From: a virus
Direction: 5' to 3' (one strand)
DNA length: 44,715 bases
IMG/VR virus record: IMGVR_UViG_3300045988_039553
Location: 1-44,715 of that record
Both the position numbers and the translations under genes were made by a program. Shown one piece after another: positions 1 to 44,715 of the stretch (position 1 is the first letter of the stretch; each line of letters opens with the position of its first letter). Under the pieces are notes generated by a model that saw only the letters and a list, made by a program, of their open reading frames with translations, was not told the origin of the DNA and did no database searches.

Positions 1-154
1 TAGCCGTAGCCGGAGCCGGAGCCGGAGCCGTCGCCGGAGCCGTCGCCGGAGCCGTCGCCGTAGCCGTAGCCGGAGCCGGAGCCGGAGCCGTCGCCGGAGC
101 CGTCGCCGGAGCCGTAGCCGTAGCCGGAGCCGGAGCCGTAGCCGTAGCCGTAGC
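1..154. repeat. Hexanucleotide tandem repeat (units TAGCCG / GAGCCG / TCGCCG), left-edge part
   Basis: Read directly: about 25 phased 6-nt units with a higher-order pattern of roughly 54-60 nt. On the minus strand they encode Gly-Tyr, Gly-Ser and Gly-Asp dipeptides. Confidence 0.95.
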
Positions 155-194
155 TTACAAGCAAAAAGGCTTTGATCTTCTCATCAAGCGTCAT
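1..194 (-). CDS. N-terminal part of a conserved phage hypothetical protein with a (Gly-Ser/Asp/Tyr)n repeat. It runs off the left edge and continues at 44715.
   Basis: The ATG at 194-192 overlaps the TGA of the upstream ORF (ATGA). Translation is MTLDEKIKAFLLVSYGYGYGSGSG..., with an open frame to position 1. Confidence 0.75.
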   Translation of the reverse strand, partial: MTLDEKIKAFLLVSYGYGYGSGSGYGYGSGDGSGDGSGSGSGYGYGDGSGDGSGDGSGSGSGYG

Positions 195-481
195 CTCTTC
201 CACTCCTTTACGCCTCGAAGCGATGCAGATGCCGCATCCGTGCACGGGATGATCTGGATCGCTCCCAGTACGGTCATCTCCGGAATCGTCACGGTAAAGC
301 GGCAGGTGCCCGGTGTTTTTGTGCCATCCTGCGCCAACTGTTCTACAGCGCACGCGCCGTTCCAGCTCCACAACTTACGCACCTCGGTCATGGTAACCTC
401 GGAGCCGTTTCTCTCCTTGATCTTGCCGAAAAATACACCTGCGCGGTCGCAGCGAACGATGTAGTCCTGATTGTTGTTCAT
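191..481 (-). CDS. Hypothetical protein (96 aa)
   Basis: Track ORF. AGGAGG lies 9 nt upstream of the ATG at 481. The stop overlaps the start of the next gene. Confidence 0.7.
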   Translation of the reverse strand: MNNNQDYIVRCDRAGVFFGKIKERNGSEVTMTEVRKLWSWNGACAVEQLAQDGTKTPGTCRFTVTIPEMTVLGAIQIIPCTDAASASLRGVKEWKR

Positions 482-529
482 GATGAAATTCCTCCTGATT
501 TTTGTTAAAATTTGAAGCTCTCTCTGAGC

Positions 530-697
530 TTATTCCCGTTGATATCCGCCTCCGCCGTAAAGTAGCGGTGGCGCCTCGTTGATGTAGACGACGCGCCCGT
601 GCGCAGTCGTCTCTTTCGTGGTAACGCTCATAATGCCGGTACTGCCCTCAAAGGCGGCAGGCTTCCAGCTGAATGGTTCTCCAATGTACATGGTCAT
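530..697 (-). CDS. Small hypothetical protein (about 53-55 aa, below the ORF-track cutoff)
   Basis: Manual translation gives M(TM)YIGEPFSWKPAAFEGSTGIMSVTTKETTAHGRVVYINEAPPLLYGGGGYQRE. The ATG at 697 overlaps the methyltransferase TGA (ATGA). GGAGGA precedes the second ATG at 691. Confidence 0.45.
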   Translation of the reverse strand: MTMYIGEPFSWKPAAFEGSTGIMSVTTKETTAHGRVVYINEAPPLLYGGGGYQRE

Positions 698-2451
698 TCC
701 TCCCCAAATCTCAATTTTGTTACGGCAATGGGGAACTCCTCGATCTCGCTTGCCCAGCGTGCCGTGCCTTTGCCGTTGTGCCGCTCGAACACCAGCGGAA
801 AGCCGCCGATGCCGTCAAACAGGCTCCCCATCGTAACAGGACGCAAATATTGCGCACTGATACGCTTTGCCAGGAAGTCCCAAAATGGCAAGGCGATGGA
901 ATTCCCCAGCGCCTTATAGCGCGGACTGTCGCTCGGCTTGCGCAGTTTGCCCTTACTGTCGCGCCACTCGCCGATGTCCGTCCAGTGGTCTGGGAATCCT
1001 TGCAGCCGCTCGCATTCCATCGGCGTGAGGCGGCGCACAATCATTCCGGTTCGGACGGTGTTTTGCAAATTCAGACTTTGCCCTACGCTTTCTTTTGCTT
1101 GCAGCGTCCCGTTGATCTCGCCCCCCTCGGTGAAATTGCGGCAATCAACACTGCTGACCACTAAATCGGTGCTATCCTTGTAATCTCGCTGCTTGCAGTT
1201 GCTCGCAACGTCTCCCTCGCGGTAGTCCCCGAAGCCCTGCATTTGATAGCAAACCGCCGGAACCTCGCCGAAGGTGTGCAGCGCAGAACACGGCTTGTCC
1301 GGTCCGACGGTGCTGCGGTTATTCGGCGATGTGATCTGCGCGCGATCAAATATCAAAACAGACGGACATTGATTCGTCCCGCTTGATACCGCGCCCAGCG
1401 TCGGCGCGCATTCCTCGGCGTAGCCGATGCCGTTCGCCTTTGCACCCTGCCCCGCCTTAAAGGCCGCGCAGATCATCGGCTGATTGTTCCCGCTCATGCC
1501 GGCCGCAGCGGTCAGCGTAGGTGCTCTGTCGTCGCTTCGCACCTCGGCCCCGCCTTGCTGTGTTCCCATGCAGAAAATCGCCGGGTTATTTACTCCGCCG
1601 CCAACGCCACCTTGTAGCGTCGGGGATGCTCCCTCTGTGCCAAAAATCCGTTTGCTTTGGCAGTCCCACTGCGTCAGACAGTTTTGGAAAATCGTCTGGT
1701 CGTTGCTGGTGCCGAGCGTTCCGCTCTTGTCCTCCTGAACTAACGCGCCTTTTCCTCCGCCGTCACACCCCCCCTGATGCGGACTGCATACGATGTTGGG
1801 GCCTCTGTCGGCGCAAGGGCTTCCGTCTGCTCTTGCGGTGAGACTCCTTGCGACTGCCGGATTAAAACCGCTTTCAGCCGCTTCGGCAAATCCTTCCCCC
1901 GACAATCCGCTCTCCGCAATATTCCCTGGCACGCTTTTGCGCTCAAAGAGTATTTCTCCTGCGGTGTCTCCTCCAAAATCTGCGACAACCGAGATACGAC
2001 GGCGACGTTGGGGGACTCCCCAGTGTTGCGCGTCATGCACTCGCCAAGCCACGCTCCATCGTCCTCCCACTTCATCGTGGTAGCCACCCCAGGTGTTCCA
2101 GCCTTTTTCAGGCACTTCAATATCGGGGGCTTCCGGCTCTGCGATGCGGATGATCTCTTCGAGGACTGCCGCGAAGTCTTGTCCTTTGTTGCTGCTGAAT
2201 GCTCCGGGCACGTTTTCCCAGACCATAAACCGAGGTCGGACCATGTCACCTGTTCGTCCGTTCGCTTTGTCATGTGCTCTCATCTCCTTCACGATGCGGA
2301 TCTGTTCCATGAACAATCCGCTTCTTGCGCCGGCTAACCCGGCGCGTTTTCCTGCAATGCTCAAATCCTGACACGGTGAGCCTCCCGTGATAACGTCCAC
2401 GGTCTCGATCTCCGCGCCGTTGATTTTCGTAATATCGCCGAGGTGCTTCAT
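694..2451 (-). CDS. DNA (cytosine-5) methyltransferase, circularly permuted (motif order III-IV-VI-VIII-TRD-IX-X-I-II) with a very large variable region
   Basis: Motifs read in the translation, in order: GDITKI, GGSPCQDLS, VWENVPG, QRRRRISVV, RRLTPMECERLQGFP, YKALGNSIALPF, then C-terminal MGSLFDGIGGFPL...WASEIEEFPIAV. The likely start ATG at 2451 has a GGGGAGAAG SD and an ATGA overlap with the upstream gene. Confidence 0.85.
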   Translation of the reverse strand: MKHLGDITKINGAEIETVDVITGGSPCQDLSIAGKRAGLAGARSGLFMEQIRIVKEMRAHDKANGRTGDMVRPRFMVWENVPGAFSSNKGQDFAAVLEEIIRIAEPEAPDIEVPEKGWNTWGGYHDEVGGRWSVAWRVHDAQHWGVPQRRRRISVVADFGGDTAGEILFERKSVPGNIAESGLSGEGFAEAAESGFNPAVARSLTARADGSPCADRGPNIVCSPHQGGCDGGGKGALVQEDKSGTLGTSNDQTIFQNCLTQWDCQSKRIFGTEGASPTLQGGVGGGVNNPAIFCMGTQQGGAEVRSDDRAPTLTAAAGMSGNNQPMICAAFKAGQGAKANGIGYAEECAPTLGAVSSGTNQCPSVLIFDRAQITSPNNRSTVGPDKPCSALHTFGEVPAVCYQMQGFGDYREGDVASNCKQRDYKDSTDLVVSSVDCRNFTEGGEINGTLQAKESVGQSLNLQNTVRTGMIVRRLTPMECERLQGFPDHWTDIGEWRDSKGKLRKPSDSPRYKALGNSIALPFWDFLAKRISAQYLRPVTMGSLFDGIGGFPLVFERHNGKGTARWASEIEEFPIAVTKLRFGEE

Positions 2452-2693
2452 CTTCTCCCCTCGCATTCCCCGAACATCTCCCGGAACGTCAGGCCCGTCA
2501 AGTCTTCCAGCGCCAGCAGCTTTTGGATGGTCGGCTCGATATCGCCCTTGACATATTGACTGATGACCGACGCGCTGATGCCCGTTGCGGCGGCGAGCGT
2601 CGTCTGGTTGTAATTCGTCGATTCCAAAAACGCTTTCAGCCCCGGATATGGGCAGCGCTCCCACGGCGTTTTGCTCATAACAAATCGGCTCAT
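2448..2693 (-). CDS. XRE-family helix-turn-helix protein (81 aa), translationally coupled to the methyltransferase
   Basis: HTH-like segment NQTTLAAATGISASVISQYVKG. The stop overlaps the methyltransferase ATG. Confidence 0.7.
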   Translation of the reverse strand: MSRFVMSKTPWERCPYPGLKAFLESTNYNQTTLAAATGISASVISQYVKGDIEPTIQKLLALEDLTGLTFREMFGECEGRR

Positions 2694-2694
2694 A

Positions 2695-3126
2695 TCACTC
2701 GCCCCCTAACAGCGTTTCAATCGGGACGTTCAGTGCTTCGGCGATGTAAAGATACGTCGATACCGCGCCGTATCGTCCGCCTCGCTCAATGCAGGAGATC
2801 GTGCTGTCCGCTATTCCAGCCCTTTCTGCGAGGGCCTCCTGATTCAGCCCGCGCATCTGCCGCCACGCCTTGACGCGCTCGCCGATGCGCTGCTCGGTCG
2901 GGATAGGCCCCTTCGGCGCTTTATCCTCGCTCAGGAAGTCCGTCACACGGATGCCCACGGCCTCACAGATGCGCTCGCACAACGGGATGGTCGGCATAAT
3001 GCGCCCATACTCATAATTCGCAAGCTGCCCCTGCACAAGGCCACACATGGCGGCAAACTGTGATTGGCTCATGCCCCTTGCTTTTCTAAGGTTGCGGATC
3101 CGCTCCGCAGTGTCTTTTGCATTCAT
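2695..3126 (-). CDS. Tandem XRE-type HTH DNA-binding protein (143 aa, two HTH_3-like repeats)
   Basis: Two repeats of the pattern RI..LR...G.SQ..LA...G......I..E.G. Confidence 0.75.
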   Translation of the reverse strand: MNAKDTAERIRNLRKARGMSQSQFAAMCGLVQGQLANYEYGRIMPTIPLCERICEAVGIRVTDFLSEDKAPKGPIPTEQRIGERVKAWRQMRGLNQEALAERAGIADSTISCIERGGRYGAVSTYLYIAEALNVPIETLLGGE

Positions 3127-3147
3127 CTTTTCGCTCCCTTTATTTTC

Positions 3148-3336
3148 TCAGCTTTTGGCCACGCCGCGTTTTGAACTGGCGCGCTCCCAAATAATCGTCT
3201 TTTGCCTGCGTCTGCCGCTCTCTTCGGCCTTCGCCGCCCGGACCTTCGCAATATCCTCCGCATAATGCGGGCAATGGTCCTGGCAGCCGGGATAGCGCAC
3301 GGGTGGCAGGCAGCTGTGGCAGTGCTCAAAGCTCAT
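3148..3336 (-). CDS. Small Cys/His-rich hypothetical protein (62 aa)
   Basis: Contains HCHSCLPPVRYPGCQDHCPHY. The start lies 2 nt after the stop of the upstream gene. Preferred over the overlapping alternative frame at 3123-3329. Confidence 0.5.
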   Translation of the reverse strand: MSFEHCHSCLPPVRYPGCQDHCPHYAEDIAKVRAAKAEESGRRRQKTIIWERASSKRGVAKS

Positions 3337-3337
3337 C

Positions 3338-3784
3338 TCACACCTCGCGGATTGTGATGCCGTACTTGTCCTGCATCAGTTTCTTTTTCAGCAGATAGTC
3401 TTTCGTTTTCACGCCCTTTGCGTCCTCGACCTCGCGCAGCCAATGCACCGTGCCGTTGCAGTCCGGCCCAGTTGCTCGCTCGTAAACAAAATCCGCGCGG
3501 TAGACCATCGGCTTGATTCTCTCGCCCTCGATGGTCGTGTATCCCTCAACGAGCGTAAAATTCGCTTGCAACCGTAAATCGCGAATCTTGCCCATCGCGC
3601 GCAGCACTTTCAGCTCGCCGAACCGCGCCGCCTCGCGCTCGGAATCAAACTTGATGCCGTCGCGCACAACCTTGCGGTTGCCGTACTTGCTTTTCTTCGA
3701 CTTCTGTTCGCCCACCAGTTTGTCAAGCACCTGCTTCTGCGCCTGCGGCCCCAGCCTCGCGAGGTCAGCTGATGTCAGCGCCAT
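3338..3784 (-). CDS. DUF1064-like protein (putative endonuclease or resolvase-like)
   Basis: From the internal ATG: MALTSADL...KYGNRKVVRDGIKFDSEREAARFGELK...YRADFVY...EDAKGVKT, which matches the recalled DUF1064 pattern. Confidence 0.6.
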   Translation of the reverse strand: MALTSADLARLGPQAQKQVLDKLVGEQKSKKSKYGNRKVVRDGIKFDSEREAARFGELKVLRAMGKIRDLRLQANFTLVEGYTTIEGERIKPMVYRADFVYERATGPDCNGTVHWLREVEDAKGVKTKDYLLKKKLMQDKYGITIREV

Positions 3785-4355
3785 CGTCGGCCTCCCTGAT
3801 TCGCACTGGCAGGACCATTTTGACGTCCTCGTGGTTGGTCTTGATCGTAATGGGCCCAAGTGGCCCACGGAATTCCAGAATAGCAGGCTGCTTGAAGGCA
3901 CCGCCGACGCTGGCCTTTGCCGCCTGCAACGTCGAGAGAAGATACTCGGCATTCACGCCGATACGGAATGTCGGTTCATTGGGCAGGACTTTTTCCCAAT
4001 CCAGAAACGCTCCAACCGGCTGAACAAAACCGAAGATGCAGCCGAGACATTCGATCTCAACCACGCTTTCCGTCTTGTCCCGTTCTTTCAGCTCCAAGCG
4101 CATGGAGTTGCCGCGTGGCAGGCGGATACTCGGCTTGATGTAGCAATCGAAATCCTCTTCGACCTCGCAGCAGGTCGCGTGCTCCACGAAAAGCCGGACG
4201 CCGTCTGTGGCGATAGCCGTAACTGCCTTGTTCTTCTTGCGAAATTCCAGCCGGATATTCTTGTACATCGGCCTACTGATGCTCGCTGATACCGCGCCCT
4301 TTACGGCGGCGATAATCGTGTTGAACGCGTTGGTGTCCATGATAGCCAGTCTCAT
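3765..4355 (-). CDS. Two-domain DNA polymerase III beta (DnaN) sliding-clamp-like protein (196 aa)
   Basis: AAGGAGG SD before the ATG at 4355. The N-terminus has a DnaN domain-I-like pattern (ATDGVRL). The C-terminus has FLDWEKVLP, IGVNAEYLLSTLQA and MVLPVRI, resembling DnaN YPDYxxVIP, IGFNxxYLxDxL and the MPMRL tail. Confidence 0.6.
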   Translation of the reverse strand: MRLAIMDTNAFNTIIAAVKGAVSASISRPMYKNIRLEFRKKNKAVTAIATDGVRLFVEHATCCEVEEDFDCYIKPSIRLPRGNSMRLELKERDKTESVVEIECLGCIFGFVQPVGAFLDWEKVLPNEPTFRIGVNAEYLLSTLQAAKASVGGAFKQPAILEFRGPLGPITIKTNHEDVKMVLPVRIREADDGADIS

Positions 4356-4726
4356 TCCTCTGCCTCCTTTGCGCCATTGTGATCGCACGGATCATCCCGC
4401 AGGCCGACCGCAATATGCATCACGTTCTTCTCATCGACGCGCTGGTGAATCTCGTATTGCCCAAGCAGCGGGTTCACCTTCGGCCTTTCGAGGTGGAGCG
4501 CCTTCATGCGTGGGATATCTTCTCCCGTGTCGGGGTCCTTCACTGCCTCGCCGTAGGAAAGCGCGATCTGGATAATCCAAGCATCGAACGCCATGCGCAG
4601 CTGGTTCAGTCCCTTCATATCCTCGCGCAGCTTCGCATTTGCTTTCATCAGCTCGCCGACTTTTTTCTGATATCTTCCGAGCTCGTGCTCAAGCCGTTTT
4701 ACCTTGTCTCTGTTTCTTTCGCTCAT
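4352..4726 (-). CDS. Hypothetical protein (124 aa, coiled-coil N-terminus)
   Basis: Internal ATG with ATGA overlap to the upstream ORF. The longer track ORF N-terminus is Arg-rich out-of-frame overlap. Confidence 0.55.
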   Translation of the reverse strand: MSERNRDKVKRLEHELGRYQKKVGELMKANAKLREDMKGLNQLRMAFDAWIIQIALSYGEAVKDPDTGEDIPRMKALHLERPKVNPLLGQYEIHQRVDEKNVMHIAVGLRDDPCDHNGAKEAEE

Positions 4727-4929
4727 CGGTTCTCCGTCCTTTCGTAGTGCAGCGTCAGCGCCCGAGCGATCGGGCAGCGCCGCCATTCTTCGTTGGCGCA
4801 GTAGCGCCGCGTATATTCGTCCAGCTCTTCTTTTGGTAGCTTGACTTGTGCGCCCTCGCAGTTGAGATAGTCGCGGTAGTCCCGCGAGTAAAACGGGCAC
4901 TTGAAAATGCCCCCGCGATACCCGCTCAC
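4723..4929 (-). CDS. Small Cys-containing hypothetical protein (68 aa)
   Basis: Track ORF, start and stop coupled to its neighbours. Confidence 0.5.
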   Translation of the reverse strand: MSGYRGGIFKCPFYSRDYRDYLNCEGAQVKLPKEELDEYTRRYCANEEWRRCPIARALTLHYERTENR

Positions 4930-5750
4930 GGCGCACCGCCTGCCAACACCGATTTGACGTGCCTCATGCGCTGATTTGCCTTGTCGCGTCTCATGCTATC
5001 GCCCTTGAATACCAGTGGCGTGCACATCTCGAGGATGCGGTCATAGATGCGCTGATAGGCCATGTCTTTCGGCCTGCACAGCTCGTCAAGCGTCAGGTTT
5101 GTGGTGACGATCAGCGGCTTCTTGGCCTTGTATCGCTCGTCAATGACCGTGTAAACCGTCTCCATTGCGTACTCACTGCTGCGCTCTGCGCCGAGATCAT
5201 CGATCACCATCAGCGGGTAATAGTGCACCTGCTCGACGATTTCTTTCTTGTCGTATCCCGCGTTGAGGATTCGCGGGAAGCTCGTAATCATCGCCGGGAT
5301 CCCGCGGTCAATCAGCTCGTTGGCGATACACGCCGCCGCGAAGGTCTTCCCGTTGCCGGTGTTGCCCCACAGCAGAAGCCCATTGTTCTCGCGCCGCATA
5401 TCGTCCCATGCGTCGGCATAGCGTTTGCATTTGACGATCTCGTCACTCATCGTCGCCTTGTCGAACCGGCACGCCGTCAGGCTCTTGTCGCGGATTCCGT
5501 CAGCACGCAGCGTTTCGATGCGTAGTCGCTTCTCACGGTCAGCGCGAGCTTTTTTCTCGGCCTCGTACTCTCGCGCCGCGCAAGCACACTGGCACCCGAC
5601 AAGGCGGACATTCCCGCCGATGGGGATGCGGCACTGCTTCGGCGTGTTGCAATGGCCGCAGTACAGCAGCCCGTCTTTCTCGTAATCGACCAGATCACGA
5701 ACAGGCTCGGCCTTTTTCGCGATGCTGTCGATCAATGCGTCAACGTTCAT
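4926..5750 (-). CDS. DnaC/IstB-like AAA+ helicase loader with an N-terminal Cys cluster
   Basis: Walker A GNTGNGKT, Walker B LMVIDDLG, TTN sensor, and N-terminal CGHCNTP...CQCAC. Confidence 0.8.
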   Translation of the reverse strand: MNVDALIDSIAKKAEPVRDLVDYEKDGLLYCGHCNTPKQCRIPIGGNVRLVGCQCACAAREYEAEKKARADREKRLRIETLRADGIRDKSLTACRFDKATMSDEIVKCKRYADAWDDMRRENNGLLLWGNTGNGKTFAAACIANELIDRGIPAMITSFPRILNAGYDKKEIVEQVHYYPLMVIDDLGAERSSEYAMETVYTVIDERYKAKKPLIVTTNLTLDELCRPKDMAYQRIYDRILEMCTPLVFKGDSMRRDKANQRMRHVKSVLAGGAP

Positions 5751-6400
5751 AGGCTTCCCTCCGTGTTGCCGTAGTCGTAGTGATACCCTCTGCCGCTCTC
5801 GGGTAGCTCATCGTCCCACCGGCCTTGATTCAGCCATGTAGCGGGGTGTGGAATAAACTGCCCGTTGTTCTGCGTCCATTGGTCGCTGCACTTCTGCCGC
5901 TCCACTGCGGTCACAAGTGTTTCGAGTGGGACTTTGACCCGCTCGAAAGCTCTCTTAGCAGACTGTTTCCCGATTTTTCGCGGGTAAACTGACCAAAAAC
6001 GCTCGAATGCGTCCCTCGTAGAGGGGGATTTAGAGGGTATATCGTTTTCTGTCTTATGTTCTTCGTCTTCTGTCTTATGTCTTATGTTATTAGTAGGCTT
6101 ACATTTGCTTGCATTTGCTTGCGTTTGCTTACATTTGCTTGCATTTGCTTTTGGTGCTCTGCCGCCAGCCGCTCCATTCTGAGCCAGCGCATCAGATTTT
6201 TGAGCGTCACGGTCAACGACCGACTTAAATACCGGAAATAAAAGGGATTCTCTCCCGAGGTTGTCTGGAATTTCACCCGACCTGGCATATTCTAAAATCG
6301 CAACAAACAGACGGCCTTTTTCGTCATCTTCCAGTGCTGCTGTTTGCTCGATCCAGTCGTAATATGCCTTTACATAGCACCTTGTAGATGCAGCTCCCAT
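5747..6400 (-). CDS. Replication initiator / replisome organiser-like protein
   Basis: The C-terminal FERFWSVYPRKIGKQSAKRAFERV motif is typical of phage replication proteins. The gene sits immediately upstream of the DnaC-like gene and contains iterons. Confidence 0.55.
   Translation of the reverse strand: MGAASTRCYVKAYYDWIEQTAALEDDEKGRLFVAILEYARSGEIPDNLGRESLLFPVFKSVVDRDAQKSDALAQNGAAGGRAPKANASKCKQTQANASKCKPTNNIRHKTEDEEHKTENDIPSKSPSTRDAFERFWSVYPRKIGKQSAKRAFERVKVPLETLVTAVERQKCSDQWTQNNGQFIPHPATWLNQGRWDDELPESGRGYHYDYGNTEGSL
6040..6150. repeat. Iteron cluster inside the initiator gene (putative ori): five phased 10-bp repeats RCRTTTGCTT at 6101-6150, plus TCTGTCTTATGT / CTTATGT repeats at about 6047-6090
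   Basis: Read directly: acatttgctt gcatttgctt gcgtttgctt acatttgctt gcatttgctt. Locally AT-richer than the flanks. Confidence 0.6.
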
Positions 6401-6412
6401 ACCGCCACCGCC

Positions 6413-6823
6413 TTAAAACGGCAGCTCGCCGTCGTCCTCGCTGACCTCTGCAAAGCCGCCTGCGGCGCTCTCTGCGGCGTATTGCGGCGCGGTGGTATCA
6501 TTCCCCTCCAAACGCCTGTTGTCCGCAAAATACACGCTGTCGGCCTGCACCTCGTAGCTCCTGCGCTTGTTGCCGTTCTTGTCCGTCCAGTCGCGCATCT
6601 GCAAGCGCCCCTCGACGCCGATCATGCGACCCTTATCGGCGTAGTTGCAGAGCACTTCTGCCGTGCCGCGCCATGCGACAACGTCGATCCAGTCCGTGCC
6701 GCCCTCTTTGCCGTTGCGATCAACGGCAAGAGGGAACGACACAACGGATACGCCGCTGTTCGTCTTTTTCAGCTCCAAGTCACGCCCGATGCGTCCCATC
6801 AGGCAGATTCGATTCATGCTCAT
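6413..6823 (-). CDS. ssb: Single-stranded DNA-binding protein
   Basis: OB-fold pattern MNRICLMGRIGRDLELK...VVAWR. Acidic tail DDGELPF. The ATG at 6823 overlaps the upstream stop. Confidence 0.9.
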   Translation of the reverse strand: MSMNRICLMGRIGRDLELKKTNSGVSVVSFPLAVDRNGKEGGTDWIDVVAWRGTAEVLCNYADKGRMIGVEGRLQMRDWTDKNGNKRRSYEVQADSVYFADNRRLEGNDTTAPQYAAESAAGGFAEVSEDDGELPF

Positions 6824-7494
6824 TTCAATTCCTCCTCGCTTTGGTGTTGGTGCAGATAGAGCACATGGCTCTTGCCGATGGCGGCGTTTTGGGCGAGCCA
6901 TGCGCGCGCCTGCTCGCGGGATAGATGGCTCTCCATCGCGCGGCTCTCATAGCTGAATTCTCCCGCCTCCAGCTTGCGCTTCATGCGCTCCTGTATCTCC
7001 TCTTCGCCGTAATTGGCTTCGATCAGATAAAGGTCGTAGTCCTGCGCCACAATGCCGTCCAGCGAGGCGCAGTCCGTCGCATAGAACACGCGCTCGCCGT
7101 TTGCAAATTCGATATGCCACGCACAATTCGGAACATCGTGAGGAATGGAATTGTAGGACACACAGACGGGGTAGAGAAGGGAACAGGAGTAGAACAGCAC
7201 ATGGCCTGCCATGCCCTCGTCGGTCACGCGGCGGTCCACGCCGATGCGTCCCATCGGTCCCATGAGCCACGGAGGGACGCACCAGCGCAGCGCAGGGCGC
7301 AGGAAGTGCAGGCGCTTGATGGTCTCGGGGTTGAAGTGGTCGCCGTGAACATGCGTCAGCAGGACGAGCCTCAATCCCTTGCAGTATGGTTCGAGTTCCC
7401 GAAATGGAACGCCGCAGTCAATGAGTATTTCATCATTCAGCAGTACGGCGTTCCCCTTGGAGCCGGTCGAAATGACCTTGACCTTACAGATCAT
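6820..7494 (-). CDS. MBL-fold metallo-hydrolase
   Basis: HVHGDH motif and a beta-lactamase-fold N-terminal pattern. Confidence 0.75.
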   Translation of the reverse strand: MICKVKVISTGSKGNAVLLNDEILIDCGVPFRELEPYCKGLRLVLLTHVHGDHFNPETIKRLHFLRPALRWCVPPWLMGPMGRIGVDRRVTDEGMAGHVLFYSCSLLYPVCVSYNSIPHDVPNCAWHIEFANGERVFYATDCASLDGIVAQDYDLYLIEANYGEEEIQERMKRKLEAGEFSYESRAMESHLSREQARAWLAQNAAIGKSHVLYLHQHQSEEELK

Positions 7495-8371
7495 TCATGC
7501 TCACCTGCTTGGTGGTGCCGGTCTTTCCGTCGTCCGGCGTACCGAGGGCGTCAGCGGGAGCGGGCAGCTCGTCCTTGACCTCGCCTGTGGTCTCGTCCAC
7601 TTCGACGGTCGGGAGATCAAAATACTGCTCGCGGCTCGCGCGTCCCTCTTTCAGTGAGGTATACACATTACGCAGGCGCACGATGCTCTGCGCCGTGAAC
7701 GCTTCGGCCTTGCAGCCGATGTACTTTTCAAGGCACTCCATCGGTACGCCGAAGTCATCCTTGAACGCCTGTCCCATCTTGCGTACGCGGTCGATCATGG
7801 GTTCATCGCTCTTTCCCATCATCGTCTTGGTACACGCCGCAAGAGCGGTGTCTACCACGTCGCCGGGGATAATGCCAAGAATGCACGCGCGCATACGGCG
7901 CGCGCCCTGATTGGCGACCATTTCATAGATGTCGCGCGGGTCGGTGAGGGCAACGCCGCCTTTCTTGGTGTAGCGGATATGCGGCACGGTGAAGATCTTC
8001 GTCTGGCGGGTGTTGGTCTCCAAATCCCAGCAGTAGGCCATGACGGTACTCTCGCCGTTCTTCTGCTCCAGCTCGGTAATGCCGAAGTCGAGGTTGCCCC
8101 AGTTCTGCGCCATGACCTCGGCGAGACGGATCGAGGGGCCGGTCACGTTCTCGCCGCCGCGCGGGTATTCATAGATCGCGCGCTCGGCAAGGCTCTTGCG
8201 CTTGCAGGCGTTGAGAATGCGGTTGTTCGCTTCGATCTCGTCACGGGGAAAACGCTTGGCGACGACCATTGCCGCCTGTACCTCCTGCGCCTGACGGGAG
8301 ATCATCATTTCGGCGTTCACGCTCTTGGCGCTCACAACTTCGGTGCTGTTGTAGGTCTGCATTTCGTTCAT
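7484..8371 (-). CDS. recT: RecT-family single-strand annealing recombinase
   Basis: TAAGGAGGA SD before the ATG at 8371. RecT-like segment AKRFPRD...CKRKSLAERAIYEYPRGG...GPSIRLAE. Confidence 0.7.
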   Translation of the reverse strand: MNEMQTYNSTEVVSAKSVNAEMMISRQAQEVQAAMVVAKRFPRDEIEANNRILNACKRKSLAERAIYEYPRGGENVTGPSIRLAEVMAQNWGNLDFGITELEQKNGESTVMAYCWDLETNTRQTKIFTVPHIRYTKKGGVALTDPRDIYEMVANQGARRMRACILGIIPGDVVDTALAACTKTMMGKSDEPMIDRVRKMGQAFKDDFGVPMECLEKYIGCKAEAFTAQSIVRLRNVYTSLKEGRASREQYFDLPTVEVDETTGEVKDELPAPADALGTPDDGKTGTTKQVSMNDL

Positions 8372-8393
8372 GGTAATATCCTCCTTAAAATAA

Positions 8394-9221
8394 TCATTCG
8401 TACTGATAGCCATTGCTGACAAGGAATTGCTTCAAAAGGCGCAGGCGCTCGCGCGTATCGGTCACGCGGAACGACACCGTGAGGCGTTCGACCGCCACCT
8501 GCTCCACGCGCTTCGGGACGACCTGCGGGGCCGCTGCGACGGTTACTCCAGCAGCGCGCGCTGCTGGAGTAACCGTGTGGCGTTTCACGGCCTCGCGCTC
8601 CTCCTCGGCGCGGCGGTGACGCTCGTTGACAACGGAGATCGCAAGCGAGAGGTCGAGGTTATTTTTGTACTCCACCATGATCTCCGGCGCGTTCTCGCTC
8701 ATCGTGCCGATGGTTTTCATGTCCTGCGCCACGCCGTCCACCTTTAGCTTGATCTGCTCCATGAGCTTCTTCGGCGTCTTGGCTCTGGCGCTCGCCATAT
8801 CGACCTTAACGCCGGTCTGCCCGAACGAAAGGAAGTCGATCTCGTTGACCGCGCACAGCTCCCGAAAATAGCACAGCAGCATTTCCTTGCAGCGGCTCTT
8901 GATCTCGCTTTCCGTCGCGTCGATCTTGGCTTTCAGGTCTGCGTCGGCGCGCTTGTACGGGTCGGCGATGCACTCACGGTAGACGGATTCGAAGCTGTCG
9001 TACTTCTCCATGATTGCGGCTTTAATGGCCTTGCGCTGGGTCTCGGCATCGGCAAACTCGCGGTTCATTTCGGCGCGAATGTTCTTCACGCTGGTTAAGG
9101 TCTCGTCGGTGCAGACAAGGCTCATTGCCTCTGCGACGCGCTGCTCCGTCTGCTCCTTCCGGCTCCTCAAATGCTCCTCGATCACGGGGAGTTGAGTCAC
9201 TTTCATCAGGGTGTTATCCAT
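8394..9221 (-). CDS. DUF1351 family phage protein
   Basis: LPVIEEHL...VCTDETLTSVKNIRAEMNREF...QRKAIK matches the recalled DUF1351 N-terminal pattern. GGAGGAG SD before the ATG at 9221. Confidence 0.7.
   Translation of the reverse strand: MDNTLMKVTQLPVIEEHLRSRKEQTEQRVAEAMSLVCTDETLTSVKNIRAEMNREFADAETQRKAIKAAIMEKYDSFESVYRECIADPYKRADADLKAKIDATESEIKSRCKEMLLCYFRELCAVNEIDFLSFGQTGVKVDMASARAKTPKKLMEQIKLKVDGVAQDMKTIGTMSENAPEIMVEYKNNLDLSLAISVVNERHRRAEEEREAVKRHTVTPAARAAGVTVAAAPQVVPKRVEQVAVERLTVSFRVTDTRERLRLLKQFLVSNGYQYE
8541..8574. repeat. Perfect 34-bp palindrome inside the DUF1351 gene
   Basis: ggttactccagcagcgc|gcgctgctggagtaacc equals its own reverse complement (checked base by base). Confidence 0.95.
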
Positions 9222-9384
9222 CTTCGGTCTCCTCCAATTCTTCAAAATACATTTCCTCTGCGCCGCAGTCCGGGCAGAACTTTTCCGTCACAAGGGCATA
9301 GCCGCGCTCACCGTCAAGGTTCTCGCGCCTGCGCAAGACGTCGGGCTCGTCAAAGGTCAGCCCGCACCATTCGCAGCGGTACAT
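9214..9384 (-). CDS. Small zinc-ribbon protein (56 aa)
   Basis: MYRCEWCG...CPDCG has two CxxC pairs. The start overlaps the stop of the upstream micro-ORF (TGATG). Confidence 0.55.
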   Translation of the reverse strand: MYRCEWCGLTFDEPDVLRRRENLDGERGYALVTEKFCPDCGAEEMYFEELEETEDG

Positions 9385-9500
9385 CACATCATCGCCGAGA
9401 CCGCGATGAGCACTGCCGCCAGCAACAGGCAAATACCGGCAAAAAGCATCGCCTCGTCCGCTTTGCGCTGCTCTCTCGTGCGCTTGTCGTGCCGTTTCAT
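9384..9500 (-). CDS. Micro-ORF, 38-aa single-pass membrane peptide
   Basis: Manual translation MKRHDKRTREQRKADEAMLFAGICLLLAAVLIAVSAMM. ATGA overlap upstream and TGATG overlap downstream. Confidence 0.4.
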   Translation of the reverse strand: MKRHDKRTREQRKADEAMLFAGICLLLAAVLIAVSAMM

Positions 9501-9652
9501 CGTCTGCACCCCCTGTCGATATACGGCAGCAGATCATACAGCACCTTGCACACCGCGCACGCGCCGATGACGGCAAGGGAGGTCGTAAAGTCGCAGCCGT
9601 TCAGCGCGATCACCGCAGCGGCAATACCGCCGAAAAATAACGTGTCGATCAT
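9497..9652 (-). CDS. Micro-ORF, 51-aa hydrophobic peptide
   Basis: Manual translation MIDTLFFGGIAAAVIALNGCDFTTSLAVIGACAVCKVLYDLLPYIDRGCRR. GGTGGAGG SD and ATGA overlap with the upstream gene. Confidence 0.4.
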   Translation of the reverse strand: MIDTLFFGGIAAAVIALNGCDFTTSLAVIGACAVCKVLYDLLPYIDRGCRR

Positions 9653-9858
9653 GCCTCCACCTCATATCCAAGAAATTTCAGGAACGAAAGCCGCGGGATG
9701 ACCGTGATCGTTCCGATGCGGCTGACCGGAAATCCGAGCTGTTCGGGGTGGTCTTTCGCCGCAATGCTGATCGAATAGGGCTTCCGACCGAGTACCGGCG
9801 CGATATCCGCCGGTGTCAGCACCGGCTTGTCCGATGCAAGCATTTCTTCCACCGTCAT
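9649..9858 (-). CDS. Small DNA-binding (excisionase/MerR-like HTH) protein
   Basis: 69 aa. LTPADIAPVLG...ISIAAKD resembles Xis-type HTH proteins. The call rests on size and pattern only. Confidence 0.4.
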   Translation of the reverse strand: MTVEEMLASDKPVLTPADIAPVLGRKPYSISIAAKDHPEQLGFPVSRIGTITVIPRLSFLKFLGYEVEA

Positions 9859-10091
9859 GTGCGTTCCTCCTTGCTGTCCAATGCCGCTTGAGCTTCACAG
9901 CACAATTCCTCTTCCACGCGCCGTAACGCCATTTCAATCTGAATCAGTGCCCCGTAAAACCGGCAGTCTCCGGTCTCAGAGAGTTCGCCTTCTTGAATTG
10001 CCCCTGCGATGCAGAGGGACAGTGTGTCGGTCACACCAGAAAGATCACACCCTATGGAATCGACTTTACCGGCAAACTCATTTATGCTCAT
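9855..10091 (-). CDS. Hypothetical protein (78 aa)
   Basis: Track ORF, coupled to its neighbours. Confidence 0.5.
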   Translation of the reverse strand: MSINEFAGKVDSIGCDLSGVTDTLSLCIAGAIQEGELSETGDCRFYGALIQIEMALRRVEEELCCEAQAALDSKEERT

Positions 10092-10822
10092 TTGCGTGTT
10101 CCTTCCTCTCCAAGAAACTTCTGGATGAAATACTGCTGGCCTTTGCCGGTGACTTTCGTGGTCTTGCTCACCGTCACCGTACCGTCAGAATGGGTGATTG
10201 CCGTTTCCTTAACGGTGAAAAGCCCCAAGTCCATTGATTTTTGTGTTGGCATATTGAAGTCCGTGCCGTTCCGGCGAATCAGATAGCCGTTTTCGCGCAT
10301 CCAACGGAACAGTCGGTGCTGCCCGATGTCAACGCCGTTTTGTTTCAGCAGCTTCGCCAGCTCGCCGACGAGGATCGAAGTCTTGCTTGCGCTGACCGCA
10401 TCGGCAAAAAGCACCTTCGGCGCGTCGGCCTCGACCTTGCTTTCAAGCCGCTTGAGCTTGTCCCCTGCGATTTGCAGCGCGCGGGCCATGACTTTCTCCG
10501 GGCTGTTCCAGTCCTTTTCGATTTGAAGAAAATACTGGCGAGCCTGCTTGCCCTTTTCATTGCGCTGGATCATGCAAAGCTCTTTCGCCATGTCGATGGT
10601 GAGCACTGCGTCGTCAACCGTTCGAGCAACCATGCGCTCACCCTCGTTTTGAACTCGCTCAATTTTGAGCGGGTTGAAATCTTCGCCCTCGGTGAACCCG
10701 TACTCGCACATTCTCGGGAACCAGTCTTTATAAGCCGTCTTCACTTCGAGAAAATCGTGCAGGTCTCGCGCAGAGACAGCAGGGCGGTCATTGTTGTAAG
10801 TGATCTTGATTAGCTCGTTCAT
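10088..10822 (-). CDS. Phage antirepressor (AntA/AntB N-terminal domain plus KilAC C-terminal domain)
   Basis: N-terminus ARDLHDFLEVKTAYKDWFPRMCEYGFTEGEDF. C-terminus ILVGELAKLLKQNGVDIGQHRLFRWMRENGYLI. Confidence 0.85.
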   Translation of the reverse strand: MNELIKITYNNDRPAVSARDLHDFLEVKTAYKDWFPRMCEYGFTEGEDFNPLKIERVQNEGERMVARTVDDAVLTIDMAKELCMIQRNEKGKQARQYFLQIEKDWNSPEKVMARALQIAGDKLKRLESKVEADAPKVLFADAVSASKTSILVGELAKLLKQNGVDIGQHRLFRWMRENGYLIRRNGTDFNMPTQKSMDLGLFTVKETAITHSDGTVTVSKTTKVTGKGQQYFIQKFLGEEGTRK

Positions 10823-11022
10823 GTGTCCTCCTTACCCGTAAGCGCTTCTTCCTTTACCTTGAAGTGCTTGGCAAGCCGTTTGATGTGGCGCGGGTGCGGG
10901 TAGCAAGCGCCATCTTTCCAGCTTTTGATCGACGTCTGCGAGACATCGATCTCTTTCGCAAGACGATAATTCGTCTCGCCGTGCTCAGCCTGTAGCCGAG
11001 CAAGGTTTTCAGGGAACCCCAT
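10819..11022 (-). CDS. cro: Cro-like XRE HTH repressor
   Basis: GGAGG lies 8 nt before the ATG at 11022. HTH segment NYRLAKEIDVSQTSIKSW. First gene downstream of a consensus promoter and divergent from the repressor gene. Confidence 0.75.
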   Translation of the reverse strand: MGFPENLARLQAEHGETNYRLAKEIDVSQTSIKSWKDGACYPHPRHIKRLAKHFKVKEEALTGKEDT

Positions 11023-11051
11023 CTTTTTCGCCTCCAAATTTGATTAAAATG

Positions 11052-11080
11052 TTGACAAATTGGAGCATTGGTGCTACTCT
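11052..11080 (+). promoter_or_regulatory. Candidate rightward promoter (TTGACA-N17-TGcTACTCT) for the repressor gene
   Basis: TTGACA at 11052-11057, 17-nt spacer, TACTCT at 11075-11080 preceded by TGc. The -10 element is weak. Confidence 0.35.
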
Positions 11081-11160
11081 AAGTTTTGCTACAAACATTA
11101 ATTCGCGCCAGCTCGATTTGTCGGGGTGGCTTGGCTTTTCAGTACCTGTCCACGGTCTTA

Positions 11161-11189
11161 ATTATACTTAATGATTGAGCATATGTCAA
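11161..11189 (-). promoter_or_regulatory. Perfect consensus sigma-A promoter for the early leftward operon (TTGACA-N17-TATAAT)
   Basis: Minus strand reads TTGACA (11189-11184), then a 17-nt spacer tatgctcaatcattaag, then TATAAT (11166-11161). Confidence 0.8.
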
Positions 11190-11191
11190 TA

Positions 11192-11208
11192 AATGATTAC
11201 GTATCATT
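11192..11208. promoter_or_regulatory. Candidate operator: inverted repeat AATGAT-N5-ATCATT, with an extra AATGAT half-site at 11170-11175 in the promoter spacer
   Basis: Read directly. The half-site recurs inside the -10/-35 spacer of the leftward promoter. Confidence 0.4.
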
Positions 11209-11234
11209 GTACACAATAATAGAGGTCAATATTT

Positions 11235-11795
11235 ATGGCATTTACCGAAAATCTAAACTATTGCATGACTCAAAGGGACTATTCTGCCTATCGCTTATCT
11301 AAGATAATTGGGTCGACAAACCAAGCTGTGTTAAATTGGCAAGCTGGAAAAGCTATCCCTCATGCAAAAACGCGCCAGAAGATCGCCGACCATTTCGGTA
11401 TCACGCTTGCCGAGCTGGATGGCGACGAGCTTCCCGCTCTGCCGGAAAAAGGCACAGAAAAAGCGCCCGCCCCCAAAGAGGACGAGCGCCCATATGTAGA
11501 TATGGATACCGCGCGCATCTGGTCGCCGCACCCTGTCGCGATTCTGGCCGCGCAGTATAAGGTCCCAACGGCCACGTTACAGCAGATCATCGGCTGTGAC
11601 TTTAACGTGGCGGGAAATATCGCGCTCGGGCTGGAAGCGCCCACCGACGAGCAGCTGCGCCGCGTCGCCGCTGCGTTCTGCGTGCCCTATGGCGACCTCA
11701 TGCGCGGTTGGGTTCCCCTGTACGCCAATCGAGACCTTTCTTTTGACAATATTCCCCGTAGCTCAGATCGCTCCCCTTCACCGGAAGATCGGTGA
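11235..11795 (+). CDS. CI-like repressor (N-terminal XRE HTH, no recognisable S24 peptidase domain)
   Basis: HTH segment YSAYRLSKIIGSTNQAVLNWQAGK. Divergent from cro. No Ser-Lys autoprotease motifs were noticed. Confidence 0.7.
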   Translation: MAFTENLNYCMTQRDYSAYRLSKIIGSTNQAVLNWQAGKAIPHAKTRQKIADHFGITLAELDGDELPALPEKGTEKAPAPKEDERPYVDMDTARIWSPHPVAILAAQYKVPTATLQQIIGCDFNVAGNIALGLEAPTDEQLRRVAAAFCVPYGDLMRGWVPLYANRDLSFDNIPRSSDRSPSPEDR

Positions 11796-11946
11796 TTTTC
11801 GGCATGACGGCCTCGCGTAGCGCGTCAAAGGCCGCGTCGTGTTCGTTTTCCGGCAGCGCGGCGATCCGCTCTACCTCTTTTCGCAAAAACTCCTTTTTCT
11901 GCGCATCTGACATCGTTAAGTACTCTTGGCGCTGTTTGTCGTTCAT
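11698..11946 (-). CDS. Hypothetical protein (82 aa)
   Basis: GGAGG lies 8 nt before the ATG. Preceded by the CCGTGGTGA-N19-TATGAT box. Its 3-prime end overlaps the repressor 3-prime end convergently by 98 nt. Confidence 0.6.
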   Translation of the reverse strand: MNDKQRQEYLTMSDAQKKEFLRKEVERIAALPENEHDAAFDALREAVMPKITDLPVKGSDLSYGEYCQKKGLDWRTGEPNRA

Positions 11947-11979
11947 CTTTTTATCCTCCGTATGTAAATAGTTTCACTT

Positions 11980-12016
11980 ATCATATACCGCGCCGAGGTG
12001 CATTTCACCACGGCGG
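11980..12016 (-). promoter_or_regulatory. CCGTGGTGA-N19-TATGAT promoter-like box (copy iv)
   Basis: Minus strand reads ccgCCGTGGTGAaatgcacctcggcgcggtaTATGAT. Confidence 0.5.
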
Positions 12017-12039
12017 AATGGTTTTAGGAGGTCTTGTGC

Positions 12040-12990
12040 ATGGGATTGTATACCGACCCGAATTACTTTGAAAAGCAAGCGCACTACCAGCACCGCAAAG
12101 TAAAGAAAGTCATTAAGGCGGTGTCCTCTAAGTCAAAGCAGCCTGCCCCTGATGAGGCGGTATCAGAAACCTCGACGCAGGTTGAGCCGGAATCCGCCTC
12201 ACGCGATATCCATGATTATCCCGTTGAACCAACAGTTGATGAATTTGACGAATCTCCCGGCCTAACTCAAATGACGCAAGAAGAATACGACGCGTTCATG
12301 ATGGGAATGACCGTCGAGCAATACCGCGTCTATCGTCAAATGGTTTTAGAAAACGAAGCCAAGCGAAACAGGCAGAAGCAGCCAAATAGGAAGCGGCGCT
12401 CTCCGGAAGTTGATCTTCTGCTGGCAGCATTGAAACCATTGTGCTTCGCGCTCGTCATCTGCGGGGTCATCTGGATTTCAATCGAAAAAGATGTCCCTTT
12501 GAAAGAATCTGACATGAATGACACCCCACCAATAAAGTCAACAACTGAAACAACTGGCGGCGGGGGCGGCAGGCTCGTTCCATTGCAGCCTGTGCCCATT
12601 CAAAACGGACAGATTGTCACATATCCGTCTGGCGATCAGGTCGCACCTTTGACAGTACAAACCGCCGGCGGCTCAAATTTCTATATCGTGCTAAACCCAA
12701 TCGACAGAGAGGCAATATCTAACGGAGCGATGTCTTTCCTCGTGTCGGCAAAAAGTGCCGAAGTAGATGTTCCTCTCGGGACATACGAAATCTATTATGC
12801 GTATGGTTCGGACTGGTACGGGAAAGAATATAAGTTTGGTGAAAACACCGAGTACTTCAAATGCAACGAAATGTTTGAATTTACCGCAGATGACGAGATG
12901 GTTTACGGTTGGACGCTTACTCTCTATAAAGTATCCAACGGGAATATGAGCACTGATATAGTGCCAAAAGATTCTTTCCCGGATATTTAA
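12040..12990 (+). CDS. Membrane-anchored protein of the lysogeny module (cytoplasmic N-terminus, one TM, extracellular beta-rich C-terminal domain). Candidate superinfection-exclusion or lysogenic-conversion gene.
   Basis: AGGAGG lies 8 nt before the ATG at 12040. TM segment LKPLCFALVICGVIWISI. GC content is visibly lower than in the flanks. Followed by a terminator. Confidence 0.7.
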   Translation: MGLYTDPNYFEKQAHYQHRKVKKVIKAVSSKSKQPAPDEAVSETSTQVEPESASRDIHDYPVEPTVDEFDESPGLTQMTQEEYDAFMMGMTVEQYRVYRQMVLENEAKRNRQKQPNRKRRSPEVDLLLAALKPLCFALVICGVIWISIEKDVPLKESDMNDTPPIKSTTETTGGGGGRLVPLQPVPIQNGQIVTYPSGDQVAPLTVQTAGGSNFYIVLNPIDREAISNGAMSFLVSAKSAEVDVPLGTYEIYYAYGSDWYGKEYKFGENTEYFKCNEMFEFTADDEMVYGWTLTLYKVSNGNMSTDIVPKDSFPDI

Positions 12991-12992
12991 GT

Positions 12993-13032
12993 AAAAGCCC
13001 TCGCCGCCTCTGCAACACCGGCGAGGGCTTTT
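12993..13032 (+). terminator. Rho-independent terminator
   Basis: Stem aaaagccctcgccg / cggcgagggctttt with a 12-nt loop. Confidence 0.7.
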
Positions 13033-13148
13033 CGGCAGCAGCGGGGAGCGGTCGCCGCTGCTTGTTTTGACCATATCGCGCTTTACCTTACCACTTCAAT
13101 ACCAAGACCTTGCAACACGACGGCATTCGACCGCGTTCGACAGACCCA

Positions 13149-13168
13149 CTTTTGGCACCCCAAAAGTA
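13149..13168. promoter_or_regulatory. Palindrome ACTTTTGG-cacc-CCAAAAGT upstream of the membrane-tethered HTH gene (candidate operator)
   Basis: Read directly. An 8-bp inverted repeat with no adjacent T-run. Confidence 0.3.
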
Positions 13169-13197
13169 CGAAAACTGGAAAAGTTAAGGTGATATAA

Positions 13198-13611
13198 ATG
13201 AACATTCAAGAGCTGTGTAGAATCCGTAAAGAAGAACTGAAACTGACCTATCAGGACATTTCCGACGCTTCCGGCGTGCCGCTGTCCACCGTCCAGAACT
13301 TCTTTTCCAAGCTGTCGAAAGCCCCGTCCATTTATACCGTCGCGCCGATCTGCAAGGTGCTCGGCATATCCCTTGATGAAATATTCGGAATTTCCGAACA
13401 CTTGACGCCGACCGAGGAAACTTTGCAGGCGCGCAATGATGAGTTGGAACGCCATGTTGACGCAAAGGCTGATACCATTGAGATCATGCGGCGCGGCGTC
13501 CGTATCCGAAACGGCGTGATTTTAATTCTGTTTATCATGGTGGTGTTGCTGGCTGCATGGGGTTTGTATATCGATATGCACTGCGTCGACTATGGATTTT
13601 GGAGGGGCTGA
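13198..13611 (+). CDS. XRE-type HTH regulator with a C-terminal transmembrane anchor
   Basis: HTH segment LTYQDISDASGVPLSTVQNFFS. C-terminal TM segment GVILILFIMVVLLAAWGLYI. AAGGTGA SD. Confidence 0.7.
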   Translation: MNIQELCRIRKEELKLTYQDISDASGVPLSTVQNFFSKLSKAPSIYTVAPICKVLGISLDEIFGISEHLTPTEETLQARNDELERHVDAKADTIEIMRRGVRIRNGVILILFIMVVLLAAWGLYIDMHCVDYGFWRG

Positions 13612-13612
13612 C

Positions 13613-14740
13613 ATGGCGAATTGCATCAAATGTAAAGCAGCGCTGCCGGATGGCGCGCTGTTTTGTCCTATATGCGGAAAAAAGCAGGCATCTGTCGACC
13701 GAAAAGCCACAAAACGCGGCAACGGGACGGGGACGGTCTATAAGCGCGGCTCTTCATGGGTAGCCGAAATCACCAAAGGCTACCGTGAAGAAGACGGCAA
13801 GCTGACCCGCGTGAAAGCGAAAAAATGCGGCTTCCGCACAAAACGAGAAGCCTTAGAATATATCCCTATGCTGCGGACGCAAAAGCTCCGTGAAAAGGAT
13901 ATCACTTGGCGCAAGGCATACGAATTATGGTTCCCGACGCACCGAGCCGACAAGTCCACGCTGAATTGCTATGCCGCTGCCGAAAAGTATTTTGCATCGA
14001 TCGAATTTATGAAACTGGCCGCGGTCGAGATTGATGACATCCAAGAATGCATTGATGACTGCCCGCGCGCCAAACAGACAAAGAAGAACATGCGCACCGT
14101 GTGCAGCCTGATCTATAAGTACGCCGTTCCGCGCGGATACGCCCCTATGAGTATGGCCCCGTATCTCACCGTCACCGGTGAAAACGCCGCGCCGCGCGCG
14201 AGTTTTGATGCCGACCAGATCAAAAAGATAAAAGAGGCCTGCGGCGTGATTCCATACGCCGACTATATCTACTGCATGTGTTACCTCGGCTTCCGCCCTA
14301 CAGAATTTCTCGGCCTGTCGATTGATAACTACGACAAGAAAGAAAAGGTGCTTCGAGCTGGTATCAAGACTGAAGCGGGCAAGAATAGAACCGTCACGAT
14401 ATCCCCCAAGATTCAGCCCATCATAGACCGGCTGTCGAAAGATAAGATATCCGGCGCGCTGTTCTGCAACGAAGAAGGAAACGCGTTCAGATATGACTAT
14501 TTTCGCGACGAGGTTTTCTATCCCACATTAAAGGCCATCGGCATTGATAATCCGATTGAGAACAAGCGGCACAAATACTCTCCCCATACGTGCCGCCATA
14601 CCTTCGCGACGCTGATGAAAAACATTCAGGCGTCGGACAAGGACAAGCTCGAACTGATCGGTCATGCAAGTCCTGAAATGCTGCGCTATTATCAGGATGT
14701 CAACCTGACAGACCTCCGAAAAATCACAGATGCGATATAG
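13613..14740 (+). CDS. int: Tyrosine integrase with an N-terminal zinc-ribbon
   Basis: N-terminal CIKCKAALPDGALFCPICG. Catalytic region HTCRHTFATLM...GHASPEMLRYY. GGAGGGG SD before the ATG at 13613. Confidence 0.9.
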   Translation: MANCIKCKAALPDGALFCPICGKKQASVDRKATKRGNGTGTVYKRGSSWVAEITKGYREEDGKLTRVKAKKCGFRTKREALEYIPMLRTQKLREKDITWRKAYELWFPTHRADKSTLNCYAAAEKYFASIEFMKLAAVEIDDIQECIDDCPRAKQTKKNMRTVCSLIYKYAVPRGYAPMSMAPYLTVTGENAAPRASFDADQIKKIKEACGVIPYADYIYCMCYLGFRPTEFLGLSIDNYDKKEKVLRAGIKTEAGKNRTVTISPKIQPIIDRLSKDKISGALFCNEEGNAFRYDYFRDEVFYPTLKAIGIDNPIENKRHKYSPHTCRHTFATLMKNIQASDKDKLELIGHASPEMLRYYQDVNLTDLRKITDAI

Positions 14741-14747
14741 TTTCCTC

Positions 14748-14767
14748 GTTACCCCCTTGTTACCCCC
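14748..14767 (+). repeat. Two direct GTTACCCCC repeats (candidate integrase arm-type sites, P arm)
   Basis: GTTACCCCC at 14748-14756 and 14759-14767. Confidence 0.55.
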
Positions 14768-14792
14768 ATCGAGCGATTTTCCGTTGATATTC

Positions 14793-14853
14793 CGTCACTT
14801 TTCGGTGACTGGGGGTCAAGAGGCCGTGAGTTCAAGTCTCGCCACTCGGACCA
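14793..14853 (+). other. tRNA 3-prime-end-like segment (T-arm, 3-prime acceptor strand, A, CCA); putative attP core
   Basis: GTGAG-TTCAAGT-CTCGC gives a 5-bp T-stem with a canonical T-loop, followed by CACTCGG-A-CCA ending at 14853. No matching 5-prime half or D-arm exists upstream, so it is not an intact tRNA gene. Confidence 0.6.
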
Positions 14854-14860
14854 AGAAAAA

Positions 14861-14891
14861 CCTCGAAACCGTTGTGGTTCCGAGGTTTTTT
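14861..14891 (+). terminator. Rho-independent terminator
   Basis: Stem cctcgaaacc / ggttccgagg with one mismatch, followed by tttttt. Confidence 0.7.
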
Positions 14892-14943
14892 CATATTTAG
14901 ACTATTCTGGCAAATTCTCGATTATGCCCAATATTTCTATCTT

Positions 14944-14964
14944 GTTACCCCCGCAGTTACCCTC
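14944..14964 (+). repeat. GTTACCCCC and GTTACCCTC direct repeats (candidate arm-type sites, P-prime arm)
   Basis: Located at 14944-14952 and 14956-14964, in the same orientation as the upstream pair. Confidence 0.55.
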
Positions 14965-14968
14965 GCAT

Positions 14969-15003
14969 AAAAGGCCTCTACCAATTGTGGGCAGAGGCCT
15001 TTT
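14969..15003 (-). terminator. Bidirectional-looking rho-independent terminator ending the leftward cargo operon
   Basis: 11-bp stem aaaaggcctct / agaggcctttt with a 13-nt loop. Confidence 0.75.
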
Positions 15004-15033
15004 GGCTAATAGTGCATCATTTTTTAGGATCGC

Positions 15034-15345
15034 TCATCCCTCGCGAAACATCCCTTGCATCGTCCGAACCTCGGCAGCTCTCTCGATCTGCTTCCTGTGC
15101 AGATAGTCATAGAGACACTTCATGCCCTCGGGCGGCTCGCCCTTCTCCTGCTTGTACTTCTGGATGACGCCAGCGACCTCGGCGTGGAGCATCGTCATGT
15201 GATGCATCTCTTCGCCGGAAAGCTCGTAAAACGTCTTCGCAAGAGCAGGGCATTCATCCTTGTATTCGAGGGCGCATTTCGCGTACTTCATCGCGTCCTC
15301 GATTTCCTCGTCGACCATCGCCGACAGTTTTTCAATGAGTTTCAT
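15034..15345 (-). CDS. Ferritin-like / four-helix-bundle small protein (103 aa)
   Basis: MKLIEKLSAMVDEEIEDAMKYAKCALEY...LSGEEMHHMTMLHAEV shows an E...H pattern reminiscent of ferritin-like or coat-F-like domains. Confidence 0.5.
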   Translation of the reverse strand: MKLIEKLSAMVDEEIEDAMKYAKCALEYKDECPALAKTFYELSGEEMHHMTMLHAEVAGVIQKYKQEKGEPPEGMKCLYDYLHRKQIERAAEVRTMQGMFREG

Positions 15346-15490
15346 TTTCTTCCTCGCTTTCTGCGGTCGGCTTAGGTATTGCCTTTTTGATCTCAGCAAT
15401 CGCCGCGTCGCCGATCTGGTTGCCGATGCTGCGCCCTGTGGGCGTGGCCACCATCGCGCCAAGCAGCATACCGATCAAGAGCTGCACCAT
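15332..15490 (-). CDS. Small membrane peptide (52 aa)
   Basis: GAGAGGTG SD. Begins MVQLLIGMLLGAMVATP... Confidence 0.45.
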   Translation of the reverse strand: MVQLLIGMLLGAMVATPTGRSIGNQIGDAAIAEIKKAIPKPTAESEEENETH

Positions 15491-15500
15491 CGCGCACCTC

Positions 15501-15902
15501 TCAAACCCTCTGCACGCGCAGCGCCACATTATTGACCGTAGCGGCAACACCGGTGAGCACCAGCGTCAGGGCGGACCCTGCCGCGCAACAGACCTGACGC
15601 ACAAGCGCCGGAATGTTGAGATCGACCGTGCCATTGGCGGCAGCAGTCTCGGATGCAGTAGCGCCGGGAACGGCAACGCCGTCCTTGTAGAGCGTCGCCG
15701 TGACCGTGCCAGCTGCCGTCGGTACGACGGTGACCGAGGCGTCTACATCGTAGTAGCCCGCGCCGGTGATGTTGACGGCGTTGCCGTTAAGCGCCACATC
15801 ACAGCCGTAGCGGCGGATAAGGCTGCCAAGAGGGATGACGCCGTCGACCGCGACAGCGGTAGGCGTCTGCATGGCAGCGTAAAGAGCGGATTTACAAGAC
15901 AT
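15501..15902 (-). CDS. BclA C-terminal-domain-like (C1q/TNF-like jelly-roll) protein, without a collagen stalk
   Basis: GGAAGGAG SD. Alternating beta-strand pattern ...ITGAGYYDVDASVTVVPTAAGTVTATLYKDGVAVPGA...LTLVLTG...NVALRVQRV resembles the exosporium BclA CTD. Confidence 0.45.
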   Translation of the reverse strand: MSCKSALYAAMQTPTAVAVDGVIPLGSLIRRYGCDVALNGNAVNITGAGYYDVDASVTVVPTAAGTVTATLYKDGVAVPGATASETAAANGTVDLNIPALVRQVCCAAGSALTLVLTGVAATVNNVALRVQRV

Positions 15903-15919
15903 TTTTATTCTCCTTCCAT

Positions 15920-15949
15920 AAAAAAATAGGCGGGACGATTGCCCCGCCT
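15920..15949 (-). terminator. Rho-independent terminator
   Basis: Minus strand reads AGGCGGG-gcaatcgt-CCCGCCT followed by ATTTTTTTA. Confidence 0.75.
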
Positions 15950-15999
15950 GTTACCCGGCCATAGGGGCCTGCCATGTTCCCTGAGTGGGGAATATGGTC

Positions 16000-16542
16000 T
16001 TAAAGGTTGACGTTGCCGTTGCAGCCGCAAGACGCGGGGATGATCTGGCCTGCGCAGGTCGAAGCCACGCCGTACAGTGCGGGCTTGGTCAGCATGCGGC
16101 CCTCGATCGCATCCAGACGGCGGTTGAAACCGCAGCAGCAATCGGAAATCTTCGCCGCCAAGGCGTCCGTCTGCTCCTTGGTGAAGATGCCGTTCTTGAG
16201 GTTCTGGTTCTCCATCTTGAGGTCGAAGATGGTCTCCTGCAAGCGCTGCTCGTAGATGCGGCTGGCCTGACTGGTGATAGCTTCAGTGCTGGCGTTGATC
16301 GCCATGCGCGTGTCGTTGCTCTGCTGCTCGATGAGATACTGCGTGCGGGATGTGTCGATGATCCCCTGCTTTTCGACCTCGCAGTTGCTCACGCGGTTGC
16401 AGCCGGTGTCATTGACGGGATACGGCATATTGCCGCGGCCAAAGCCAAAGCCGTTGCCGAAGCCGCCAAACAGCGCCGCGATGACGATGATGATAAACAG
16501 TACCGCGAGCCAGCTCATGCCGGTGCTCTGATCGTTGTTCAT
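16000..16542 (-). CDS. Membrane protein with an N-terminal TM and GGFGNGFGFG segment, a coiled-coil, and a Cys-rich C-terminus
   Basis: AAGGAG SD before the ATG at 16542. N-terminus WLAVLFIIIVIAALFGGFGNGFGFG is YjcZ-like. C-terminus contains DCCCGF...ASCGCNGNVNL. Confidence 0.6.
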   Translation of the reverse strand: MNNDQSTGMSWLAVLFIIIVIAALFGGFGNGFGFGRGNMPYPVNDTGCNRVSNCEVEKQGIIDTSRTQYLIEQQSNDTRMAINASTEAITSQASRIYEQRLQETIFDLKMENQNLKNGIFTKEQTDALAAKISDCCCGFNRRLDAIEGRMLTKPALYGVASTCAGQIIPASCGCNGNVNL

Positions 16543-16578
16543 GGTGCATTCTCCTTTCCTCAAAAATTATTCCAACGG

Positions 16579-16923
16579 CTATTTCAGCCGGGGGAATTTG
16601 GTTGAGCGCCCCGTTTTGCCATTCTGTGGGGCCTGTGAGGCGTTCTGCGCGCCGCCGAGTATTTTATTGGCGTCAGAGCGCAAAGCTTCCGGTGTCGTGC
16701 CGAGAAGCCCACACAGTGCCTTCGCCTGCATTGTGCGCCCGTAGCGCGCATAGAGGCTGTCGGCAATGCCTGGATCAATGCCGAGCCTGCGCGCCGCGCT
16801 CTGCACGCCCTCCAGCGTGTCAGCCGTCCCGCTGATCGCCTGTTCCGCTTTCGTTGCCGCGCTTTGCAGGTCTGCGGAGGGGAACATTTTCGACGCTGCC
16901 GCTATGATCTGCTTGAGATCCAT
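16579..16923 (-). CDS. Hypothetical protein (114 aa)
   Basis: AAGGAG lies 9 nt before the ATG. Its start lies inside the 3-prime end of the upstream ORF. Confidence 0.6.
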   Translation of the reverse strand: MDLKQIIAAASKMFPSADLQSAATKAEQAISGTADTLEGVQSAARRLGIDPGIADSLYARYGRTMQAKALCGLLGTTPEALRSDANKILGGAQNASQAPQNGKTGRSTKFPRLK

Positions 16924-17224
16924 TCACTTTCAGCTCCTTTACTTGGGCCGACAGGCCCTTGATGACCTCGGCCATGTCGCTCATGGCCGACTGCATCTCG
17001 CTCATCAGCTGCTCCTGCGTTTTGGGCGGCGTGATGACGCCGAGCTCAACAAGCTTGTCGTAATACTGCTGTGTCGTGCCTTCCAGCTCTGCGTAGGCGG
17101 CAGCCGTCTTCCCGATGAGCTGCTGGCGGTTGCCGAAATAGTCGGTCTGGAAAATATCACCGTTGTCGATAACACACATCATGCAGTTTCCGCCGCTGTA
17201 TCCGGCGATTGCAAACTGGTCCAT
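16820..17224 (-). CDS. Hypothetical protein (134 aa)
   Basis: AAAGGAGG SD before the ATG at 17224. Begins MDQFAIAGYSGGNCMMCVIDNGD... The last roughly 34 codons overlap the next gene out of frame. Confidence 0.55.
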   Translation of the reverse strand: MDQFAIAGYSGGNCMMCVIDNGDIFQTDYFGNRQQLIGKTAAAYAELEGTTQQYYDKLVELGVITPPKTQEQLMSEMQSAMSDMAEVIKGLSAQVKELKVNGSQADHSGSVENVPLRRPAKRGNESGTGDQRDG

Positions 17225-17257
17225 GCGCGCACCTCCTTTTGTTGTCTCAATGATAAC

Positions 17258-17306
17258 GAAAAAGAGACCCCGCAAAGAGCCTGAAAAAGGTCTTTGTAGG
17301 GTCTCT
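17258..17306 (-). terminator. Rho-independent terminator after the sigma-like gene
   Basis: Long imperfect hairpin AGAGACCC..CAAAGA / TCTTTG..GGGTCTCT followed by TTTTT on the minus strand. Confidence 0.65.
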
Positions 17307-17309
17307 TCT

Positions 17310-17549
17310 TTATGCGTTTTTGATGCTGTCCGCGATTTTGCTGTATGCCCGGCGTCGCCGCGTCTTCACGTACTCCGGTGAGACGTGCAGCGTCTCCGCG
17401 ACTTCGACGCGGCTCTTCCCGCGCACATCGCATTCAATAAGGCAGTACGCCTCGTCCTGCGGCAGCTCAAACGATAAGATATACGCCACAGCCCGTTTGG
17501 GGGCCATAGAGGATAATTGCGCGCGGATTGACCTGTGCTGACTGTTCAT
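17310..17549 (-). CDS. Sigma-70 region-4-like small HTH protein (possible late or cargo transcription regulator)
   Basis: LPQDEAYCLIECDVRGKSRVEVAETLHVSPEYVKTRRRRAYSKI fits the region 4.2 pattern. No clear SD, and the start is uncertain (17549 or 17507). Confidence 0.5.
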   Translation of the reverse strand: MNSQHRSIRAQLSSMAPKRAVAYILSFELPQDEAYCLIECDVRGKSRVEVAETLHVSPEYVKTRRRRAYSKIADSIKNA

Positions 17550-17634
17550 GCCCGTGTAGGGCTTGCAGAGGCGCTTGCGCGTGGGCTTTCGCCGCCCGCT
17601 CCTTCCTTACTTTTTCGACCGCTCCAACTCCGGT

Positions 17635-18210
17635 TTACTTCATTGTTGCAAGTTTCCTGATGAGATCGTCGCCGTATTTGTAAGCGGCGAGGTAGTCCAT
17701 CGTCGCATCAGCCAGACCGGAGCGCTTCTTGAGCACTTCGCGATAGCTCGCCTCATACTTCGGGCGGTATGCGCCCAGCACGAGCGACTTCGCCCGCTTC
17801 TTTCGATACACGCCATCGCCGTTGGCCTGACTGCCTTTTACGCCGCTCGACGTGTTTCCCTCGATGGCGGTCACATACTGACCGCTCACGCTCTCGCAGA
17901 TGCCCGTATGGTCGGTCTTGACCTTCGTGTTGGGAAAGTCGTAGATCAGCACGTCACCCGGCTGATAGCCGGACGTGACCCACTGCCCGTGCGCTTTCGC
18001 GTAGTTCATCAGCTCGCCGCAGCTTGCGGTCTTTCCACCGCCGTAGAAGAGGGACTTATCCACCTGCTGAAAGCACCACCACACAAACTGCATGCACCAG
18101 TACACGCCGTCCACGCCGTAGGCCTTGCCGTATTTCTGCCGGTTGCCCGGGCACTCCACCGTGCCGATCTCCTTGCGTGCGATGGCGAGGATGTCTTCTG
18201 CTCTCGCCAT
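17635..18210 (-). CDS. CHAP-domain endolysin
   Basis: Catalytic-Cys context GVYWCMQFVWW and His context KTDHTGI. Sits immediately downstream of the holin. Confidence 0.8.
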   Translation of the reverse strand: MARAEDILAIARKEIGTVECPGNRQKYGKAYGVDGVYWCMQFVWWCFQQVDKSLFYGGGKTASCGELMNYAKAHGQWVTSGYQPGDVLIYDFPNTKVKTDHTGICESVSGQYVTAIEGNTSSGVKGSQANGDGVYRKKRAKSLVLGAYRPKYEASYREVLKKRSGLADATMDYLAAYKYGDDLIRKLATMK

Positions 18211-18213
18211 TCC

Positions 18214-18414
18214 TTACGCCCCCTTGTCGATCGCGTCCTGCGTCTTCTGACTCTGCGTGCCGAAGTAGAACGCGATGATGACCGCATAGATCGTCATAAA
18301 GTCCTGCGAGATGTTGCCCGTGACGGCCATGTAAGCGAAAACGCCCGTCAGCACCAGCGTCACGAGGCTTTTGACGCTCATCAGGTTTGCCAATCTTTTG
18401 TGAATCAGTTCCAT
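18214..18414 (-). CDS. Holin (66 aa, two TM)
   Basis: MELIHKRLANLMSVKSLVTLVLTGVFAYMAVTG...IYAVIIAFYFG with a charged C-terminus. Position between XhlA and the endolysin. Confidence 0.7.
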   Translation of the reverse strand: MELIHKRLANLMSVKSLVTLVLTGVFAYMAVTGNISQDFMTIYAVIIAFYFGTQSQKTQDAIDKGA

Positions 18415-18415
18415 G

Positions 18416-18610
18416 TTATTCGTCCTTTCCTTTGATTTTGATTCCCGCCAGTAAGCCAAGCTCCGCCGTCCACGCGGCGAACCACGCGACGGTCAGACTG
18501 TCCGGCACTACCTTGTCATGCGCGGTCAATACGAGCACCGCAATGCAGTACCAGCAGAGGTTGAGCACTGCCGCGATGACGTACTTGTCCCGCTTTCTCA
18601 GCTTCTTCAT
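18416..18610 (-). CDS. Small two-TM membrane protein of the lysis cassette (holin-like or holin accessory)
   Basis: MKKLRKRDKYVIAAVLNLCWYCIAVLVL...AWFAAWTAELGLLAGI. ATGA overlap with xhlA. Confidence 0.55.
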   Translation of the reverse strand: MKKLRKRDKYVIAAVLNLCWYCIAVLVLTAHDKVVPDSLTVAWFAAWTAELGLLAGIKIKGKDE

Positions 18611-18909
18611 AAGGCCACCCCCGACAGCAGCCACGCGATAAACGCACCCGCCAGCGCCGCGAGAGCCTTGTCGACCAGGCTGTCCCAGCGTTTCCCTGCC
18701 TTGCCCGTGATGGCTTTCACGTCCTCTTTGATCTCTTTGACGTCTCCCTCGACGGTCTCCTGCTTGGTCGCCAGCACTTCGACCGACGTTGCCAGCCTGT
18801 CAAGCGCCGTTTGGTGCTCCTGCAGCTCGTTGATTCGATGCGTATTGCTCTTGCACCGCGATTCGATGAGCGCGATTGCCGCGTCGTCGTAGTGCTTTGC
18901 ATTATCCAT
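18607..18909 (-). CDS. xhlA: XhlA-family haemolysin-like lysis protein
   Basis: Coiled-coil region (HRINELQEHQTALDRL...) followed by the C-terminal TM ALAALAGAFIAWLLSGV. Confidence 0.7.
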   Translation of the reverse strand: MDNAKHYDDAAIALIESRCKSNTHRINELQEHQTALDRLATSVEVLATKQETVEGDVKEIKEDVKAITGKAGKRWDSLVDKALAALAGAFIAWLLSGVAL

Positions 18910-18946
18910 TTTTCACGCCCCCTTATTTTTATGGTGTTCTTCATTG

Positions 18947-18983
18947 AGCCTATCATGCCGCTTCCGCAAATTCACCACGGGGT
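18947..18983 (-). promoter_or_regulatory. CCGTGGTGA-N19-TAGGCT promoter-like box (copy iii) upstream of the lysis cassette
   Basis: Minus strand reads accCCGTGGTGAatttgcggaagcggcatgaTAGGCT. Confidence 0.5.
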
Positions 18984-19017
18984 AAAAGAACCTGCCGGGG
19001 ATCCGACAGGTTCTTTT
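18984..19017 (-). terminator. Rho-independent terminator after the giant gene
   Basis: Minus strand reads AGAACCTGTCGG-atcc-CCGGCAGGTTCT followed by TTTTA. Confidence 0.8.
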
Positions 19018-19020
19018 TGT

Positions 19021-22000
19021 TTAAACCGCTTTCTTCCGTGCGATTGCAAGCTGCTCGTCCACCCGCGCGCGGTTCCAATGGCGAATCTTCTTCGGCACGT
19101 CCAAATATTCGTACATCGCCGTGCGCTGCTGCTCGTTAAGCCCTGAGCGGAACAGCATTTCCATGATCTGCAAGCCTTTGCTATAGTCGATGCTGTCGCC
19201 GTCCTTGTCCTTCAGCATTTCGCACTCGCTCGCCGCCGCCTTGCAGGCCGCGAACACGCCGGGGGCGATGCGGTACTGCTTCTGTGCCTCCTGCGCATTC
19301 TGGATCCATTTGGTCGTGATCTCGTACTGCCCGCCGGAGTTTTCTTTCAGCGCCACCGCCTCGGCGTAGCTCTCGACGTAGCCAAGCGTCTTGTCTTTGC
19401 CCTCGTCAGAGAGGCGGGAGAAGGCCCCGCTGCTCGTTGCCTTATCAGCCTGCGTGCGGTAGGCGTCGCTCTTCTGCGTCTCATACTTGCTGTACGAGCT
19501 CGCGTTGAGGTCCGCCGCGCTGAATTTCTCCTCGCCCTCGCCGCTGTCATAGGCGTACTTCCCGCGAATGCCAAGCAGGTCAAGCGACTTCTGCGGGAAC
19601 GAGTAGTTGGCCTCGCTCTCGGCCTTCTTGTTGTAGCGGGTCTTGAGGCTGCTTTGGATGCTCTCTCCGTCAAGCCCCATCTGCTCCATCAATTCGCGGC
19701 GCACGTGCTCATAGGTCGCGTAATCACCATGTTCCAGCGCATCGTAAAGAATGCCGATAAACCGGCTCTTGTTGCCGCTGTTGGCAAGGTTGTAACTGAA
19801 CTTCTCCACCTCATACTGGAAGCCGAGGCTGCCGCTCGCCTGTGCGATGGTGCGCAGCGTCGCCATAAGGTCGCGCTTGATGTTGGCGACCGGCAGACCA
19901 AACATCTTGCTCGCCGCAACCAGAAGCGTGAGCGTGGCCTCCTTACGGGTCTTCTTGCCGTCACCGCCTGCGCTGTCAACAAAGGTTTTTGCCGCGTTGA
20001 TTAGATCGGAGAAGACCTCCATATCAGGGCGCGACACATCATAGCCCTGCGCAAGCGAGAGAACGTCCTTTGCGAATGGGATTTGCGCCACGGGGTTCAT
20101 GTTGCTGACGACGTTGCCGTTCAACACGACGTTGCCGATTAACTCGAGTGCGTTCTTCTCGTCCCCCTCAGCGCCCGTAAAAGCTGAAAGAAATTTCTCC
20201 CCGTAGTCCTTGTCGCGGTCATCGTCGCGCAGGCCGTCGACAATGCTCTGTGCCAGCGCATTCACCACATTCGTAACGACCAGCGCCGTCGCCGCGCGCC
20301 CCAGCGTCTTCAAAGCCTTGCTGCGCTTCGCCGGGTTCTCCTCATATCGGAAGTTGTCGTAGCTGCGAAGCAGCACGTTCAGGCTCATGATGGGCTCGCC
20401 CATAAAGGCTGTCGCCTGCTGCGAGAGGGTGCTCTTGCCACGCATGATGTTGCTGCGCTGCAAGATTCCGTCGACGACCTGCGTCTGATCGATCATATCG
20501 GAGAACACATCGTTGACCGCGCTGTAAAACTCGTTGCTGCCCGCGCGGACGTCGGGATTTTCACGCTTCACCTGCCACTCGCAGGCGTTCCACAGTTTCC
20601 CCCACGTCGCGGCATCCGCCTTGCCCGCAGCAGCGCCCGCGAGGTCGTTCAGTTTGTTCGTCACGCCCTCTTTACCGTAGAATCGGTCTTTCAGCGTGTA
20701 CGGTGACGAGATATCAAAGCTGCCGACGTCCTTGCGCATTGCGATAGGGGAATGCTCAAGCGCTTTCTCCCAGCCGCTTCCCTTCGTCACGCCGCCGGTC
20801 ATGCCCTTTGCCATGTCCTTCGGATCAAGAACCGCCGCCGCGCGGAAGAAAGCCGTCGGCTGCTGGATGACGACGCGGATGTTCGCGCCGACAGACGCGC
20901 CCTTGAATTTGCCGACGAACTTTCCCATCTTGCCCGTGATCGGCTCAAAGTCTTTCGTGCCGATGCCGTTCTGAATGTCGCCCATCAGTTTTTGCCAATA
21001 CTGCTGCGCGCCATTGCCGCCCTTTTCGTCGAGCAAGCCCTTGACGCTCACGCCGGTCTTATTCCCTGCGTCATTGCGGTACTGGAAGTTGAAGAAACGG
21101 TTTGCATCCTCCATCGGTGCGAGCCATGCCGCGTAGTCGATCATGTCAGATGCGTGGTCGGCGAACGTATCAAACACGCTGCGCAGCTCCACGGCGTTGT
21201 TCGCGTTTGGCGTCACCTGCTGCGCCATGCCGATATTCTTGATGGAGCGCACATTGCCGCTGTCCTTCTCGAGGTTGCTGTGCAGTGCTTCCTTTGCTGA
21301 CTTGATGGGCCAGTAGTTTTTCTCGGTGAATTTGCGGTAGCCGTAGGCCTGCATGCTCGCGTCGTTGCCGTACTTGGCAAGCGTCGTTGCCGTCAAGTCC
21401 TGCAAGCCGTCCGCCACGCGCTTCTGCTCGTCCGTCAACTTGCCCGTGATGCGCTCGATATCTCCACCAGTCAAAAAGACCTGCTGCGTGCCACGCGGCA
21501 CTTTTGTCCTGCCGGTCTCCGCGCTCTTGATCTCCGGCTGGATGACGCCGCCGCCAAGAAGATGTCCAAGCGCCTGCTTGCGCTTGCTCAGAAGGTACAG
21601 CTCCATGATCTGCGGCGTTGTCAGCGTCAGCTCGGCTTTCCCAGCGGTCGTGATGTCGTGCGTCTCCGCCTCCCACTTGCCGATGGCGCTGCCGCGCGCG
21701 TCGCGCAGTGCGCCTTTCAGGTCGCCGTGGACAGCCTTTCCAGCAATATCCTTGAAGCCGGCCTCACCCAGCTCGTCGCTAAGCACCTTCCGCGTCTTTT
21801 CGGCGATATCGCGCGCCATGATCTCCTGATGATCCTGTGCATTGCGTAGCATCCGGTAGATGCTCTTGCCCGTCTCGCCGTAGTGCGCGAAGAACGTGTA
21901 CGGCGTTTCTAAGCTGATCGTCGTATTGTTGCCGAGCTTCTTCCGGCGCGTGCTCACGTCGGTCTTGAAGGCATCCGCCATCTGCTTTGTGGTCTCGAAT

Positions 22001-25000
22001 TTGCTCTTGGAGAGAACCTTGCCTGCCGTCGAGACGGATTTCTCCACCGCGCGGATGGTCTTCCACATCGTTCCGAGCTCTTCGCGCGTCAGCTCAGATA
22101 GCCGCTTGTTCTCCATCCCGATAACCTGCCCAAGCAAGCCGTCCGAGCCATCAGTTCCAAGCAGCGACGGGTCGATGACCATGTCATCGCCGTCTGTCTC
22201 TTTCCCTGAAAGAATGCCTTGATACTGCTTCTGCAATGCGCGGAATGCCTCGGTGCGCTTTGTCGGCGTGCCGCTGCCGTCATAGACGCGCTTGCCGCTT
22301 TCGTCCACGGTGTAGGTGCTCTCCTGATTGATGCTGTTCAGCACTGCCGCCACCGCCGAGCGCATATTCTCGGGGATGTGCTTCGTGTCCGTCGGGCGTA
22401 GCAGCTTCTTCGACAGGTCTTTTGCGTGCCGCGTGATCTTCGCGCGCAGCTCGCGGCGCTTCTGCCCCTCGCGGCGCGTTGCGTCCTTCTCACGGTAACG
22501 GTCTTTCAGCGCGTCCAGCTTTTCCGCCTGCTGCGCGCGTGCCTTCTGCAAGGCTTCCTGCGTGTGGCGCAGCTTTACGGCATCCGTGCGTCCCTGGGCC
22601 ATCTGTCCTGCGAGCTTCGCGTCAGCCGCGGCCTTGCGCCCTGCTGCTTTCGCCGCGTCCAGCTTCTCCGCCTGCACGTCGGCAAAGGTTTTCTTCGCCT
22701 GCGGCAGGTCAAAGAATCGCTCCATGACGTCATTCGAAATGGCACTGACTGCCTGACCCATATAGCCCTCAAACGGGTTATATTCGCTCACGTTGTAGAG
22801 CTCATTTGCCACGTCCGCAATGCGCGCGATCTGGTCACTCACGTTGTTCTCGCGCGTCTCGCTGAAAAACTCAGGGTAGCTTTCCGCCAGCTCGGAATAG
22901 ACCTGATCGACGTTCGTATGCTCGCCCTTGCCGAGGTTCACCTTGCCGAAGAGGCTGCGCCGGAAGTCGACGTAGTCCGTGATGCCCGCCGCATCCTCAG
23001 CGGAGAGCGTGATCTTCGTATCTTTCAGGTACTTGCGCAGTTCGCTATACTCGCGGTATACCTCGTCATCTTTTGCGATGGCGCTCTCTGCGATGCGCTG
23101 GGCAATGGCGTCCGCGCGGCTTCTTGCCTCAGTGTAGGTCAGCTCGCCGGTCTCGTCACCACCGCGCGCGATGTAGTCATACAGGCTCGCAAGATCGCCC
23201 GCGATCTCGCCACTATCGATCTCCGCACCGTAGCGTCGCGTCAGCTCCTTCGCCGCCTTTTCCACACTCTTGCTGTCAGTGCGCACGCCGTCCGAGCGCT
23301 TTGTCTGCCCCTTCCAGTAGTCCACGCGCTCGCGCAAGGTCTCATTCTCACGCTTGAGCGCCGCGATCTCCTGCGCGTTCTCCGTGCCCTTGAGAGATAG
23401 GAACTGTGCAAGGCTCGATACCTGCGGCGTTGTTCCGTCCTCAAAATAGGCTTTGATGTCCGCGAGAACCTTGTTCGCGTGCGTGCCACGCGGGTATTCC
23501 GTGCTCGATACCGTCTGCCCGTCAGGCGTATCAAGGTCAAGAATGACCTCACCGCGATTGTGGCTGATAAAATCAGAAAGAGAATCAAGCTGATTCTTTG
23601 TTGGCATAACAGAGAGGTTAATGCCGCCACTCTCGGGCGAAATTCGGATATTGCCCTCGCTCATAAACTGAACCATGCTGCCGCTGTAATCGCTGCCGCC
23701 GTAGTCATCGCCCAGCGCGTCGCGTATGTCACGGTGGTCGACCGTTCGATATCCGCCGGGCCCACCTTCATGTCTGCCGGAGAAGTCAAGCTTCTTACCG
23801 TTCGTCAGGATATAGCCGGTCTCCGACCACTTATAAGTGTGCCCAAAATAGGCGTCCGCGTCTTTGCGGTGCTGCTTCTTCTCTTCGTCGGTGTAGGTCT
23901 TGAGAGAATAGCGCTTCTTGTCGTTTTCCTTCGTCAGTCTCCCGCTTTCGCTGATTGGAACGCCTGCTTTTTTTAGCTCTGCCAAAAGCCCCGGCGTCAC
24001 TACATTGTCTGGCACGGCAATGTCAGTCCCGCCAAGCAGTTCTTTATACATGCCTGCGACTTCCGCGTCAGAGAGGATTCGAACGGGCTTGATCCAACGA
24101 GAAAGGAATACTTTGCGTTCAATGCCCTTTGCCTTTCTGACCTGCCCCGCCACCGTTCCGGTGTGCCAGGAATGCCAACCGGTAGAATCCTTTGCTCCCT
24201 CTGCGTGGTATCCACTCGTATCTTCGCTCACGGGGACTTCGCATTCTACCGTAACAAGGTTGTTTCTCGCATACGCGCCGCTAAACTGGTCGTTGATAAC
24301 AAGGTTCGAAGAGTGCATATATGGGTTATATGCTGCCTCAAGGCTCCCCTGCCCCTTGCCTTTATCCAGTTTGAATTTCCCATTCTTCACAAGGTCAGGG
24401 CGCTCAACCGCCATTTCCCACGCGCCAAGCTCACTTGCGTCCTCGTATTTCCCCTCAACACGCGCAGCCATCGGCGGGTACAGCTTCCCGTCCACAAGCT
24501 GCATTGTTTTATAGGTCTTGACGGTTTTTTGCCCATCAAGGTAATCCAGAGTGTCTTTATCGGTCACGCGAAGAGAGTATCGGGCATCGTCATATCTAAT
24601 GTCGTCGCCCTTCCGAACAGAAGAATCGACCCTATTGACATTCTCCCCGTTTTGGAGTACACTTTTTTCAGAGGCATTTCCTGCACTTTTTACCGGCCCC
24701 GTTTCGGGTGTACCGAGAGCAGGAGATGCCTTTATATTTTTATTGTCCCTCAACGCCAGCGTGTAAATGTATCCATCGCTGCTCCCAATTTCTTTTTCAA
24801 CGTCTGCCACCAAATCAAACACTTTCCCGTCAATTTGAACGGTCTTGACGAAATAGTCAAAATAGTCCGCGTTCGTATGCGTTTTCGTGTTTGACTTGCT
24901 TCCCGTGTACTTCGAATTTTCCAAAAGGTTGAACACGTCACCATCTGCGCCTGCTTTTGTAAGCGCTTTTACGCCGCTGACGCTTGACCTCGAATCGCCA

Positions 25001-27384
25001 TAAATAGGCTTTCTAATACTATTGGGGTCGAATTTCGCATAGTATGTATGCCCGTTCCGTTCGAACCTCGCTGTCTTGCCGCGGTACTCATTCTTGAGAT
25101 CGTCAAGGTACTTTGCCCTTCTATCGTCCCACGTCAAGGCCATCGTGCCACCGCTGGTTTCATATACCTCGATCCCGTCTTTATTTTTGCCCTTCAAGTC
25201 GAAGCGCGTGCCGCCCTCTGTGGCGGCATTTTTGCTGTTCTGCGCCGCCGCTTCAAATGCCTGCTGTAAAAGCCCCTCCGCTGTCTGCGCCTGCTGTTTC
25301 GCCTTGCCGGTCAGCTTACCCACGATCTCGCGGATCGCGTCGCGCAGCTTTTCAAGCAGCGTGCGGTCTTCGCTGTGCCTGCGGATGAACTCATTCAGAA
25401 CGTCCGTGTTGGCGATCATCTCGCCCGCGTAGTTCGCCGCGGCCTCGTCCAGCGCTTCATCCGCGCTGATCTCAACGCCCATGCGGTTATACTGCTCATA
25501 CAGAATGTTCGCCGCCTCGGCAACGTCGGGGTCTTCCATGATGGCATCGCGGAACGCCGTGTACTGCTCGGGCGCAAGCTCCTGCACACGGTGCGTCCAC
25601 TCATGGCCGACAACCTGCATCACGGGGTCCTGCGCATCCTTTGCAATGCGGATTTCGTTGCCCTCGATCACGCCGTTTGCCGTGCCGCCACGCACCGCGT
25701 CAGCCATGCGCACGCGCACGCCGAGCGCCTTTGCGACGGTATTGATCTCGTCTGCCGTCGCGCTGTCCATTTCACGTGAAACGTAATCATCATAGACAAG
25801 GCCGCTGCCTCCGTCGCTCTCCTGCGCAAAGGTCTTCTTGCGCGCCTCGGCCTTTGCGTCGTTCTGCCCTGCGACATAGCCTGCATAGGCCGTCTCATTT
25901 GTCGGGTTCGGGTTCGCCTTGCCCTCCACGCCCGCATTGTAGGCAGGGATAAAGTCCTTCACGTGCTGCGCCGTGTCCTTGCCCTCCTGGTACGAGCCAC
26001 GAATCGCTTTTCGCCCTCTCTCGCCGATCATGCTGTCATAACGGGCAAAGAGCCGGTCGGCAATACCGTTCACGATTTCCGCGTCGCTGCGCGTCTCCGT
26101 CTGCGTCTTCGGCAGTTCGGTACGGCTGTCATAATAGCGCCCGCCGCGGTTCCCGATGGCTTCCACGCCACCGCCAAGCCCGCCGAGGATACCGCCGACA
26201 AGGAAGTCGTTCAGAATTTCCGATGCTTCCAGCTCGCTATAGCTCCCGCCGAGCGTCTTCCCGTTATAGATCATCTGCAAAGCAGGCTGGATGAGGTCTT
26301 CAATGGCTTCCTCGCCGCCCTCTTCGAGGAACGACAGCGCAATCTTGCCCGCCGCGCTGCTGTTGAGCCCATGCATCGTGCGCTCGATGACATCATCCAA
26401 GAAGCCCTTACCGAACATCTTTTTGAACGGCGCTGCCGCGTTGCCGATCTTCTCGGTCGCCACGCTGAGCGCGCCGCTTGCAAAGCCATAGTTTACCTGC
26501 TGCTCGTGCGTTGCGCCCTGTCTGCGCGCCTCCTGCGCGCCACTGCCCATGCTACGAATGGCCATAGGGAAAAGTGCTGTTCCAAACATAAAGGGCGATA
26601 ATGCAATATCTTCTGCCATTTGTGTGCCTGCAACACCCGCATCAACGGCAAGCTGCCCGACTTTGCCCAGCCCACTTTTCGCCTTGTTGATATCTTTTGC
26701 GCCGCTGTCGGCCAGCCTGTCAGCAGCCTTGTAGATTGCGCCCGCCGTGCGCTCAACCTCGCCGCCGATGCCGTAAGCCTGCCGATACGCGGCCTTGCGC
26801 GCTTCCAGATTCGTGATGACGGTGCGTGCCGTTTCGCGCTCGCTCTCGGTGCTGCTGGGGTCTGCCAGCACGTCGCGCTGCGCCTTGATATCCTGATCCC
26901 ACAGCGCAATTTCTTTCTCAGCTTCGCCGCGGCGCTGCAAGCCGCTTCCGGTCTGCGCCAAACCGACGGCGTTCGTGACACCCGCGCCATAGGTCTTCGT
27001 CGCGCCCTTGAGCGTATTGCCGACGCGCTGCGCAACCGTTTGCGGCTTCACGTCCTTCACATGCTGATTGAAGGCTTTTTCGCTCTGGTAGTTCTTCGCC
27101 TCTTGCTGCTGCAAAGCGCCCTTGCCGAGGCTCTGCGCAAGCGCATTCTGGTTCTTCGGCGTCACGACATTCTGCTGCACGGTCGGCTGCTGGCGGAACA
27201 TCGGGCTTGTGCCAGACTGCCGGCGGGGGCTTTGGGCTCCCGCGTCCTTTGTCTGCACCGCGGGCGGCGTGCTCTGCGGATCTCCAATCTTTACAAGCCG
27301 ACCGTTTGCGCCGGTGCCGACCACCGTGCGCTTTTCTTCCTGCTGTTCCTGCACCGCAGGCGTTGTCTTGACAAGTCGCCCCAT
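19021..27384 (-). CDS. Giant multi-domain (polyvalent-type) virion protein, 2,787 aa. It has a membrane/glycine-zipper region, an HEXXH zincin-like domain, a nuclease-like (BECR/MuF-C-like) module, further conserved modules, coiled coils and a large helical C-terminal region.
   Basis: Uninterrupted ORF with a GGAGGG SD. HEWTH is encoded at 25591-25605 (verified in the DNA). Hydrophobic Gly-rich segments lie at aa 255-410. The module NGHTYYAKFD...DYFDYFVKTVQIDGKVFDLVADVEKE...YIYTLALRD lies at aa 725-885. Confidence 0.8.
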   Translation of the reverse strand: MGRLVKTTPAVQEQQEEKRTVVGTGANGRLVKIGDPQSTPPAVQTKDAGAQSPRRQSGTSPMFRQQPTVQQNVVTPKNQNALAQSLGKGALQQQEAKNYQSEKAFNQHVKDVKPQTVAQRVGNTLKGATKTYGAGVTNAVGLAQTGSGLQRRGEAEKEIALWDQDIKAQRDVLADPSSTESERETARTVITNLEARKAAYRQAYGIGGEVERTAGAIYKAADRLADSGAKDINKAKSGLGKVGQLAVDAGVAGTQMAEDIALSPFMFGTALFPMAIRSMGSGAQEARRQGATHEQQVNYGFASGALSVATEKIGNAAAPFKKMFGKGFLDDVIERTMHGLNSSAAGKIALSFLEEGGEEAIEDLIQPALQMIYNGKTLGGSYSELEASEILNDFLVGGILGGLGGGVEAIGNRGGRYYDSRTELPKTQTETRSDAEIVNGIADRLFARYDSMIGERGRKAIRGSYQEGKDTAQHVKDFIPAYNAGVEGKANPNPTNETAYAGYVAGQNDAKAEARKKTFAQESDGGSGLVYDDYVSREMDSATADEINTVAKALGVRVRMADAVRGGTANGVIEGNEIRIAKDAQDPVMQVVGHEWTHRVQELAPEQYTAFRDAIMEDPDVAEAANILYEQYNRMGVEISADEALDEAAANYAGEMIANTDVLNEFIRRHSEDRTLLEKLRDAIREIVGKLTGKAKQQAQTAEGLLQQAFEAAAQNSKNAATEGGTRFDLKGKNKDGIEVYETSGGTMALTWDDRRAKYLDDLKNEYRGKTARFERNGHTYYAKFDPNSIRKPIYGDSRSSVSGVKALTKAGADGDVFNLLENSKYTGSKSNTKTHTNADYFDYFVKTVQIDGKVFDLVADVEKEIGSSDGYIYTLALRDNKNIKASPALGTPETGPVKSAGNASEKSVLQNGENVNRVDSSVRKGDDIRYDDARYSLRVTDKDTLDYLDGQKTVKTYKTMQLVDGKLYPPMAARVEGKYEDASELGAWEMAVERPDLVKNGKFKLDKGKGQGSLEAAYNPYMHSSNLVINDQFSGAYARNNLVTVECEVPVSEDTSGYHAEGAKDSTGWHSWHTGTVAGQVRKAKGIERKVFLSRWIKPVRILSDAEVAGMYKELLGGTDIAVPDNVVTPGLLAELKKAGVPISESGRLTKENDKKRYSLKTYTDEEKKQHRKDADAYFGHTYKWSETGYILTNGKKLDFSGRHEGGPGGYRTVDHRDIRDALGDDYGGSDYSGSMVQFMSEGNIRISPESGGINLSVMPTKNQLDSLSDFISHNRGEVILDLDTPDGQTVSSTEYPRGTHANKVLADIKAYFEDGTTPQVSSLAQFLSLKGTENAQEIAALKRENETLRERVDYWKGQTKRSDGVRTDSKSVEKAAKELTRRYGAEIDSGEIAGDLASLYDYIARGGDETGELTYTEARSRADAIAQRIAESAIAKDDEVYREYSELRKYLKDTKITLSAEDAAGITDYVDFRRSLFGKVNLGKGEHTNVDQVYSELAESYPEFFSETRENNVSDQIARIADVANELYNVSEYNPFEGYMGQAVSAISNDVMERFFDLPQAKKTFADVQAEKLDAAKAAGRKAAADAKLAGQMAQGRTDAVKLRHTQEALQKARAQQAEKLDALKDRYREKDATRREGQKRRELRAKITRHAKDLSKKLLRPTDTKHIPENMRSAVAAVLNSINQESTYTVDESGKRVYDGSGTPTKRTEAFRALQKQYQGILSGKETDGDDMVIDPSLLGTDGSDGLLGQVIGMENKRLSELTREELGTMWKTIRAVEKSVSTAGKVLSKSKFETTKQMADAFKTDVSTRRKKLGNNTTISLETPYTFFAHYGETGKSIYRMLRNAQDHQEIMARDIAEKTRKVLSDELGEAGFKDIAGKAVHGDLKGALRDARGSAIGKWEAETHDITTAGKAELTLTTPQIMELYLLSKRKQALGHLLGGGVIQPEIKSAETGRTKVPRGTQQVFLTGGDIERITGKLTDEQKRVADGLQDLTATTLAKYGNDASMQAYGYRKFTEKNYWPIKSAKEALHSNLEKDSGNVRSIKNIGMAQQVTPNANNAVELRSVFDTFADHASDMIDYAAWLAPMEDANRFFNFQYRNDAGNKTGVSVKGLLDEKGGNGAQQYWQKLMGDIQNGIGTKDFEPITGKMGKFVGKFKGASVGANIRVVIQQPTAFFRAAAVLDPKDMAKGMTGGVTKGSGWEKALEHSPIAMRKDVGSFDISSPYTLKDRFYGKEGVTNKLNDLAGAAAGKADAATWGKLWNACEWQVKRENPDVRAGSNEFYSAVNDVFSDMIDQTQVVDGILQRSNIMRGKSTLSQQATAFMGEPIMSLNVLLRSYDNFRYEENPAKRSKALKTLGRAATALVVTNVVNALAQSIVDGLRDDDRDKDYGEKFLSAFTGAEGDEKNALELIGNVVLNGNVVSNMNPVAQIPFAKDVLSLAQGYDVSRPDMEVFSDLINAAKTFVDSAGGDGKKTRKEATLTLLVAASKMFGLPVANIKRDLMATLRTIAQASGSLGFQYEVEKFSYNLANSGNKSRFIGILYDALEHGDYATYEHVRRELMEQMGLDGESIQSSLKTRYNKKAESEANYSFPQKSLDLLGIRGKYAYDSGEGEEKFSAADLNASSYSKYETQKSDAYRTQADKATSSGAFSRLSDEGKDKTLGYVESYAEAVALKENSGGQYEITTKWIQNAQEAQKQYRIAPGVFAACKAAASECEMLKDKDGDSIDYSKGLQIMEMLFRSGLNEQQRTAMYEYLDVPKKIRHWNRARVDEQLAIARKKAV

Positions 27385-28623
27385 TTAGCCCTCCTCATAG
27401 GAATACCCGTACTGCTTGAGCAGTTTTTGCATTTCTGCTTTCTGTTCGCTTGTCATCATCGGCCAAGTCTTGTCTAATGTGCCAAGGATTCGGCCCCCGT
27501 CCCCGTTTTTAAGCGATGTATTGAATCCGGACAGCAGTGCGATAAACTGGCCTTGTGGCATCATTCTGCCGCCACTGTTTCCATTGCCCCCACCGTTCTG
27601 ACCTTCCAGCCAATCTTTATAGCCGTCATATGCGCCGCTCGAAGAGGTAAACCCAAACTTTTTATAGTTGTTGGCAATATAGCTCTTCGGGTAGCCGGAC
27701 TGATATGCCGCTTCAAACAAGCCATCATAGTCCGCCTCTCTCGGCGGAGCCGTCACGTTGTTGGAGCGTCTTGTGCCGCTTGCCTTCCCCGCCGCTGCCT
27801 GCGCGGCCTGCTGCAATTTATACTGCCATTCCGCATTATAGCGTGCGTCCTCGATGGCATCGCGTTCCTTCTGGTAGTTATAGTTGAGCTTGTCCTGCTG
27901 CTTCTGATACGCCAGCGCATCCGCCGTCTGCTGGTCGCCCACCTGATCGCGCGCGAGCTGATAGAGGTAATTGCGGTCAGCCAGCCAGCGGTTGTAGTTG
28001 TTGTCCTCAAGGCCGATGAGCGTATTCAGGTCGGCGCGGTCGCCGCTCAATTTATCCTGATACATGCTATAGGCGAGCTGCTGAAGCTCGGGAATCTTGT
28101 CCGTCATCTGGCTCATCTGGTAGTCGCTCGCCTGTTGGCTCGCTGCCACCGCCGCCGTGGACGGCATCCCGCCCGTCATCACTGCCGTCTTGCCGAGCAC
28201 ATCCTCCGCGCTGCGGTCTGCCTCGCGCGTGTACTGCTTGCGATACTGCTGATAGAGTGGGTCACTCGCCGCGTCGTAGGAAAACGGCGTGCGATTCAGC
28301 AGCGCGTCGAGCTTTGCGCTGATCTGTCCGCTCTGGTCATAGTTGTAGCTGCTGTCGCCCAGCTTATCGAGCCAGCTCGTGTCAGCCTTTGCAGGGCTCG
28401 CGCCCGTGCCGAGTTTGATGTACTCGCTGCCGTCCACGCCGCCGGAATAGTCGTACTTCGCGCGGATTTTCTCCGCTGCGTCGTGCGCCGCCTGCTGGCC
28501 CGCCTTGTCTCCCTCGGCATATGCCTTGTTGTAGGCCTCGGTATACTGCCGGATGAGATCAAGGTCTCCAGAATCGTTGATGAGCGTCAGGTCTGTATTC
28601 TTGTGTTTGAAATTATCTGCCAT
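27385..28623 (-). CDS. Virion structural protein (412 aa), function unknown
   Basis: Track ORF within the structural operon. Q/Y/D-rich. Confidence 0.6.
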   Translation of the reverse strand: MADNFKHKNTDLTLINDSGDLDLIRQYTEAYNKAYAEGDKAGQQAAHDAAEKIRAKYDYSGGVDGSEYIKLGTGASPAKADTSWLDKLGDSSYNYDQSGQISAKLDALLNRTPFSYDAASDPLYQQYRKQYTREADRSAEDVLGKTAVMTGGMPSTAAVAASQQASDYQMSQMTDKIPELQQLAYSMYQDKLSGDRADLNTLIGLEDNNYNRWLADRNYLYQLARDQVGDQQTADALAYQKQQDKLNYNYQKERDAIEDARYNAEWQYKLQQAAQAAAGKASGTRRSNNVTAPPREADYDGLFEAAYQSGYPKSYIANNYKKFGFTSSSGAYDGYKDWLEGQNGGGNGNSGGRMMPQGQFIALLSGFNTSLKNGDGGRILGTLDKTWPMMTSEQKAEMQKLLKQYGYSYEEG

Positions 28624-28630
28624 TGTCCCC

Positions 28631-30217
28631 TCACTTTCTGCCGCCCGTCACGTATTCGTACTCGAGCGCATAGAGCCGGTATTCTCCTGTGGCTTTGATT
28701 TTTAATCTAAAGTGGTCGCAGCGGCGGATCGGGCAGTTGAGCGTGAAAACGTCTTTCTCCTGTGCCCCGCAGCGGTCGACCTCTTCCCACGCGCCGCCGT
28801 CAAACTTGACAAGGAACACGATCGTTGAGCCCTTCTCGCATTCTAGCCGCGCCCGCACGCGCTGCACGTGCTTCGCGTCAAACGAGCCGCCGTCATAGTC
28901 GGCAAACTCCGCCTCGCTAACAACAGTGCCCTCTCGTGTTGCGCTGGCCGGGATATCTGCCGGATTTCCCAGCAGCACGCACCCACCGTCTACTAAGGCC
29001 ATGATACCGCCCGAATAGGCCATTTGCACCACGGCAAGCGTATCTTCCTTATGCCACACGCCGTTCTCGCTGCTGTAGCAGTACAGAGCTGCCTTGCCAT
29101 CCTCTTTCAGGCTCACGTAGTAGTTGAGACCGTCGCTTCCACCCACCGCGTCAGAGAGGCGCACATCGTCGCCCAGCGTGCGGGAGATGCAGCGCGGCAT
29201 GCCGCCGCTGTACGCCATGATACCGACCTTCGAGAGGTAATAGAGCGTTTCGCCCGCCACGGCGAGGCTCTTGTGGCTGCCCTTCATCACGCCGAGCACC
29301 GCGCTTGACATGAGTTGGAAGTTTGTCGGAATCGTGCCGTACATCTTGAAGATTTTGTCCTCTTTGAAAAAGCACGGGTAGCCAAGGTAGCTCACGCACG
29401 CCGTGAACGCTCCCGCCGTGCCGCTCTCCACGCTGAACGCATCCGTGGAGAGCCCGTCAAACACGTTCCAGTTGTACGGGTCGCCGAGCTTTGAAGCAAA
29501 GATGCTGTCGCCCTTGCATCCCCACACGCGGTTCTCGTTCGTGCAGACAAAATCCATGTCGGGCACGCTGCGATTGAGCGTGACTGTTCCAGGCTCCGTG
29601 ATGCTTTCCTGCCCGTCGGGCAGGCGGAAGGTGTTTTCATAAAAGCGCAGCGTCTTTTTGTCCTCGCTGATCTCCCGGATGATGGGTGTGCGGTTGTTGT
29701 AGGTCTCCTTTGTGCAGCCCGAGATCGTCACGGCGTCGCCCACGTTAAACGGGAACGCCGCGCCGGTCGTCGTGATGCTGTTTGCCGCCGCCTTTTCGTC
29801 AGCATACGTGCCATTCCCGAATTTCAGCCCCGCCGCGGCGTAGCTCGCCTCCATCGGCTTGATCGTGCCGTCCTTTTCACACACGATCTTGTCGGGGAAA
29901 ATGAGCACGCGCTCGCCCAGTGCACAGAAAGTCTTTTCGCTGTCTGCGACCGTCAACTTCTCCTCGCCGTTGACGTAGAGCTTCGTTCCGTATACCTCGT
30001 AGAGCTTTCCTGCACTGAAAATGCCGTTTGCAGTCCCCATATCCTTGCGGACGGTATAGCGCCTCGCACGGGGGGAAAGAAGCGGGAAGTATCGCGCCGA
30101 CAGGTTCTTCATGTCGTAGAGCTCGCCGCCCGCCGCACCGAACGTGTGGTTGATGCCTCCGAATTTCTCTTGCTGCACGCGCCGGTTCGTATATGCCGTG
30201 ATCTCAGGCAGTCTCAT
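28631..30217 (-). CDS. Virion structural protein (528 aa), possibly a tail or adaptor component
   Basis: Track ORF within the structural operon. No motif recognised. Confidence 0.6.
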   Translation of the reverse strand: MRLPEITAYTNRRVQQEKFGGINHTFGAAGGELYDMKNLSARYFPLLSPRARRYTVRKDMGTANGIFSAGKLYEVYGTKLYVNGEEKLTVADSEKTFCALGERVLIFPDKIVCEKDGTIKPMEASYAAAGLKFGNGTYADEKAAANSITTTGAAFPFNVGDAVTISGCTKETYNNRTPIIREISEDKKTLRFYENTFRLPDGQESITEPGTVTLNRSVPDMDFVCTNENRVWGCKGDSIFASKLGDPYNWNVFDGLSTDAFSVESGTAGAFTACVSYLGYPCFFKEDKIFKMYGTIPTNFQLMSSAVLGVMKGSHKSLAVAGETLYYLSKVGIMAYSGGMPRCISRTLGDDVRLSDAVGGSDGLNYYVSLKEDGKAALYCYSSENGVWHKEDTLAVVQMAYSGGIMALVDGGCVLLGNPADIPASATREGTVVSEAEFADYDGGSFDAKHVQRVRARLECEKGSTIVFLVKFDGGAWEEVDRCGAQEKDVFTLNCPIRRCDHFRLKIKATGEYRLYALEYEYVTGGRK

Positions 30218-30389
30218 CCGGGCCCTCGCTTTCTTTCTTCTCTGGCGCTTCCGTGCCGTCGCAGATCATTGCGATATTGCGAAGCGACTGCCGCACCGCC
30301 GCCACCACGTCCACCGCGTCGCCGTTGACGTTCAAAATGCCGATCAGGCGCATCGCGTGCGCCGCTTCCTGCTTGATCTTTTCATTCAT
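30204..30389 (-). CDS. Small hypothetical structural-module protein (61 aa)
   Basis: GGAGG SD before the internal ATG at 30389. Confidence 0.45.
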   Translation of the reverse strand: MNEKIKQEAAHAMRLIGILNVNGDAVDVVAAVRQSLRNIAMICDGTEAPEKKESEGPDETA

Positions 30390-30394
30390 GCTCT

Positions 30395-30880
30395 TTACCT
30401 CCAATCGGGTTGCGAATAGCTCCCGTAATTGTTGACCGGTCGAACCGATAGCCAATTTGTGTTGGAATACGTCCCGATGTTGACGATCGCGCGGTATCTC
30501 TTCCAGTTCGGATAGGCATACGTCCCGACATTGATAACCGCCTTCGCGCTGCTTCCGCCGCCGCCACCGCCGCCGCTGTACGTTGTGGCGGTACCCTCGT
30601 CGGAGTAATCCGATACGATCCAGTCACCGCCCCAATAATAGAGGTTGCACACCCACTCGTATGTCGTCCCCGGCGATAGCCCCGTGATCGTGCCGACGAA
30701 TGTGCTCTCCCCGCCGCCGACTGCCGTGGAATTGAACTCAAATGTTCCGACGCCGGTGATGCGCACGTCGATGAGCCGCTTAAAGGTGTAATCATCCGAG
30801 CCGCCCGTAAACTTGGCGTACACGCTGAGCTGCGTCCCGTCTCCGTCGACCGGTGATAGCGTACAATAAAAGCTCGCCAT
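30395..30880 (-). CDS. Fibronectin-type-III-like domain protein with a poly-Gly linker
   Basis: GLSPGTTYEW motif and SGGGGGGGSS linker. Confidence 0.55.
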   Translation of the reverse strand: MASFYCTLSPVDGDGTQLSVYAKFTGGSDDYTFKRLIDVRITGVGTFEFNSTAVGGGESTFVGTITGLSPGTTYEWVCNLYYWGGDWIVSDYSDEGTATTYSGGGGGGGSSAKAVINVGTYAYPNWKRYRAIVNIGTYSNTNWLSVRPVNNYGSYSQPDWR

Positions 30881-30883
30881 GCC

Positions 30884-31789
30884 TTACTCCTCGATGAAAA
30901 ACACCGTGCCATACGGCGCGTTGCTCGGCGGCGAAGCGCCGAACGTGTAGTTGCCGCTCAGCACCAGATAGCCGCCGCCGAGCGAGACGACAGGGTAGTC
31001 GCTGGCATCGTCTTTTCCGATCAATGCAAACGGCCCCAGCTTGGATTCAAGAAAGATATTTCCCGCTGCGTGCATCTTCATGCCGCCATAGGTCGCCGTC
31101 AGACCGACGCCGACCTGCCCCGTGCCCGTGTAGGCAAGATCCATGCTGCCGACAGGGGTATCTCCGGCCAGCAGGCTTACGCTCCCGCCGCGCAGCGCGC
31201 CCGCCGTCAGAGTGCCGTCGATGTTGACTGCCTTGACGTGCAGATCGACAGTCCCCGTGCTCGCCACCTGCACGCCGTTGTAGTTGAGTTTGAAGATCGT
31301 GCCGTTCTCGCCGCTCGTCGCGCCCAGCGTGAAGCCGGTCGCGCTCTGGTCGAAAATGCTCTGTGCCTGCGTCGCGTCGATCTTGGTGCTTACCGTCGCG
31401 CGGATGCCGTTCACGTCGGCCTTGATGTTTGTGATCGCGCCGTCGAGGTTCGAAATGCTCGCCTGCAAGCCCTTTGCCGTTGTGTCAAGCTGCGTGATGT
31501 CCCCCTCAGCATCGCTAAGTCGAGCATCTAATCCTTTCGCTGTAATGGAAATTTCATTTACGTTCTTGTCCGTATCTTCGATCTTGGCGTAGATCGGCTC
31601 GGAAATATTCTTGATAAACTCGCTCAGTGCATTCTGATTGATGTTGCTCCCGTCCAGATTGAAAAGCGTATACCGAAGCTGTTCCAGAAGCACGAAAAGG
31701 TAGTCGTAGACCCCGTTGATCTGCTCCTGCGTGTCTTTGCCTTCGCCGTTCGGGAAGGTCGTCTCCACCAGCTGAAATGTCGTCGGCAC
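30884..31789 (-). CDS. Tail fibre / tail-associated protein with a coiled-coil repeat region
   Basis: Repeated segments ...ITAKGLDARLSDAEGDITQLDTTAKGLQASISNLDGAITNIKADVNGIRATV... Confidence 0.6.
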   Translation of the reverse strand: MPTTFQLVETTFPNGEGKDTQEQINGVYDYLFVLLEQLRYTLFNLDGSNINQNALSEFIKNISEPIYAKIEDTDKNVNEISITAKGLDARLSDAEGDITQLDTTAKGLQASISNLDGAITNIKADVNGIRATVSTKIDATQAQSIFDQSATGFTLGATSGENGTIFKLNYNGVQVASTGTVDLHVKAVNIDGTLTAGALRGGSVSLLAGDTPVGSMDLAYTGTGQVGVGLTATYGGMKMHAAGNIFLESKLGPFALIGKDDASDYPVVSLGGGYLVLSGNYTFGASPPSNAPYGTVFFIEE

Positions 31790-31795
31790 TTGTCA

Positions 31796-32161
31796 TCACA
31801 CCTTCCAGTTGCCCCGGCTTTCTTTCCGGTTGGTCCTGCGCCACCATGCCATAGCATCGGCCACCGCCTCGTTGGCAATGGCGTGGTCGTTGGCATAGAG
31901 CGCGCTGTCCTGATTGTAAGCGTCGAGCTGCGCTGCCAAATACAGGTGGTAACACTCGTTGTGGCCGTCCGCCAGCAGCAATTCCATGTCTTCGACACTC
32001 GCGGTGTCATCCTCCACGCTCACCTTGAGGGTGGGGGCTTCCACCCCCATCATTTCGGCAATTCGGTGCTCAAGCCCCATGAGGATTTCCGCCTTGCGCG
32101 GCGTGCTCAATTTGTTAGGCCGCAGCGCATCCGCGTCACGGATAGCTTTCAGCATTTTCAT
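31796..32161 (-). CDS. Hypothetical virion-module protein (121 aa)
   Basis: Track ORF. Confidence 0.5.
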   Translation of the reverse strand: MKMLKAIRDADALRPNKLSTPRKAEILMGLEHRIAEMMGVEAPTLKVSVEDDTASVEDMELLLADGHNECYHLYLAAQLDAYNQDSALYANDHAIANEAVADAMAWWRRTNRKESRGNWKV

Positions 32162-32164
32162 ACA

Positions 32165-32965
32165 TTAGACCTCCGTGAAATACTGCCCCGCCAGCTCATG
32201 CGGCAAATACTGCAAGACGATCTTGCCGCCCGCGGCCTCGCCGATACGCTCGCACTTGTACGTCTTGCCGTCCTCGCCGTCGAGGTAATACTTGCCGTAC
32301 TCGTATTCCATGCCGCGCGCTGCGGGGATGGGGTCTGCCTGCGTGCCTGCGTGGTCGACGTTGATGATCGTCCAGAGATTGGGCGTCTTGTCCGGCGTAT
32401 AGTCGGCTTGCGAGGTATGACCCAGACGGCACTTGTACACCTTGCCGCCGTAGCTCCTGCGGTCGCCCTTAGCGCAAGCCACGGGGTACGCCCATGCCGT
32501 GATGAGTTCCGGCACGCTCGCCGCCTCGCCGTCGCTCAGGCTGACCGCTGCCTGCTCGATAATGGGGCGCAGTTTCACCGCGCGGGCATACGTGACCGGC
32601 CCACCCGCAAGGGCGGTAACGGTCGCTTTGGCGCTTTCCGTTTCCGTGGGCTTGCCCATCTTAATGGATACCGTGCCGTCGCGGTGGTCGGTGATGTCGC
32701 CCGCAAGACTGTACTCGCTGTTGTCGTACTCATTGACGACTTCCTTGGTCTCGCCCGTGGGCTTCCCCTGCTCGTCCAGCACGTCCACCATATCGCGCTG
32801 CACGATGCTCCACGGCGTATTGTCGGGCAGCAGTGCCGCCACGGCGTCGTGGGACATGGTGAGGTAGATGGTTTTGGTGTCACGTCCGTCCCACGAGCGG
32901 TCAGTACGGTTGCCGTTGACCGTAGCGGGGTATTCCGTGTTGTTGACTTTGATGTGGATACTCAT
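32165..32965 (-). CDS. Tail-associated protein with a CBM5/12-like carbohydrate-binding motif
   Basis: GDRRSYGGKVYKCRLGHTSQADYTPDKTPNLW resembles the CBM5/12 signature Y.G..Y.....H.S...W.P.....LW. Confidence 0.55.
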   Translation of the reverse strand: MSIHIKVNNTEYPATVNGNRTDRSWDGRDTKTIYLTMSHDAVAALLPDNTPWSIVQRDMVDVLDEQGKPTGETKEVVNEYDNSEYSLAGDITDHRDGTVSIKMGKPTETESAKATVTALAGGPVTYARAVKLRPIIEQAAVSLSDGEAASVPELITAWAYPVACAKGDRRSYGGKVYKCRLGHTSQADYTPDKTPNLWTIINVDHAGTQADPIPAARGMEYEYGKYYLDGEDGKTYKCERIGEAAGGKIVLQYLPHELAGQYFTEV

Positions 32966-32977
32966 GTGTGCTCCTTT

Positions 32978-34108
32978 CTATTGCGGCGTGGCGTTCTCTT
33001 GCAGCCACGCCAGAAGATCGCCCGAGGGGGCTTCGTCGAAAGTAATGGTGCGGTATACCTCCCCCCGCCAGCCGTTTCGGTAGGCGAGTTCCCTGGTCTC
33101 GGTAATCTTTCTATAGTAGATTAAAGTTCTTACACCGTAAGTGTCGTCGTAGTCTCGGATAAGATGGTCGTAGGTAAAGCCATAATAGCCAGACACAAAG
33201 CTGACAGCAATCCCGCTACTATACCCCCAGAAGTTGTCTGGCTGCGACGTTATATCAATGGTTTCGTTGAAGTACCACGTCAAGCTCACATCCGGCTCAA
33301 AGTTGATATCATACCCTGTCCCGCCGATGAGCGTCCTGCCCTTGAGGATATTGTACACCGTGCCGTTGACGAGGCACTTCCCACCCTTAATTTCATAGGC
33401 TGTGCCATTGACGAGGGTCTTGTGTGTAGCGGGAGGGGGTGGCGTGACATTGCCGGAGCTGTCGACTTCCATGTCGGGCGGAAGAATGAGCGCGGGGCGG
33501 ATGCCAGTTGAGTTGGATGCTTTGCTGGTCTCGCCGACGCCGTCGTAGTTGACGAGCCACACCAAGCTGGTGCTGTAGGTGAACGGTGAACGGAGCCCCC
33601 AGTGGTCGGCCGAGCCGTTCAGTTTCGCAATACGCTTGTTGTTGGCGGACGTGTCGGTTCCAGATTCAAAGTAGGACAGCTTCGCACCATCTTGCGGGAA
33701 GTAGGGGTTATCGCTGGTCGTGAAGCCAATCTCGTAGCCGGACAGCAGGAAAATCTTGCAGAGCAAGCCGTTAGCACCACTCTGATCCGAGCCACTGGAA
33801 CCGCCGTTCTTGCGATACGGAATCTTCACCTGCTTGATTGCGTCCCTGATGTTGCTCTCAAACGCGTTCAAGAGCGTGCTGTTCAGTATGCTGTGGATGG
33901 TGCTGTTCTCCAGATTGTTCACATCCGAGCTGTGCCATCGTGTGGCCTCGAAGATGTCCTTCATCAGCAACCAAGTGCCGTCGCAGGATTCGTCGTACAG
34001 AGAACTCGGTTTGCCCTGATGGACGACGATAAACTCTTTCGCTGCACCGTTGACGTTCAGTTTGACGATACTGCCGACGGCTTTGGTGCCGAGTTTTGCA
34101 CTTGCCAT
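32978..34108 (-). CDS. Receptor-binding / tail-fibre-associated protein (DUF6273-like WGLRSP...IRPAL motif)
   Basis: Contains HWGLRSP and GIRPALILP. Confidence 0.5.
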   Translation of the reverse strand: MASAKLGTKAVGSIVKLNVNGAAKEFIVVHQGKPSSLYDESCDGTWLLMKDIFEATRWHSSDVNNLENSTIHSILNSTLLNAFESNIRDAIKQVKIPYRKNGGSSGSDQSGANGLLCKIFLLSGYEIGFTTSDNPYFPQDGAKLSYFESGTDTSANNKRIAKLNGSADHWGLRSPFTYSTSLVWLVNYDGVGETSKASNSTGIRPALILPPDMEVDSSGNVTPPPPATHKTLVNGTAYEIKGGKCLVNGTVYNILKGRTLIGGTGYDINFEPDVSLTWYFNETIDITSQPDNFWGYSSGIAVSFVSGYYGFTYDHLIRDYDDTYGVRTLIYYRKITETRELAYRNGWRGEVYRTITFDEAPSGDLLAWLQENATPQ

Positions 34109-34120
34109 CTCAGCGCCTCC

Positions 34121-36073
34121 TTATTGAAAGTACCAGTTGATAGCGTAGTTCTCGGTGGGCGTGGTCTCCGATGCAACCAGCGTCTGCTTGGTGATGTTGC
34201 CGCTTGCGATATAGTCGCTGCCGCGCGTTGCCGCCACCAGCCCGCCCGAGCCGTTGCCCTTGATGAGAGAGGTGGTGGAGGGCACGTTCACGGGGCCTGC
34301 GGGGCCCTGCGGGCCGGTCGCACCGGTATCGCCTTTCTCGCCCCGCTCGCCCTGGTCTCCCTTGGGGCCTTTGATGTTGACCGTCGCGGGATTCGCAAGC
34401 CCGCCGTCGTTCGTCCAACTCAGGTCTCCCGCCGCGGACACAGCAGGGGTAAAGGTCGCACCTTTCGCGCCGTCCGCACCGGCAGGGCCCTGCGGGCCCG
34501 TCAGGCCTTGCGGGCCGGTTTCACCTTGCGGACCAGTCTTGCCCTGCGGGCCCTGTTCACCCTGCGGACCCCTTGGCCCCTCTGGTCCGGTATCTCCCTT
34601 CGCGCCGTCAGTGCCGGCAGGCCCCCGTGCGCCCGTGTCGCCCTTCGGGCCCTTGAGGTTCACGGTCTGCGGATTCGCCTTGCCGCCGTCGTTCGTCCAC
34701 GACAGGTCGCCGTCGTCGCTCATGCTCGGCGTGAACGTCACGCCGTCACGTCCGTTTGTCCCGTCCTTACCCGGCGCACCGTCTGCGCCGTCTTTCCCAG
34801 GCAGGCCGTCCGCGCCCTTTGCGCCGTCCTTGCCGGGGGCTCCATCCGCCCCGGCAGGGCCTTGAGGACCAGTCTCGCCGGGATCGCCTTTCGGGCCCTG
34901 CGGACCCTCGGGCCCCGTGTCACCTTTCGCGCCCTGCAAGGGGCCGTTGTTGATGAACTCGCCGGTAATACCGTCGAAAATGTAGATGTCGTAGGGCTCC
35001 GCCGTGCCCACGCCGTAGGCATCGCCCGCCGCTGCGGTCGCTTTCTGCGCGGCGTCCAGCGCAGCCTTCGTGCCGTAATAGCCCAGCACCTTGAAGCCTT
35101 TGCCGGTGTCCCCTTTGGGGCCTGCTGGCCCCGTCTCTCCTTGCGGGCCGGTCTGCCCCTGCTGGCCTTGTTCGCCCTTCGGGCCGCGCGGACCTTCGGG
35201 GCCGGTCGGTCCGGTCGCGCCGATGTCACCTTTCTCTCCTTGGGGGCCGGTATCGCCCTTGTCGCCTTTCAGCGCGGCAAGCTGTGCCGCCGTGAAGTCG
35301 GAATAGGTAAAGGCATCGCCCTTGTCGCCCTTTGTGCCCTGCGGGCCAGCGGGGCCAATCTCGCCTTGAATGCCCTGCTCTCCCTGCGGGCCGCGCGCGC
35401 CGGTTTCACCTTTGGGGCCCTGCGGACCGGTCGCGCCGGTTGCGCCGGTCTCGCCTTTTGGACCCTGTGCGCCGGTTGCGCCCGTGTCGCCCTTGGGGCC
35501 GGTCGAGCCTGTGTCGCCCTTTGGTCCCTGTGCGCCGGTGTCGCCCTTGGGGCCGACTTCGCCCTGCGGACCGGTCGCGGCAACACCCGTGTCGGCAAAA
35601 GCGCCCGCCGTGGCGTCCCACTTGAACCAGTTGCCCGTGGTCTCGTCGACGTATGGCATCTTGGAAACCGCCGTCTCCGCATCCGCCGCCGCCCGCAAAA
35701 CTTCATCGACCCAGCTTTGATAGGCCGGAGGCGGTGCCTCTCCGCTGTTTTCCAGCGTTTCGCGCACGCGTGTTTTATATATCTGGCTCTTCACAATGGT
35801 ATCGCCAACGGTATAGCGCAGCTCTGCCGCGCCCTCACCGGCCACCGCCGTATCAACACTCGATACCAGCCACACGAGCGCGCCGTCTTCTTCTGTCACC
35901 GTCACGGGATACGGCTGCGCATCGCCGTTTCGCTGCACAATCAGGCTCGCCACGCCCTCGCCATAGCCCTCGCGCCACTTTCCCAGCACGTCAAAGACGA
36001 CCTTGCGCGCCTGATTCTCGCCCCTGCGCCCGAGCTTGATCTCTTCGAGCGCGTAAGCATTTTCAATAACCAT
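34121..36073 (-). CDS. Collagen-like (Gly-X-Y) tail fibre protein with a BppU-N-like N-terminal domain
   Basis: Several long GXY runs between about 34258 and 35572. They are interrupted by globular inserts, two of which are paralogous (G[VA][21 protein letters not shown][LI]KGPKGD). Confidence 0.85.
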
Positions 36074-36092
36074 GTTGTCACCTCTCTTATGG

Positions 36093-36136
36093 AAAACGGC
36101 GCAGCAAGAGCGACTTTTTCGTCCCTTGCTGCGCCG
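36093..36136 (-). terminator. Strong rho-independent terminator between the capsid and fibre genes
   Basis: 12-bp stem CGGCGCAGCAAG / CTTGCTGCGCCG followed by TTTTCC on the minus strand. Confidence 0.8.
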
Positions 36137-36175
36137 TGTCGCAACTCATTTTTCGTGTCTCGCGGTCGTATTCAC

Positions 36176-36457
36176 TTACGCGTTGTGGGCCTTCGCGCTC
36201 TCAACGTAGTCGCTGCTCATCGTCTGGATGAGATTTGCGGTCGAGGCATCCTGTCTCATCTGGTTCTGGATGGCCCACAGGAACTTTCTCTTGACCTGTA
36301 CGGTCACGCCGCGCTGAATCAGGCAGCTTTCGCCGTTCACGCACACCAGCAGGTCATCCTTGTACTTGCCGCTGTCCTTGAACAGGCGGACGCTGACGTA
36401 CTCCTCGCCCGCGGGGGCGGCGTTCACAGCCGCAACGGCGTTCTTTGCTTCGCTCAT
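36176..36457 (-). CDS. Small capsid-adjacent protein (93 aa; possible head decoration or accessory protein)
   Basis: GGAGG lies 8 nt before the ATG at 36457. An alternative GTG start exists at 36496. Confidence 0.55.
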   Translation of the reverse strand: MSEAKNAVAAVNAAPAGEEYVSVRLFKDSGKYKDDLLVCVNGESCLIQRGVTVQVKRKFLWAIQNQMRQDASTANLIQTMSSDYVESAKAHNA

Positions 36458-36501
36458 CGGTCTTTCCTCCGTTTCAGTGGCGGGGGCGGCGTTCACAGCC
36501 G
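36412..36501. repeat. 21-bp direct repeat GGGGGCGGCGTTCACAGCCGC (36412-36432 and 36481-36501)
   Basis: Read directly. The two copies flank the ATG at 36457. Confidence 0.9.
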
Positions 36502-36513
36502 CCCCCTTGGTGG

Positions 36514-37773
36514 TTAGGTCAGCGGGGTCTCGTCAAACGTAGAAGTGGTCTCCACGCGAATCATATACGCCTCAACCAGACGTTCGGCGACCTTGGTCGC
36601 CTTCCAGCCGACGGTTGCACGCTGGTTCAGCGGGTCAGCCGTACCGGCAGAGCCGAGCGGCTTGACGATGTGCTCAAGGCCACCACCGGTCAGCTCGGTC
36701 GTACCGTAAGCCTCCGCGCCCATGATGAGGGTGGAGTAGACGTTGCGGCCCTTCGCACCGGCTTCGCCCGGATAGATGGTGGTCGACGCCGTCGGGGTGG
36801 CAGCAGGCGCTTCTTTCAACGTGATCGTCGCGCTGCCAGCACCCGCGGCCGTGGCACTCTCGATCTCAAGAAGTGCACCACCGATGACGACCTCACGGCC
36901 AGCCAACTTTGCGGCGTCAGCAGTAGTGATGGCCTCGTTTACGGTCAAGACCTTGCTGGATGCGCTCTTGACGGTCAGGTCGCGTGCGCCCTCAGTCAGG
37001 TCATCCGCGTGGAACACCTTCGCTTCGGTCGTCTCGATAAAGCGGACGCCCGCGATCTTGCCGATCTCGTCGTCGTAGATGTTGCTGGTGTCCTTGTACT
37101 CGTGCGGGCGCTTCCAATCAGGGTCATCCTGAATGTCGTAGGAACAGTCAGGGTGAATGATGGCCCAGTAAGAACCCTCATAGCGCGGGGCGTTCATGGT
37201 TTTCAGGAAGCGAACCGCCTTGCGGACGGCGCGCACCGTGAAATAGTGGTTGCCCGCGGCCTCGCCGCCAACGAGCAGATGACGGCCCGTCACCTGACCT
37301 TCGCCGTACTGGACGTTGGAGCCGCCGTTGATGACCTCGCGGGTGATGGTGTCGAGCGTGCGGCCCGCCTGAGAGCCGAGCAGCACCGTCGCTTCCTGCA
37401 GGTTGTTGTCGATGGCGGTCAGGTCGAGGATATCGGAAATCTCGACGAAATCGCCGTACTGGTCGACCTGCGCGGTCAGCGTGGTCATGGACAGCTTACG
37501 TCCCTTGGGCGTCACGCCTTCGGTGATGGGCGTCAAGGCCTTGGGCAGCGGATCATACTTACGGAACTCGATTTCCTTGCCCTTGCCCTTGGGGATGTTG
37601 CGCTTCTGCGCGAAGCGGTCATGCACCAGCTCGGGTTCGGCGTTGTCGATCAGGGTGTCGCAGTAGTAGGTCTTCATCTCGCCCGAGAGACCGGCATCGG
37701 TCGTCACGTTCGTCTGGCCCTCAAACAGGCTCAGAATAACGGGCAGAATGAAAATGTCTTTGAACTTCTTCAT
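36514..37773 (-). CDS. Major capsid protein, N4-gp56-like family
   Basis: AGLSGEMKTYYCDTLIDNAEPELVHDRFAQKRNIPKGKGKEIEFRKYDPLPKALTPITEGVTP matches the recalled N-terminal signature of this family. AAGGGAGA SD. Confidence 0.85.
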   Translation of the reverse strand: MKKFKDIFILPVILSLFEGQTNVTTDAGLSGEMKTYYCDTLIDNAEPELVHDRFAQKRNIPKGKGKEIEFRKYDPLPKALTPITEGVTPKGRKLSMTTLTAQVDQYGDFVEISDILDLTAIDNNLQEATVLLGSQAGRTLDTITREVINGGSNVQYGEGQVTGRHLLVGGEAAGNHYFTVRAVRKAVRFLKTMNAPRYEGSYWAIIHPDCSYDIQDDPDWKRPHEYKDTSNIYDDEIGKIAGVRFIETTEAKVFHADDLTEGARDLTVKSASSKVLTVNEAITTADAAKLAGREVVIGGALLEIESATAAGAGSATITLKEAPAATPTASTTIYPGEAGAKGRNVYSTLIMGAEAYGTTELTGGGLEHIVKPLGSAGTADPLNQRATVGWKATKVAERLVEAYMIRVETTSTFDETPLT

Positions 37774-37816
37774 AGAGTTTTGTCTCCCTTCTTACAGTCG
37801 GTAAATTAGGCGGGCA

Positions 37817-38854
37817 TCAGAATACGATGCGCTCGCCGCGCCGAACGCGCCTTGCGATCTCTGCGCGGTCGGCCTTCGTGAATTTGCTCGGGTCACTCTT
37901 GACAATGACCCCCGGCTGGGAAGTGGTTCCATTCTCGTTCGGGCGCATTCCTTTCGCGCGGACATTGTCCATCACGCGCTTTTCCATCTCCGCCGCAGCT
38001 TTCGCCGCGCTACGAGCCTGAATGTCGCCTAAATGGGATACCTCGTAAGCGTCTTTTACAGGAACGCCAGCACGCAGCATCGCAATGAAACGCGGATTCT
38101 CCGCGACTTCGCGCTTGAGGTCGAAGTCAGGGTACTCGCCCGGTGCGTCCGCCGTGCCGACCAGCTCGCTCGCCTGACGGATCCAGTCGTTATAAGTCTC
38201 GTCGGCTTTCTGCTGGCGCTGCCTGTCTTCTTCCTGGCGTTTGAGCGCTTCGTTTTCCTGCTGCATCCGCGCATACTCGCGGTACTGTTCCACGCTCATG
38301 CCCATGCTCTCCGCTTCCGCATTGTAGAGCACGCTGTTGAGCGCCGCATCGCCCTCAAAAGCCGCACGCAGCTTACTCATATCGCCGTCCGACACGCCAT
38401 AATGGCGCATCAGTGTGTCGATAATGGGCTGCGAATCTGCGATCTTCTGGTCTTTGGCCTTCTCTTCGCCGAATCTGCGGTTGATGATGCGCTGCGTCTC
38501 CGCGGTATAGACGTCCTTGTATTTGCCGTTTACGAGGTCAAGGAACTCCTTTTTCAGGTCTTCCCTGCCTTTTTCCGCAGCCCCGGCGTCGTGCTGCTGC
38601 ATCTTCGCGCCCTCGCCCTTCGGCTCGCCAGAAGAGGTCCCCGTATCGTCAGGTGTCTCCTGCTTGCCGAACACGACGTTGGCGTATTCGCCCGTTTTGC
38701 CCTTCCGGGTGGGAGAAGAGCTTGCATTCGTGGTCTCGCCCTGTGCGCTCGCGCCTCCCTCAGCGCCGCCCGATGCACCGGCAGCGGCCCCCGCAGCGGC
38801 AGCGCCGCCATCAAAGAGACTCAGGATCACGCGAAGCGTAGTTTTGAGGTTCAT
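37817..38854 (-). CDS. Scaffolding protein
   Basis: AGGAGGG SD before the ATG at 38854. Acidic, coiled-coil composition. C-terminus KFTKADRAEIARRVRRGERIVF. Position between the protease/portal genes and the capsid gene. Confidence 0.75.
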   Translation of the reverse strand: MNLKTTLRVILSLFDGGAAAAGAAAGASGGAEGGASAQGETTNASSSPTRKGKTGEYANVVFGKQETPDDTGTSSGEPKGEGAKMQQHDAGAAEKGREDLKKEFLDLVNGKYKDVYTAETQRIINRRFGEEKAKDQKIADSQPIIDTLMRHYGVSDGDMSKLRAAFEGDAALNSVLYNAEAESMGMSVEQYREYARMQQENEALKRQEEDRQRQQKADETYNDWIRQASELVGTADAPGEYPDFDLKREVAENPRFIAMLRAGVPVKDAYEVSHLGDIQARSAAKAAAEMEKRVMDNVRAKGMRPNENGTTSQPGVIVKSDPSKFTKADRAEIARRVRRGERIVF

Positions 38855-39017
38855 GGTATCCCTCCTGCTTGTCAAATCGCGGATATTCGGCCCTCCGTGT
38901 AGGCCGTGCAGCGCTTCCCATCATCCGCAGGGGAGGGGAGAGCGGCGAAAAGATGAAGAAAAACGCCGCCCCTCCCTCGCGGGCGTATGAATAGGAGGAA
39001 GCCACTCGCACGCCTAA

Positions 39018-39054
39018 AGCGTAACATGCGGCTTCCTCCGTCTCACCACGGGCG
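39018..39054 (-). promoter_or_regulatory. CCGTGGTGA-N19-TACGCT promoter-like box (copy i) upstream of the scaffold/capsid genes
   Basis: Minus strand reads cgcCCGTGGTGAgacggaggaagccgcatgtTACGCT. Confidence 0.5.
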
Positions 39055-39065
39055 AGAAAAATTTT

Positions 39066-39377
39066 TTAATTCTCTTTGACGTGCACGCAGATCGCGTCCG
39101 GCCTCGTGTCTTCCAGCTGCTTGAGCCCGATGCACGCGGCGATGAATGCCGCCTCGATGCGCTCGTCGCCGCCGCAGTGGATGAGGAAGCGCGGCGCACC
39201 ATCGTCTATCTCGAAGCCATAGACCTCGCACTCTCCCTCAGCTTCCATGTTCTTCACATAGCCGCCGAAGGCATACATCACACCCGTGATGTAATTGCAG
39301 CATTTCTCGTCCGCCGAATGTCCTTCGCACAGGATCATGTATCGACCAATTTCGTGCTCGATGTGAACCATCGTCAT
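39066..39377 (-). CDS. prp: Prp-like (ribosomal-processing cysteine protease, DUF464) homologue; candidate prohead maturation protease
   Basis: CEGHSADEKCCNYITGVMYAF gives a His...Cys dyad context like GHA...DIVCAAVS. C-terminal pattern AAFIAACIGLKQLEDTRPDAICVHV. Located between the portal and scaffold genes. Confidence 0.6.
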   Translation of the reverse strand: MTMVHIEHEIGRYMILCEGHSADEKCCNYITGVMYAFGGYVKNMEAEGECEVYGFEIDDGAPRFLIHCGGDERIEAAFIAACIGLKQLEDTRPDAICVHVKEN

Positions 39378-39381
39378 GCAC

Positions 39382-41376
39382 TTACACCCCCGGCATTGCC
39401 GCGCTGCTTCCCGTGTCCATGTTCGGCTTAGACTGTTCGGCAAGCTTCTGCATGTACGGCGTCTGTGCGCTCTGTGCGTCAGCGTTCTTGCTCTCAATTC
39501 CACCGCTGCCGCTCTTACGTGTCGAGCCGCCACTCTGCGTGCCGCCCGCCGTTCCGATGCCCATGTCCTGTCCCGTAAGCTGCTGGATAACCGCGAGCGC
39601 CTTTTGCAGCTGATCGCTCTGCTGCTGCACGACGTTGTAGAGCGTCGCGCCCTCGTTGACCTGGCTCTTGATCTTGTCGATTCCTTCGAAGTCCATCATG
39701 TCGAGCGCAATCATGCTTTCCTGTGCCCTGTCTGGGGAGAAGAATCCCAGCGAATACAGCTCTTTTGCCCGCTCGTTCTGTTCCGCACGGGAGAAGGGAT
39801 TCTTCTTCTGCGCCTTGATCTTGATGTCAAAGACCGGCCTGCGGAACAGGTCATTGCCGAGGCTATCCACACCAGTCACCTGATCGCCGAGCTCGTTCAC
39901 GCCGATCTGCGCATACTCGTAGGGCATTTCATTCGTGATGCGGAAAGTACGCGCTGCGTCGTAGAACTGCCGCATGCGCTCAATGCACAGCTTCACGATC
40001 TTCGCCTGCGCGCGGTAGCACGCCGAAATCATATCGCGGCTCGCCTTGTTGCCCGCTTCCTGCAATGCGCTGATCGCCGCAGCAGCTGTCGCGCCGGAGG
40101 ACGTGCCGCCGTTGGAAACGTCGCGGTTTGCGCTCGTTTCCTTCATCTCGTCGATCTTCATCTGCACGATATTCGCGTAGATGGAATCGAGCGGGCGCGT
40201 CGTTACTTCGCGGAGCCTGCTCTCGTCGATCTGGCCGGACACGTGGATGATCGGCTTGCGCCAGTCAAGGAACTCTTCTTCGTTGATGTTCAGGCTTTCA
40301 CTCGCAAAGTACCGGCGCTTGCTGCCCATCATTGAAGTTTCGAGGATGTTGCCCCACAGCTTGTCGATGTAGAGCTGCGGGTCCTTTGCAATGGCCGTAT
40401 ATCCGAATCCCGCAGGTGTGCCCTTTTCTGGGAACAGCACGTCAAACACGAACGGATATTCGCCGTCTTCGTAGAAGCCGCCCTCCGCATATTCTGGGTC
40501 ATTTTCGCTGGCGTAGATGATATGCTCCTCGTCGATAAACTTCGCGTAGTGCAGTACCGTCCTCCCGTCTGTGGCCTTCTTGCGGTAATACCAGTCGATC
40601 ACGGCGACCTTGTTGCTCGTGTCCACTGTGTCGTCGTACTCGTATTTTGCCGTTTCAATGCTGCTGCCGCTGAGCTTATCCGCAAACTGCGGGTATTCGT
40701 CCTCGATGATGTCGCGGTCGACGAGCGCCACCGTAAACACGTTGCGGCTCTTCTGGATGTCCTCAATACCCGGCTCCCAGAAGATATTCAGCGGGTCAAT
40801 GCCCTCGATAGCGATGTCGCCGAGCCCGTTGTCTTTCTCCTTGTCCCAAAACACCCCATAGAGCGCCACACCGTGTTTGAGCTTTTCCCACCACTCGAAG
40901 CTGTATGTGCTGTCAAATTCGTTGTATTCCATGATGACCGGCAGCACAGACGAGAGCGTCTGCGCGCTTTCCTCGTCGCTCTGCTCGCGAGGCAGGCATA
41001 CGGGCTCGGGGTAGTTGTCCATCGCGTCGGCGTGCTTATTCATGATCGAATTGAACAGCCATGCACTCGCAGGCTCGGGCGATTCCCCCGCGTCTTTCGC
41101 CCCGCGTCGGATATCCTCCCAATGCCGCAGCTTCCACCAGCGCTCCTCGCTGATGATGCGATTCTCGAAGTTGCTCTTGCCCTGCTTGTACTTTTGCAGC
41201 GTTTCTACGGCGTCACCGATTTCCTTGCTGCCGATGGCTGCGCCGCTGCTCATCGCCGCGTCGCTGTCGCGGAATGCGCCTACAAGCGGCGCTTCTGCCT
41301 TTGCATCCAACATCGCAGCAGCGCCAGCCGCGTCGGCCTGCTGCTGCGTCTGCGGGAATTTTCTTGTCCCTGCCAT
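39382..41376 (-). CDS. Portal protein
   Basis: AGGAGGGG SD before the ATG at 41376. ISEERWWKLRHWEDI and overall size match. Position directly after TerL. Confidence 0.8.
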   Translation of the reverse strand: MAGTRKFPQTQQQADAAGAAAMLDAKAEAPLVGAFRDSDAAMSSGAAIGSKEIGDAVETLQKYKQGKSNFENRIISEERWWKLRHWEDIRRGAKDAGESPEPASAWLFNSIMNKHADAMDNYPEPVCLPREQSDEESAQTLSSVLPVIMEYNEFDSTYSFEWWEKLKHGVALYGVFWDKEKDNGLGDIAIEGIDPLNIFWEPGIEDIQKSRNVFTVALVDRDIIEDEYPQFADKLSGSSIETAKYEYDDTVDTSNKVAVIDWYYRKKATDGRTVLHYAKFIDEEHIIYASENDPEYAEGGFYEDGEYPFVFDVLFPEKGTPAGFGYTAIAKDPQLYIDKLWGNILETSMMGSKRRYFASESLNINEEEFLDWRKPIIHVSGQIDESRLREVTTRPLDSIYANIVQMKIDEMKETSANRDVSNGGTSSGATAAAAISALQEAGNKASRDMISACYRAQAKIVKLCIERMRQFYDAARTFRITNEMPYEYAQIGVNELGDQVTGVDSLGNDLFRRPVFDIKIKAQKKNPFSRAEQNERAKELYSLGFFSPDRAQESMIALDMMDFEGIDKIKSQVNEGATLYNVVQQQSDQLQKALAVIQQLTGQDMGIGTAGGTQSGGSTRKSGSGGIESKNADAQSAQTPYMQKLAEQSKPNMDTGSSAAMPGV

Positions 41377-41390
41377 GTCTTCCCCTCCTG

Positions 41391-42722
41391 TCAGTTGTGT
41401 TGGAACCACGCATATCTGTCGTAGCTCGGCGTGTTGATGTCCAGCGGGTCGTACAAGACCGGCTTCGGCGGCTTATTTACCCGCGCCGCAATGGGATTCT
41501 CCATGCACACATAGCGTGTCATGTCGTAGATATGATCCTCCTGCTCGGTGTTCACGTCCTCAACGTCCTTTTCGTCGTAAACGAGGTTTGGCACCGTGCG
41601 GATGAAATTCTTGCACGTATCGAAGATATACAGCATCGGCACGCCGTTCTCATCAAACGCGAATCGGTTGTGCAGCTGCATCTTGCCGTCGATGCGGGCG
41701 TTATCCCCCTTCTCGAAGTAGACGCGCTCGCGCTCAAAGAGCGAGCCGATGCTCTCCGTGCCCTGTGTGCCCCAAATGGCGGGGTCGCCCACGCGGAAGA
41801 TGTGCCTCCCCTTGAGGTTCGGGTCTTCTGCCTCAATGCGCTTCATCTCGCGGGCCACCGCCGTCGGTTCCATCTTCACGCCCTCGTTCGGTGTGCCCGT
41901 GCAGCCGTAATATTCCCGGATGTGGTAGAGACGCCTGTCATGGTCGACCGCGAACCAGCCGATGGCGAACGGCCTTGAATAGCCCCAGTCCATTGCGCAC
42001 CAGATTGGCCACTCCTTCGGCACCTGAAACGGCGCGATGACGTGCGTATGGATGCGGTCGCGGTAGTGTTCGCTGTCATTGCGCCACTCGGTAAACACCT
42101 GCCCGGAGAACGTGTCCCAGTCGCCGTAGAGCAGTGCGTTCTTCTCCGCCTCCGGCATCGACGCAAGGCGCGTCAAATAGCTGTCGTCGTTCTTGAGCAG
42201 TATCTTATTGTCGAATACCGTGCTCGGCACAAAGATGCGGCTCTTCTGCCGATGCTCTTCGTGCCCATCCGGAAAGCGCACGACTGCATCCTCGCGGATG
42301 GTCCTCATCGGCGGTGCTGCCGTGATGAAACGCTCCTTGACCCATCCGTGTCCCACCCCGCCGGGGTTCGCCGTGCTTCGGATGTATACCCGCGTCCCCG
42401 GCCCGTTCGGTCGGTTGCGGGAAAAGAGGTAGCTGTATTCTTCCCATGTAAAGTGGGTCAGCTCGTCGAATGCGATAAAGTCATACGCCTGACCCTGATA
42501 CTTGATCTTGTCCTTTGCGTACTGCATCGAACCGAAGATGATTTTCGCCCCGCTTTGGAATGTCCACGTGTGGCTGCTGCCGTTGTAGCGCGCGCCCGGA
42601 TAGATACGCGGGTAGTAGTTCAGCGTCTTGTCAATGAGCTCGGCAAGCTGCGGGAAGGTCTTTCGCAGGATAATCGCCTTGTAATACGGGATATCCACCT
42701 GCCGCAATGCCTCGATGACCAA
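41391..42722 (-). CDS. terL: Terminase large subunit, main body (Walker A lysine onward is in this frame, but no start codon precedes it)
   Basis: (L)GGGKSDALVIEALRQVDIPYYKAIILRKTFPQL...FDELTHF (Walker B-like). C-terminal nuclease region with DHIYDMTRY. Confidence 0.85.
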   Translation of the reverse strand: MVIEALRQVDIPYYKAIILRKTFPQLAELIDKTLNYYPRIYPGARYNGSSHTWTFQSGAKIIFGSMQYAKDKIKYQGQAYDFIAFDELTHFTWEEYSYLFSRNRPNGPGTRVYIRSTANPGGVGHGWVKERFITAAPPMRTIREDAVVRFPDGHEEHRQKSRIFVPSTVFDNKILLKNDDSYLTRLASMPEAEKNALLYGDWDTFSGQVFTEWRNDSEHYRDRIHTHVIAPFQVPKEWPIWCAMDWGYSRPFAIGWFAVDHDRRLYHIREYYGCTGTPNEGVKMEPTAVAREMKRIEAEDPNLKGRHIFRVGDPAIWGTQGTESIGSLFERERVYFEKGDNARIDGKMQLHNRFAFDENGVPMLYIFDTCKNFIRTVPNLVYDEKDVEDVNTEQEDHIYDMTRYVCMENPIAARVNKPPKPVLYDPLDINTPSYDRYAWFQHN

Positions 42723-42742
42723 CGCGTCGGATTTTCCCCCGC

Positions 42743-42826
42743 CTAACCGGCCGCGCCGCCGTATAGAGCCTCATCCTCCCAGCGGCTCATAAAGAGCGCT
42801 TGCTTGGGCTGCGGCTTCCATACCAC
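42743..42826 (-). pseudogene. terL: TerL N-terminal segment in a different frame (VVWKPQPKQALFMSRWEDEALYGGAAG-stop). A -1 shift is needed to join the main body.
   Basis: Manual translation. YGGAAG (this frame) plus (L)GGGKSD (the 41391-42722 frame) together form the P-loop. A TAG stop at 42743-42745 separates them. Confidence 0.6.
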
Positions 42827-42827
42827 G

Positions 42828-43298
42828 CTACGCTTCGCCATTCGCATCACCTCCCGCGTCCTGCGGAACAGGCATCACCGCGGGAAGCTCTGCCACACCG
42901 CACACGCTCTCTCCGCTGTCGTCCTTCTTCTCGTCATTTACCCAGCGGAAATTGTATCTCAGGCTGAATTCAGCGCCACGCTGGCCGTTTCGGTCGAAGA
43001 GCCGTTCCTCTGCGTAAGCCTCGATGCGAGACTTCGCGCGCGTAACCGTGTCAACGAATCCTTTCTTTGCCTGATAGTTCAGCAGCGCCTGCCTGCTCGT
43101 AAATCCCAGCGCAAGCGCGAGCCCCGTCACCGTCGGTGGGCGCTGATGAATGATAAACGGCTGCCCGAATTTGTCGAGGATTGGCATACCATCGTCCCCT
43201 ATGATCGGCTCGCCCTTGCAATCCTCGAAGTATTGGTCAATGACGGCCTGCATTTCTTCGACCGTCGCATATTTGGGATGACACCCTGCTTTTGCCAT
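42828..43298 (-). CDS. terS: Terminase small subunit
   Basis: PPTVTGLALALGFTSRQALLNYQ...AKSRIEAYAEERL is a typical TerS HTH region. Located upstream of terL. Confidence 0.75.
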   Translation of the reverse strand: MAKAGCHPKYATVEEMQAVIDQYFEDCKGEPIIGDDGMPILDKFGQPFIIHQRPPTVTGLALALGFTSRQALLNYQAKKGFVDTVTRAKSRIEAYAEERLFDRNGQRGAEFSLRYNFRWVNDEKKDDSGESVCGVAELPAVMPVPQDAGGDANGEA

Positions 43299-43399
43299 GC
43301 CGCCACCGCCTTTCTTTTTTATGCTGCAAGCCCCCCGTCCTCGGCCTTATCGCACAGCATTCTTATCCCCCGCTCGGGGAACCGAGCTTCCTATTTCCG

Positions 43400-43436
43400 A
43401 CGGTAACACGCCATCTTTTATTTCTCACCACGGGCG
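43400..43436 (-). promoter_or_regulatory. CCGTGGTGA-N19-TACCGT promoter-like box (copy ii) upstream of terS
   Basis: Minus strand reads cgcCCGTGGTGAgaaataaaagatggcgtgtTACCGT. Confidence 0.5.
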
Positions 43437-43525
43437 TGGAAACTTTCTCTCCCTCTTCCTGTGCTCTCCCTTGTATAGTTACATACACACAACATAGATA
43501 CATCCTGCATATAGCACCCTCTCCC

Positions 43526-43558
43526 GAAAGAAAAGAAATATAAAAGAAAAGAAAGGGG
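43526..43558. repeat. Polypurine/polypyrimidine near-mirror repeat (gaaagaaaagaaatataaaagaaaagaaagggg)
   Basis: Read directly, in the AT-rich non-coding region upstream of terS. Confidence 0.85.
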
Positions 43559-43821
43559 TTCTCCCTCACGGCAAAAAGAGAAGCACGGCCTGTCAGGCGT
43601 CCCTGAAACAAAAATTTTTGCAAAGCTGGTCTTTATTTTGTTCTTGTGGGTGCAAACATCTGCACTCTGCATTTCTTTTTCAGCCATTGTCAGCCCTCCT
43701 GTTCGGCGAACACCCGCTAACCCACCTTGCACGGCAGCACCACCACGCGTCCATCCTTGTCGGCCTCGTCCAGCTCACGCAGACGGTCATCCAGCAGCCA
43801 GTTTTTCACATACTCCCAACT

Positions 43822-44040
43822 TCAATTATAATCAATTCCAACATCCATCAGGATATTAGACATTCGTTTAACCTCTTCCGGCGTCAGCCCCGTGTCCTCG
43901 TAGGCTGCAAGACGCTCCACACACGTCTGTCTGTATGCGCTTTTGGTCACACGGTCATTGCAATCATTGCCACCGTAACAATCTGCCGGATAATTGTAAT
44001 CCGCTGCGCCGCTTGCGAGATATTTTGTCAGTCTCTCCAT
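43822..44040 (-). CDS. Conserved small phage protein (MERLT...RLAAYEDTGLTPEEV family). It ends at an in-frame TGA followed by 34 more sense codons.
   Basis: AAGGTGGAG SD. The ATG at 44040 overlaps the upstream TGA. The frame continues after the TGA at 43822-43824 to a TAG at 43717. Confidence 0.7.
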   Translation of the reverse strand: MERLTKYLASGAADYNYPADCYGGNDCNDRVTKSAYRQTCVERLAAYEDTGLTPEEVKRMSNILMDVGIDYN

Positions 44041-44715
44041 CACTCCACCTTCTGCATCTTACTAATCACTTTTCGAATCACATCGCCGCCGTAAGCGTCT
44101 TTCGTCAGCTCCAAAAACTCCATAAGCGTCATCATGCCGTGCTCGAGATCTACACCGTGGTCATGGGCAAACTGCTTTCGCCCCATGTCGCACGAGCCGG
44201 TCAAGCGATGATGCCAGTCGTAAAAATACTGCGTCGGATACGTTTTTTCGCGGTCTGTCTCGCGCAGGAACGCATCAATGCGCTCATCTTCCGGCATATC
44301 CTCTTCCGGCATATCCTCGAAAAGCTTTTCTCGCAACGCCTCCATTGCTTCGCGCAGCGTTTCACCATGCGCAAAAACCCCGTCCTGCTTGACGATGTAG
44401 CACGGCGTGAGCGTCAAATTGCCGTTCAAGATTGCCCCGTGCGCAGTGTTGCCGCGCACGGAACGAATCAGCGTATTTACGCCGTCAATTTGATAGACCG
44501 TTTCCCTGTTGAAGCTCTTAACTCCGGAGCCGTCGCCGGAGCCGTCGCCGGAGCCGTAGCCGTAGCCGGAGCCGTCGCCGGAGCCGTCGCCGGAGCCGTC
44601 GCCGTAGCCGTAGCCGGAGCCGGAGCCGGAGCCGTCGCCGGAGCCGTCGCCGGAGCCGTAGCCGTAGCCGTAGCCGGAGCCGGAGCCGGAGCCGTCGCCG
44701 GAGCCGTCGCCGGAG
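44040..44715 (-). CDS. C-terminal part of the (Gly-Ser/Asp/Tyr)n repeat protein begun at 194-1, including a conserved globular C-terminal domain
   Basis: The frame is open from the right edge: ...GSGDGSGVKSFNRETVYQIDGVNTLIRSVRGNTAHGAILNGNLTLTPCYIVKQDGVFAHGETLREAMEAL...SCDMGRKQF... The two parts give 194 + 676 nt = 870 nt, which is in frame across the junction. Confidence 0.75.
   Translation of the reverse strand, partial: SGDGSGDGSGSGSGYGYGYGSGDGSGDGSGSGSGYGYGDGSGDGSGDGSGYGYGSGDGSGDGSGVKSFNRETVYQIDGVNTLIRSVRGNTAHGAILNGNLTLTPCYIVKQDGVFAHGETLREAMEALREKLFEDMPEEDMPEDERIDAFLRETDREKTYPTQYFYDWHHRLTGSCDMGRKQFAHDHGVDLEHGMMTLMEFLELTKDAYGGDVIRKVISKMQKVE
44523..44715. repeat. Hexanucleotide tandem repeat, right-edge part (same units as 1-154)
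   Basis: Read directly. Positions 44665-44715 are identical to 1-51. Confidence 0.95.

Follow-up and report, generated by a model that had tools for sequence, protein, structure and literature searches.

The ejection or core proteins of P22 (gp7/gp20/gp16) and T7 (gp14-16) are packed in the head, are ejected and form a channel across the envelope, and T7 gp16 has an enzymatic domain; together with N4 gp50, they belong to a set of proteins that are ejected or proposed to be. Polyvalent proteins were predicted in 2017 as injected multi-tool effectors. In the part of Iyer et al. 2017 used here (PMC5512222), they are defined by the kind of domain combination described below, with a zincin proposed as processor, and DdrB is described as processed, putatively by its own zincin. 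Mass spectrometry of phage phi24B virions detected abundant gp47 (vb_24B_48; 2,807-2,811 aa, with LPD domains and a metallopeptidase); the protein is not visible in the cryo-EM map, and a role as an ejection protein carried in the capsid has been proposed for it (bioRxiv 10.64898/2026.04.10.717836). Experimental support for polyvalent proteins is still thin, consisting of the P1 Dar proteins, N4 gp50 and, in 2026, phi24B gp47. The giant protein analyzed here, from a gut phage, is of this known, polyvalent type, combining an HExxH module, swappable cassettes and a large conserved carrier. Its family belongs to temperate Oscillibacter/Oscillospiraceae phages of ~40-45 kb that resemble P22 and Bacillus phage Page.

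The window, that is, the whole 44,715-nucleotide stretch of virus DNA analyzed (IMGVR_UViG_3300045988_039553), has ends that overlap by ~150 bp, and is therefore a complete circular genome of ~44.56 kb. It encodes repressor, anti-repressor and integrase genes as temperate markers. The uninterrupted 8.4-kb ORF singled out in the original prediction is indeed single and unbroken, and its surroundings are as follows.

19021..27384, minus strand: giant ORF, 2,787 aa, ATG start, from the ORF list
27390..27396, minus strand: strong Shine-Dalgarno sequence GAGGAGG of the giant gene, read directly from the sequence
27385..28623, minus strand: 412-aa protein without a family match, coupled translationally to the giant gene
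28631..30217, minus strand: 528-aa protein matching PHROG 511 'internal virion protein' (E=4.9e-54)
30884..31789, minus strand: 301-aa coiled-coil protein, weakly tail-needle-like (PHROG 1219 and Gp58 matches)
18607-18909: holin-like gene of the lysis cassette, directly downstream of the giant gene
18214-18459: 81-aa membrane protein of the lysis cassette
17635-18210: CHAP endolysin of the lysis cassette

The upstream gene ends in TAA (27385-27387), and the ATG of the giant gene, at 27384, comes immediately after it, which argues for translational coupling between the two. The 412-aa upstream protein is a candidate partner of the giant protein, internal or in the tail hub, and proteins of 374-421 aa sit before the giant gene in the contig of a relative (P0180) and in phi24B. 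'Internal virion protein' is the annotation name that the PHROG library gives to matches of the 528-aa protein, and the 301-aa protein matches PHROG 1219 'tail needle protein' at E=2.8e-4 and Gp58 at E=5e-6, under threshold. The full order is terS (P22 gp3 type), terL, portal (P22 type), scaffold, capsid, fibers, the needle-like gene, a 176-aa gene, the 528-aa and 412-aa genes, the giant gene, holin and endolysin; it parallels the P22 order 3-2-1-8-5-4-10-26-14-7-20-16. The giant gene closes the structural operon distally, after the needle-like gene, which is the position of podophage ejection proteins. Relatives keep this operon order with a distal giant gene, and the same layout is seen in a relative with a 37-40% identical carrier, in the marine phage LS06-2018-MD07, in Page and in phi24B.

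For the capsid protein, the matches are to Pfam Phage_capsid_3/4 and PHROG 1357, with no specific tie to N4; among cultured phages its nearest relatives are Page-group Bacillus podophages. Along with the P22-type portal and small terminase, this bears out the podovirus-like genome proposed originally, and the accompanying claim that no tube, sheath or tape measure is recognizable holds for ~40 ORFs across the genome in PHROG and/or Pfam scans. Genes for a short-tail adaptor and nozzle are likewise unrecognized in these scans, so the missing tube and tape-measure genes are weaker evidence than they might appear.

A word-indexed search found 2,720 homologs of the giant ORF, with full-length, near-identical copies in contigs of 43-44 kb. 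We mapped the architecture by BLAST, using 120 close proteins, which fall into 16 architecture classes, and 70 that are more distant. Judged by what relatives retain or lack, the protein divides into five or more separable modules (N2, LPD3, B, C and C-block), and its features are listed below.

26050..27384, minus strand: N1, variable N-terminal region, aa 1-445, from BLAST maps of relatives
25192..26049, minus strand: N2, conserved HExxH (gluzincin-like) module, aa 446-731, in all clades
25591..25605, minus strand: HEWTH, aa 594-598, sole HExxH of the giant protein
25420..25452, minus strand: LDEAAANYAGE, aa 645-655, containing D646-E647
25192..25206, minus strand: RFDLK, aa 727-731, junction motif at the head of the LPD3 cassette
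24775..25125, minus strand: LPD3-like cassette (PF18798), Pfam match aa 754-870, module ~aa 735-900
24568..24582, minus strand: RYSLR, aa 935-939, junction motif at the head of module B
23950..24582, minus strand: module B, unnamed alpha/beta cassette, aa 935-1145
23899..23913, minus strand: RYSLK, aa 1158-1162, junction motif at the head of module C
23389..23913, minus strand: module C, unnamed optional cassette, aa 1158-1332, GRHEGGPGGYRTVDHRDI ... EGNIRISPESGGINL
19675..23388, minus strand: C-block, conserved, almost all-helical carrier, aa 1333-2570 (~1,240 aa)
19795..21687, minus strand: C-core, best conserved part of the carrier, aa 1900-2530, matching PHROG 22978
20203..20307, minus strand: hydrophobic helix aa 2360-2385 and acidic LRDDDRDKDY aa 2385-2394
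19024..19674, minus strand: C-terminal tail, aa 2571-2787 (~220 aa), clade-specific

All peptides quoted in the original prediction were re-located and back-translated, and lie where it had placed them. In N1, which occurs in at least two unrelated types among proteins otherwise 95-97% identical, two glycine-rich helices (aa 258-279 and 389-412) contain LSPFMFGTALFPMAI (aa 262-276) and GGILGGLGGGVEAIG (aa 397-411). The hydrophobic segments described there do exist, but they are only moderately hydrophobic (1.2-1.25 on the Kyte-Doolittle scale, 19-residue window) and are not clear transmembrane helices; across the giant protein such segments are weak (1.2-1.55). A hydrophobic segment precedes N2 in 86 of 104 non-redundant relatives.

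N2 is found in all clades at 24-96% identity and holds an exact HExxH at the nucleotides originally given. Among sequences from complete (untruncated) ORFs spanning this region, HE[WVI]TH is present in 64 of 64. D646-E647, 49 residues past HExxH, is invariant in a 65-sequence alignment, making E647, 49 residues after H598, a candidate third zinc ligand. The AlphaFold model of N2 (pLDDT 75-89) runs from a helix through three strands (model residues 112-116, 126-129 and 132-136) to the HEWTH helix (142-158) and a later helix carrying D646-E647 (196-213). This predicted arrangement, with the HExxH helix after a small beta-sheet and a Glu on a later helix, is the zincin (gluzincin) layout. N2 found no Pfam match at E<=1, no PDB sequence-profile match and no significant Foldseek match, the best zincin-like Foldseek hit against PDB being 3cia at E about 1; we call it gluzincin-like on its motif, its conservation and its predicted order of helices and strands.

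Downstream of N2, the cassettes each start with a motif of the [RK][YF]S[LI][KR] (RYSLK) type. The giant protein has three copies, each at a module start, versus 0.2 expected, and 65 non-redundant relatives have 109 copies in the variable zone versus 2.6 expected, with just 3 and 4 copies in the flanking zones. Breakpoints in the DNA mosaic coincide with the cassette junctions: identity to relatives breaks close to RFDLK (nt 25152-25247), and another breakpoint lies at nt 23920, by the RYSLK junction.

The peptides NGHTYYAKF... and DYFDYFVK..., at aa 777-882, fall in the first cassette, where the original prediction had seen a BECR/EndoU or MuF-C-terminal nuclease (aa 725-885). That assignment is not supported: PBECR, other BECR and MuF_C profiles have no match in the giant protein at E<=1, and the sole profile match is to LPD3, a domain without known function. 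This match is below the Pfam threshold of 27 bits (PF18798; E=1e-4, 22.9 bits with the whole protein and 24.7 bits with a sub-segment), and the orthologous cassette of one relative (P0068) scores 29.9 bits. AlphaFold is not confident over the LPD3 cassette or over module C.

Module B, without a Pfam or PDB match, has the conserved motifs YPPM, YNPY.H[ST]S, LNDQF and SGY.A..AKD, of which YPPM, with NPYMHSSNLVINDQF, maps to aa 969-1034. It is missing from most close relatives and present in distant giants at 43-54% identity. In its model (pLDDT 57-96), residues S937-R939 of the junction motif form the first beta-strand; the motif would therefore fit the start of a structural module no worse than a protease site. 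Module C, which contains YFGHTYKW... (aa 1179-1220), is 60-100% identical where found and absent in many relatives.

The largest conserved piece of the protein, the carrier, has no Pfam or NCBIfam model and is itself not known to have been the subject of an earlier study. C-block is 42-97% identical across all clades and is shared by 4,332 clusters (50% identity; E<=1e-3). The long helical C-terminal region originally noted is upheld by AlphaFold (pLDDT 68, pTM 0.57 for C-block), in which aa 1330-2529 are almost wholly helix. Among PDB structures, covered in full up to April 2026, Foldseek gave no hit to C-block at E<=1e-3; in BFVD it returned 67 matches, many of them pieces of large viral proteins, several with polyvalent-type names. 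C-core reaches pLDDT 80-90 across much of its length, and the PHROG 22978 profile that it matches has 3,513 positions. A hydrophobic C-core helix is present in 104 of 104 non-redundant relatives (at the aa 2360-2385 position in the 12 displayed) and is transmembrane-like (>=1.6) in 36 of the 104; the adjacent RDDD.DK is invariant in alignment A1. Cysteine content has a family-wide median of 0.08% and the carrier is nearly cysteine-free, which, with the retained hydrophobic helix, is compatible with translocation. Beyond the carrier, alignments stop at aa 2566-2582 in the 42-46% clade and reach aa 2779 in the ~62% clade.

Orthologs clarify what the LPD3 slot can hold: ART-PolyVal (down to 8e-31), PBECR5 (1e-58 to 3e-68), MuF_C (5e-23), LPD3, or LPD23 with a DUF6782/SprT-like zincin. 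ART-PolyVal, LPD23 or LPD3 occur in alleles whose flanks are 95-97% identical, and the 42-66% clades additionally carry PBECR5 and MuF_C. Among relatives with a 62-96% identical carrier, allele length ranges from 2,372 to 3,114 aa. The giant protein itself has the borderline LPD3 and two unnamed modules as cassettes, and no recognized catalytic effector. We find several unrelated globular domains per polypeptide in a mosaic, quickly shuffled architecture, and the LPD3 slot, the polyvalent domains in the same slot of orthologs and the conserved HExxH support the polyvalent-type assignment made originally. As shown by comparison of these alleles, recombination at cassette junctions gives near-identical phages different predicted payloads.

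Given its P22 gene 16-like position, its translational coupling to the upstream gene and the presence of phi24B gp47 in virions, the giant protein is probably injected into the host along with the DNA. It would be made late, alongside the structural proteins, and packed in the capsid with the two proteins encoded immediately upstream. At infection it would be ejected via the short tail, either ahead of the DNA or together with it, the carrier and hydrophobic helices aiding passage across the envelope or a conduit through it. The HExxH module may then cut the chain, probably near the junctions, releasing cassettes that would act in the cytoplasm on host defense or housekeeping targets. From the sister alleles we infer a putative 'anti-defense' role. 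A search for MuF or any other known capsid-targeting domain in the giant protein found none, and PDB sequence searches and Foldseek gave no match to characterized ejection proteins. Comparisons of phi24B gp47 and Page gp20 with the giant family by BLASTP, hhalign and a 194-sequence HMM were no better than shuffled controls; judged by sequence, the two are positional analogs only. On balance we favor, with some reserve, the combined reading of a polyvalent protein of a P22/Page-like temperate phage that is packaged, ejected and cut by HExxH to free its cassettes.

Were the protein instead an unpackaged effector or toxin, expressed late in the lytic cell and acting there or, once released by lysis, outside it, with the dying host, superinfecting phages or neighboring bacteria as targets, its place beside the lysis cassette would be readily understood, as would the absence of a MuF-N-like capsid-targeting domain and a cassette repertoire (ART, PBECR5, zincins) whose hypervariability recalls polymorphic toxins. 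We consider this unlikely, since the gene is coupled translationally to the structural operon, the trio arrangement behind the PHROG 511 'internal virion protein' gene is kept, neither a signal peptide nor a secretion domain was noted, and the analogous phi24B gp47 occurs in virions; why a free cytoplasmic enzyme would keep a ~1,240-aa carrier in more than 4,000 clusters is also difficult to explain. A related explanation accepts packaging and ejection and sees a pure structural conduit or core, with the cassettes as inert spacers or host-range determinants and HExxH degrading peptidoglycan. The substrates of ADP-ribosyltransferases and BECR-type RNases, NAD+ and RNA, are cytoplasmic, and sister alleles carry both kinds of domain; moreover, hypervariability with junction-precise swapping is the signature of conflict effectors rather than spacers. 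T7 gp16 does have a wall-degrading domain. The lack of a recognized catalytic effector in the giant protein also fits the conduit, as does the wall-degrading metallopeptidase that the phi24B authors propose in gp47 (bioRxiv 10.64898/2026.04.10.717836), yet we regard this explanation as distinctly improbable.

The tape-measure-like role raised in the original prediction is not supported, and a tape measure or tail-building protein of a long-tailed phage with tail genes too divergent to recognize seems very improbable. Size and long helical, coiled-coil character would suit such a protein, and no adaptor or nozzle gene for the presumed short tail was recognized either, but the TMP_N match (E=0.25) is noise and Foldseek found no match to tail proteins. 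Holin and endolysin directly follow the giant gene in place of distal-tail or baseplate genes, the portal and small terminase are of P22 type, the cultured phages with the most closely related capsids are confirmed podophages, and the range of allele lengths would alter tail length. The polymerase core of N4 gp50 spans ~1,100 aa, and the ~1,200-aa helical block could be imagined as a highly divergent virion RNA polymerase (N4 gp50/crAss-like) injected for early transcription, given the length of the PHROG 22978 profile and the invariant acidic RDDD motif. N4 gp50 is also classed as polyvalent, with a zincin, in the part of Iyer et al. used here (PMC5512222). However, R-x3-K-x6-8-YG occurs nowhere in the giant protein, and the lone [TD]xxGR match, DFSGR, is in optional module C, outside the carrier. 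The Foldseek search against PDB was empty at E<=1e-3, and the library presumably includes the N4 mini-vRNAP, T7 RNAP and phi14:2 gp66 structures. The model has nearly no beta structure, excluding a double-psi beta-barrel if it is right, and a temperate phage fits use of the host polymerase. With neither polymerase motifs nor fold found, a virion polymerase is unsupported and its probability close to negligible.

A bolder extension of the packaged, HExxH-processed polyvalent protein, which we put forward tentatively and as rather doubtful, is that the carrier, the two upstream proteins and the HExxH module might form an undescribed ejection machine of short-tailed Firmicutes phages that threads interchangeable effectors, the protease cutting at RYSLK-type junctions and the motif serving as both cleavage or recognition signal and recombination joint. 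If true, this machine would parallel polymorphic-toxin and eCIS cargo systems as their counterpart carried by virions, and the dual-role motif would let near-identical gut phages swap payloads. The junction motif is a concrete candidate for a processing or recombination signal. The family is very large, exceeding 4,000 clusters when grouped at 50% identity; it is frequent in human-gut metagenomes and resides in small temperate phages of ~44 kb. Public records name such genes by the cassette carried, for example 'nuclease' or 'methyltransferase'. Natural alleles that differ almost solely in their cassettes offer a ready comparative system, which could address the pairing of payload and defense, the release of cassettes by HExxH and the role of the ~1,240-aa carrier.

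Compared with the polyvalent proteins in the part of Iyer et al. used here (PMC5512222), the giant protein is likewise one huge polypeptide beside structural genes, with mosaic domain content, a zincin-type module, LPD, ART-PolyVal, PBECR and MuF_C domains among the alleles of its family, and a proposed delivery with DNA followed by zincin processing. It differs in matching LPD3 alone, below threshold, in an HExxH that fits no Pfam zincin or polyvalent-metallopeptidase model, in a carrier and modules B and C that match no Pfam family, LPD included, and in a recurrent junction motif not mentioned in that part of the paper. Phi24B (Stx2 phage vB_EcoP_24B) is also temperate and short-tailed, and its gp47 is nearly equal in length, is encoded by the last gene of the late operon after a ~420-aa protein, and has LPD domains and a metallopeptidase. 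Unlike the giant protein, gp47 belongs to a phage of a Gram-negative host, carries LPD1, LPD5 and LPD38 with a mid-protein zincin (HEWFH, ~aa 1297), and shows no homology to the giant protein detectable by BLASTP, hhalign or HMM. With P22 gp7/gp20/gp16 and T7 gp14/gp15/gp16 the locus shares a three-gene run that, in a short-tailed phage, follows the needle or tail genes and ends the structural operon, whereas the giant protein, with no detected sequence or fold similarity to them, is 2-4 times larger, has swappable cassettes and comes from a phage of a Firmicutes-lineage host. N4 gp50 is similarly a giant podophage protein, of 3,500 aa, and one that is encapsidated and ejected; it is classed as polyvalent with a zincin and with ART-bearing relatives in the same part of Iyer et al. 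(PMC5512222); the giant protein differs in lacking polymerase motifs and fold and in belonging to a temperate phage. P1 Dar proteins (DarB, DdrB and others) and MuF-fused polymorphic toxins are head-packaged anti-restriction or effector proteins, and MuF_C recurs in sister alleles, but those effectors are on separate proteins or fused to the portal-associated MuF domain, whose N-domain is not present in the giant protein. Page, the nearest cultured capsid relative and a confirmed podophage, has the uncharacterized gp20 (1,679 aa), without detectable homology, in the same slot as last structural gene directly ahead of the holins. The ~3.1-kaa 'methyltransferase' giant of Rhodobacteraceae phage LS06-2018-MD07, also uncharacterized, occupies the last-structural-gene slot too and shares module C with the giant protein at 32% identity.

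The giant gene (19021-27384, minus strand) is a single, unbroken ORF in the ORF listing of the window, encoding 2,787 aa from an ATG start. As read from the sequence, the ATG at 27384 abuts the TAA of an upstream 412-aa gene and has a ribosome-binding site:

27390-27396, minus strand, Shine-Dalgarno GAGGAGG of the giant gene (sequence reading)

All peptides quoted in the original prediction were found at the positions it gave. The N-terminal segments it described as hydrophobic do exist, although their hydrophobicity is just moderate (1.2-1.25 over 19 residues). The HEWTH motif occupies aa 594-598 (nt 25591-25605), and there is no other HExxH in the protein. The window protein has 4 cysteines in 2,787 residues, and cysteine is strongly depleted family-wide (median 0.08% of residues, maximum 0.3%, in 104 non-redundant giants; relatives P0196-P0344).

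A word-indexed search returned 2,720 homologues of the giant protein, and IMG/VR held 79 loci, on contigs mostly of 20-45 kb and many of 40-44 kb. BLAST maps of the relatives follow one fixed plan of parts. The giant protein is a real, conserved and modular polyvalent protein.

Parts of the giant protein, in residues of the window protein, and their state among relatives
N1 (variable N-terminus), aa 1-445: unrelated versions among relatives
N2 (HExxH module), aa 446-731: in all clades, 24-96% identity
Cassette zone, aa 731-1153: exchanged wholesale between proteins with 95-97% identical flanks
Module C, aa 1158-1332: optional; 60-100% identical where present
C-block (carrier), aa 1333 to ~2570: in all relatives, 42-97% identity
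Tail, last ~220 residues: clade-specific

Outside this family little was recovered. The NCBIfam search found nothing, PDB sequence searches gave no match to the whole giant protein or to a profile of N2 plus C-block, and a tblastn search of 50,697 phage records with the giant protein yielded just three weak partial matches.

Cassette exchange is junction-precise. Every cassette is headed by a pentapeptide, [RK][YF][SDEQA][LI][KRN], which occurs three times in the window protein (RFDLK at 727, RYSLR at 935 and RYSLK at 1158), whereas shuffles of that protein hold a mean of 0.2 motifs and reach three in ~0.1% of cases. Among 65 relatives, non-redundant at 50% identity, the excess over the expectation from shuffles lies in the variable zone.

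Junction motifs in 65 relatives, observed and expected from shuffles
Variable zone: observed 109, expected 2.6
N-terminal zone: observed 3, expected 2.5
C-terminal zone: observed 4, expected 7.0

Relatives keep 93-96% DNA identity on each side of the cassette zone, and this identity breaks off at one of two pairs of positions: nt 23920 and 25152 (aa 1155 and 744), or nt 23400 and 25207-25247 (aa 1328 and 713-726). These break positions are the cassette junctions. In module B (aa 935-1145), S937-R939 is predicted to form the first strand, preceded by a disordered linker.

A Pfam scan of the variable zones in 20 diverse relatives and in several close alleles gave matches to ART-PolyVal, PBECR5, LPD3 and MuF_C, to LPD23 ahead of a DUF6782/SprT-like HExxH domain, and, weakly, to eCIS_core. 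The window allele has a sole Pfam match in this zone, to LPD3 at aa 754-870, which falls below the threshold of 27 (22.9 bits with the whole protein, 24.7 with the sub-segment). The 'BECR/MuF-C-like' nuclease proposed at aa 725-885 is therefore rejected for this allele, and the region is read as an LPD3 cassette. Modules B and C have no match in Pfam, PHROGs or NCBIfam. A reading of module B as a 2H phosphoesterase, on the basis of HSSN and WHTGT, is rejected because the second H-x-T is not kept: distant homologues have WHAGP, WKPGG or WNAGD. In alleles of the P0054 type (one of the relatives), an alternative N-terminus of 420 aa stands in place of window aa 1-445 and carries a very weak match to an SseC-like type III translocator (E=0.025, 14.6 bits); its direction agrees with a membrane-inserting role, though it is too weak to use.

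The HExxH module is invariant: HE[WVI]TH was found in 64/64 sequences from complete ORFs, and D646-E647 has no exceptions in a 65-sequence alignment. Given a deep alignment, the AlphaFold model of N2 is confident (pLDDT 75-89), running from a helix through three strands and the HEWTH helix to a later helix with D646-E647, a predicted order that matches a small gluzincin. Neither profile nor fold search tied N2 to any named zincin family; motif, conservation and topology support its reading as a putative peptidase. This AlphaFold model, the second of two, had deep alignments for N2 and module B only, because MAFFT misplaced mixed domain-fragment sets; LPD3 and module C are unconfident in it. 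Foldseek of both models, this one and that of the carrier, against the PDB returned nothing at E<=1e-3; the second model is multi-domain and half low-confidence, which lowers the sensitivity of the search.

The carrier belongs to a huge, unannotated family. With aa 1330-2529 as query, HMMER against 1.84 billion cluster representatives matched 4,332 clusters at E<=1e-3, of which 2,935 also pass E<=1e-30; among the best 150 of the 4,332, lengths run from 0.9 to 4.1 kaa. Conservation peaks at aa 1900-2530 (the C-core), the stretch matching PHROG 22978. The AlphaFold model of the carrier (pLDDT 68, pTM 0.57; 80-90 across much of the core) is nearly all helix. A hydrophobic helix is present in the C-core of 104/104 non-redundant relatives, transmembrane-like in 36, and lies at aa 2360-2385 in the window protein and at the same position in the 12 relatives printed. 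Directly after it comes an acidic motif, RDDD.DK, invariant in a 10-sequence alignment (helix and motif, 20203-20307, aa 2360-2394).

For the carrier model, Foldseek against the PDB gave nothing at E<=1e-3, and thus no resemblance was seen to T7-like or crAss-like RNA polymerases, T7 gp16, or tape-measure or tail proteins. The tape-measure role suggested earlier is rejected, and a virion RNA polymerase is rejected on motifs as well as fold. Against BFVD, 67 matches were significant, many of them pieces of large viral proteins with automatic names such as 'nuclease', 'PolyVal ADP-ribosyltransferase', 'MuF C-terminal domain', 'LPD-containing' and 'type I restriction enzyme', and the carrier is thus a chassis that phage polyvalent proteins widely share. 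One match, a 'structural protein' of Tenacibaculum phage Gundel (E=2.7e-10), has a TM-score of just 0.23 and is a weak lead; Gundel has podoviral morphology (Gundel paper), and no proteomic proof was found for that protein.

The genome is podovirus-type and temperate. Its ends (1-170 and 44545-44715) are identical over ~150 bases, a 100-base stretch from position 20 recurring at 44564, and this overlap indicates a complete circular (or circularly assembled) genome of ~44.56 kb. The minus strand begins with a small terminase of the P22 gp3 type (PF16677) and the large terminase, followed by a P22-type portal (PF16510), a scaffold-position gene and a major capsid protein matching PHROG 1357 and Pfam Phage_capsid_3/4. 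Next come a collagen-like fibre, a DUF6273/Hoc-like protein, a CBM5/12 protein, a 301-aa coiled-coil protein with weak tail-needle matches, a 176-aa protein, a 528-aa protein matching PHROG 511 'internal virion protein' (E=5e-54), the 412-aa protein without match, and the giant gene. Downstream of it comes the lysis group of holin-like gene, small membrane protein and CHAP endolysin. The two proteins encoded upstream of the giant gene gave no match in PDB sequence searches, and no tail tube, sheath or tape measure was matched among ~40 ORFs scanned. The P22 gene order is 3-2-1-8-5-4-10-26-14-7-20-16; the window order agrees with it, so that the giant gene corresponds in position to the gene of ejection protein gp16. 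The giant protein is inferred to be packaged and ejected, to process itself and to act against host defences.

An integrase and HTH regulators are encoded on the plus strand at 11-15 kb, and the remaining arm holds replication, recombination, anti-repressor and DNA-methyltransferase genes. Relatives sit in Oscillibacter and Oscillospiraceae MAG contigs, one of 123 kb, with identical proteins in 200-300-kb contigs, so the phage is temperate in this host group. In a comparison of capsid proteins, the closest cultured phages were the Bacillus megaterium podophages Page, Pony, Pookie and relatives, with Streptomyces phages next.

Several other features of the window were recorded. A separate 656-aa DNA methyltransferase gene (694-2664, minus strand; PHROG 116, E=1e-67) is a candidate anti-restriction function beyond the giant protein. 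The 650-aa collagen-repeat fibre gene (34121-36073, minus strand) falls within the part of the window where GC content peaks (as high as 67% over 2 kb) and casts a 971-aa antisense ORF (33602-36517, plus strand) that a naive ORF caller prefers; several further long plus-strand ORFs look like similar shadows. The DUF6273/'Hoc-like' (376 aa) and CBM5/12 carbohydrate-binding (266 aa) proteins, encoded next to each other (32165-34108, minus strand), are putative receptor-binding or decoration proteins; one relative (locus L092) has leucine-rich-repeat proteins at the equivalent position, so this host-recognition module, too, is swapped between relatives. Past the lysis genes, a 133-aa ORF (15501-15902, minus strand) matches the C-terminal domain of BclA below threshold (C1q/TNF-like; 26.7 bits versus 38), recalling the collagen-like fibre encoded elsewhere. 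The island at 11000-15000 (plus strand) is lower in GC (49-52% versus ~58%) and contains, with the integrase and two HTH regulators, a 318-aa ORF (12034-12990) without match in Pfam, the one database tried, which may be a moron or lysogeny-associated gene.

The giant protein is of a kind already known, not a categorical surprise, and is a good entry point for experiments. Iyer et al. (2017; PMC5512222) define polyvalent proteins by exactly such a domain mix, propose that they are injected together with the DNA and processed by the zincin, and include N4 gp50. The temperate podophage phi24B encodes gp47, a 2,811-aa protein with LPD1, LPD5, LPD38 and a metallopeptidase. Virion proteomics detects it in abundance, the cryo-EM map does not show it, and the authors propose an encapsidated ejection protein (bioRxiv 10.64898/2026.04.10.717836). 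In phi24B the giant gene closes the late operon, preceded by a 421-aa gene. A relative with a 37-40% identical carrier has the same layout, in the order capsid, tail genes, 677-aa, 54-aa and 374-aa genes, the giant gene, holins, amidase and integrase. The marine Rhodobacteraceae phage LS06-2018-MD07 (OP947163.1) also has this layout, and its ~3.1-kaa 'methyltransferase' has module C in common with the window giant; this ~9.3-kb gene spans the origin, comes after genes for a 'tail protein', an 'internal virion protein' and a 632-aa hypothetical protein, and is one more giant polyvalent gene that takes its name from a single cassette. Page has a layout like that of the window, with a 1,679-aa hypothetical gene directly upstream of the holins. 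Homology of the window giant to Page gp20 or the phi24B giant was not detectable (hhalign probabilities 1.4 and 0.95), and with an HMM from 194 C-core sequences both score no better than 100 shuffles of each, so a weak common patch resembling 'G.G.Q.YW....D.Q.G' is no evidence of kinship. Page gp20 and phi24B gp47 are positional and architectural analogues of the window giant.
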